Of a stretch of DNA of 64,000 bases, positions 1-64,000 are shown piece by piece. This stretch comes from Nymphaea colorata (lineage: Eukaryota), in contig NC_045138.2 in the NCBI RefSeq assembly GCF_008831285.2, positions 13,144,001-13,208,000 on the forward strand, in the 5' to 3' direction. The notes under the pieces are model-generated. The model was not told the origin of the DNA. It made no database searches and was given only the letters and a program-made list of their open reading frames with translations. The stretch's first letter is position 1. Every line of letters starts with the position of its first letter. The position numbers and the translations under genes were made by a program.

Positions 1-96
1 AATCTATAGTGGTGATCGACTTGAAAATGGTCATTTGTGATTAAAAACGGATATGAATATTTGATCAAAGGTCAGAAATGGTAAATCTGATTCATT

Positions 97-1559
97 CTAA
101 TCCATTGAGTGGGATGGAATTGAACCAACTTCACTCAATCTCTCTCTAGAGATCAATTTTCTGTTATTCTCTTCTCTTCTCTAAAAGGTCTCCCTAATTT
201 TGCTTCTAGTCTCATATCCCCCTATGAATGACTCCAATCATATAAACGACATTAAACTTTATTGTGACACAACTTTGATGAGGTATGAGATGCCTTCCAT
301 CACATTCATTGATTTTACAAAAGCGAAATTTCAAACAAAACGAATAAACATCAATAAACTTGGACACACACAAAGGCTCTTGCATTTCCAGCAAAAGCGC
401 ATCTATCAAATTGACAAGACAATGCACGTTTGAAATTTTGATTAGGCAACCCCCTGAGAAGGCTCGGTGGGGCAAAGAAGGAGAAGAAAATCAAAGGGAG
501 GAAAGGTAAAAACCAAAGCTGATCTTCATATTGGACAGCAAAGCAAGCCCAACAATGAAATCAAAAATTGCATATGTCATAGAATAAATGAAAACAAAGA
601 CACATATAGGGCGGTGTACAGTACCTTATTTACATAATCAGGTAGGAGTCCAGCTCATAATTGTATAAAACTGGCCATGGAAGTAAAAACTAGTAGAGAA
701 TTTTGGGGAAATGCAAACAAGCTATGGAACAGCCAAAGAAGCTAGTAGAGAAGTTTGCATTATTGTGCCTTTGGCTGTTCAACAGCTTGCTTACATTTCC
801 TTAGTTTCATTTGAAAGTACATGTGACAAAACATCACAGATAAGAACAACCAACGGAAACAGAAAAACTTAGCCATGTAGCAACCGTAAAATTATTTATT
901 GTAAAGCCAATTATAGTGTGCAATTTTATAACTTTCTAAAAATAAAAAAGGAATGACAAGAGAATGGAATATTATGAACAGACAGAACCGCAAGGCGCCA
1001 TCAAGATGCATACCTCAGCAGCATTGATTTTTGTCTGGCCCAAGAAACATAGCCTTCTAGATCAACTTCAACACTTAAGTTCATAATAGCGGTACAAACC
1101 TAGGAAAATGTGTCAATCACAAAGTCTGTTATCAAATTGTTGAGTACACATCCCACAACCCATACCTCCAAACAACTTGTGACAGATCACATGATATATA
1201 TATATATATGTTAGATTAATCTAAAAAAATATTTCCATATTCCAATGCTAAACATGACAATAGCAGGACAGGAAAATATAAGCTTAACCCATTGAATGTA
1301 ACTCACCTTAAAAACAAGTTTCTTTAGCCGCTGTTTTATGCCATTTCTTACTTTTAAAAAGACCTTTTAATTGTTTTTTAAATTGAACAGTTATTTACTA
1401 TTTTGATGGGGAGCCCATAACGACCGAATAAAATTCAAATTGAAATAAAAAACAAAAAATCCCTGCCCATTATACGTGAGATAAACAAAACGCTCGTTGG
1501 GGCAAATCTAATTTCTTTTTTCCTGCCCATTAAACCTGAGTTGAAGAATATGTCCGTTG
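97..1559. repeat. Local segmental duplication, copy 1
   Basis: Collinear with 4698-5794 from TCTAATCCATTGA...GGAATTGAACCAACTTCACTCAAT to GAAGAA(T/A)ATGTCCGTTG. Confidence 0.9.
625..1346 (-). pseudogene. Unidentified spliced host-gene fragment (3 exons: 1346-1307, 1099-1014, 721-625)
   Basis: GT-AG bounded segments join in consistent phase to NGIKQRLKKLVFK|VCTAIMNLSVEVDLEGYVSWARQKSMLLS|LFAFPQNSLLVFTSMASFIQL*AGLLPDYVNK with one TGA. Family not recognised. Confidence 0.45.
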
Positions 1560-1897
1560 CACGATTTTCCCGTAATCATATTTCCAGAAATTTCGGATCA
1601 GCTTTCCTATTCGATGAAAAAGCCCGTTAGGGCTGGCATGGTGAGCATCGGCTTCTGCCGCAGCCGCCGTCCTCCTCCTTGCAGCTTCCTTCATCGCAGC
1701 TCCCTCCTCTAGCCCTGCAGCTTCGTGGGTGAGTGGAACGGCGTTGGCGGTAAACAGTTTTCATATGGCGGACAACAAAATGACTGTTTTGCAAGACACT
1801 TCTGAGGCCCCTTGTCCACCAAAGGCATTCTTAAGAGCATGAATTGATCTCCTGAACCCATGAACAAAGCGTACCTCTCAAAGGCTAACAACGTCAA

Positions 1898-2109
1898 GCA
1901 AGTATGCATTGGTCCTTTTGAGAGGTTGTGCCGCCCAGAGGAAGTCGCCAGCAAGTATGCATTGGTCCTTTTGAGAGGTTGTGCCGCCCAGAGGAAGTCG
2001 CCAGCAAGTATGCATTGGTCCTTTTGAGAGGTTGTGCCGCCCGGAGGAAGTCGCCAGCAAGTATGCATTGGTCCTTTTGAGAGGTTGTGCCGCCCAGAGG
2101 AAGTCGCCA
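1898..2109. repeat. 53-bp tandem minisatellite, 4 copies
   Basis: Unit GCAAGTATGCATTGGTCCTTTTGAGAGGTTGTGCCGCCCAGAGGAAGTCGCCA at 1898, 1951, 2004 and 2057; one substitution in copy 3; no spacers. Confidence 0.97.
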
Positions 2110-4697
2110 GTATGGCTAAGAGATGTAGTTGGCTGAAGATTTTCGAAGGCTAGACAATGGCAATTGGTGGTTTGGTGTAGTTTCAGGGTGTGTTGGAAGT
2201 CGACTGCAATTCCCCGGATGGGCCCAGGTGCTGCCAAACCGTAGCATACAAGTGAAGCAGCAGTGTAAAACCTTCCATCACCGCTAGAGATTAGTATCGT
2301 AGATCAGTGCCTCAGTGACCAAGTGACCAGATGATTGAAGTTAAAGAGAGCTTAGGCCTATTTGATGGAGGGGAAGATGAGTACAATGGCTTCTTTTCTG
2401 CTGTTGAGCCGCACTCCTATGTTGACTGACCTTGCGAAGGGAATACCAAGGAAGAAGCAAGCTAAGTGGATCGGTGCACTCCTTGTAGGCATACAGAGAG
2501 CTGCAGTTAGATGGCTTGCTACTATGGCTATGGCAGTACAGAAAACAGGATTGCCGAGTTAGTACTTCCAGGGGACTCAATGTCATGGAGGGCAGGAATG
2601 GAGCAGCAAATTTGGAGAAGATGGGTAATCAACAGCTTGTTTTCCAATGGGGCAGGCTGAACTCTCTAAAGTTGCTACCATTGGCTACCATTTTTCTAAA
2701 ACCTGCTTGTGGGTAGAGAAAAAGACGGAGAGTCAACTGCAAGAATGATCCAGGCAGAATTGGAGAGGGGGCATGTAGGTGACTGAATTGTTAGTATTGT
2801 TGGAAGGGGAATTGTTAGTATCTGTCCGAAGGGGGACGAGACTGAAGCCTATAATAAATCCGAAAAGAAATGATGCATTCTCTGGGATAGTAGGATCACA
2901 TGTTCCCAAGAGTACTAAGCAGGTAGAGGCATATATTACAATTCAAGCATTTCCAAACCTTTAAAGAGGCATTTCCAAACCTTTAAAGAAATCTGTTGAC
3001 AAGATTGTCATGGAGTTTTCCAAAGAGAAAAGTGAAGAGATTGCTCAGCCTTCAGCACCTTTCTTAATCTCCTGAGGCACACCTTGTTGATGACCCATTT
3101 CCAACCAGTCACAGCAAACTCGTCTGATGAGCACTTCAAAGTTAATTTAATGGTTAGACTAACATTGATTGAAATTGCCAAAAAATTTAAGAAATATCGA
3201 TGTTATATTCTGGCAGGTGTCGCCCAAGTTAGATGTTGTTCTCAGTGCCAGAAAGGGTAATTACACAATTAGTATGGGAGGAATGGAAGGGTAATTACAC
3301 AATTAGTATTGGAGGAATGAAAGGGGCTGTTGAAGTTGTAGAGAGGGGAAAAGATTGCTACCTTGGTCGGCCCGCACTCTGATGGGCTACCTTGGTCACA
3401 TTGCTTGAGAAGATCTGCAAAACAAACACAGGTTCCAATCTCTACTCACCGCGACCATAACATCAACACAGAACTATTGAAGTCATTCAATGGAGCAGGG
3501 GTTGCTTGCCAGGAAATGGGGAGGGGGAAGCAATTGCAAGATCTAAATCAATGTGTATGTAACCACCTCAGACACGAGGCATTACGAGGGAGAGGGTTCA
3601 TGTTTTGGCAGATGCCTTGGGACAGCCCATGCGAAAAGCCCCAGCGACAGCCCAAATCTGATGGGCAAAAGAACCTGCAATCAACTTGATAGAAGCACAG
3701 ATGTTCTGGTTCTGTTGGGGGTTAATCAAGGTTAATCAAGTAGTCAATGCACTGTGGGGGCCTGGACTGCATCTCCTGGCTCAATGGAAGGCTCTTCTCG
3801 TACAACAACCATTTTTCTTTACACGTTGAGGAGAAAGTGTTTTTTAGGCATTGGGTATAAAATTCTAGTAGTGCTTATATATGGTCTAAGAACCACCACT
3901 AACCTTGAGAGTTTGGCCCTCTGGCGATGGATAACCCTAATCGGGGATTAGGAGTTCGAAGGGGGGACTCTTGTTAGGGGTGGCTGACACAAAGCCTTTC
4001 CAATAATTAAGTGTTTGGATTCACCTACCTAATATTGTTAGGTTTTTAACTTGACAATTTTGGATCAAAGGAAATTATCTTGAAATGTGCATTGGGTAAC
4101 AACCAAGGTTTTCAAACCCAATGTGATAACTCGGATGAAGGCAATTTGAATTCCTACCATCTTTTTCGAGATTCAGCTGTTGTTTTGATTGCAAACAGTC
4201 CTCCCCCAACAAACTAACTTCATTCTATGTTGGCACTTGGAGAATCCGTCCATCCTATTCATTGCTAAGTTGACATATCCTGTTCAGGACAGTGCTTGCT
4301 TGCTGTCATCTGAATAGTTTGTTCAAGTAGGATTTTGGATTGTTTCTCTCGGTACTTTAAACTGGAGACTGAAGAACGGAAGTAAATTCCTTTCATTTGT
4401 GTTGTCAACATAAAGTAAGGTTTGAGTGCACAGCATTCACGGGAGAAGCACAGCTGTTGTTTTCGCTTTGATTCGTCTTGGACCAGCTGATCATAAAGGA
4501 TGAGATAGAAAATTTGGTTCAAGAATTCCTTCAGTCATTCATTCGTAAATGAAACCGTTTTATTTGGTTTGGGAAATGAACGTCATATGAAACGAGCTGC
4601 CACACCATACTTGATCTTTTGCGGTGATTAACTTCACCTCTGTACGGAGATGGTTGATGGCTATAGCGGTGATGGCATTCACTGCTGTATGATTCAA

Positions 4698-5395
4698 TCT
4701 AATCCATTGAATGTGATGGAATTGAACCAACTTCACTCAATTTCTCTCTAGAAATCAGTTTCCTATAATTATTTTATAAACTTTTCTCTTCTCTTCTCTA
4801 AAAGGTCTCCTCAATTTGCTTCTAGTCTAGTCTCCCTATGAATGAATCCAATCATATAAACGACACAAGTTCGTGCATCCATTTAATGTGACACAATTTT
4901 GATGAGGTATGAGATGCCTTTCATCACATTCATTGATTTTACACGCACGAAATTTCATACAAAGCGAATAAAGATCAGTGAACTTGGACGCACACAAAGG
5001 CTCTTGCATTTCTGGCAAAAGCGCATCTATCAAATTGACAAGACAATGCAAGTTTCAAATTTTGATTAGGCAACCCCCTGAGAAGGCAGGGTGGGGCAAA
5101 GAATGAGAAGAAAATCAAAGGGATGTCATAGAATAAATGAAAACAAAGAGACATATAGGGCGGTGTACAGTACCTTATTTACATAATAAGGTAATTGTAT
5201 AAAACTGGCCATGGAAGTAGAAACTAGTAGAGAATTTTGGGGAAATGCAAGCATTCCTTAGTTTCATTTGAAAGTCCATGAACACAGATAAGAACAAGTA
5301 ACGGAAACAAATAAACATTGCCATAAAATTATTATAAAGCCAATTATAGTGTGCAATTTCATTTTGACAGCCAAACCGCAATTCCTCAAGACCTG

Positions 5396-5450
<55 letters not shown>

Positions 5451-5794
5451 TTTCCACATTCAAATGCAAAATTTCTAAAATACAGCGCATGACAGCAAAA
5501 CATGCTAATAGCAGGACAGGAAAATATAAACTTAACCCATTGAATGTAAAATCTGAAAATTATAACTCACCTTAAAAACAAGCTTCTTTTGCCGCTGTTT
5601 TATGCCAATTCTTACATTAAAAAAAGCATTTTAAAATTATTTAAATTGAATAGTTATTTACTATTTTGATGAGGAGCCTGTAACGATAAAAAATTCCCTG
5701 CCCATTAAGCATGAGATGAACAAAATGTTCTTTGGGGCAAATCGAATTTCTTTTTTCCTGCCCATTAAGCGTGAGGTGAAGAAAATGTCCGTTG
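4698..5794. repeat. Local segmental duplication, copy 2 (internally deleted)
   Basis: Matches 97-1559 but lacks several blocks, including the 1014-1099 exon; its TA tract is longer (5398-5446). Confidence 0.9.
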
Positions 5795-6631
5795 GAAAAT
5801 ATGAATGTAATCGCTATGCATCATAATATCCGTTACGCATTGAAAATCGTGAGATCATTTGACTTTAAAGTTGGAAGAAGATTTACATACAGATATTAAT
5901 TTTACCATAGTAAAAATCACCCTTGATATTGACATGATCTTAATAAAAAAATCACCATAAGATGAAGTAAGATAGATCGTTGGTGTAAATGTGAGTGATG
6001 AGGGGTGGTGAGGGATCAGAATAACTCCAGAAGATCGAGACAGAAAACCAAACCTGTGTTTATGCGCAAAGCAAAATGTGAGCTTTAAATGAGGAAGAGG
6101 ATTGATCAAGAAAAGCAATTCCTATAACAAAAAGAAAGAGCGTGGAGACTGAAATAAGCAGATGTTGGGCAACATGGATTCTGCATTCCTTGAGTAACTA
6201 ATTGCTTTCCATGTAGTCTGCTGGAGGCTACAGTTGTGGAGAAATGAAACCATTCATATATATTGCAATAATAGTCTAATTAATGGAATATTACGATCAG
6301 CAGTTACTCTCGAATTGAAGGGAGTATTCCTAAGTTCACTCAGATTCCGAACCAATGCTAGACTATGGGGGCAAGAGAAAGAGGGCAGGGCTGCGGCCCT
6401 TTCATGCATTTCCCCCTTATGAGGAAATATGCTCCATTCAAATACTTTTATTTGACCACCAATTTAACCTTGAGAACTGAATAATCATAGCAGTAATTGG
6501 GCGTATTAGATGAACTGATTTTTTTTTTTTTGAATGTTATGGAGTTCTTAGTGGCATGGGAGCCGTCAACTATTGGAGAAATCATCATGAGTGGATGGTT
6601 TATGTTCTCCATTATGGAAGCTTAAGCCTGT

Positions 6632-6636
<5 letters not shown>

Positions 6637-6672
<36 letters not shown>
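6637..6672. repeat. (TA)n microsatellite
   Basis: Read directly. Similar TA, CT or CA tracts at about 5398, 8914, 12760, 16452, 41524, 45858 and 63719. Confidence 0.95.
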
Positions 6673-6675
<3 letters not shown>

Positions 6676-7952
6676 TATAGTTTTTTAAGTAAAACATATC
6701 GATTGCCTCTCTCCAAGGGTGGTGAAAGCAGGTGTAAGCAACGTGTGGGACATCTGCAAACGTAGACCCACAAACAGTACATACTTTTATATAAGTTTTA
6801 AAGTAACTGGCTCTCAATAGGCAGCTGGCTTCGACGTTAGCAATAAGTGGTAAAGTAAGGTCCATTTAAGCTGCAAAGCGTTGTTTGATTGTACAAATAA
6901 TCACCTTATATTTTTAAAAGAGAGTGAATTTTTTTCTCTCAGTAAGTGTCCAACCATTCCTTTAGCTTTTCAGTAAGAGTGTAAACAGGGCAACATTTTC
7001 TCCCTCAAAAAGAATTTTCGAATGTGTTATGCAAACTCTTCAAGGATTCGCAGCTTGCAGGCCTTGGTTTTAGCTTTTTTCTTACCTCGTTGGTACTGTT
7101 CCTCAAAATTTTTCTGCGCTCTCTCCTCATATCACCTAATAAATAAAGGTAGCAGCAAGAAAACTGAGTATGAGGATTGCATGCATGGAAGGGAAGATGT
7201 GTCTGTAGACTCTGTACCATCATCCCTTTTATGCATCTGTATTTGTAGATAAGATTCCAAAGCAAGAATGCACCCGTGGATGAAATTACACACTTGAAAG
7301 AGGGTAGCAAGAGCTGAATGAGCTCAATTAGAGCACATCATCAAAATAATTAGTTTATCTTGCTCATGAGTGTTGATGCTTACTGCTACTGCATCTTATT
7401 GATGTCTTCTGAGTGGGATTCTCTCATAGGATTCAAAAAAATTGAGACACTGTCATGCTTGCTAAGAATGCAGAACAGATTGTCGTTTGGCATCCAGTTT
7501 ATACTTTATATAACTGGAACAAACTTCTTGAATATACATGGCTGCATTTAGATATTCATGTATAATGAATGTGACTTTCTGCTGTGTATAGATTATAGGC
7601 CATAGTAGGAGGAGCCATAATAAGAGAAGCTTGGCTTGGGATTCTTGTCTTTTGTGTGCCAGTTTTTCTTATGACTCTATACAATTGGCTATCATTCTTA
7701 TATTGAAATTTTCTCTGTTTCATGCCTGTTGTGACTCTTTACATAAGTTGGCCATTGTATGCCAACATTCTGTCTCTTTGCATCATCTCACCAGCTAAAG
7801 AATGGAGTCCCTTAAACAATTAGTGGTCTCTTGCATGTCTGTTTCTCATCGCTCTTGTATTTGTCTATCTTTTTTGCTTTGAGATTCTTCTCTGTTTTAT
7901 GTACTGCCCATTGAGAGCCAACATAGTGTTAACTTTATTTTCATCTCATCAG

Positions 7953-8349
7953 TTGGACAATGTTTCTGCGGGTATGACTGAATGGAAGAGTCTTTTGAAC
8001 AATTACTGGACACGGTTTAGCAAGTACTGTGACCATGTGACCAAAGTTGATATTCGACAGGTATCCCTTGTTTCCAAATTGCTAATGAATTGCAGGAGAT
8101 AATCCTTTTTAGGCTGTTGCTTATAAATTTATTTTTCTATTCGAATCTTTGTAAAACTCATATTAGGCATTTCAGCTAGTTGTATGGTATGAAAATCCCT
8201 AAACAGCACAAAGGTGCAAGTTGTAATTACCTCTGCTTCTTGCTCTTCTCTTACTGGCCACTCTTCTTGCAGGTGGAACAGATGTTGGGAGAGACTTTTA
8301 AGGATCAATTATTCTCTTCTCTACTTATTAAACACAGAACTTGTCCTAG
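7953..8349 (+). pseudogene. Two-exon fragment of the plant type IA (bacterial-like, organellar) DNA topoisomerase I
   Basis: Exons 7953-8060 and 8273-8349 with a GT-AG intron give LDNVSAGMTEWKSLLNNYWTRFSKYCDHVTKVDIRQ|VEQMLGETFKDQLFSSLLIKHRTCP. This matches the recalled region before the zinc ribbon in plant type IA topoisomerase. No flanking exons found. Confidence 0.8.
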
Positions 8350-9847
8350 GTACTTATGCTGGTGTACACTTCTTTTTTTTTTTTTTGGGTTCAACTAGTA
8401 CCCTATTGCAGACTTATCTGGCTTCAGATATAATTTCCTGCACCTAATTTCTACCAAGCTTTCATGAATGACCAAAGATGAGCAGAGGGAGATTTGATAC
8501 TAACATATTAACCTATTGAGTTGTGAGTTTGATGGATGGGCTAATGCATTCAATGTTGCTTTTTCTTTTGGGGTGCTCAAAGTGGCCAATGCATGTACAA
8601 GGAAACGAATGGACATAAAAACACTTTCATATTTGTTGATATGGTAAATATTATTAAGCTATTTGCAAAATTTGCTTGAGAAGTTTTCGACCAGAGCTAA
8701 AGAATTTTGTGTGACCAAGTTAAACATGAAAGGACAGAGAATTAGAAAAGAGCAAGGTACTCAAGAACTGATATAATATGCACAAAAGTTTGTTTATAAT
8801 GAAAAGTGCTGTCATATAAAATGACACTAGTGTGGCTGTGTTTTGCTTGTCACACAGACACAGGACTGTGTGCAGAAAATGATCTCGGATGTATTGATGA
8901 TTCAGGGCTCCTGTCTCTCTCTCTCTCTCTCTCTCCAACTTTAAGTGAATCACAAAGTAAAAGAAAAAAATATATGTAAAAATTGTAGCTTACAGCATTT
9001 GCTTATCTGGTAATAACAATTATCCTCCTCTGCGTTTGAGAGATTGAGTTTTCCACATGCAGCATCCGCTAGTTCCCACTACAACAAACATCGTTCATTG
9101 ATTTTAATCAATATTTTGTCTTACCTTTCATTATAAAAGAAACAAACATATCTTAAAGGCATCATATCCAAAACTCTGATATGCACCTTATATCATATTT
9201 TAAGATAAAATTCATCAAGAGGACGACAAGGGTCCTCAGGACATAACATAATAAAGTACAAAAGATATAGTGACAATAGTTTGCCAAATAATCACGACTG
9301 TATCGTGACATAATACTATAAATCATAATAGAATTTGCACCTTTCCAAAATGAACAACTGCCAAAGCAGCTGGAACATATAAGAAATTGAAATCTAAGGA
9401 TAAAAACGGTTCCTAGAACATAAAGTACAAGTTTAGTGATCCTCAAAAAAAGGAAACAAGTGAACCAGAACTTGGTCATCTGTGCACATGAGCAATGTTT
9501 TTAAAGTTTAAACCCATTGACCCAGGATTCAACCAGGAATTAATTAAGTCATGACTCTGCAGTTTGACTCAGGAAGCAGTGAAAAAAAAACCACTGAGCA
9601 AGGAAGAGCATATTTTTAATGCTCTTCATTCAAGCCAAGGAATGTGATTCTTCAAATTGGCTAACAAAATGGATGGTTCAAACATTGACAGGTCAGAAAC
9701 TTAGAAATAAGTGCCATAACAATATTAAAGTATAGCACAGTGCTTTAGCTCATCCTTATAGGAGTTCAGCAGCGATTAACAGAATGCCACATACAGAAAT
9801 AGCTCGTTTGAAACAGCCATGAGATGCAAAGCAAGGAAAAAACTAAC

Positions 9848-12236
9848 CTGATGGACCGTGTCATGATAGAAATTATTAACCTTCAAGGCATGAGTCAAGT
9901 TTCTAGTTAGTCCACCTGAAGCACCAATATTTGCACCAGCATATTCTTTATAAGGAAATGAACAGAGGTGCCCCACTGCAGCAACAAGCATCTCAACACG
10001 GATGAGGAAATTTTGAAAATCAGCAGCTTCTTCAGCGAATCAGCAGTCTTTATGAAACGAGACTTGGCAGCTAGAAAGACCATAACACCCTGAAAGCAAG
10101 ACATGCCAACACGTTCTTAGTTACAATTGTTCAAACTAAACCTTTTCCAAGTAGTTATACTCTTTATAAAGAGATGAAAGTTTACTTCAGATTTTCAACC
10201 ATTTCAAGTTTAAGTCAAACCCATTGCTGAAGGAAATACCGAAGGAATTTTTTTTGCCAGACAACTCAGCAGATCTAGGATTATAATGGAACATAAGTAT
10301 CCAAATGAAAAGCCAACTTGGATGCACTTTTGTGTTCGTTGCTCCCAGCTTATCAAGAATCCATGGTGTTACTGACTGCAGCACAAGAGTAGTGCACTCT
10401 ATATAGTCAAAAGTATTGGGAAGGCCTAGGAAATGGACCTTCAAAAAGGACTAGGTGGGGCAAAGCAGGCCAAAAAGAAAGAGAATAAAAACAAAGAAGA
10501 GTATAAGTCAGGGAAAAGAAGAAGAAGAAAAGGAGAAAGGAAAACCTTTCTACATTTGCTGCCTAGACACTACAGCCTGATAAAAACGTGGCTAACCAGG
10601 GCCTAGGCACACTTTTGACCCCATAGAATGTACTAGTCTACTAGATATAATGTGATATTTCAGTGTATGTATATTTGTTTTAAAATGAATAGCCTGGTTA
10701 AGAAAGCAATTTCCCGATGAATCAAATTTAGACGAACTTTTACTTTATAGTACAGGAGAAAGAGCTAAATCCCTAGAGAACTGATAAGACGGTTCAACCC
10801 AAACTTGACCATCTTGAATTACAATAACCATTTTGTGGAGACTTTAGTTGTCATCTTTTCAAGCACCTTTCTTAGAATCTTCACTGTTTCAAGAATACAT
10901 CAGTACACTAATCTTGCTAACTCATCTTGGATATATAATAAACAACCTAAACTGACAGAAATAAGATTTCAATTTGAATAAACAACTAGTTGCACCATGA
11001 CAATATTCAAAACTTAGGTATGTTGGTTATTATTGTCAAAACTTTAAAATTGTTAGCAACCATTAGTGCTTACTGCTCACGTCTCAAGAATCAAATTCCT
11101 GTACTTAATTAAAAAATTAAAAAAGGGCCAGTGACACTACCATTTACACCAACAATTCACATGTTTCATCACCTTTTGGATGCATTACAATCCCCAACAA
11201 TGTAGTAAGTTAGACAAATATGCTGTCAAAAGACTTTCTAAACAAGAAAGCCCAACATGCAACTTCCTAAAATTTTGAAAAATTTTCCCCACCAAACTGC
11301 ATATGATGTGAAGACTTCCAAAGGTACCATGTTGCTAGAACTTCTTCAAAGAACCTCTCTCTCTCTCTCTCTGAGAAAAGGAAGCTTTTTCTCTAATGAA
11401 AGAACTAAAAGGTATCTTTTCCCAGATCTTAGAAAAATGATTTTGCAGATGGATTCTCTCTGCTTATGATTTTGTAACTATTTGACTGCAATTAAATTTT
11501 GACATGATGTTTCAAGAATCACTTGGACTTCAACATATCAACAAAATGTAAAGCAAAGTTGGTAATTTTTCACAACAAAAATACTCGATGGCTCTTATTA
11601 CAGAACTGCTATACTCTGCCTTCAGGCTAGTGTAACTTCCAGTTCCACTCGTGGTTCCAAGTCCAATTTCATGCTTCATCTTTTGGTTACGAACACTGAA
11701 CAGCTAATTGAAATAGAGGATGTTCAAACAATGTACAGGATACAACACTGATGGACGGAGAGAGGCAAAGCTTTCCTTATCTTCATACCTATTTCTGTGC
11801 TTTCATTGGTCATGGAGAAAGGGAATAGCATGATCTTTTCCACGAATTTTCTACTATGAGAATCATGGAATCTTTGATCTTCATGCTACTAAGAGAGTCA
11901 TCGACATGTACACATATGCACACAAGAGAGTGTGCTCAAATAGCAAAACTTCTCTCTCCTTGGACAATTTTGCAGTGATAGATTTGTTTGGTATTTGGAT
12001 ATATCTAGCCGATATGATTTCTTTCACAAGTAAAAAAGACAAGCCAAGAACAATAACCTATGACGTTCTCCAAGTAGATACACACCCATCAAGAGGTATG
12101 GCAGGAAAGCAGCATGTCATGAGACACCACAATGGTTTCAAAACTCTTACCATTTAAACTCAATACAACAGCACCGGGGCCTCCCACCCATGCAAGGCAA
12201 AGTGAAAGGAAATTGTAAATGACCCATGCTTCATAC
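9848..12236 (-). pseudogene. TMEM184/OSTalpha (DUF300) family remnant, two exons (12236-12086, 10089-9848)
   Basis: YEAWVIYNFLSLCLAWVGGPGAVVLSLNG/RVLKPLWCLMTCCFPAIPLDG (+1 frameshift) and GVMVFLAAKSRFIKT/AEEAADFQNFLIRVEMLVAAVGHLCSFPYKEYAGANIG...NNFYHDTVHQ (8-bp insertion). Splice sites intact; the intervening exon was not found. Confidence 0.88.
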
Positions 12237-12753
12237 CTGGAAGCACAGAAAATCCAGTTAAAATTCCAGAATGCATGTATAATATAAAGCATATCATATA
12301 GCATACATGCTTAGAACATATACTTCAATTTATGTTAGTGATCAGTGAACTGATGGGATGATGATACAAGCACAAAACGTGATAAAGTTCATGAGGGCCT
12401 AAAACAAGTACCAGCCAAAAGAAGAACCACATAACAGTTTTAACTTTTAAAAGACTGATTATTCTAGGACACTTATATAAATGTTGCTCTAAAGAATGAT
12501 CATCATCAATATAGAATATCAAAAGAATCAAATGCCAAGACCATAGAACAGATGCTCCACTTCCACTGCTGCCTGAGTGAAATGTAGTCCTTCTCAGGCC
12601 TGCATTTGTTCTTCCTGTCCAAAGGATGCCAGGAACTGCAGATTCCGTTCCTAGCATCTCTCTTTCTCACGGTTTTATCTATGGTACAAGATGTACTAGA
12701 AAGGCACATGGTAAGCTTAAATGTCTTTCTCATTCAATTCAGATCTGAGCAAA

Positions 12754-12795
<42 letters not shown>

Positions 12796-13477
12796 ACTCT
12801 CTCTCTCTCTCTCCCTCTCTCTATAACTCACGTACAACGAACTGCCAAAAAAACACTACCAATCTAAGTGTCCAAGAAAACTCTGTGGTCACAAATGTGG
12901 TCTTTGCTTTTTCTGGCCAGGAAGAGACGTTCAAAGGTTTCTGAAGAATATCTTTTGGCGAATAAAATATATGTACAATATGTGTGATATATTTTTTAGT
13001 TTATTATAACATTGATATGATACATATAACATGTATAATAATGTCTATGTGTGTATAAAACGAAAACTTAAAAATGAAAATTTTAGTAATATGTTCCCTA
13101 CAATTACATTATTAGTACCCCCGTTTTTCTGTAATATAGTAAATTTTGGTAATGGACTATAGAGTGTATGTGTGTGTGTGACTTTGTAGACATGGTCATT
13201 ACTTTGTATACATGAATGACTCCATCAAACCCTGGGACTAGGCTAACTTGGCCAAAACTCTACTGTCACGGCCAAAACTTGGATCACTCAGCCTGGTCAT
13301 GCAAAGCCAAGTCTTCCCATTTCCTGATTCTTCCATTTTATTGACCAGATTGGAGATTAAGCTACCAGGTCTCAGACAACTCAGTTGATTCGATCAAGTT
13401 ATTAAACATGTATAAAAAATCAAGACAAAGATGAATTACAATCCTGCACGATTAAAACAAGACAAGGAAGAGATAAC

Positions 13478-15035
13478 CTCATTCACTTGAACACAATTTG
13501 TGATGCGCTTAGCTCTACCAGCGACTGCAAAGTCCCCCTTGTTTCATCAACATGAACCTATAGATAGATAACTGATTGCATGTAACTATGAGCTTTAATG
13601 GAATTGATCAAAAGAAAATGCCTAGAAAAAACAGACTTAAGTTTTACCTCTTCAAGTGCAACAGTACAGATAATGGAAGTCTTTGCATTGCCACCAAGAG
13701 CAGGCTGAAGAATTGCGGTGAGCTTGCTATCCCGGTAAGGAATATGTCCTCTGCAAAGATGGTATACCAGTGAGAAATTAGAGTCCTAATAATTATACCG
13801 CTAACAATGAAAATTTAATAGGACAAAGGGATACCTATACCAGACCTTTTCCTAACACCACTATCACTAAGTCTGTTGATAACATTAACAAGGGCCATTA
13901 AGCTTTTATTTTGTATTTTCCTTCCTTCAAACGTATGCCACCAGCACCAGTCTTTGAATAGGCTCTGAACCAGCCAAATCTACCAAATTCTGGAAAAAAA
14001 GAAAAAGGTTTGTATTTTAAACATCCGATATACTCTAAATCAAAAAAGAAATACTAAGAACTATTATGATCCCATATGCCATCATAGGAAACATATAGAA
14101 GATAGTTTCCAGAAGTGTGCTAGATCAGAAACCAAAACAAAGACACAAATAGCATCTTCAGTTGACCTATCCCCAAATGCCACAGATTCTTCCCCTCAGC
14201 TTTCTATAACCTAAATTGAATCTCAACATTAACCTCCATGGAGAAAGTGTGGAAAGAGCTAATCATTAACCTCCACGTAACTATGATCTGATCTCAACAT
14301 TAACCTAGATCATTGATTTTTTCATTATAAACCACCACATATGAAACCCGAATCAAAAACTCACGATCTGTTGTCTAGTTTCAGAAACACAAGCAAACAT
14401 CAGAAGAGAGAACACCGATCTACCATTTTAAAGGTTGGTCTTTATAGCATTCTAGCAGTTATTCGTGCGAAAAACCAACATGACTACTAAGTGAATATGC
14501 CGAAAAACTTTCTTGGACAGCCAGATGGATAGCTCCTGGATTATTTGAAGAACCTTACATTATGAAAGTTTTCCACTGCTGGTCTACCCATAAGCGAAAA
14601 CAGTTCCTGCAAGAATTGGGTACCACTTTTTAGAAGAGTCAAACAGCGAAGCTCTCAGGCATGAGATTTCCTAAATAACCAAAACTAGTGTTGTTTGTGC
14701 TCGCAGCAGTTCAAACAATGATTGAGATCACAACGAAGTTACAAAGGAAACGCGGATGTGAACATGACCAAAATCGTCCAATCCTTGACAATACTAAAAG
14801 AACAAAACTAATTCAAGAGGTACCATTGAATCCGTTGACTGCCGCTTGGTTGACATCCTTCGTATAGCGCTCATAAACCCTCAAGTTCGTGCAAGTCTCG
14901 TCGAACACTTCATCTGCACAGTCAGACCAAGAGCTTGCACTGTAAGAGAGAACCGCAGAGAAGAGAAGAACCTGCAGGATGGGAGGGCAAAAGGAGTTTA
15001 GCGAAAGCGAAGGAGACGCCTGAAATGGGACCAGA
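13478..15035 (-). pseudogene. Kinesin-7 (CENP-E-like, KIN-7N/ZCF125-type) motor-domain pseudogene
   Basis: Ordered exons: PISGVSFAF (~15030-15002); DEVFDETCTNLRVYERYTKDVNQAAVNGFN (14913-14824); P-loop GTVFAYG*TSSGK (14606-14488); TTDREFLIRVSY..YNEKINDL (14374-~14305); VIES*G..DAI (14210-14133); NLVDLAGSE (13989-13846); [29 protein letters not shown] (13750-13648); VHVDETRGTLQ/AGRAKRITNCVQVNE (13557-13478). Many stops and frameshifts. Confidence 0.93.
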
Positions 15036-16448
15036 ACAGTGCGATCGTTAAACGTACTTGTAGGGTTTTGTAGAATGTAAGAAAAAGATTGATCGACCGA
15101 TCGATCACTACGTGGTGAAATCAAGAACAATGATGGACGGTGAACTCTCTCTGGAAACCTCTCTATTGCCCTCGATCTCCGAACGGTCTTCTGTTTGTCG
15201 GCTTTCGATGGACCGATAGATCGACGATCGAGGGCCGAGGCCGATCGAACTCTTCTCCACTTCGCTCCTCTGTCTGTCGACCTTTTAGATGCCCCCCTTC
15301 CCTTCCAAGCAGTGGACCTAGCGATCGACCAGCATTGTTCTTGTGGGTCGAAAAATACCCTAATGAGAGCAGAAAAACAGAAAGAGCGAATGGAGGAGGG
15401 AGGAGGGAGGAAACTTAGTCTTACTCTACCACCAGAGGCAAGTGGAGACTCTGGTCCAGCGGGAGGATGATGAATAAGAGCTGCTGCTCGCAATTCCTAA
15501 TGATGAACTGCGGCAACCCACGCCTGCAATCTGCATCCTTCTTCCATCGTCGCTGCCATTGAGGATCCAGCCTCGCTCCGTGAGAGAGAGAGGGTGTGCT
15601 TTCCTTCCCTGGAACTCGCGGGAAAAAGAAAAGCCTTGTTGAAACAGTAACCGTTGAGAAGTTGCGTTTCTTGAACTTTATAACTGAATATTTGCATAAC
15701 TCAAATCCTGATGCCGCGCGGCTAATTCCCTCCCCAAGCAATAAAAAAAATCCGGCATAATGCCTTATTTTTCATTCATTAATTAATGAGTTAACGATAA
15801 TAAGTGTGAGAATATCAATGGATGAGATTTGAAGATGATGTATCTTTACATCTAATTTATTGGATATTCACTTGTTTAAATTCAACTTCAAAATCAAAGT
15901 GAATGTATATATTATATTTGAATCTGACTTTTATTGTCACAATTGAACCCGAGCTAGGATCCACTTTTAAATTCATAACCACGTCTATTTAAAATTATGA
16001 TATGCTCCGAACTAGTTTCAAGTTATATGGATGTTCGATATAGGAAATTTTATCTAATGTTTATTATCCAGGCATATACTTTTTTAAGACAACTCTAGTC
16101 GAATATCATTTCTTAAAGTTGAATCAAAAACCCATATTTTCCTGATCGAATGAATTTTTTTCTTCATATTCGGCAGATTTAAAGCAGTGTAGCCGGATAT
16201 CAGATCCAAATTCAAATGTCGGGTCATGAGATTCGGGTCATTATTGCTTCAAATGACGTCTTAGGCCTAAGCATATTCTAGTAATCCTTGTTGCTTGGAT
16301 CAGAATCTATGGGCTGATTCCCTCTATTTTTATTTTTAAATCAATTTAAAATATTTTAAACTATTTTTTAATTTAATTAAGAAGTTAGCCCATCTCCATC
16401 TATATTTCATTCCCATGATTTCAGAAATTTGAGAAATAATGTGTCAAC

Positions 16449-16482
<34 letters not shown>

Positions 16483-19400
16483 CACAAAAAAACATATGTT
16501 TGAATGGGGTTAATGTTTCTATGGAAAATCTAATGGCCCCGTTTTTTTGACCTACATTTAACACTAAAGCTAAAAACAACATGCAAATCATGTAGATTTC
16601 CGTTATATTTATAAAAAAAAAATCGGTTAATTTGAGAAGCACAAAACAGTAGTTATAATTTCTTGCAATATTTTAAACTATACATTTTTTAGTTATAGTT
16701 TCTTGCGATATTTTAAACTATGTATTTCCTTTTCAAATAGATAACTGATCATAATCAGAGGAAAAAAGATTTATGAAAACACACTTGAGATTCCAGTAGG
16801 GTTTAATAAACTCCAAACTTTTTTGCCTTCTTATTTTGAACACAATTAAGAATTGAAAGAAACACCTGCATATATATTGGTATAAACTCCTGCATACACG
16901 GTCATACAGGATGATGCAATCCCATGCCACAGTCTGAAGCAAAGTTGTCAAAAATTAAAATTGGAAAATGAATCAAATCGATTGCCTTATATTGCCAGTT
17001 CAGTGAATTAGTGATAAATTGGAAAAGCCTACGATTGTAGGCTTTTTTAGACAAAAAATAAAATATAATTATTGAAAAATAAAAAAATATAAGAGATGAA
17101 ATAAGATACTATAGCCATTTTCTATGGATTTAGATATTTGTAGGTTCTTAAAAATTTTGAATTTTAACATAAAATATTATTGGAACCAAGTTTACATTAA
17201 TTGGAATTTAACTGTTGCCATTTATCAATCCAACTACATGAAGTTGTGGTGGAATATTTCCTAGATGGGGCGACCGAGGGGTGGAAATAGGTTGGTCTCG
17301 GGCTGATCCGGACTTCATTGAGTCCAACATGCATGCTCGCATCTTTTAGACTCATGTGGCAGAAATTTGAGTTTAGAATTGTTGAAATTTGTAGCCGATT
17401 ATTTCTCTGACTAACTTGAGATCCAAAAAATTTACATCCAATGGATTGGATCTTTTTATAGATCCTAGACTCCAATCTGCATTGAGACTTTACGGAATCC
17501 AGATCATAAGATAAAAAACCAGGCCCCATTATCTTTGCAAGACAAGTCATATGTGTTCGTAATCGAGTCACCGTGTGGACTGGCTAGACAAATGCAATTA
17601 CTTTAGGATTTTTATTTTCATTTTTCTTGGTTGTTTCAATCAATTACAAATTTTCAAAAGCATGCACAAATTTTGATTAAGTAATAAAACCACTTTTAAG
17701 AATAAAAGACATTATGTAACTGGTCGAGATGGCACTGGTGAAATCCCATGCAACTCGCTATAAAATGACAAGTAATGGTAAGAGCGTAGTATTGTTTAAT
17801 CATTTGTTTCATCACTTAAATTATAAAGGAAGCTAAAGATTAATTAAATGAAGCAATTCAAAATCTCAGTTTGCAGTGGTTAAATTTCAAGTACACTTCA
17901 ATCAATGATTATTTTGTAGTTGTGGTTGTCATTGGTATTTCAAATTTGCAGGCTTCAAGTATGTGGTTTTACTGCAGGGTACGTCAAAATTTGATAAATT
18001 CAAAAGACCATTACATGTACGCATGGTTTAATGCAGCTCTGCACTTCAAAAAGTTCAGCATGGTGCACTAAAGTGTGTGGATGAGGAGGTTCCTGAAACT
18101 TGAAAGTGGTAGCAAGAGGACCGTAAGCATGTTGTCTTTGAGCTACTGTATCCTCACATGCTTCTTTGGAGCAGGTCCTCCCCTGCATGCATCGGCATGG
18201 AGTCTTCTTTCTTCTGCATGACATAATCTGTAAGAAGCACTTTCAGCATGATGTCTCGGTTTGTTTTAATAGCATGCACCATTAGCTGTTTACTTTCTGC
18301 CCAACTTTTTGTTTTGAAGAAGGCCTGAGACAACAAAGGCTTGACTGGAATGTTTTGTGATGCCAAGTTTTTGTACTTGCCATGCCATATCCCATGTAAC
18401 CAGGCCTACGCTGCTTTTGGTATGCTTCTTTGTGGGCTTTCATTGTTTAGGTGTAATCTTTTGATTGTTTATCTCACAGTGAAAAAATTTCCTTTTAGAG
18501 ATTTCCCCCCTTTTGAACCATAAGAGTTCTACAAAGTCATTGTCACATCTATAGTGCACATGGAATGAATGCATCTCTTTATGTGAGAATGTTGAATTCG
18601 AGTTAAATTGGTGACTTTTGAACTGGTGACCAAGAGAATTCTAGCTTTAACATAATAAGGTGAGCATAGAAATTTGCATCTTGTAACTTTAGAAGCATTA
18701 AGAAAGAATAGTTGGCAATTGTCGACTGACTTCCTTGGACACTTGGTCTTGTGAACTATCTTAGTTTACAAAAGGATTGGTTGCTGCTTTCATAGTACTT
18801 GGTTTGCATGATTAAAAATTTTTGAAAAATTACCTATTAATTTTTGCAAAGTATGGCTGGTCCTCTTACAATCTACATATATTTTATGGTTCCACCTGTT
18901 GTTTGTCATGCTCTTATGGACGTATTTGTGTGGTTTATGATGAAGGATTGACATTGTTCCTTTTATAGATTTCCAGTTGTGAAATGGAGGACCCAAGATT
19001 TGAGTGGTGAGTGGAGATTGAGTTGTGATGAAAGGTACGCGCAAGCTACGGACATGTATGGCCAATCTTCTGGCTTTGTAGTTTGTTGAAAGTCCAGTTC
19101 TTTTACAATCTCATGGCCAGTTTGCTAGAGGTTTTCTTAATTTGGGTAACATGTGTGCCTTGTCTTATTCGGCATGGCAAAGTGCACTTGCTTACGTGAT
19201 CAAAATCTATTGGAGTCTATGGGGTTAATATCTAGGATTGGTCGGACGATGAAGTGATGTATAATGAGCTTTTGCTTGGGGGCACAGGTATGACATAGCG
19301 TTGAACATCGCCTTGGGAGTGATGGCATTTGGCACCGATGCCACAAACAGCAGATGTTCCTCCATGTCTCCATAGGTTCCATTGTTTCTCTCTCTGTAAA

Positions 19401-19648
19401 TTCGGCCTGCCCAACGAATGGTTCATCTGCCAAACTAAGACAAAACGAGTTATATTTAACACTTTGTCTTTGAGAAGGATCAAAGTTCCCATAATCCATC
19501 ATTAAATACTGAGAGGAGGACTCCTGATGTCTGCCAATGATAACTGATTAATGAGTGTTGTTTACTCCTCAGGAAAGCATAAATGGCTAGTTGAATTTCT
19601 ACACAAATTCCTCCAAAACTGTCAATGTTTGACTTGCCATAATTTCAG

Positions 19649-20085
19649 CATATGTTTGTGGATGTGGATCCAACATAGGCTTGATTCTGGAGAAACCGAT
19701 CCAGATAGGGGAAGCACGAAAGGAAGAGTCTTCTGATCTTGACTTAGAAAGGAGTTGCAATGCAGCTGGTGGAGAAAAAAACAGAGGAACTCCGAGCTGG
19801 AGGAGTTGAGAAGGCGGAAAAAACAGCAGCTATGAAAGAATGCATCTTTCAATGGTCGAAATTATATAGAGCCGACGCTGATCCTTAGAGAACGTCTCTG
19901 TGAACTGACACCCTCATTTTGTCTTCATTCAGAGAAAGATCTTTTGGGTGGCCTAATTCATACGAAACGCATGGGAGAAATGCTGATCGGAGAGTTCATG
20001 AAAGACCTGTGACTGGTGATTATCCGTCCAACCATAATCCAAGCCACTGTGCGAGATCCTTTCCTTGCTGGATTGAAGGTTTCAG
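19649..20085 (+). pseudogene. Fatty acyl-CoA reductase (FAR/MS2/CER4 family) two-exon fragment
   Basis: AYVCG..GLILEKPIQIGE...QLVEKKTEELRAGG..KTAAMKE, then an intron, then GWPNSY/MGEMLIGEFMKDL*LVIIRPTIIQATVRDPF/WIEGF ending at a GTAAG donor. Frameshifts and a stop. Confidence 0.85.
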
Positions 20086-20351
20086 GTAAGTTTCATTTTC
20101 TATGTTCCAGGAAAAATTTCAATTGGAAACAACGCAAGTATAACAATAACTTGGCATGCTCAACTCGCCACCAACATCTGCATGCACCAGCGGAGAAACA
20201 TCATAAGCATTTGATGCTAGCTGGTAGTTGATCTTGTGCATTTGATGCCTTCAGTTTTTAGCAGCAATAGTTCAATCATCATAAGCATTCTCAAGTTGAG
20301 TTGAACATTTTCCCTTCTTACTTATTTGCTTACAGGTTATTGTCCTTCAGA

Positions 20352-21888
20352 AAATTTCGCCTGTTTATGATGGTTGCCTTTTGTTTGTTCTTTAAATCAG
20401 ATTTTGTTTGTATCATATGTTTGTACGATATTTTGATCACTTAATGCGCCCCAAGTTGATTTTAGATACCGGTCGAACCCAAATAATCTGCAGAAGAGCC
20501 TACTCTTTCTGCCGATAAAGCTAAAATATCGCCTCTTGATGATGGTTGCCTTTTGTTTGTTCTTTAAATCAGATTTTGTTTGTATCATATGTTTGTACCA
20601 TATTTTGATCACTTAAAGGCTTCCCAACCTCATAGCTCCTAGCTCGTTGGGATCCGAAGGTTGATTTTAGATAACCCAAATAATCTGCAGAAGAGCCTCC
20701 TCTTTATGTCGATAAAGCTAAAATTTCGCCTGTTTATGATTGCCTTTTGTTTGTTCTGAGATTTTGTTTGTATCATATGTTTGTACCATATTTTGATCAC
20801 TTTACCCGTCCCAACTTCCAAAAGAAATTGCTACTCCAGAGGTCGGACTTGGAACCGACCCATTTACATTCCCAAATGCCACTTATCAGGGTGTGTGTTG
20901 TTGCTCTTTCTTTTTCTGTCTTTATGAGTTTGGTTTCACAATAAAACTGTTTGTTTTCCCTTCCTTTTCTTCGGTTTTTGCATTGCACTTCCTGCAGTAA
21001 TCTTCTTGATCCTTCCTCCTTTTTTTTCTTTTTCCATCTTCTCTTAATATAACACGTTCTGCATCGATTTTGCATAATCTTCTGGATCCCTTCCTTTGAT
21101 AAGGAAAAAGATGGGAGCTCCGGAGTCGTGGTGTGTCAGGCTTCTTGCAGCTTTCCAGTATCTGCCTGAAGTTTGGAAATTCCCTCCAACATAGCAACCT
21201 CTCTCCCTCTCTGATGGACACATGGTTGAAAGTTTCGTTTTAGGAACGTGGGGAAGTGAATGTTTTCAATTTTTATTTTTTTTTTTAAAAAAAAAAACTA
21301 GCTTAGGCGATGTGATTCAGGAAGACGTTCTGAAGCTTTTGATTCCTTTTTCGATCTTGTTGTGTTAATATTCGCTGATTACCGACATACCCTCACAGTA
21401 TAATGTTCTGTTTTCAGCAGCTGTCCACCTTTGATTGACCAACCAAAAGAAAAGAGGAGGAAAGATCACAAATGGCAAGACCCCCACAAAAAAAAAGAGC
21501 TAAACGATTGAAAGAAGGATGAAACTGTGGCAACAAATAAGTCACATTCCTTTTGCCCATTCTGATGCAATCTCATTCCTATTGAAACCACCCATTAGGC
21601 TGTTGGTGAAGATAGCTTTTCCGCACAAAGAGTAGGCTCTTCTGCAGATTGTTTGAGTTCGACGGTATCTAAAAATCAACCTTTGGATCCCAACTAGGAG
21701 CTGTGAGGTAAGTGATCAAAATATGCTACAAACATATGATACAAACAAAATCTGATTTAAAGAACAAACAAAAGACAACCATCAGCTTTACCGGCACAAA
21801 GAGGAGGCTCTTTTGCAGATTATTTGGGTTCGACCGGTAATTTTCGGGTATCTAAAATCAACCTTCGGATCCCAACGAGCTAGGAGCT
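20352..21888. repeat. Inverted-repeat structure: three tandem ~170-200-bp units (20352-20804) facing ~1.5 reverse-complement units (21613-21888)
   Basis: AGCTCCTAGCTCGTTGGGATCCGAAGGTTGATTTTAGATA (~20634-20673) is the exact reverse complement of ~21849-21888. ~20539-20615 pairs with ~21709-21784 with few mismatches. Confidence 0.88.
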
Positions 21889-22799
21889 TCAAGAACTGGG
21901 ATGCTGAAACCGTGATTTCCATTCTTCTAAGGCAAATGCTCCTCTGGTTTGGGGTTATTTCCATAGCCTTGAGTGGTATAGGAGCTTCTATCTTTATGGG
22001 GGTTTCTCTGGCTGCCTCGATGACCTTTTATCCCAATCCATACAGTCATCTTCCTGACATCTCTTTTTTTCCAAATAGGAGAACATGACATCCTTGGGCA
22101 GAGATGAGAGCGGAACGATGCCCACATCCTCGCCAACATTTTCTATGAACTCATCCACATTCTTCTTCTTATTTATCAGTTTTACCTTCAGCATTGTCGT
22201 ACTCACTCATCTAAAAACTCTGGTGCTTCTCTAGGTTCTGCCCATTTTCTGCTATCATCAGGAATATTTTCTTGAGTTATGGGGTACCTGTTCTCTGGAA
22301 TGGCAACGCTTATCGTCTTGCCGAGCAACTCCTCAAGCGTCGTTCTCATCACCTGGTTGTGACCATCGCCTACAACTTCTCATTCATGCTGTCCATGGTC
22401 TGATTAATCATTGAAGAAGTAGTCTCCATCCTTTCTAGGCGACCCGCCATGGTTTGTTGATTTGAATCCTTCAACATGTGCTTGCTTTAACTTGTTTGTG
22501 TGAATATTGATCAACCTATCAAAGAATTATTTTGCTGAAATACTAAATAATCAGTTAATGCTCTTTGTTAGCTTGGTCAAGCAATTAATAGGACCTACAA
22601 GCTCGGACCTACAAGCTCCCTGCTGGGTTTGAGTCCTTGTTTATGCCCTCCTGTAGTTGATCTTATTTGAATTGTGTAGACTTGTTTGCATTTTTTAATG
22701 CACAACCATGCACACTAAGGTTTTTCAACTTTTGGAATATCTTGCAATTTACGTGCTCTCTCTTTCTCGCTCACTCACCCTCTCTCTCTCTCTCTCTGT

Positions 22800-23349
22800 A
22801 CTTGGGTCAAGGATGAAGCATGAATCCGATCTTTGGTTGGTGCACGGGTTCCACCGACGTAAGATTCTGTATTTCGTTATTTTGGTTTCTTGTAGCCAAT
22901 AAAATAGCATATGCAGATCAGATTCTTCTGTATTTGGTTACTTCATTACCTTGGTTTTCCAATGAAACTTGCTTATAAAATACATGGCGCTGCTTCTGTG
23001 TTGCCGGATATGAATATCCAAATAGATGGAGCATGAGACCGGGCAAGGATTATATATGCTGATGCCAAGACGTGCTTTGATGTTGAAGTGGCCACAAATC
23101 CACAAGTGCTGGCGACTTAGCCAAAATTTATTGATGTAAGATAAAAACCAACTTTTTTGAGTGGGATGTTAATTGCTCTTTGAAACTTCACATTTAGATA
23201 ACTCATAATAGTCATGATCCATATGAAGGTATCAAGAAAACAGAGGAGGTTCTCAGTCTACGAACAAAAGACACTTTGAAAGAAGCCTAGCTTAAGATTT
23301 ACAACCTTTAGATTCTTTATAATTGAAAGTGAAGACGTGATTAACATTT
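22800..23349. repeat. ~500-550-bp diverged direct repeat, copy 1
   Basis: Collinear with 25564-26064 (ACTTGGGTCAAG...GTGAAGACGTGA(T/C)TAACATTT). Confidence 0.85.
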
Positions 23350-24727
23350 ATGCCTATGGTGTTGTGCACTGGGTAGCTGTTTTAATTGCATGGAATTTTT
23401 TTTCTTCATGGTTATTGGAGTTTCTACTACAAGTTTACTTCTCCAAATCAGTTTACTAGAACATTCCAACCACCTTAGGAGATCTAACTCCTTTGATGGA
23501 CATGTCTGTTGCGGTCTGCATTTCTCTTGAAAAGTAATGCTTGCATTTTTGTCCTCTTTGACAGGATTTATGTTGGTTGAGCTGTTGATATATGATGAGA
23601 TAAAGAGGTGTGCCATAAAGCATCCACCTGTTTTGATATTTTTGTACAGAGAAACCCTGCTTAGGAGACATTTAACCATATTTGAGTGCAATATTTCTCT
23701 TGCATTTCTCTTTCATGTTCTATGGAGGAAAGAAATAAAAGGAAGGAGGAAGAAAGTGAAGAAAGAATTTCAATTAGGGGCAAAGAGATGAAACCAAGTG
23801 AAAGCATCCGTTTAGGTACATAATGTTCCTTTTTTTTTTTAATCTCTGTCAAAAAATGCATGTTAGATCATCAAGTTGTAACTAAATTGCATAAGAACAA
23901 AGTATTGGTTTCCAAACTTTGTTTGACATTTACTTCAACAATTCATGACGTGGTAAATAGCTAGAAGTACTCCAGCATGCTTGAGTGACTTGTTTTTTTA
24001 ACATTATAGTGGTAGGTATTAAACTCTTTGATCAATGCATTAGTTACTTTAACAAGCGGACAAACTTGCCTCACTTACACATTTTGCAAATGGCAATATG
24101 CTGCAGGCAGCAGCAACATGTAGCTTGCGGGAATGGAGGTAGTGCTTTTTGAGAATTTTACTGTCATTTATTTAACGGCAGCTGAACTCATGTCTCTCCC
24201 AAACCAGCGCATGCCCAACGCTGGTGGGGTGCCGCGAGAGTGCACTTATTAAACGTCAGGAAAGGTAATACATGATGTAGTGTAATTGTTGTTTTTCTTG
24301 TTACTATACCCTCTTTTACTTGTTATTTTGTTATAATTATGCAATTCACGTGCATAGATAGATTCTTTTTTTCCTTGTATCCTTGTTCTTTCTCTTTTAA
24401 AAAAAGTTTTTGTGAACTTTTAACATTTAGTGAGAGAATCGTTTTCCACATCTCCCACCTGAAAACTTGGTCCATACCCACACCATCCATCCATCATTTT
24501 CATCGCTCGTTAATTAATTCACTTAATGTGTAGAATTTTGATGTTGGTTGTTCCAATTAGCTAGACTTACCATTGGAAGCTGCGTTTTTTGTTCAATTTT
24601 AAGAGATTCTTGGCGGATAGATGCATGGGCTGAATGTCTCTGCATTATTGAGACCGAAAACTTGTTGCACCAATAGGAACAATAAATGACATGTACATGT
24701 CATGCATTTGGATCATTTTATTGTAGG

Positions 24728-25302
24728 TACGGCCCATCTTTTATATTAAGTATCTCGGAAATGCTTGAAAGCTTCAATAATGAATCATCAGGGCCATCAA
24801 GTTTTGCAGGGTAAATCATGCCACGGCTCCCTTGGGGAAGTCACACCTGCTTATAAGGGCCCCATTAACAGAAAAATGACAAATGAATGTTTTGAATGTT
24901 ATAGCTTGCAATCCGATTTTCGTCTCAAGAAAACTCATGGCACACAAAACTCATGGCACATAGATCTTCATGATTGTTAGACTATGGGTTGTTATTAGAT
25001 GAATCAATATTAACTATGTCTATAGCTTTGCTTACTTTGCACAGGAGAATAATGGAATGGAAACTAAAATTCTTCCAGGATTAGGAGAATGGTGCAGGGA
25101 ATGGATAAAAAAAGAAAATTTTAATTGCAAAAAAATTAGAAAGAATGAGAATGAAGGCGTAAATGAAGAATGCTTTGGCATCGTATCGCCCATTACATAA
25201 ATCTAACCCTGCAACAAATGCAATAATTGTTCCCTTGCCATTACCAGCATCCGCATCCAAGATCATTGACTTTTGATGATGAGGATAAATTGTCCCAACT
25301 TT
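24728..25302 (-). pseudogene. Phospholipase D (beta/gamma-like) fragment containing the first HKD motif
   Basis: VGTIYPHHQKSMILDADAGNGKGTIIAFVAGLDLCNGRYD (25302-~25180), then PREPWHDLPCK/LDGP joined to DDSLLKLSSISEIL (~24850-24730), implying an internal deletion. Confidence 0.88.
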
Positions 25303-25563
25303 CTTTTACATTTTTTCCTTTTCATTTTAATGAACCAAGGCACTGCATTGTGTAACTGTAATTTTGACGTTCTTATATTTGATATTCTACATTGTTTCTT
25401 TCTCAATTTTCTTGATAGCATGTATCGGGGATGTCTTGTAGCAGACTTGGCAATGTGTTCAACCCAATTGGTTTCTTTCTTCAGTTTCTTGAACGGAAGC
25501 CATTTGACATTTCCTTGATATTAGCTTAAAGAACAGGGTTTTGCAAGCTCCAGTTGCAGGTCC

Positions 25564-26064
25564 ACTTGGGTCAAGAACGAAGAATGAATCTGATCTTTGG
25601 TTGGTGCATGGGTTCCACTGACATAAGATCAATAAGTCATCTGCCTCCCCTTTTGTATTTTATTATTTTGCTTTCTCTGTTGGCCAATAAAAAGATTTCT
25701 TATGTATTCGTTATTTTGGTCTTCCAACGAAACTTGCTTATAAAATAAATGGCATTGCTTCTGTGTTTCAGGATACAAATATCCAAGTAGATAGAACATG
25801 AAACCGAGCAAGGATTAGATATGCTCATGCCAAGACGTGCTTAAATGTTGAAGTAGCCACGAGCGCGGCTAGCTAAACTTTATTGATGTAAAAAAAAAAG
25901 TAACTTTTTTGAATGGGATGTTCATTGCTCTTTGAAGCTTCACATGTGGACAATGGTCATGAACTAGATGAAGGAAAACAGAGGAGGTTTTGAGTCTAGG
26001 AACATAAGACACACCAAGACGTTTGGATGCTTGAGAATTGCACGTGAAGACGTGACTAACATTT
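25564..26064. repeat. ~500-bp diverged direct repeat, copy 2
   Basis: Matches 22800-23349 with indels. Confidence 0.85.
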
Positions 26065-28189
26065 TGCGGTGGATGCAGTCACCTGTATAACTTACCTCTA
26101 CCGGCGAGCATTGTCGCCGGTACTCTTAGGTTATAGCGAGGAACTTTCTCACCGCAATAGATCTATAGCGGTGATCTTTTTTCCCAAAATGCTATAGCGG
26201 GGACAATCCTCACCGTTCTAAACAAATACCGGTGATCCAATAGCGATGCAGCGAGAAAAGGAAAAGGCACTGCCAAAAAATCTTGTGTCTGGGAAGAAGA
26301 AAGAGGACGAGATGGATGAAATATTGTACGTTTGTCCTCTTTTTTTATGCACTAATTCATGCTATTCAACACACCCGAGTTACTAACGTTTGTCCTCTTT
26401 CTTTGTGCACAAAGTCATGTTGTTCAACACACTGAAGTTACTAACTCTGCTTCTCACAATTGCTAGGGAAAAGTGAGCAAGAAGCTCGACCTCTCAAGAA
26501 CACAGAGTCGACACGTTAATTTGTCTTTTGCTTTGCTTTCTTTTGGGTATTTGGCTTACTTGTTTTTTTTTTTTTTTTCAAGATTCTCTCCAAAGCTATA
26601 CTTTGGTAAGTAGAAATGAGGTAGCCTTTTTTTTTATGTTGCTGCACAATGAGTGTATTTGCAAAAGGAGCACGGTGTTTCACCATTCATCAAGTAACTT
26701 TAATGTCTGATTTTCTGTCTTCAAGATAGATATACAATAAACAATCTATTCGGTTTGAAGGTCGCCTTATGTTGTTATATTTGTCATCTTAATACTTCTT
26801 TAAATTATTAATTATCTAAGAAGGGGAAACGAGTTTTCCTGGGAACTGTGGCTTTTATGGGAAAATGGAAGGATTTGGCCTCATAAGTATTGAGCAAATG
26901 GTTTGAATAACGCTACGTGGCAGAAGAATTACATTGGTTTGGAATTTTTGGAATCATCCCCCTTATAGGGAAAATCATTCACATGCATTTTCTTATATGA
27001 GAACAGCTATGTGGCAGAAGGATTATAAGGGTTTTTTTGCGTGAATCTATCACCATGTTCTGTTGTTGACAATGGTCATGGATCACAATTGGTGAGCTGC
27101 AAGAAGATTTCTAAGTCAGGGAAGATCTGAAGTCCGTCAAACGAGTCCAAATTGGGTGAGTTATTCGCAAGTCGTCTAGTGCAGCCCTCACATGTTGTTG
27201 TCGATGTTAGTTCAGTTTTTTTATATCTGAAATTTTCTTCCATGAAATATACATCAGGTCTAGATGATTTCTGTTAGTTGTTGCAGTTAACGTCTAATAT
27301 GAGTTCTTGTTTGCTAATTGTCATTATCCTGTCAGTGGATTGATGATACTGCTAGTTGTGTCAACTTGGATGTAATATTTAGATCATGGTGTTTATATAC
27401 GTTAAAGACAGAGAACCAAATTTGATTTTCTTGAACAGAACCAATCTGATCAACAATTGGATCTGCACAACTGCTTATTGCTTAAAGTTTGTGTGCATGT
27501 TAATTGATGGAGCAACCTGGTGGTTGTCGATTGTTGGAATTTTTTGGTCATGCATTCCTAGCAGCTGAATATTAATTTCTTTAACTGCCATGGCTGAGGA
27601 AAAGGGTCACAAGAGTGATTCCACATCTGATCTTGTGGCTAAGTATAAGGCAATTGCTAATACTTTCTCATATGGGTCAGCTATCAAATTTGACAACAAC
27701 AACAACAATGAAAGGTGCTCAAGAAGTTTGATGATGTCAGTGATAGGGCATCGAAGAGAAAATATTCTTTCAAATCTGAACCCAAGGAGAAGACCGGAAA
27801 ATATGACGCATGGTGAGAATAACAATATTGCCATGTACTAGATTATGAACAGTATTCAAACATATCATAGTTACCCTAGTTTACCACACTATAGCAAAAC
27901 AAACGTGGGATTCATTGTGAGACACATATTCTAAGGATAAAAATGTCAGCAAGATTCTATAGGTTCCACACAAGATCTTTCAACTTCAACGGGTGATTAC
28001 ACCTCATTTACTTCCCATCCATCCTTTTGTGCTCATAATGAGACTATCACACCACATTTACTTTTTATCTCTTCAACACTACTGAAGTTACGTGTGCCAT
28101 TCTCTTTGCCAAGATGATGCAACATAAATAATCGTCCCAAATAAAGTACGCCTTTTTATCGCTTTTCATTATGAATATGCACCCACATG

Positions 28190-28943
28190 GAGCATCCACT
28201 ACTTGCCTATGACAACCAATCAACATATTATTTTAATACCACCTAATTACTATTTTTAATGGTGGGACATTGCTTCATCAAGATCCTTAAATAGTTCTCC
28301 GGTGTCACGACACTACTTCCCCGTTGTTGAACGGGATTCATCATAGACCTTCCATCCTATTTCGATTTACCTATATGGAAATCTATTTTTCAAAAACTTT
28401 TTGCATCTCCTCTCATTTACTAATATTAACAACACCCAACAATTTCAACCCGTATTTGTTTGTTCATCACTATTTGTCAAGAATGTGCTCCCACATGCAG
28501 CATCCGCTACTTTCCAAAGACAACCAGCCAGCCATTTATTTTGATTGAAAATAATTGACATTTTTGAGCTTGATTGTCGGGACATTGTCTCATCAAGATC
28601 CTTGAATAGTTCCCAGGTCTCATGATGATGGCAGGGTCTTCATGGCCTTTTTCATGAAAATATTGTAGCATTTTTCATCAATGAAAATTGAGCGTCTCAA
28701 CCATCTGGCCTCAAACTACTGAAGGCAGCATGACATTATTATATTGAAAAATAAACCTTAAGTAATCGAACATTTAGTTAACTATTTTCATCATGTTCTC
28801 GCACTTGTCTAGTGTTGCATGCTTTTCATTATCATTCCTTTTGTCTCACCCATAACCTCCTAAAAGTGACCATTATACCGATGCATCTAGTTGGCCATAC
28901 ATTGGTTGTGTCAACCAGCCAGTCATTTATTTCAATTGCATTT
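28190..28943. repeat. Degenerate copies of the ~307-bp satellite
   Basis: Shares CATCAAGATCCT..A.TAGTTC and CGCACTTGTCTAG...ATGCATCTAGTTGG...GTCAACCAG...CATTTATTTCAATTGCAT with the units at 31194-33449. Confidence 0.7.
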
Positions 28944-28944
28944 T

Positions 28945-31193
28945 GTTAAAGCTTTTTAGAGTCAATTTGAGTCTTTTTAAAATATTAAAAGGTGGACAAG
29001 GGTCTACTTATTGTTTTCAAGTCAGAGTCCACCGAGTCAAAGTCTCTTTGATCTTCTGCAACTTGATGTTTGGGGTTCAAGTCGTGTTTCTCGTCGTTCA
29101 CGTTTCTGGTATTACCTTGTTTTGGTTGATGATTTTACTAGAGTCAGTTAGGTATTTTTGTTACGGAACAGGTTTGAAGTCATCTATATTCTTCAGAAAT
29201 TTGTCAATGAAATAAAAACTCAGTTTGGTGGTATTGTCAAAAATATTCACACTGATAATGCTCTTGAATTTAAATCTTCAGTTCTACTCCAATTTTATGT
29301 CAATCATGGAATTCAACCACAATATACATGTCCCACACATACCAACAAAATGGTGTTGCTGAACGCAAACATCGACAGCTTCTAAATGTGGCCCGTACCC
29401 TCATGTTGCACACTTATATGTCTGCCTATTTTTGGGGTGATGCTATTCTAAATGTGGCCCGTATCCTCATTTAAATACTATATCTAGATTGACCATCATT
29501 TCATATACCCCCCAAAGTATTTGGATGCATTTGTTTTGCACACATCTTGGGCCCAAACAAAAACAAACTTGCTGTCCAAGCTGTCAAATGTGTGTTCATT
29601 GGATATTCTGCCAATCAAAAAGGCTATCGATGTTTTGATCCCCATACCAAGAAAGAGATTGTCAGTGCAGATGTTACATTTTTTGAATCTCGTCCTTATT
29701 TCTCTGTTCCAAGTACCATTATGTCTGAGCTTCCTGTGTCTGTTCCTCTTCCTATTCTCCCAGTATCACTTGAGTCGATCTCGTCCTCTCCACCATTATC
29801 AGGTGATCATTTTCTTGATCCTCCAATACGTCTATACCCGGCGTCAAGGTCCCTCTCCTAACCGCCCACCAACATCTTCTCATGAGGTAAGTTCTAATGA
29901 TAAGACTGACTCAGGAAGAAATGATGGCTATTCTGCAGATGATCTACCTATTGCTATTCGCAAGGGTCGGCGGTAGTGCACAAGGCATCTGATTTCTAAC
30001 TCGGTTTCTATGGACCATTGGAGCACAAGTTTGGTGCAGTTTGATCGAGCTATAGCTAGTCATACTATTCCGACCTCTCACCACCAAGCCTTATTAGATT
30101 CACGATAGAATCACGCTATGCAGGAAGAAATTGATGCTCTTCTTTCTAAGGAGACTTGGGACTTGGTGGACCTACCATTGAATTGTGATGTTGTCGGCTC
30201 CAAATGGGCATTCACCATCAAATATCATTTTGATGGGTCTGTAGAGTGATTCAAAGCTCGTCTTGTGACTAAAGGCTATGCACAGACTTATGGGGTGGAC
30301 TTCTTCGAGATGTTTTTGTCTGTGACATGGTTATCAGCTTGATGTGAAAAATGCATTTCTATATGGTGATCTCTCTGAAACAGTCTATATGCAACACCCA
30401 CCTGGTTTTGAACGACAGGGAGAATGTTTGAAGGCATGCAAACTTAAAAAGGCTATGTTGATGATATTGTCCTCACTGGAGAAAGTACTCAAGAGATAGC
30501 TCAGATAAAGGAGTTCTTACAGAAACACTTTGTCACAAAAGATCTTGGTCAACTTCGATATTTCCCTGGTATTGAAGAGGCTCGTAATAGTAAAGGGATT
30601 GTGATGTCTCAAAGGAAATATGTTCTTGATCTTTTGCAGGAAACATGGTTATTAGGAGCCAAACCTGCTACACTTCCTATGAATCCTCGAATTCATATGC
30701 ATGATGATGAATCAGAGGCTTTTGACTTTCGTTCTTACAGATTTGTGATAGGAAAACTTTCATATTTGACCATCACTCGTCCAGACATCAGCTTTGCTGT
30801 AAATAAGCTTAGTCAATTCACGGAGAAACCTCGAAAAGTTCATTCTGAGGCTGCTTTTAGTGGTGATAAAATACTTGAAATCAGCCCCAGGAATGGGGTT
30901 ATGGTTCAAAAAAGGAGAATGTGTGGACATAGAAGCATATAGTGAAGCTGATTATGCAGGGTTAGTAAATGATAGGAGATCTACTACATATTTTTGCGTC
31001 TTTATTGGCGGGAATCTTATTTTTTGGAGGAGCAAGAAATATAATGAGGTTGCTAGATCGAGTACTGAGTCTGAATATAGAGCTATGGCTCAAACGGCAG
31101 CTGAAATGTCATGGGTCAAATTAGTGCTTATAGAATTGAGAATTTCAGTGAAACTTCCTATGAAGATGTATTGTGATAACAGAGCAGCTACCT
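28945..31193 (+). mobile_element. Degenerate Ty1/Copia internal fragment (integrase, RT, RNase H), no LTRs
   Basis: TDNALEF..QNGVAERKHR, KCVFIGY..NQKGYRC, YQLDVKNAFLYGDL, TRPDISFAVNKLS, DRRSTT..WRSKK..VARSSTESEYRAMA..YCDN. Stops, frameshifts and RT deletions. Flanked by satellite on both sides. Confidence 0.93.
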
Positions 31194-33449
31194 ACATCAC
31201 AACCCTTGATCGCACTTGTCTAGCAATGCATGTTTTTCATTGACTTTCCTTATGTTTTACGGATAACCTCTTAAAACAGACCACTATACCATTGCATCTA
31301 GTTGGGCATGCATTTGTCGTGTCAACCAGTCAACCATTTATTTCAATTGCATCTAATTAACATTTTTAACTTAATGATGGGAATGTTGCTTCATCGAGAT
31401 CCTAAAGCAGTTCCAAGGTCTCACAGGACTGCTTTCCCTCTTTGTTGTACGGGGTCCATCATATCATTTTCCCTCAACATAAGACGATCACATATCATTT
31501 ACATCACATGCCTTGAGCGCACTTGTCTAGCATTGCATGTTTTTCATTGTTTTTCCTTTTGTCTTACAGATAACCTCCTAAAACTAACCATTATACCGAT
31601 GCACATAGTTGGTTATACATTCGTCGTGTCAACCAGTCAGCCATTTCTTTAAATTGCATCTAATTAACATTTTTAACTTCATCATGGGCCTGCTGCTTCA
31701 TCAAGATCATAGAGCAGTTCCGAGGTCTAACAGGACTGCTTTCCCTTTTGTTGAACAGGGTTCATCCTATCTTTTGCGCTCAAAATGAGACGATCACATA
31801 TCATTTACATCACATCCCTTGAGCGCAATTGTCTAATACTGCATGCTTTTCATTGAGTTTCCTTTTGTCCTTTGCATAACCTCTTAATGTTGAACATTAT
31901 ACCAATGCATCTAGTTGGCCATACGTTGGTCATGTCAACCAATCAGCCATTTATTTCAATTGCACCTAATTGACAATTTTAAGTTGATTGTGGGCATGTT
32001 GCTTCCTATGTCACACGGGTACGGGTACGCAGACACAACAATTTTCAAAATTTTAGGATATGTGGACACCACGAATATTATATTTAAAAAAATTAAAAAT
32101 AATAATAAAAGTAAAAAAAATTAAATTAATAATTCACTCCTACAATCTCATAAGTCATAATATAGAAAGTCTCAAACAAACATAACATGAAATAAAACAA
32201 TACAACATAGTATAAACATGCAGATTTATTTCTAGATTATGTAAAACAATCCTCAATGAGAGAAGGCAAGTTCCAGCACATTCTAGTGACTGTTGGCAAC
32301 GACCACCTTACAAGCACTAAGGCAAAATCCTCAAATCAGCAAAATCCCCAAATCAAACAAAAAAAGAAAATATCACACATAGCATTGAAGAATAGGATCA
32401 AGATCGACGAATTAACCGTTCAATCTTCAAACGAAAATATCCCCAAATCGACAGGAAAAACCCAAATGAAGCATGAAACCCTAACTTCTAATATCGAAAA
32501 TAAAAAAAAACACTTACCTGTCTGTCGCCGGCTGCCACCGGATGTTGCCGTCGATCACCGGAGCTCGTCGCTGTCACCCGCCATAGAACTCTATTGTCGC
32601 CGCAAGGAGTCGAGGGTAAAGGTCGACCGTCGAGGGTAAAGCGTAAAACGAAATCGAGGGTTAAAACAGAAAATCGGGTTATGAAAGTGGTTCGGATCGA
32701 GTCTGACCTAGACCTGATCCAAAACGTATCCTGCTATGTCCAAGTGTCGAGATCCACATGTCGGAGTCTAGACACCGGTACGTGATCCAGATTGCCATAT
32801 CCATGGCACATAGGTTGCTTCGTTAAGGTCTTAGAGCAGTTTCCAGGTCCCATAGGACTGTTTTCCCTCTTTGTTGTACGGGTTTCATCTTATCTTTTGC
32901 CTTCAAAATGAGACGATCACATATCATTTATATCATATCCTTTGATCGCAGTTGTCTATCAATGCATGTTTTTCATTGACTTTTCTTATGTTTTACGGAT
33001 AACATCTTAATACTGGCCATTATACCAATGCATCTAGTTGGGCATGCATTTGTCGTGTCAACCAGACAACCATTTATTTCAATTGCATCTAATTAACATT
33101 TTTAACTTGACGATGAAAATGTTCCTTCATCGAGATCCTAGAGTAGTTCCAAGGTCTCACAGGACTGCTTTCCCTCTTTATTGTATGGAGTTTATCATAT
33201 CTTTTGCCCTCAACATGAGACGATCACATATCATTTACATCACATGCCTTGAGCGCACTTGTCAAGCATTGCATGTTTGTCATTGATTTTCCTCGCCTTA
33301 CGGATAACCTCCTAAACATGACCATTATACCGATGCACATAGTTGGTTATGCATTTGTCATGTGAACGAGTCAACCATTTCTTTAAATTGCATCTAATTA
33401 ACATTTTTAACTCCATCATGGGCAAGCTGCTTCATCAAGATCATAGAGC
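31194..33449. repeat. ~307-bp tandem satellite, about 4.7 units, interrupted by a TIR element
   Basis: Units start near 31194, 31501, 31807, 32930 and 33237 (ACATCAC...CTTGA.CGCACTTGTC...). Confidence 0.92.
32006..32813. mobile_element. Non-autonomous hAT-like TIR element (808 bp)
   Basis: Perfect 8-bp TSD GTTGCTTC at 31998-32005 and 32814-32821. Imperfect TIRs CTATGTCACACGGGTACGG versus reverse complement CTATGTGCCATGGATATGG. Removing it restores the satellite unit. Confidence 0.85.
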
Positions 33450-35198
33450 TTGTGGGAACGTTACTGTAATCAACACTCAATAGCAAGCGGTCATTTACCA
33501 ATGCCTCAGAAATTCATGATCAAGTTCCAGCCCATCATCGAAAAACTCAAGGAAGCTGGATATATTGGGGAAGACCCCCTCAAACATTGGTCGAAAAATA
33601 AGGTTCTCTGTAAGATTACCTTGAAGAATCCAGAATTCATCATAGAAGACAGACCTTTAAAGCACGTAACGCCTCAAATGAATGAGTCATTTAAAAAGCA
33701 CATCTCGGCACTACTCAAGCTCAAGGTGATAAGGCCGTCAAAAAGCCAGCACCAAACAACGTCCAATATTTTTTATTCTGGAACAACCCAAGACCCCAAA
33801 ACAGGGGAAGTTAAGAAGGGGAAAGAGAGAATGGTCTTTAATTACAAACGTCCCAACGACAACACAGAAAATGACCAGTACTCGCTACCTAGCATCAATA
33901 CGATCATCAAGAAAGTATCAGGTAGTAAAATCTACTCAAAATTTGACCTAAAGAGTGGATTCCATCAGGTAATGATGGACCCCGAATCAGTACCCCTAAT
34001 AGCGTTTTGGGTACCACAAGGTCTCTTCGAATGGCTAGTAATGTCATTCGGCTTAAAGAACGCTCCTGCAGTCTTTCAGAGAAAAATGGACAATTGCTTT
34101 CGAGGATCGGAGGGCTTCATAGCCGTATACATCGACGATATCCTAGTCTTTCAGGGATCGGAGGGCTCCACATCTTTTTAGAAAGATGCAGAGCCAACGG
34201 GCTAGTTCTTAGCCCCACCAAAATGACAATTGGGCAAAAACAGATTGAATTCCTCAGAGCCATTATTGGCAATGGAGAAATATAGCTACAGCCCAACATC
34301 ATCAAAAGGATCGTAGAAAAACAAGAGTCGGATCTGACAACAAAATCTGGTCTACGATCATGGTTAGGAATACTTAATTATGCCAGGAACTTCATTCCTA
34401 ACCTTAGCAGACTATTGGCACCCCTGTATGGCAAAATAAGCCCTATAGGAGAAAAGAGGTTGAATCAGCAGGCTGCTGATTAGAAAAATCAAAGAACGGG
34501 TTAGGAATCTACCAGCCCTGTCAACACCCCCAGCAAAATGTTTCATCATCCTATAAACATATGGATGCATGGACGGATGGGGAGGGATCTGCAAATGGAA
34601 GCCTCAAAGGTATGATCCGAGGAGCATGGAAAAACCATGCGCATATGCAAGTGGCAAATTTAATCCGCCAAAATCAACTATTGATGCGGAAATATTTGCA
34701 GTCATGAACAGCCTCGAATCATTAAAAATTTATTATCTGAAGCAAAATGAGCTGCTTATCAGAACCAATTGCCAGGCCATCATTAGCTTCTTTAACAAAT
34801 CCAATATCAACAAACCCTTTAGAGTCCGATGGGTAGCCTTCATAGACTTTATTATGGGGCTAGGAATTGATGTGTTGTTCGAACACATTGATGGAAAGGA
34901 CAACGTTCTGGCCGATTTGTTGTCACGGATAATCTCCATCTTAACAGGCTCACAACTCAATATTCATGAGCCTCAACTACAGGTGGTGACAGTATTTGAA
35001 CAATGTTTACAGGAATGGCAGGACCATCCAGGACCTCCATCCCAACAACAGAAACCCTACAACCTGTGCAATCAGGTGATCCATTTGCTGAACAATACAG
35101 GATCATCCTCAAAGAGCTCAATCTCGAAAACGACACTCAGGGTGGGCAACTACCCAAACAACGAAGGGATGAACTCCTGGAGGAACTCTCCAGTATAG
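33450..35198 (+). pseudogene. Badnavirus-type ORF3 C-terminal part: reverse transcriptase and RNase H
   Basis: GEDPLKHW..KGKERMVFNYKR..IYSKFDLKSGFHQV..FGLKNAPAVFQRKMD..YIDDILVF and GWGGICKWK..AYASGKF..KSTIDAEI..HIDGKDNVLADLLSR. Frameshift after DDILVF and in-frame stops. Confidence 0.93.
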
Positions 35199-35407
35199 AA
35201 ATCGGGATCCTCAATCGCATCTTGTTAGATCTTGAACATGTCCAAACCATACAGGAGCTCAAATGGACCACGGCCTTTCATTCCTCTGCTCAAAACACTT
35301 GTTGGCGTTACATCTAACAAACAACCTAGCAACATATGGAGGAAGTCGAAAAAGTTATCTCCCACGTCAGGGAGATAATCAATAAGATTCGTAAAACACG
35401 AATCTAA
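35003..35407 (+). pseudogene. Viral ORF overlapping the ORF3 3' end (ORF Y/ORF4-like), two premature stops
   Basis: The frame continues past TAA/TAG as ..CWRYI*QTT*QHMEEVEKVISHVREIINKIRKTRI*. Position matches the overlapping ORF Y of some badnaviruses. Confidence 0.65.
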
Positions 35408-35447
35408 TTCTTTCAACATTTTTCCTTTTAAATTTTAGGTTATAGCC

Positions 35448-35852
35448 ATGGCACAAGCAACTGAGCCAGAATTTGAAGAACCAAACTTCATGCAACCTGG
35501 CTCAATGATCGTCAACCGCTATAAAAATCTTGCCGGACTCCATCACCCAGAAGTCGCAAGGTTTTGGGGATATATAGTTGATGAAGGATTCAACATATCA
35601 CTTGACAGGTTCGAAGAACTTGGACAAGATTTGAACAGATTAGAGGCCGCTCTTTGCAACTGTTTAGAAGCCGATCTAAGGAGCTTCAAAGAAATACAAG
35701 AAATACAACTCTTGATCTGCACCAAAATTGCAACTTCTGATAATTACTGGACTTATGTCAGAGAAAGTATGAAGATCGCGCTGGACAAATGTAAGGTTCT
35801 CTCTCGATACATTATCAAGACAATAACAGCAGTCAAGGAGATCAAGATCTAA
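35448..35852 (+). CDS. Intact 134-aa viral accessory ORF (second ORF Y-like paralog)
   Basis: Open ORF with GCCATGG start context and a DNYW motif; aligns without gaps to the preceding ORF. Confidence 0.65.
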   Translation: MAQATEPEFEEPNFMQPGSMIVNRYKNLAGLHHPEVARFWGYIVDEGFNISLDRFEELGQDLNRLEAALCNCLEADLRSFKEIQEIQLLICTKIATSDNYWTYVRESMKIALDKCKVLSRYIIKTITAVKEIKI

Positions 35853-35872
35853 AACTTCAAGTGAACCCCGGC

Positions 35873-36110
35873 TGACGCAAGCAGTAACAATTATCCTGCA
35901 GTAATAAGTAACTTTTGTCGGGAAGCATCGGCGCCTGTGCCGCGCGTTCTCAATTATTGAACTTTTCTTATCGTGTCACGCGTCTTTATGGCACGCAGTA
36001 ACTTTTGTCGGGAAGCGTCGGCTCCTATGCCACGCGTTCTCAATTATTGTACTTTTCTTATCATGTCACGCGTCTTTTTGGCACGCAATAGGAGTCCCGC
36101 ATCTATATAA
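35873..36110 (+). promoter_or_regulatory. Viral pregenomic-RNA promoter region with a 90-bp tandem duplication and TATA box
   Basis: TGACG at 35873; 90-bp direct repeats at 35907-35996 and 35997-36086; TATATAA at 36104-36110, about 180 bp upstream of the PBS. Confidence 0.7.
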
Positions 36111-36289
36111 AGGACTTGGGTCGAAGGTGTAAACCATCTTGGAGTTCCCAAGGGTTCAACTCTTCCATAGGATTTATTACTCGTATTTTGAAAGCTTGGA
36201 GCACTGCCTCCTCTTTCTAATCAAGGCTTTTCCTTCATTCTAGATCTTCTTCTTCATTCTCCTTCCATTTTTGCAAGGCTTCCGCATTC

Positions 36290-36302
36290 TGGTATCAGAG
36301 CC
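36290..36302 (+). other. tRNA-iMet primer-binding site of the virus
   Basis: TGGTATCAGAGCC, the canonical caulimovirid minus-strand priming site. Confidence 0.92.
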
Positions 36303-36483
36303 TGACATTTACAAGTAAGTCTGATTATCCTCATACTTAATTATTAGCAGTTTTTGTTTAGGAATTGTGTTTTCAAAAATCTTTTGTTAAAGACCCAGAT
36401 CTCAGAGGCCACGAGTAAGCCCTCAGAAAAGATCATAGGTCGCGCACAAGTTTTTGAAGGACACTAAACCCTAAAACCTAAAC

Positions 36484-36761
36484 TTTCATTAGCCAAAAAT
36501 TGAGGAAACTCAAACCATCCTCTCTGCTCTGACCGATATTCAGGCCAAACTCTTGTCTCTAGACTAAACCGTATCATAAGAATAGAATCCCAAGTTGGTC
36601 ACCTATCCACTATAATTTCTCAACTGAAACCTATAACCCCATCGGCCCCTACAAACAAGACCCCTTACCAATACACTGTCCTTAGCCACCTAACATCCTT
36701 GGAAGGTCGAACCCAAACCATAGAAGCCAAGATCTTACAAGTCCAGAAGCAACTCTCATGA
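36484..36761 (+). pseudogene. Viral ORF1 3' remnant
   Basis: ..RLNRIIRIESQVGHLSTIISQL..LTSLEGRTQTIEAKILQVQKQLS* ends in an ATGA overlap with the ORF2 start (36758-36761), as in badnaviruses. No 5' part recognised. Confidence 0.6.
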
Positions 36762-37162
36762 ATGACAACATTGCGTTAAAAAGGGCTCTTTCGATCACAA
36801 ATGCTATCGAGTCCCCTTCAGTTGCATACGTGAAGCCTTCGAACAACTCATCAGTTGGAGCTGCAACATCTGCTTTAATCAAGCAGAACAATATGATGAT
36901 CCAGTTGGTTACTCAAGTAATCGACAACCAAATACAACTTGCAGCGAAGCTTGCGGATCTTTCTTCTCAAATCAAGACCGCAACCACAAAAGAAGATACT
37001 CTATCAGACTCTCTGATAGACGAGCTCGGAAAGAAGTTTAAGGACCTTTCCATCGGCAAACCAGTCGAAAACAAAGGAAAACTGCACGTCGTTACAGATC
37101 TTTATTCTATCCTTAAAGACGAAAAGAAGAAAATCAAGAATAGATCGACGACCGTCAGTTAG
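36758..37162 (+). CDS. Badnavirus ORF2-like (virion-associated P2) protein
   Basis: AIESPSVAYVKPS..LIKQNN..IQL..LSIG..KGKLHV..ILKDE matches recalled P2 motifs. The native stop at the ORF2/ORF3 overlap appears mutated. Confidence 0.85.
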   Translation: MNDNIALKRALSITNAIESPSVAYVKPSNNSSVGAATSALIKQNNMMIQLVTQVIDNQIQLAAKLADLSSQIKTATTKEDTLSDSLIDELGKKFKDLSIGKPVENKGKLHVVTDLYSILKDEKKKIKNRSTTVS

Positions 37163-37496
37163 TTCATCCCAAACTCTAGCTTCAACTTCTCAGTCCGAAT
37201 TTGAGGATCAGATCCGAGATTATAACAACCACCAAAGATGACGCCACACTTTCCAGAGGAGGATAAATTCCCTCATCCGGCGTAACCACCGAGAATTTCT
37301 TGAAGAACAGCTGCAACCTGAGCAGCAGCTGAGGAGATCCCTATGCGAACGTGCAAATATGGTACCAGTAGAGGTACTGTACTCAGCACGTAGCAACACG
37401 GATCAGCACCGTGTTTATCAGCATCTATCTGAGGAAGCGATCTCCTGCCTTGACAACCAGCAAGTGGACCGACCATTCATCCAAACGGAGAGCTAC
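37140..37496 (+). pseudogene. Badnavirus ORF3 N-terminal (movement protein) fragment
   Basis: FEDQIRDY..LEEQLQPEQQL..RANMVPVEVLY..HRVYQHLSEEAI.C.D.QQVDRPFIQTESY. Start appears as ATA; TGA at 37239; truncated at 37496. Confidence 0.88.
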
Positions 37497-37509
37497 CTAA
37501 ACCCTAACC

Positions 37510-37716
37510 TTGAAGCTCATGATCCTTGGTCCGTGAATCTGTTAGGAAAGTGATCATTCGGGATAATGTGTCTGCTATAACGTTGTCTTTCCCGTCGATG
37601 TGTTCAAAGGATACATCGATTCCTAGCCCCGTAATGTAATCTACGAAGGTTACCCATCTGACTCTGGAGGGTTTATTGATGTTGGACTTGTTGAAGAAGC
37701 TAATTATGGCTTGGCA
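37510..37716 (-). pseudogene. Inverted RNase H fragment from a second, diverged badnavirus-like variant
   Basis: Minus strand reads CQAIISFFNKSNINKPSRVRWVTFVDYITGLGIDVSFEHIDGKDNVIADTLSRMITFLT. Homologous but not identical to 34769-34945. Confidence 0.92.
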
Positions 37717-37892
37717 GGGTTTAGGGTTTAAGGTTTAGGGTTAGGGTTTAAGGTTTAGGGTTTAGGGTTATGGTTTAGGGTTTAGGGTTTAGGGTTTAGG
37801 GTTAGGGCTTAGGGTTTAGGGTTAGGGTTTAGGGTTTAGGGCTTAGGGTTTAGGGTTTAGGGTTTAGGGTTAGGGTTTAGGGTTTAGGGTTT
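37717..37892 (+). repeat. Interstitial plant telomeric repeat array (TTTAGGG)n, about 25 units
   Basis: Read directly; mostly TTTAGGG with TTAGGG, TTTAAGG, CTTAGGG and TTATGG variants. Confidence 0.97.
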
Positions 37893-40800
37893 GCAGGATC
37901 TGTCGGCCTGAGCTGTGTCTGTTTCTCCTTCAATCGATGCCACGAAAGTATTTCACTTAGAGAGAGAATGTTCTTGCGAACTTACTTGCTTTCTTTGTGG
38001 CTTTCTTGTGCTTTTCTTTTTTCGAATCAAAATATCGGGATTCTTATGAGGTGAGCAAAAGTAACCCGAAGAATGTGTAAAACCTTGAAAAATGTCCCCA
38101 AAGACAAAAAGAATTATCTTTCACAGGAAACTCTGGATCGTGTTAATATGAGAAGGGAAATCATGAATTGTAGAGAATCTGAAAGCGATGTGGACTTATT
38201 CTTGAGACCGTATCATGCTCGGAAGGATCAGGAAAGTTTCAAGATACCAATCTGTGCAATGTTTTTTGTGACTGGGAAATGAAAAATACCTTTTCCAGCG
38301 TCGGTCCTCATATAAAGGCCGTGGCGGCGAAGAGTGCTTCTGACTTCTTTGGTAGGGTTAAGGGAAATGTTCACTGGTTTGCAATGGGAGTACGCTTTTT
38401 ATTTGGAAGGATGGACCGCAGATGCTGATTTGAATGAGGCCTCGAGGTTGTGTTGCAACTGCCAACTAGGACTGCCCAACAAGTTGAATGACACGAGCTC
38501 GACTCGTATATTAAACCAAATTGAGTTGGAGCCTAAACGTGAACTTGTCCGGCGAAATCAGCTAGACAGGCTCTCCTTGTTCAAACTCGATTAAGCTCAA
38601 TTTTGTGCGTTTAGTGTTGACGATATCTTGGCCTTTGGATGTAATAATTTGGTAATCTATATTAAGAGGTTGGATTGCAATAACGTTCTGAATACTGTTA
38701 GAATTAACAGTCGTTCTCAACGTAATTTAAATGGCACATCTCTTGGGGCCATCGTATGTTGAAATTAAAACACACTTTCTCATGGTGTGTATTCGGGGTT
38801 TAACTTAGTATTCATGTGCTCGAAATTTTTTTTTTTCAAACAGTTCGTTCCAACTTCGCTTTTGCTTTCTGTTTTTCTCACGCAATTTTGTGCGAGATTC
38901 TCTCTGAAACTTTTTCCAGAAACACGTTGAAGCTTTAGTTATGTAGTAAAATTACGCTTTAGTTTGCATCTTCCTATTTATCTTGGAAAATTTGTCCCCG
39001 AAGTCAATACATGGGAAATCCAAGTATGGACTTTGAATTCATGATGCGCTGGAGATTGGAGCTCTGGTGAGCCTGCAAGGCACGTTCTCACCTTTAATTC
39101 ACTGTGTAATCTGCTGCATCACCCATTTCATATGAACCACATACTTGGGTACAATGGGCACAGGTCGATCACTTTACTTTACTCATATGCAGTGATTGCA
39201 CCATCTACGTGCCTTCCATTAGATGAGTGCAATGGGATTAACTACCTGTTCTGAACTCCACATGCCCCTGGATATGGATCTTGGATCTTTCCAATAAGTT
39301 GTACTTCCCAATGCAAAGTAGGACGGTTTGTGGATCTGATAAGCGACTTTCAGTTAGTACATATGGAATTGGCAAGACGAGAAGTTGACATGTGCATGAA
39401 CACCTTGGAAAAAATTTCTAGTTCTCCGGCTTTACCGATCTACTCTGCTCATCTGCGTTAACGATTACTTTCTCTTTCTGCGTATGAGAAACGTTACATA
39501 AAACACTATCCCTTTTATATATCCAAATCAACAAATCTATAATTTTGGGGAAAAAAAGGAAAGTCGATTTATGTCTTATCAGTCTGCGCTGCTCCAAATA
39601 CTCCGCACCTCGTATGCCTTTTGACTCTTGCAACTATTTGTGTCTTCAACATCACTATTACGTTTGAAGTACAGAAACCCTCATCCTCCTGTCCACCTTT
39701 ATACAAATCCTAAGTTAGGGGTTGATTCGCACTCTTAACTATGTGGTACGTACTTAAAATGCAGGTCTTTTATATCTCAAGTTCTTATTCTTTTTGCAAT
39801 GGATGTGATTATGTTCCAAAACCTAGCAAGAGGCACCGGAATCACCTTTTATAAAACGGAAAAATGTGAATCAATTGATTTCTAGATCTGCTATCGACGG
39901 AACTAAATTATGCTAACCTAGGATCCCTCACCAAGGCAAGCCTGCAGCAGCGAGGTGAGGATGGGTGATCCATCGTGGTGAATCTCTTTCTCAACCCATT
40001 GTTGTCCATTGGAAATTAATCAAACCTCCACTTCAATTAGGAATGTTATAAATGGATCAGATATCGGGGTCAAAATGGCTTCAGAAAAAAAAATTTAACG
40101 TCCAATTAGGGAATCGTTTTTGAGAAATTAGATTCTGGTCCATTCAATATTTAATTAAAATTCAATGTTTATTTAAAATCCGGTCAGATCTCCATTCAAA
40201 TTAGGATTAGGTTATAGCTTTAAATAAACATCTAATATCGACACGTTTTAGAAAGTTCGTTTTGATGTATGATAATGCAGTTCAGATTCTACTATGTATT
40301 ATTGGTTGTTAATTAAGAAGCTGGATTCTAATTGTCTCATACTTCATGGACATTTTAAGCATTAAGGTAAAGCGAGTGTGTTCGGCCTACGGAAGGATAG
40401 GAACCTCGGTTGACCAGAGGCCATACCCCCTACACTCAGTATGGATTCGCCTGTCATGACCTGGTTACATTTGTAAAAACCGGTGTTTGGCATTTGAACC
40501 AATTGCACGCATCCATGTCTCACTATACACAACTGCAAACGGGGTCGGCGATAAATCATTTTATACAGTTCAATTGCTCAACTGCCTGACCGCAGATTTC
40601 AGTATACCTTCAACATAAAAATAACACAGTCAAAGGGTTAAAAGATAATTATCTTTAACCTGGTACTACCAGCTAGTCGCCCCCAAGAGGAAATGCTGAT
40701 CCAAAGGGATAATGAAGACCAAAAAAAAAAATCTTGCAGCCTATAAACGCTATATAATTGTCATATAATTGTCTGTGAAAAGAGTAACATCAATTTGACC

Positions 40801-40945
40801 AAAAAAAAGAGTAACATCAAAATCAGGCAAGCTCTCACGGACTGCCGTTGTTATTGATGGCTTAGAACATACAAAATTTGTCGGAAAGGGCCTGAAACCC
40901 TAACCACTGGACGGTGGAACTAACAGGCAGAATAAAGCATGAAAC

Positions 40946-41523
40946 TCAATCTTCCAGCTCTATAATCTTCACCACAGATGCATCACCGACCTTTTGACAA
41001 ACGACAACGCGATCATGTGACTTGATGATACCTGATGCCTTCCCGTGATCCAACGCAACCTTAAGAACCGACTCATTGGTAGCATTGGTTGACTCCGCCT
41101 GTAGAAATTTTGTAAACTCATTGAATAGCACAAAAAGAAAAAAAGAAAAAAGCTTGAACTCAATCAATATCTGCATAGGTGTGTGGGACTGATCGCTGGA
41201 TGGAAACGAGAGAGAGAGAGAGAGAGAAAGGAACTTACTGGATGACGCGGATCAGCCAACATAGGGAAAAGACCTCTTACTATCAGAGATTGCCTAGCCT
41301 GCTCACGCCATGGAGAAACAGGGGTTACTTCATAAGATTATTTCCGCATGAATGAAATAAGCCACAGAAGAGCTTGGAAACCAAAAGAAACAAAGATCAT
41401 TTCAAGAAAATAAATGAGCATCAATATATGGCTGGAGAGAGACAGACAAATTAACATTGGAAAAAACATAGCCAATGATAACCATGCAACATAAAACAAA
41501 TTTGTTTCCATATATGTTTCCAT

Positions 41524-41581
<58 letters not shown>

Positions 41582-44500
41582 TTGCAATATTCACTTTCAA
41601 GAAAGACTCAATAATAGTTAATACCTCGCCAAAAAAACGGTTCCTTTTGCCAAAAAAACGGTTCCTTTTGCCAAAAAAACGGTTCCTTTTGAACAAAGTA
41701 ACGTTCGTTAGATGGACTTCAAAACCTAAATCAGCGTCTTTTAAAGGTGAAAAATAACAGTTGAAGCTGCCAGAAGAAGCGCCAGAAAAGACTTCAAGAT
41801 TGCTCATGCAGATAGGTCGTAGACGTTACTAGCTTAAGATATACAGACCACTTGTTCCCGATGACAAGGAGACAACATGTCATTTGGACAAGTTGAATAT
41901 ATACTGCAGCCAGGTCCTCCACTAAGTAAAAGCTCTGTACTTTTTTCCCAAGGAGCTAACAAGGAGAGATGGAGTCCATTTTCCCTGCGTGTGTGTGTGG
42001 GGGGCAGGATGTAGCAACTGCATCTACAGGGCAAATTAAATTCTCATGGATAATAAAAGTTCGTAGAGCAGATTGAATAATTCTCACACGATTCTCACCT
42101 CTCACAGGAAATTTCTCAAGGAACTGGTGCTGAAATAAGATTCACCAGGTAATAAAGCAAACTTCACTTGCATCACCATTCAAACTTTGCAAGGAAAATT
42201 AGTCGATCCTAGCCTAGTGGTGACATGAAACACCATATCCACAAGGTTTAGGGATAGAGTCGAAGTTTTCAGGACGGCTTTTCAGTATTCTTTTGGTCCG
42301 GAAATTTGTATTCTTCCACTTTGTTCATTTAATTTTAACCTCCAATAATGAGTTAAAGATAGCATATTATTGAGTCAGTATTACTTTGGTCCGGAAATTT
42401 GCATTCTTCCACTTTGTTCATTTAATAAATGTAGTATATTATTAAGTTAAAGTTGGTAATTACATATAAAAGTGGCCCTTCTAAGAAACAATCAAGACAA
42501 TGACTAAAGCAATACTGACATACCTCAAAAGCACCAGTAAAGCTCCACCGCAGCTGGTTTGTTTTGAGACGTGGTATGACCACAGACAGTACAGGCATAG
42601 TTGGTCTGTACTTCGCAATCAATCTGCACCGAAATGAAAGTATTAAAGACCTTGGATAAGGACAAACATGAGACACATAATACTAACTAAACAAACCTGA
42701 TTGAAGGACCAAAAAATGCTCAGAATGCTAAACAAGATTCTAAAAGGTTGTACAATTACCTTGCAGCTCTTCCAGATGATGTAAAGCAAATAATGACAGA
42801 AGCCTTGACCTTGATGGCTGCACGCACCTGGAAGAAATTTTGAAAAGTTCACACTTAAATCCTACGGAATTTGGGAAATTCTAAAAATATATCCTTACAT
42901 CAGAATTAGTACACTGATAAAAAGGATACAGTACGACAGAAAAGAGATAAAAATAAAAGAGAACGGCAGAAACATTAAGCATACAGCCGAAGAAGCAATG
43001 GACTCTAAGTGTGACATTGGTTCTCCAACGTATTTTACAGTCTTCTTGAAATAGAGGTCTTGATTGAAAACTTTTTCTGCCTGCAAGTAGAGAAAACCTC
43101 TATAAGAACTTTGCTGACATGAGAAGACTAAAAATTCCATGCCGCATGCAATCATGAACGCTCTGGGCAGAGTTGTGTCTGCAAACAAAAAAAAATTTAC
43201 CTCAGCACAAATTTTGCCAACTATAGAAATGGTTTCAACAGGATACAACCCACGGAGAGTTTCGGCACCCAAAAGAATTGCATCGGCACCTGTACTTAAC
43301 AAATATGTAAGTCAAACATAAGCTACATATAGACAATCATCTACTGTTGAAACCAAAGCCCCATTACAAGGCAGCATTCAGGTTTCCAAGAAAATCAGAA
43401 AATCTTGAGAAAAAACCACTACCATCTAATATCGCATTGGCCACGTCAGTTGCCTCAGCACGTGTTGGTCTAAGGTTGTTTGTCATACTATCTACAACAC
43501 GTGTAACTACAGCGGGCTTTCCAGCCATGTTACACTTGTAAACAGCAGCCTTCTGAAATAAAAACACCTGTACAATAGGCAACAAACTAGACTTGAGAAA
43601 GATTAAATTTAAAATTCTGCTAAAGATTCTGGTTCGCTAATCAATCATATCCACTTAAAAAATTTAACAGAAATGAGAAAAGAATATTCACTATTCAGAG
43701 ACACCTTGACGCTAGGAGACAAGAGATGAATTAGCTAATTGTGAAAAACTAGATCCACCAGGAATGCCTTAGTATATGAAGGCAGCAAAATAGTGACAAA
43801 AGTAGAAATATTACCTAAAAGGGACAGCAGATCCGGAACTCTAAAATAATAAGGTTAAATAAAAGACAACATTAAGAATATGGAAATTTATTTAATTACC
43901 AAGAATGAAAGCATCTAATTAGGATTTCAAAACAAAGAAACTCACCTTCTCAGGTGGAAGATCTAAACCAAGACTACCCCGAGAAACAATGACACCATCA
44001 GCTTCTCGTAAAATCTCATCAAAATGGGTTAAACCCTGGAAAATCACAATGAAATATCAATTACAGAGCTTATGTTTTAAAGCAGCCAAAAATAATCAAC
44101 TAAATCACAAGAAAACACACAAAGACCCTAAAGAAGGACAAAAGAAATTATTGATAATGCTAAAAATCTCACAGAAAGGGTCACCTCTATATTCTCAATC
44201 TTTGCAAAAATCTGGGTCTGACGAAGATCACCCAGCTTAGAAAGGAAATCACGAGCCTATGCCATTAGCATGAAATGGTCAGCAGAGAGTTCATGCTTCA
44301 GCATAAACACAGCATCTCAAAATACAGAATCTCCATGGAAATACAAGCATCGGAGAAGCAGAAAAATGTTCTTACATGACGGATATCTTCTGCGTGACGT
44401 GTATAAGATAGTGAAAGAAAGTCAATATTGTTCCGAACACCCCATGTGCTTATGACCTGAAACATCCCATTCAAACGACATAATCAAGAATGTTTGCAGC

Positions 44501-45858
44501 TAACTTGATTTAAAATCAATATTAAATTCTATGAACACCCAAGAGATTAACCAGACCAAGTTCCGAAACAGTCATCAGCATTACAGAAAACTACACCTGA
44601 AAATTTTCCTTTTTCTAGGGAATTCCCCTCACTGCTATATGCAAAGTGAAGTTCTTTCCATTTGTCCTCTTACGTGTGAGACACAAACCTAAGATGCAAA
44701 TTAATAAGGTAAACAGAAACTTCCGTACAAAGTGTACAGAAAGGTTTGTGTGATGGGGAACGGTTAGGTCAAAAAGGACTTGAACCCCAAACGTCTCCTT
44801 GAACTAACAAGATTTTGCATCTCCTTCAAGTGTTGGCTTTGTTTTACCAGCACAGGATGCAAATTTCTGAACGGAAATTTGAAGATTGTTAGACCACCTG
44901 AACGGGTAGTCCAGAGGTTTCGGTAATTCAAGCAGTATCTTCAAGTCATTATTTTCTTCAAGCATTACATTCCTTCCTATCAATCATAGCGCAAGCATGG
45001 CTTTTGATTATACAGATTACTAAAATTGATGGTATTGTTCCTTATTTGTGGGAGGCTTCTGAATCTAGAAACCCACTGAACCGTTATAGCTACCATCATG
45101 CAAGCTAGTTTTTTCACTAATATAGGGTACTCAGCTTTATAATTTGCACTTATTATGATGCTTAGTATAAAGTCTCACTCTTTTATCACCTGATACTCCA
45201 AAAGTCAATCTCCAAGCTGATTTTCTATTAAATTGCTTAAGTTCAGCCGCTTCAGAATCAAAAGGCCAGAGCATAAATGTGATGGCAGAGGGAGAAACCA
45301 AAAGCAAGAAAAGACAATAACGAGCAACGTACTTCCTTATCTGCATCAGTCAGAGTTGGTAAGTCAACACGAATGTGAGCAAGATGGAGTGTAAACAGTG
45401 AACCGTTCAGTGTAGCATCGTTCCTGATCACACACACTACATCATCCCCTTCCAAATCGGACACCTGAAGTTAAATAATTTGAGGCAAAAGGGATCAAAT
45501 ACAAGATTTACACACAGAGACAGCGATGTTCAACACCAATGACAAGCCTACCTCAAGTGAAACAGTAGTGGCTTCGCTTCCTGTGAAAAGGTACTGGCTG
45601 ATGGCAATGACATCACCTTTTTTAACACTCTGCAACATGGAGAGATAAAATCAGGCTACCCCACAGAAGACGAAGACAAATAAAAATAAGGCTATTACAC
45701 AAGGTGATTCAGTCAGGCACTACATAGGAGGTTAGCCGCTAAGTCACAGGGGTATTCCAGTTTTTAGAGTTATTGTCCATTAACATATAATGCTTTTGTT
45801 TACATCACTTGCTTACTTAAATGTTGCTTTCATTTTGATTTTTTGTATTATCTTGCAC

Positions 45859-45920
<62 letters not shown>

Positions 45921-47804
45921 GGATTATATGCTACATTTTCTAAAGTTACTGTGCCCAACCCATGTGACTTAGGTTAGCTGCTTTCAGCAGCACCCCCAGA
46001 GGCCCTGACAACTTCCAAAAACAAAGATGCAAGAACAAGCAAGCAGAAGGACGATTGTTCCATATGTCGTCTTTGACGGGCATGGAGACCTTGTAAATTT
46101 TTTAACATGGTAGGAACGGGCAAAGTAATAAATATAAGAGTGACAGACAACAGGAATAATAGGATGGAGTTCTACAATCTTAAGGAGGATCTGAACGAAA
46201 CCCTAAAAAAGTCCTTTTTGTACAAGTGAGGTTTTGTTAAAACTTGATTTATTAATGATCTGTTTGAAATTTGGTTTGTGTGCTTGCACGACACGCCTGA
46301 AAAGGTGATTTTAGTGAGAAACCAAGGAAGAGAGAGAGGGAGGGGGGGGGGGGCATGATTAGGTTATTTACTCCCTTTTGTAAACATTGTTTTGTCAAAA
46401 CTAATTTTTACAAACCCAATTTTGACTGTCATTCAAGCACGCCTAACACTGTGTTTAGACTCCAAAACGCCATTTGAAGGTGCCATCCAAATGTGCCTTG
46501 AAACATTTAAATAAAGAGTAAATAAGATCAACAAAGGTGCAAGCACGGATGAACTGGAGAACAGGAGGCTGCAGTAATAGAACATAAAAGAGGATCAAGA
46601 GATGCACGAGATTTTCAATTTCAGTTCCCTAATTCATGCAAAGCTGAACCGAGAGTAAAGCTAAAACGTTGGAAGGAAAAGGAACATGACAGACCTTGGC
46701 AAGGCCGTTAAAATTTATAGGCAACAGTTCTGAGGATGCATCTTTGTCCTGGTTTGGCGTTAAAATAACTGAGGCATCCGCTTTCAGCACAATCTCCTTC
46801 TCACTTTTGTTGACCACTTGCAGTTCCGGACCTTCAGTGTCCAACATAACCTGTGAATTAGGAGGAACGGAAAAAGGACAAAAGAAAGAGTTCAGAATCG
46901 CTAAAGCCAGAAGAAAAAAGATCCATAAAGAGAAGCGGATGCAGAAGGCCTAGGCCATGCTGGTGGTGTGAAAATCCCTCTCTCGTCGTTCTTCTTGAGT
47001 GTTCAGTTCATATTCGTCGATTTTTACCCCTTTGTATGAGGCGAAAGCACCCAATGGCAGCATATCATACTCGTGGAAACTAAACAGTTGGCGCTCTTAG
47101 CTAAGCCGGAAATTGGGCCACAGGAAGGAAATGGAGACAGAGGGCAAGGAAAGATGATGACGCCTTCGCGGGAAAATAAAAAACAACAATAGTAAAAGCA
47201 ACTACAACAACGACGACGACGATGGCTACGACGTCGACAGTCAAAGTGCAGCTATTAAGGTAGCCTGCCGTCCATTAGCATTTACCGGAAAAAACTAATC
47301 TCCAAGTAATAAACACAGAGTCGCGCCTGAGTGCATGCACACAGCGCGTCTGAAGAAATATCATTTCCCATTTCTATTTTGCAGCCGAATAGATATCCGG
47401 CAGAAAACGAGAAGACAGACGCAAGACGTGGCGAGTTACCGCGCAAAGTTTTGTGGTGGCTTTGACTGCTTTCTTCAAGTTCTCCAGAGTCTCTTGGTGG
47501 TAATCGGCGTCGCCCCATGAGAAGTCGAAACGCGCAACTGCAAACAATAGACGACGCGAAACGTTGAAAAAGGAACTAGAATTTCTTCGAGCTAGAAAAT
47601 GTCTTCTCATATTTTGTTCTTGTCAAACCTCTGAACAAAGTATGACAAAAAATGAATGTAACATAATAATAACTAATCAACCACATGATACCAGTCGTGG
47701 TAGGAATTGCTCCACTAGATTCTGATGACAAGAACAGCAAACGCAATCGCAGCGAAACAGAAGAAAGCCCGTCGTCCAACAGGGCGTCCGCACCACCGCC
47801 AGTG

Positions 47805-47836
<32 letters not shown>

Positions 47837-48369
47837 TCACGTACCGGACATGCCAGCCTTGAGGCAGCCTGAGATCACTTCGACTGTCCGGGATTTGGGT
47901 CCAAGCGTCCCAACGATCTTCGTCATCGCAGGAAAGAAAGTCTGCGCGCAAAACACACGAACGGAGCAGCCACTTTACATCCCAAAGAGGAGAAGGGGAG
48001 GAGAGGGGAAAAGAGAAGAACGAACAAAAAACAGCCTCAATGTAGAGGAGGCTTCACAATCTTCACCCCTTAATCGGTTTAACCTCTCAAACATGGAATA
48101 AAAGTTTAAAGGAAACAGGACTCGGGAGGTATTTTCTGCAACAACTGATGAAAGGGGAATTCACTAATCGATATCTGAAAAGAGTCGTAAATAGTGACAT
48201 GGCTCCCTCGAGCTACAATTTGTGAAAGAAAGAAGAAACAAACAAAACAAAGTGAAAAGCATGCAAAAATGGAGGAAGGCTCGAGGGAAAGGAACTATAC
48301 CGGTCTAGAAGGCTCCAGGATGGAAGCCATCCTGATGGGTTCTTCGAGCAACAGATGTGTAGCCTGCAT
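40946..48369 (-). CDS. PK: Cytosolic pyruvate kinase, 16 exons, 527 aa, intact
   Basis: Exons 48369-48301, 47941-47845, 47537-47440, 46850-46695, 45629-45552, 45464-45333, 44456-44376, 44256-44185, 44035-43946, 43567-43423, 43289-43201, 43080-42985, 42827-42760, 42623-42524, 41298-41239, 41098-40946. All GT-AG, total 1584 nt. [58 protein letters not shown]. Confidence 0.96.
41628..41690. repeat. 21-bp tandem repeat x3 in a pyruvate kinase intron
   Basis: GCCAAAAAAACGGTTCCTTTT repeated. Confidence 0.9.
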
Positions 48370-50959
48370 CTTTCTCCCCACTGATTTTCCTCTTCCTCCT
48401 CCTTCACTGCTGGTTGCCCGAGCAGATGGTGTTAACAAACAGCGGTAGAAGAGACGAGTCCCAAAAGGAGATCGGGGACTAGACGGCGACGGAGACGGAG
48501 ACGAGGGAAGGCGGAGAAAATTGCACCCCTTGGTGGATTATTAAACAAGAAATCAATGAGCAATAATGACGCGAAAAGGGCCGCGCTTGGAAACGAAGTG
48601 GAGAGGCAGTCGTCTTTTAATATTTTCACCCCCTTCGCGTTTCTGTTGGAGCTGTGTGCTCGGGAAAGCTTCAGGAGGGGTAGTAGCGACAACCAAATGA
48701 ATATATATGGATGAAACTTGAAGAGCGACGTCAAACGTCAAGCTCCCATGGTTTTTCAAACTTTTCACTTGGTTGCTAGATCGGGAGGAAATAGAGGAGG
48801 AGTAGCTACTTTAATAAAAACCAGTTTTTGTCGAGAGAGCGGCGCATAAGCAGCCAGCCAACGCGGCTGATTTGACTTGGAAGGGCGTGCCATTCCCTCC
48901 CTCTGTTTCTGACCGACAATCTCTCCCGACCATTTTTTGCGTTTCTTTTGCACATTTTACAGTAAGCCCGGTAGAGAGAGGAGGGGAGGGCAGGATTAGG
49001 AAGGTAGAGAAGAGGCCTTTGAGTTAGAAACTTGAAAGGCAGGTGACAGCGTGGTCCTTTTACCTACCCTCACTGGCTGACGGTGCCCAACGTTTTAGAC
49101 CGTCCGGTTTTGCTTGTTTCGAGGGGAAGAAAGGCGAAGCCATTCATTGCATTCCTCCTCTGCCACACCGCCCAAGCTTTTTTTCTCTTTCGACGGTTTC
49201 GGTGGAGCCCCTACTCTTAGCTCATGGTTTTGCTTGTGCTCTGCTCTGTTTCCTTTTGGCGCTGCATACGTTGGCCAAGGTAGACGTGGTAGACACTGTT
49301 GAGAAAGAGATGCTTTTTTCCGAATATCCATTGTAGGCTTCCATATTCCCTCTTATGTTCTATGCATTTTAGCTTCGGACAAGTAAAAATAAAACCGGTG
49401 GCGCTCCTCTTTGGTTCTTTACTCTGTGAGCCCGCCCGCCCACCACCATCTCATTTTTCCCACCCTCTTCCTCTTTCCTCCTTCCTACCAGAGCCCCACC
49501 AGCCAGCCGCCCTTTTTTCTACTCTGCCACAAAAAAAGCCTGTCCGCCACCATGTTCTGGAGCCTAAACAAACTTCGAGGTGCAAGTCTTCACCTCATTC
49601 GTCGCCAAAATCGTATCCAACCAAGACCGGTCAGGCAGAAGGAACGCACTTCACCCGATTTAATTACCTGAGACATTTTTAAGTCGAAATTTATCTCAAT
49701 TGCTTTCTTGCTAAACATGTTCATCACATGTTGACTCTTTCATGCCTTAACTCAAATATTTCGACACACCGATTATCTCAATCATTCTTCAAAAACATTT
49801 TATTCATTAAAAAATAAGACGACTAATATTACATAGAGTGCACCCGCTCCCCCTTTTCTTTTTTTTGGTTGTTCTACCACGATCTACTTATTATAACATT
49901 TATATGATGCTTTCAGATTTCTATAGTCTTTTATTCTCTCCCTTAACATCCCTTTGATTAAGAGGAGAAGATGGGAAAAGGAATACGAAAATTGTTCAAT
50001 AAAAAAATGCCAAATTTCCCTCCTTCGTTCTTCCCCGTATGGTGTTTTCCGTGCCATGGCAAGTTGCAAAATATAGAGCTAACCGAAAATCAGTTTGTGA
50101 ACCAAAATGGCAGGACCGGCGATTTAATCGGTTGTGATGTGTGAATGGAACGGAAAAATATTAAATACGAAAAAATATAAATCATATTTTAAAAATTAAC
50201 TAAAATGCTCGACGTACTACCCAGCAACATCGTATAGCTTTGATAACACTGGAGCCCAGCCATCTCAAAGGGCACCTTTTCATCGAGAAGTTTGGATTAG
50301 ATTTTTTAAATTTCTGCTAGATAACTTAAATCCATTTTTATTCAATTATTTATAGCTATTTTTGAGGGGGAATAAACAACTGTATACGAGTATATTTAGA
50401 TGCAAGTAGGAGCAAATGCATTCGAGATCCGTCCAAAGTTAGTGCAATCAAACGCCATCGTCCAATGGAAGCAGACAGGACAGCACGATGTTCTTAGGAG
50501 CGTGTTTTGGGCGGAGTATTCTGAGCTACATGAATGCCCGTGAGTAAGAGTAATAGGCGCCTCCTTGGGGCGTGGCAAAATTTCCGCGCTCAGAAAGATA
50601 TTCTTCTTCTTTTTCAAATTTTTTATATTTGCACAGCAACAAGTGTTGGTCGGTACTCTTCTCGGTTCACACCGCCAACGGTCATCGGTCCTGTCGCTCC
50701 ATTTACAGTTTTCCTCCGACTGGTCCTCCACCCATCTGCCTCATTTCCTCCTCTTTTCTTAATTTTTTACTCTTCTTCTTTAGGTGCTGTTGGCAGGAAG
50801 GACTGGTATTCTCAGCAGAGGAGGTGTGACAGCACTCGTTATAGACCACAATCCGGCTGTCATTCTTATCGACGAGGCAGGCTCTACAGAAGCAGAAGCA
50901 AGCGGGCAGGACCAGCCAGGACCTTCTCTACGCGGTGGCCTCAGACAAGCTCTGTGGTA

Positions 50960-53900
50960 ATATTAGTGTTGGTTAGCGCACACAGCCATCCCTTGTCGTT
51001 CCTTGAGAAAACTAGAGAAGAACGGAGAAGGCTGGAGAGAACTTCATTTTCTATTGATCCCTTTGAACGTATATATAGTACAAGAAAGGCATCGTTACAA
51101 TAAGTTATCAACACCCGATTTTAGGAACAAAGATCATGTTCATCCATATCTTTCCATGTGTATCCCTATTCTCTCGAGGCGATCATGTGCATCTTAATCC
51201 ACTGAGAATGGCGATCATGTGCATCTTAATCCACTGAGAATGATGCGTAACAGCTCTTGCTTAGGGCTGTGATGCTTTATCCTTGACACTCCCCCTCAAA
51301 CTGAGGCATAAAGATTCTTTACGCCCAGTTTGGATAACAAATGTTTGAATGCCTCTTTGCCTAACGCCTTGGTAAAGATATCAGCTAGCTGCTTTTTGCT
51401 TCTGACATAGCATGTTCTGATTTCACCTTGACTGATTTTTTCTCGTACTAAATGACAATCAATGTCAATATGTTTGGTGCGTTCATGAAATACTGGATTG
51501 GCTGCAATATGTATTGCGGCTTGATTATCGCAATACAAATTTACTGGTTGTGAGTGTTGGACACCTAAGTCGGATAATAAATATTTTAACCATGTTACCT
51601 CACAAACAGCATTTGCCATTGCTCGGTATTCTGCCTCAGCAGAAGAGCGAGACACAGTGGACTGTTTCTTTGTTTTCCATGATATGAGAGATGCTCCAAG
51701 GAGAACACAATAGCCAGTGACGGATCTTCGTGTTTCATGACAGGCAGCCCAATCTGAGTTACAAAATACACTAACTTGAAAATTATTTTCTTTGCCCAAT
51801 AAAATGCCCTGTCCTGGATTCATTTTAATAAATCTGACAAGTCTCAAGGCAACTTGAAAATGTGATTCCTTTGGTGCATGCATGGAACGACTTAGAACAT
51901 GAACGGCAAACTGAATATCTGGTCTCGTGATACTCAAATAAATAAGACGTCCAACCAGTCTTCTATATTTCATCGGATCCTTCATTTCTTTACTTTGAGT
52001 AGTATCCAGATCATGTTTCTGCTCCATGGGAATTTATGCTGGCTTTGCGCCTAACAATCCGACCTCATTTATAATGTTGAGTGCATAATTTTGTTGTGAA
52101 ATGTATATTCCTTCGGATGATCGGGCAATTTCCAGCCCCAAAAAATACTTAAGATTGCCAAGATCTTTCATGCGAAACTTTTGGCACAAGAAAGACTTAA
52201 ATTTTTCAACAAAATCCTCCATATTACCGGCAATGATCAAGTCGTCCACATATACTAAAACAGCCAAAAAGGCATCTCCTTGTTTAAGAGTAAATAGCGT
52301 GTGATCTGCTTTGGATTGTATAAACCCAAATTCCTTAAGCGCCATAGATAACTTGTGAAACCAATTTCTTGGAGACTGCTTAAGGCCGTAGAGAGATTTG
52401 TGAAGCTTACACACTAAGTGCTCCCCCTTACGGCCGTATCCTTGTGGTACCTGCATATACACTTCCTCAAGCAAATCTCCATGTAGGAAGGCATTATTTA
52501 CATCCATTTGATATAATAACCAACCTTTTGCAGCAGTGATGGAAAGGAGGGTTCGAACTGTTACCATTTTGGCGACTGGCGCAAATGTTTCATTGTAATC
52601 TAATCCCTCTTTCTGTGAAAATCCTTTTGCTACCAGACGAGCCTTGTATCGTTCGATGGATCCATCCGACCGAAATTTTACTTTGTATACCCATTTACAA
52701 GCGATGGGTTGGATGCCTGCTGGTAGAGTAGTCAAAGTCCACGTTTTATTGTCCCGTAATGCACTTATTTCTAAGTCCATGGCATCTCGCCACTCTTTAA
52801 GTTTACTGGCCTCTTCATAGGATTCTGGTTCAGAAATTGAGGCTAAAGAGGCTAAAAAAATGGAGTGTTGAGAAGAGAAACGATGTAAAGAAGTAAACTT
52901 GGAGAGAGGATACTTTGTACCTGTTACAGGATTTGCCATCGAGTCGCCGTTGATCAAAGATGTCGAAATTAGAGAACAATAAAAATCTTTCATCCAAGTG
53001 GGTGACCTTTTTTGACGAGAGGATCTTCTAAGGTGTTCATTTGGCTCAGATCCCAAGGCTTGGTTTGATTGCATGGTTTCTCTATTGATGAGTTGTATGT
53101 CATGCAAAAGTATATCATGAGGTGGAACATGTGTCTCACTACTTGTAGACATGCTCGGGTCTTCACTAACATCAGCCGTAGGTGACACTTCATCGAATGG
53201 GCCAACCATACTTTCCTGGGTTATTGGCATAGGCAAAACAATCGATCTTTCTTCCTCCATGACTTGTTGGAATGGAAAAATATTTTCATAGAAAACAACG
53301 TCCCGATTAGTGAAAACTCTCTTATTTTCTAAATCATAGACCTTATATGTTTTCTGTCCCTCAGGATAACCAATAAAGATGCATTTATGCGCTCTAGTTT
53401 CGAATTTGCCTTTGTTGTGATTGTTGTTGGTAACATAGCAAAGAGAGCCAAAGACACGTAGATGTTCAAAGGATGGTTTTTTTTTAAATAATTTTTCAAA
53501 TGGTGCTATGCCTCCCAGTGTAGGTGTAGGAATACGATTAATAAGATAGGTGGCCGTTAAAACACATTCGCCCCAAAACTGAATTGGTAAATTTGCTTCA
53601 AAACGGAGGGCCCTTGCTACTTCAAGAAGATGACGATGTTTGCGTTCTACCACTCCATTTTGCTGTGGTGTAGCGACACAACTATGTTGGTGAATAGTAC
53701 CTTGTTGATTGAGGAAGAATTGCATTTCATGAGAAAAAAACTCGGTACCATTATCAGTTCTCACATTTTTAATGATGACACCAAATTGATTTTTTATCAA
53801 CGCAAAAAAATTTTTCACAAGATATAATGTTTCATGTTTGTGTCTCATTAAAAAAATCCATGTAACACGAGTAAAATCATCTACAACACTCAAGAAATAA

Positions 53901-54180
53901 TGTGCTCCGGTAAAAGTTGACTGTGAATAGGGACCCCAAATGTCACAATGAATTAATTCAAAAGGCTCCTTAGTAGAAATATCACTTAAATCAAATTTCA
54001 AACGTGTTTGTTTTGCGCATCGCAACAAATATCTTTATTTAAGTAGCAATTCATCCCTAAATAAGAACTAACTAACCGAAGTAGAGAAGTTGAAAGATGA
54101 CCAAATCGCCTATGCCATAGGTTTGGAGATGAAGTTAGGACAAAACATTTTGTAGGTGACGCCAATGATTTAAATTCATA
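50960..54180 (-). mobile_element. 5'-truncated Ty1/Copia element (GAG-pre-integrase, integrase, RT, RNase H, PPT, 3' LTR)
   Basis: ORFs 54028-52034 and 52027-51296 are in frame, separated by one TAA. LWHRRFGH lies upstream. PPT GAGGGGGAG is followed by TGTCA at 51288. The outer LTR boundary is approximate; no gag or 5' LTR. Confidence 0.92.
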
Positions 54181-55218
54181 TAGTCCTCCTCTTTCTTCAC
54201 GGCACCCACCGCCGCAGCAGATGATGACCCTTCTTCTCTTGGCTTTCTGCGTGTGCACCTGAGCGAGGTTGTAGAGCCTGACAGTGATGTTCTCATGAAG
54301 CCTTTCGCACGCCAGGAAATCGGCATGCTCATCCTCAACCCCTTCCAGGGGATACTCGGCCGAGGGGGAGTGAGCTACAACGGCGTCCCTCGAACATCAC
54401 GCAGTGGTCGTAGTCGCACGCGGAGACTATAACACGCCCTCCATTGCTGATGGTTACAACGTACGGGATGGTCAGGCTCTGGGGCTGAAGAAGACGATGA
54501 GGCCTTGCCGCTTGCAGTGCAGGATGCACAGTACCAGTTCTCGGTTCGTATAAGACTGGCAAACAAAGAACGTGATATCTAACAATGATCAGCATTCGTG
54601 CAAATGCTAAAAAATGCCAATCAGCAACATTTTATCAAATTATCAAGCACACCATATCTAACTATGAAAGTCTTCAGCACTGAAGAACATCCGATCGCCA
54701 TTGCCTAACATGGAGCAAGAATTATATTTACACATGTTACGATAGACAAGCACCGGGAGATTAGTACTAGATGGTAAGTTTACTAGATTATACCATTATT
54801 TCTCTTCTCTTGCACGTGGTGCAGCTCAATAGATTTTTGTAGTATCCGTGTGAGCACTTGTTCTTGGATTACGCATATACTAAGAAATCTGATTTTCATA
54901 GCTAAGTCCACTCTGCCAATTTACAAAATATTTTCTTTCCGGCTTTCATAACAAATGGAGCTTATACGATCTCTAATCCCGAATCTCTTCAAAATATCCA
55001 CACGTCACAGCGGACTTGAATATATTCAAGACTCCATGATGAACAAATGAAGATCAATCTCCAAACAAATTGAACAATGCGACTCACTGCACTACAAAAT
55101 GGGGAGAGGGGGTCAGTTGCAGGTGGATCTTCCCCTGGATAACCCATCTCTTTTTCTACGGGTCAAAGTGCACATAGTTCCCTTCATTTTGGATGAGTCA
55201 TTCTTCCTCTTGGGTTGA

Positions 55219-55499
55219 TGTGAATTTTCCTCATAAAAGACGTAAAGAGGAAGAAACGTAAAGGAGGGAAAGACTTAAGGCAGAATGGGTGAGTCTATTA
55301 ATTCCTTCCATTCTATTGTGCCATATATATACAATGGTTTTATTACAACGGTACAAGAGTAAACATCATTAACGAGAAGGTGTTAAACTTGGAAAGGAGA
55401 GGAAGAGAGACGTTTGAGAGAGAAGTTGAAAAATTTGAACGTTGTAAGGTCGTTTAGATTATGCGACCTCTTGATCCAACGTTACAACTAAATTTAACA
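55219..55499 (-). repeat. 3' LTR of the full-length Copia
   Basis: About 13 mismatches in 281 bp versus 59886-60166 (manual count). Confidence 0.96.
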
Positions 55500-58400
55500 C
55501 TCTCCCTCAAACTGGTGTGTAAAGACTTGTGACACCCATTTTGCATAGAAGATGATTAAAACCTTCTTTTCCAAGCGCCTTAGAAAATAAATCGGCTATT
55601 TGATCCTTGCTTCGAATATAGCACGTTCGTATGATCCCTTCAACCAATTTCTCTCGTACGACATGACAGTCAAGTTCAATGTGTTTTGTCCGTTCATGAA
55701 ACACTAGATTTGCAACAATATGTAATGCAACTTGATTGTCGCAGTATACAGTTACTGGCGATATTTGACTAAAACCTATGTCATGTAATAGGTATCTTAA
55801 ACATGTTATCTTAAAGACTACATTTGCCATTGATCTGTATTCTGCTTCTGCGGATGATCTGGATACCGTGTTTTGTTTCTTTGTCTTCCAAGATATGGGC
55901 ACTGATCCAAGAAAAACACAATAACCGGTGACAGAACGCCGTGTTTGTTGACATGCGGCCCAATCTGAATCACAGAAAGCACTTAATTGTATATTATTTT
56001 CTTTCTTCATAAGAATGCCTTGACCCGGATGCTTTTTGAGGTAACGGATGACGCAGAACGCTGCTTGTAAATGTGGTAGTCGAGGTTGTTGCATAAATCT
56101 GCTTAACACATGCACAGCATATTGTATGTAGTAATACTCAAATATATTAACCTCCCAACAATTCGACGGTATTGTGTCGGATCCTTAATGAAGTCTCCAT
56201 GTTCGATGTCTAAGTTATGCTTTTGTTCCATAGGGGTATCAGCCGGTTTTGCTCCCAAAAGACCTGCTTCATGAATAATGTCAGTAGTATATTTTTGTTG
56301 AGAAATATATATTCTTTTGGTTGAGCGAGCAATTTCAATTCCTAAAAAGTATTTGGGTTTGCCCAAATCTTTCATGTGAAACTTTTTGCATAAGAAGGTT
56401 TTGAAATTGTCAATTGCTGCTTCTGTATTACCCGCAATTATTAAATCATTGACATATATTAAGATAGCAATAAAAACCTTACCAAGTCTAAAGGTGAATA
56501 ATGTATGATCAGCTTTGGATTGTACGAACCCGTATTCTTCAAGGAAAGTTGAAAGTTTATAAAATCAATTTCTTGGAGATTGTTTCAAACCATAAAGAGA
56601 TTTGTGCAATTTACATACATGGTTCTCCCCCTGTTTTGAGTATCCTTGTGGTATTTTCATGTATACTTCTTCAAGTAGGTCTCCATGTAAGAATGCATTA
56701 TTAACATCCATTTGGCACATGATCCAATCTTAGTTGGCTGCAATAGTGAAGAAGGTACGTACCGTTACCATCTTTGCAACGGGTGCAAAAGTTTCGTTAT
56801 AGTTCAGCCCCTCTTGTTGAGAATATCCTTTAGCGACCAAACGAGCTTTATATCTTTCAATGGATCCATCCGATCTCAACTTGATCTTGTAGACTCATTT
56901 ACTCCCAATTGGGTTCACTACTTTTGGAAGCGTTGTAATGGTCCAAGTCTTATTCTCTTGAAATGCACGAATTTCGCAATTCATGACATCTCTCCATTCC
57001 TCGTACTTAACGGCTTCTTCATAAGTTTGAGGCTAAGATTTTGACATAAGAGAGGTGAGAAACGCAAAATGTTTATTAGAAAAGCGTTGAAAAGAAATAA
57101 ACATGTTTAAGTCATACCTTGGTCCTTGTTGGCGACCTGACATGATAGTGTTATCGGTTGAAGGTGAGGCGAAGAGGGTACAAAAATAATCCTTCAACAA
57201 AGTTGTGGGTTTTCTGATCCGAGCGGATCTCCTAATGGGTCTGGAAGTCTGATTAGGATCAAGAGAAGGGTTTGGCTCGTTGGATTCTATGGGTACAATA
57301 GAGTCTCCATGATGTTCAAGATTCAAAGGATTTTCATTCTCTAAGTATGTTGGTTCTAGATCTAGTGGTGTGCTAGAGAATGTTCTATTGGTTTCCTCTT
57401 GGTAGTTAACTTCGTCTTGGATGTAAGGTATGGGTAAAACAATTTTATTTTCGTCATCTTTTTTGTTTTGGAAAGGAAAGATATGTTCATAAAAAATAAC
57501 GTCACGATTAGAAAACACTTTGTGAGTTTCTATGTCATACAACTTGTATGCTTTTTGCCCCTCGTGATGTCCAATAAATTTGCATTTGGATGCCCGAGGC
57601 TCAAATTTATCCTTTTTGTGATTAGTGTTAGTGGCGTAGCATAGAAAGCCAAATATTTTCAAGTGTTTAATATTGGGTTTTTTCTTGAACAACCTTTCAA
57701 AAAAAGTTTTTCCATCAAGTTTTGAAGAGGGAATACGATTTATCAAATAGGCAGCCGTTAAAATGCATTCTCCCCAAAAACGTATAGGAACATTTGATTC
57801 AAACCAAAGAGCCCTAGCAACCTCGAGAAGGTGTCTATGCTTACGTTCTACTACATCATTTTGTTGTGGTGTAGTAACACAACTGTGTTGATGAGTAGTC
57901 CCTTGATTTTGTAAAAAATCTTTTATTTTGAGTGAGAAAAACTCAATCTCATTATCTGATTGTAAAGATTTAATGTGACAGTTAAATTGTGTTTTGATTA
58001 AGGCGAAAAAAATTTTGATGACATGGAGCGTTTTGTACTTATGCCTCGTCAAGAAAATCCAAGTGGCACGTGAAAAATCATCTACAATACTAAGAAAATA
58101 GTATGCACCAGAAATAGTGGATTGGGTGTAAGGACCCCAAATATCACAATGTATCAAATCAAAAGGATGAATCATAGAAATATCACTCAAATCAAACTTA
58201 AGTCGTGTCTGTTTTGCACGATGGCACACATCACACATATGATCATTATTCAAATCAAGACAAACATAAATTTTTGTTCACTAATTTCAGACCGCAAGAA
58301 GAAAGATGACATAATTTGTTATGCCATAGTTCATGTGAAGAAAGAGAAAAATAGGTGTGAGAACACATTGATCCTTGTTGAAGAACATATAGACCGTTTT

Positions 58401-59885
58401 TCGCCTCACCCTGACCAATCGTCATCTTCGATGCCAGGTCCTGGATAAAGCAGTAGTCAGAAAAAAAAAATTACAGAACACTTTAGGTTCTTTGTGAGTT
58501 CACTAACAGATAGTAAATTAACTTTAAATGATGGTATGCATAATACGTTGTCTATTTCAAAAGAAAACATATATATCTTACCCATTTGATGTACAAGAAG
58601 GGTTCTCTCATTTGGTAATGTCACAGGTACATTACACATTTTTAAATCATGAAGTGCATGCAAATTAGAGCATATATGTTGATTGGCTCCCGAATCTATA
58701 ATCCATGTAAGAAAATATAAATTTGTTGAACCAATGTTACCTGTGTGAGCTACATTACCTGCAAAATTGATGTTGACTGGCTGATCCTTCACCAAAGATA
58801 GAAGTCTGTGATATTGTTCAAGGGTGAAGGCTGGTGCAACGCTCTTACTATCATGTCCTCCACTGCCTTGACCATAGACATCATTGGAAAATCTGCATTT
58901 TAGATCTGAGTTGATTTGTTTTTGACTTACGCTAGCTGCAACATTTTTGTTTAAAATTGAGATCATAAAGACGGTGGCCTGGTGGATACCCAATCAGTTT
59001 GAAACATTTTTCTTTGATGTGTCCGACCCCTTGACAAAAACTGCATATTGGCCATTGTCGTCCTCGTTGAAATCCAGCACCATTATGTCGGTGGAACCTT
59101 TTGTCGTGGCTGGCTTTCATGATAGCTAAGGCAGTGGCTCCTTCATTTGCCGAATTGGAAAAACGTGTTTCCCATTGTTTTTCTTCTTGTAGTACCATAG
59201 CGTAGACTTTATTTATATTTGGAAGAGGGTCAACAAGTAGAATCTGCCCTCTGATTGAATTGTAAGAGTCGTTTAGACCCATAAGAAATTGCATGACACA
59301 TTCTCTTTGGATTTGATCAGAACATGCCTTCATGGCACCGCAAGAGCAAATAGGAACAAGAGAGTAGGAACCAAGTTCATCCCAAAGAGCCTTTAGTTTA
59401 GTATAATACGATGCAACAGTCCTGCTGTAATTGAAAAACCCGGGGAGCAAGACTTTGTGTGAAACGCTCTTTCAAATCTTGCCAGACTTCTCTAGCATTA
59501 GTTGAGTATATGATGCTTGCTAAAATGTCATTGGTGACAGAATTCAGAATCCAAGACAATACAAGATTATTGCATCTGACCCACAAACGGTGGTTAGGAT
59601 CATTCTTACGTGGTTCTATAATTGAACCATCTATAAATCTGATCTTGTTTTTCGCTGAGAGAGCCATCACCATGGCTTTACTCCACGTTCCATAATTTTC
59701 TCCATTAAAACTTTGAGACACCAAAGCATTTCCAGGATTATAGAATGATGAATATAAAAGGGATCAGACAACACCTGGATATCGGCACCGTTGATGTTGA
59801 AATCTGCATCATCACCAGCCGGACAACCATCGTTGATCTCCTCAGAGGCGTGTTCTGCCATTGAACTCAATGCTCTCTCATACCA

Positions 59886-60166
59886 TGTGAATTTTCCTCA
59901 TGAAAGACGTAAAGAGGAAGAAACGTAAAGGAGGGAAAGACTCAACGCAGAATGGGCGAGTCTATTAATTCCTTCCATTCCATTGTGCCATATATATACA
60001 ATGGTTTTATTACAACAGTACAAGAGGAAACATCCTTATCGAGAAGGTGTTAAAGTTGGAAAGGAGAGGAAGAGAGACGTTTGAGAGAGACGTTGAAAAA
60101 TTTGAACGTTGTAAGGTCGTTTAGATTGTGCGACCTATTGATCCAACGTTACAACTAAATTTAACA
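59886..60166 (-). repeat. 5' LTR of the full-length Copia
   Basis: Adjacent to the PBS; matches 55219-55499. Confidence 0.96.
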
Positions 60167-63100
60167 GTCGAAGGCAATGGAGATAGAGGAATCAGGCACC
60201 GGGGGGAAGATGTTTGATGATTGATGTGGGTGAAGCTCGAGCAAATTTTTGATGAACTTTAACAGAGTTTTTTTTTTTTTCTCTGTCAAAAATCTCTGTA
60301 ACGGGATAAAAACAAATGCTGGCAACTTTTCTATGTCGTATGGAAGAATGACGAAAATCTGGAAAGTTACTCACACTGACACACCTCCAGAGGTGACCTT
60401 TTTTCTAGAAAACATTATTTCAATATGGCTGAAGGGTAGCTGATGTTTTTTTATTGTCGTGAGTGGCTGAGCAGGTGAAATTCCATTCATTGGGTACACC
60501 CGAAACTTTTCCTGGCTAGTTGAACTCCCCATAATGTTCGATGCCCGGGATTTTTTTTTGCGTTACCGGTGAAAAGTCTAGGCTTCCATGGTGTACAAAC
60601 AAAAGGCAATCAAACATGGGATAAAATCATCCTATACTCCTCATCGATCCCATCCTTCCAACTTTTCAAGGAGAAGATCGAACAAGTCGGACGCCAAGAG
60701 CCTCCGGCTTTTCAAAGGGCTGGCCCTTCAGCACATGCTCTCCATGTCTAATCTCTCATGCACGTGTTAGTTTCTGTTTCTAAAATAATATAACGACTGC
60801 GTTTAGATTATCTTTCTTGATAAATAGTTCTCTGGTCACTAAAAATCAAACAACATATGTACTTGAAGAGTTTTCCAGAAAACAACATTGGCCCAATTCA
60901 GAAGTAAAATAAACTCAAAACAATTAAATGGCTTATGGTTACAACGATTTGAATAAAAATAACCAGATTTGTCCTCTTTATACTTCAAAGAAATAACACT
61001 ACCATATAAACGTAAAAGAAAACCATCGGTGCAGCAACCTAGATTATGATGCCAAAAGATTCTCCCATACTGGACGAAAAAGGAGATATAGCACCAAGTG
61101 ACAGGGGGAGCCTCGTCAACATGGGAATAGTCCACATGTCTGATCTCTTCTTTCAATATGCATATCACCTTCTTCATGCAAAGATTGATTACAGAGAAAT
61201 CAAAATGAAGATAAGGAGAGTATTTGATCAATTAATTAAGATACTAAAACAAGATCATATTTTATGATAATCGTAAGTTTGAGTTCTGAGCAACTAACTA
61301 ATACCCAATATAGTGAGTCAAAATTCTCACCACCATTGATAATTATCTTGATAATTACCTTTTGCATAGCCCCAGAAATTGACATGTGAAAACTTAACCC
61401 CAACCCAAATTGATTGAATGTAGAATTTCTGGGAGCCATAATCTAATGAACTAACTGGCCCTGAGCTGCATGAAAAGAGACAACGATTATTTGTTCCCGA
61501 CACTTAATTGATATTTTTGAATATGTTCAAATTATTTATCGTCGAGATCAGATGGGCGATCTAGAGAGAGAATGAGAAATGCATGAAGCTGGATTATAGA
61601 AGAGAACAAGTAAAGTATCTCGAAAAGTAACTGTAGCTGCAGGGGCCATGCCCCCCGCTCAAGTTTTGAAATTTTTAAAAATCTATCTTTTAATTTTTCC
61701 AAAAATTTTAGTTAGGCCACAATAAAACTTTCTAAAAGATAAAGGTTTTTCCCTCTTGAAAGTTTTATTTAGTGGTTGTACGACCGTTCCCTCCCCCTCT
61801 CTAGAGATGAAATCCTGGCTCCGCGCCTGTAAATTGTGTTTAAGCTATTCCCAAGCCTAGGTAATGAAGCGTGTAATTTTAACACAATACCACTCTACAG
61901 TGTTCCATGAGGCATGGAGAGAGCAGTAAAGGCATGACGGCGTGACGCCTCAGTTCCATCATTTTATGGGAGGCTCCCATTTGTACTCGTGTTTTATTGA
62001 TGTCTATCCAATCTCTATAAGTTGGAGTCTTGGAAAGGTTATGATATGGAGAAAACTGGAAAGAGGAAAGGCAAAACTGTTAAGGGAGATTAGCTATTCC
62101 AACTTCAAAACTAAAAGGACATTAATTTTTTTTTTTTGAAAAAAAAAGAGCATATTCGATAATAATACTAGAAAATTAGATTTTAAAGATGCAGTGAGCA
62201 GATTCAGTTGACCAATAACACACATGAGAAATTAAAGAAGAAATCATTGTATTGTTTGCCAGGAAAAGAAAGGCATATATTTAAGGCCGAGAGGTATTGT
62301 TTCTCACGTCTCAAGAAAATCTGTTGAAGCTTGAATTTGTTCATTTTCATACTTTCAGAGAAAAGGGATCCTTTCATCGTCTCAGTGCAGATTCACATAT
62401 GCATACCCTTCATTTTAACATTTATTGGAGTAGGCACCAAGCCCATTTCGCTTGATGTCAAAATGCGGAGAAACGTGCATATTTGATTACCTACACACAC
62501 ACGCGCAAAAGGAATGCAAATGTAAGTTTTCAGTTTTGTCTATACATAAAGAATTCAAGTATAAATATGCACATACCCACCAATTTTTTGAAAAGAACGC
62601 TGCTTTTTTCGTGCCTGGGCCTAATCCAATATCAGGCTCAGTCCATGGCCTGCTCAACTCAACTACTTCTCTGCTGCTCGTCTTTTTGTTTCCCGCCGCG
62701 GAAAGTTCAGCATTGGTTCGCCTTGCTAATGAAAGAGTCATACCGTCCTTAGCCTAGACATGAGAGGGGTTGTACTTTACCTTTCAGAACGAAATCCCCC
62801 AATTTTGGGGGATCTGCAGAGTGTTCAATCAAAAGAATGAAATTTCTCCCTTGTTCCCTTTCCCTCGGAACAAGAGAAACAAAAGTCGACACAGAGACAA
62901 GTCATGCAGGTGACAAGTATATGCGGATAGATGGGGAAAAATATGTGGATCAAGCACATGCCAATTTCAATACCTCAAAATTTGTTGTCCCAATAAATTG
63001 AATTGAATTTTAGTGACTGTGGATGTTAGGGGAGCACAACAGCGGTTTTCCAGAGATGCTTCTTCCATCATGTTCCCTTCCTGCTGTTATTTGCTACAGA

Positions 63101-64000
63101 ACAACTGTCACCTTGCTCTTTCGACCAGCTGTGGTCGGGCATGCGCACGAGTTGGCATACTCTTCCTTGCGGCTTTAAGATACGGTAGAGGGTCGCCGTA
63201 TTTTGTATTCCGTATTTCTAAGCAATATGATGAAAATACTTTTCATACTGTTACCAGAACGATCTACAATGCCAAAACACAAAAATATATAATCACACAA
63301 ACCCTGTTAGTAGTGGCAGAAGGAAGTCTTCTCCTTAAAATTAAACGGACTAACAGAAACGTCCAAGCTTGAGTTGCTTTGGCGTATGAATCCAAATAGC
63401 AGGTACGAACGAGTCTCCTCAAATGCAAAGGGTGGCTGTATGATTAACAGCATCATGCATTCCACGACCATTTAAATGTGTCATGCTGGTAAGACGGATT
63501 ACAATGTTTCAGCTGTTCGGCAGAGGAGGAACATCGGCAACCCAGATCATTATCTGCATCAATGATAATAGGCATGAAGGGAGAAATAACAAAACGACAT
63601 CATTTTGGTAAAAAGTAAAATCCATCGGTTTCGTAACTGAACCCTATCCATATATAAGCGTGTGCCCTTAATGTAATGGTAACAAGAGAGCATTCCCCGT
63701 GGCTGTACACCCTGAAGCCTCTCTCTCTCTCTCTCTCTCTCTTTACTTGTAGCCCAGCTGAACTTGGGATATCTTTCTTGTGCATGTCTTTTTGTCTCGT
63801 GTGTTCTTAATTTTGTGTCCTTTATTTGATCAACAATACGCAGGAAATCAAAGGCACGTTAATTCGTGATCACTTACACGCATGTTATGGAGGTATAGTT
63901 TTTCTTTTTTAAAGTAATTAAACGTGTGATCTAGATGCCAATTTGTGGCATAATATTTATAAGAGAAAATAAAATACAAGAGTGGAATTGATTCATAAGG

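Follow-up and report, generated by a model that had tools for sequence, protein, structure and literature searches.

An inverted badnavirus-like fragment between two telomere-repeat tracts in the genome of Nymphaea colorata

The junction described here combines pieces of two viral lineages, two tracts of telomere repeat and two different host repeats, and lies in a 64-kb window (the whole stretch of DNA analysed) of repeat-rich, plant-like DNA. From left to right, a degenerate, endogenous, badnavirus-like segment (virus A, 33450-37497, plus strand) ends in a 2-nt CC overlap (37496-37497) with a telomere word, the non-viral part of which is a 12-nt filler (37498-37509) that is G-rich on the minus strand. 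An inverted 207-bp RNase H piece from a second virus (virus B, 37510-37716, minus strand) follows, and is succeeded by a 177-bp G-strand telomere tract (37716-37892, plus strand). The last 3 nt of this tract (37890-37892) overlap a truncated member of a host repeat that exists in multiple copies, examined here from 37890 to 38700. An earlier note on this DNA had described an inverted 207-bp RNase H fragment with C-strand repeats on its left and G-strand repeats on its right, and this arrangement is borne out by the sequence. The locus is real, unusual and single. The reading preferred here, tentatively and at a little under an even chance, is that the virus B piece was captured at this one locus by microhomology-mediated end joining, together with one tract made by telomerase and a templated 12-nt filler.

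The host DNA to the left of virus A is a 307-bp tandem repeat (32814-33449, plus strand) that ends where virus A starts, with identity to the unit ending at 31715 lost after 33449; no telomere word is present at this boundary (33449/33450). A second block of the same repeat occupies 31193-32005, and a partial copy is found at 28800-28949. The host DNA on the two sides belongs to different repeats, and no target duplication is seen beyond 2 nt. For these reasons the locus is a rearrangement junction rather than a clean insertion.

Virus A preserves, in order, reverse transcriptase and RNase H, the ORFs downstream of them, the promoter, the primer site, the leader, the small ORFs and the beginning of the ORF3 movement region; its coding sequence is interrupted by stops and frameshifts. 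The reverse transcriptase matches PF00078 (E 3e-21) and the RNase H matches PF17917 (E 1e-7) in Pfam, and the reverse transcriptase is 55-74% identical to those of 26 viral genomes of 6.9-8.9 kb. When the gene order was mapped with P0002, P0006 and P0007, the primer site was followed by the small ORFs and then by the ORF3 movement region. The putative tRNA-Met primer-binding site, TGGTATCAGAGC (36290-36301, plus strand), was located by word search; the same word stands at position 1 in 25 of the 26 viral genomes and at 7545 in the remaining one. No integrase (rve) match was detected in the seven viral stretches scanned, and only about 4 kb of the viral genome is present at this locus. On similarity and gene order, with no tree including other genera, the virus is placed as an endogenous badnavirus (Caulimoviridae). 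Just upstream of a TATA word at 36104 there are two 90-bp copies (35907-36087) that are 92% alike, probably a duplicated enhancer of the viral promoter.

The virus A leader contains a telomere-like motif (36464-36483, plus strand), 170 nt past the primer site, in which a perfect 12-nt word is followed by a degenerate unit. This could be a telo-box-like element. Relatives in two of the sequencing runs introduced below (X4 and X5) align across the motif with gaps. A conserved telomere motif in badnavirus leaders was considered and rejected, as none of at least 12 nt is present in the 26 genomes.

The virus B piece is a stop-free stretch of 69 codons on the minus strand, and aligns in inverted orientation to the RNase H region of virus A (34770-34976) with 76.3% identity (E 6e-39). 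Between the two, 29 of the 49 differences fall at third codon positions. A fold-back duplication of the upstream RNase H was ruled out on this basis (25 of 35 differences in the first 55 codons are at third positions), and because of this bias the piece is assigned, from codon-level comparison, to a second viral lineage. Pfam assigns no family to the 69-residue piece alone, but the piece matches 87 of 104 candidates. The best of these is a Nymphaea thermarum 'Polyprotein P3' (77-80%), and the next are exogenous badnaviruses of fig, grapevine, yam and pepper.

The two telomere tracts differ greatly in length, with 12 nt on the left and 177 nt on the right. On the left, CTAAACCCTAACC occupies 37497-37509; with one more base on its left side, the perfect telomere word spans 14 nt (37496-37509). 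The right one has 25 full units: 16 TTTAGGG, 4 TTAGGG, 2 TTTAAGG, 2 CTTAGGG and 1 TTATGG, nine of the 25 being variants. The probability of a TTTAGGG/TTAGGG word in the stated polarity is approximately 1.1e-6 per position for 12 nt and 8e-8 for 14 nt, and the 12-nt word is placed exactly within the junction. Elsewhere in the window there is one 12-nt telomere word, that at 36464 in the viral leader. Read 5' to 3', the G-rich strand points outward from the break in both tracts, a pattern that is not specific to telomerase.

The stretch is present in five sequencing runs from two studies, of which four were compared (X1, X2, X4 and X5), X3 being from the same sample as X1. All are represented by short-read contigs, neither raw nor long reads; X1 may be the source of the window, and X2 is from the second study, with a depth of 3.7. 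A junction was counted as bridged where at least 31 letters matched on each side. By this rule the left junction is bridged without a mismatch in all four runs (among the 32 of 213 pieces listed), and both studies are represented. The joint between RNase H and the long tract is crossed by X1 and X4 contigs that match without mismatch to 37730 and continue for 15 letters, giving 29 letters on the tract side against the 31 of the rule; the X2 and X5 contigs end before it, at 37692 and 37680, respectively. The joint between tract and host repeat is reached by one contig among those listed (from X4, possibly the source), with 15 matched and 18 further letters on the tract side, and the middle of the tract (approximately 37746-37859) is covered by no contig in the four runs compared. 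The earlier note would have been refuted by junctions lacking read support; in the contigs of these runs the junctions stand, the left joint by the bridging rule and the right-hand joints on fewer letters and contigs. The depth of exact-match contigs is similar on the left and the right (21.7 and 21.4 in X4, 9.4-9.9 and 8.9-9.6 in X5, 49.7 and 45-54 in X1), which argues against an assembly misjoin. The junction contig itself (37012-37730) has a depth 1.5-1.7 times that of its neighbors in X1 (85.5 vs 49.7) and X4 (31.6 vs 21.7). This excess is absent in X5 and X2, and where present it may come from words shared with further viral copies or from a second occurrence of the junction.

Neither tract is native to the virus, since related copies continue with non-telomeric DNA at both breakpoints. 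After 37497, related viral copies diverge into non-telomeric DNA in six X2 contigs and one X5 contig, and at the other end they match to 37716 (two contigs from X1 and two from X2) or to 37717 (two from X5) before non-telomeric DNA follows, in each case among the pieces listed. In the full viral genomes the start of ORF3 could be aligned in 24 of 26 and RNase H in 26 of 26, all in frame through these breakpoints, and the named relatives of the 69-residue piece stay in frame past its last residue. No 13-nt telomere word occurs in the 209,645 bases of 29 viral loci, and a native, in-frame 12-nt telomere word is found in one of the 29 (L027). On this point, too, the reading of the earlier note, which a native viral tract would have refuted, is not refuted. 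The 13-bp left tract of that note is indeed a telomere word but is not wholly non-viral: the match to viral relatives runs through 37497, so the first C of 37497-37509 is shared with them and the non-viral filler is 12 nt long. The long tract is equally foreign to the host repeat on its right: in other copies of that repeat the match begins at 37890, and the DNA to the left of that position is non-telomeric (at least three contigs in X1 and at least one in X2); a tract native to this repeat was ruled out accordingly.

The layout, the overlaps and the non-native character of the tracts are directly established, and from them we infer an order of events and a set of enzymes. In the preferred reading, a 3' end at 37716/37717, belonging either to free viral DNA or to a chromosome broken within a copy of virus B, would first be extended by telomerase. 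The last two bases of the virus A end (37496-37497) would then anneal to the G-rich end of this piece, and polymerase theta would copy 12 nt, release, and join the other end of the piece. Finally, the host-repeat end would anneal to the tract by 3 nt and be joined, leaving the tract interstitial. With one telomere and a templated filler, a single telomerase event suffices to account for the asymmetry in length, the 2-nt overlap used for priming and the register. In plants, broken ends are reported to receive new telomeres within 2-3 generations (10.64898/2026.07.24.740321), and Arabidopsis fusions retain 50-270 bp of telomere and show microhomology (PMC2095805).

The preferred reading is supported by the non-native tracts, the overlaps of 2 and 3 nt at the outer joints, the unequal tract lengths, the start of the short tract out of register and an exact inverted match between the tracts. 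Together with its overlap, the filler is the reverse complement of 14 nt of the long tract at two places (37820-37833 and 37868-37881). The match is of low complexity and so is no proof that the filler was copied from the long tract. A further point against the preferred reading is that the overlap it would predict at the joint between filler and RNase H is not visible against the 76%-identical upstream copy, the sole copy compared there. The long tract is in register with the viral end by 1 nt when X1 and X2 relatives are used and by 2 nt when X5 relatives are used. A register match of 1-5 nt is treated as a mark of telomerase at breaks in PMC2246262, but matches of 1-2 nt are weak, arising by chance in up to a quarter (25%) of breaks according to table 4 of that paper. 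No empty allele was found among the 18 of 35 loose ends listed.

On the present sequence the short tract starts out of register, with an A and only two G residues before a six-base unit. The unit at this junction resembles the TTTAAGG class of the long tract, and a single later substitution of the deamination type could mask a start that was once in register. TTTAAGG can arise by deamination (PMC9827991), and methylation of interstitial telomere repeats has been described (PMC4971770).

The strongest of the alternatives, doubtful but deserving serious weight, dispenses with telomerase altogether. Both tracts would have been copied or captured from existing telomeric DNA, with the outer ends primed on single-stranded, G-rich telomere, C-rich DNA made inward and the viral piece serving as a further template in a patchwork filler. 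The outward polarity of the G-rich strands does not decide for telomerase, because the same layout is produced if the outer break ends prime on a telomeric G-strand; seen from outside, C-rich DNA follows both the virus A end, through an overlap of 2 nt, and the host-repeat end, through one of 3 nt. The overlaps are longer at the outer joints, where this alternative would place the priming, and the polarity there is right. The variants among the long tract's units (9 of 25) are as found in old telomeric DNA, but they are not clearly clustered (3 of the first 9 units vs 2 of the last 17, Fisher p 0.30) and may be later decay. Telomere insertions in tumors, 79% of them with microhomology and commonest on loss of ATRX/DAXX, are likewise read as capture in PMC7002710. 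Against this alternative, the synthesis of 177 nt on a template, or else a free piece of telomere, would be required, and the sharp, in-register start at 37716 suits telomerase as well. It is register and template, and not polarity, that can separate the models. The interpretation in the earlier note is thus supported in part: capture in the course of break repair is supported, and a fair case can be made for telomerase in the long tract, given its register of 1-2 nt, but polarity fails as proof.

It is unlikely that telomerase acted twice, healing both 3' ends of a free, linear 207-bp viral DNA that was then joined by its telomeric ends with the left cap shortened to 12-14 nt. In favor of this, neither tract is native and each points outward, the six-base unit of the left word is within the local range (4 of 25 units in the long tract), and the last five viral bases fit the 7-base phase at three of five positions, by eye and not significantly. 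Two telomerase events on one small fragment would be needed, however, the left tract begins out of register on the present sequence, and a unit that is just missing one G does not occur in the long tract. The polarity is equally explained by the other models, and no second example was found. Of the healing at two ends envisaged in the earlier note, a fair basis remains on the side of the long tract; the short one is out of register on the present sequence, and the long tract offers a simpler origin for it.

It is very improbable that the short filler was copied from the motif in the virus A leader (36464-36483), which lies 1 kb upstream and on the same strand, and that the filler resembles the long tract by coincidence. 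The first 11 nt of the motif are identical to 37497-37507, making it a candidate second template, and the following bases match after a 2-base slip, but that slip is required, the primer match is 1 nt only, and the long tract offers a longer exact match. Equally improbable is an artefact or a native origin, in which two loci were joined in assembly through the repeat or the tracts are part of the virus or of the host repeat. The absence of a spanning contig in the middle of the tract and the native word in L027 speak for this; against it, the left junction is bridged in all four runs, depths on either side are similar, the tracts are absent from related copies of the two viral pieces and of the host repeat, and a 13-nt word is missing from the 29 viral loci.

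Several features are shared with endogenous caulimovirids as presented in PMC10377300: no integrase was seen in the roughly 4 kb of viral genome present, the genome is partial and rearranged with an inverted piece, the joints have microhomology and two lineages are combined. The entry of caulimovirid DNA into plant chromosomes is still treated as speculative there, with capture during break repair as a standing hypothesis and (TA)n flanks as a characteristic. The simple repeat in the present locus is telomeric instead; no run of (TA)6 or longer occurs between 16482 and 41545, and the main text of that review contains no 'telomer'. A resemblance to polymerase-theta T-DNA fillers in Arabidopsis is found in the short filler, which is the reverse complement of the captured molecule's other end, and in the 2-3 nt overlaps (PMC10923293). 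The template here is a telomere repeat and the captured DNA viral, in contrast to those fillers, and 'telomer' does not occur in the main text of that paper.

Short interstitial telomeric sequences of mammals, as described in PMC2246262, likewise consist of a short tract between non-telomeric DNAs with the G-strand in register. The mammalian insertions are flanked by an empty orthologous site, whereas the present tract has a viral piece on one side and an unrelated host repeat on the other, with no empty site among the loose ends listed. The telomere-subtelomere fusions in Arabidopsis tert backgrounds (PMC2095805) are similar in that the tract is within their averages of 50-270 bp and has microhomology to non-telomeric DNA, and different in that it adjoins viral DNA here rather than known subtelomere.

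HHV-6 and Marek's disease virus integrate at telomeres via repeats encoded by the viruses themselves. The present locus resembles them in having viral DNA beside host-type telomere repeats, but differs in that the relatives here lack repeats at both breakpoints.

A search of the open-licence literature turned up no paper describing telomere repeats at the junctions of caulimovirid DNA; supplementary junction tables could hold cases. In the portions available of PMC8256270, PMC10707546, 10.1101/2025.06.08.658526 and PMC11712536, telomeres appear only in references or general remarks. Telomeric inserts at mammalian breaks and de novo plant telomeres are already known, and on comparison with these systems the locus appears to work in the manner of a junction formed by polymerase-theta capture, one that contains an interstitial telomere.

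It is rather improbable that plant telomerase caps linear pararetroviral DNA as it would a broken chromosome, here at both ends, with the tails then acting as microhomology handles for capture at breaks. If true, such telomerase-assisted endogenisation would leave plant genomes in general with short interstitial telomere tracts at the breakpoints of viral DNA. A general telomerase-assisted route of viral integration is not shown by this single site, and the other breakpoints seen, which are few and weak as evidence, carry no telomere repeat. Among the 24 of 101 loose ends of viral relatives listed there is no telomere run, and many of these ends mark divergence, not breakpoints. A cross-species comparison of metagenome contigs yielded three loci from 160 candidate stretches, too few for a test of enrichment. 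The one breakpoint in the metagenome locus L029 has no telomere repeat at the joint, with a 12-nt word approximately 70 nt away in non-viral DNA, and L028 has no telomere word of 10 nt. The native in-frame word of L027 is at 5843. This sequence (1-8395) has a 123-bp terminal repeat, matches badnavirus ORF3 over most of its length and is 72% identical to L013 in the RT-RNase H region, and on these features it is probably a complete circular badnavirus.

If telomere words proved to be enriched and in register at caulimovirid breakpoints, it would follow that telomerase acts on viral DNA and helps it become fixed in the germ line, and that plants carry viral scars among their short interstitial telomere tracts; if not, the locus would be one unusual repair scar. 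The junction offers overlaps at base level, two viral lineages and telomeric DNA in one place, and counts of telomere words at breakpoints seem to be unreported. Across 36100-37730, the runs X1, X2, X4 and X5 contain many related viral copies at 80-95% identity, several of them with joints or strand switches, and these copies form a large, rearranged endogenous family that is suited to a census of breakpoints.

A search of 33000-41000 against Rfam gave no match at the gathering score, a result of little weight for a divergent plant telomerase RNA. Outside the finding, AAACCCTAA occurs four times on the plus strand of the window (32476, 36466, 40895 and 46198) and not on the minus strand. The window also contains two copia-type coding regions on the minus strand (51283-54396 and 55494-59471), with rve, SH3, RVT_2 and Pol_BBD matches and 69-71% likeness to each other, and a third, decayed copia-type retroelement is recognizable, by eye only, at approximately 29100-31190.
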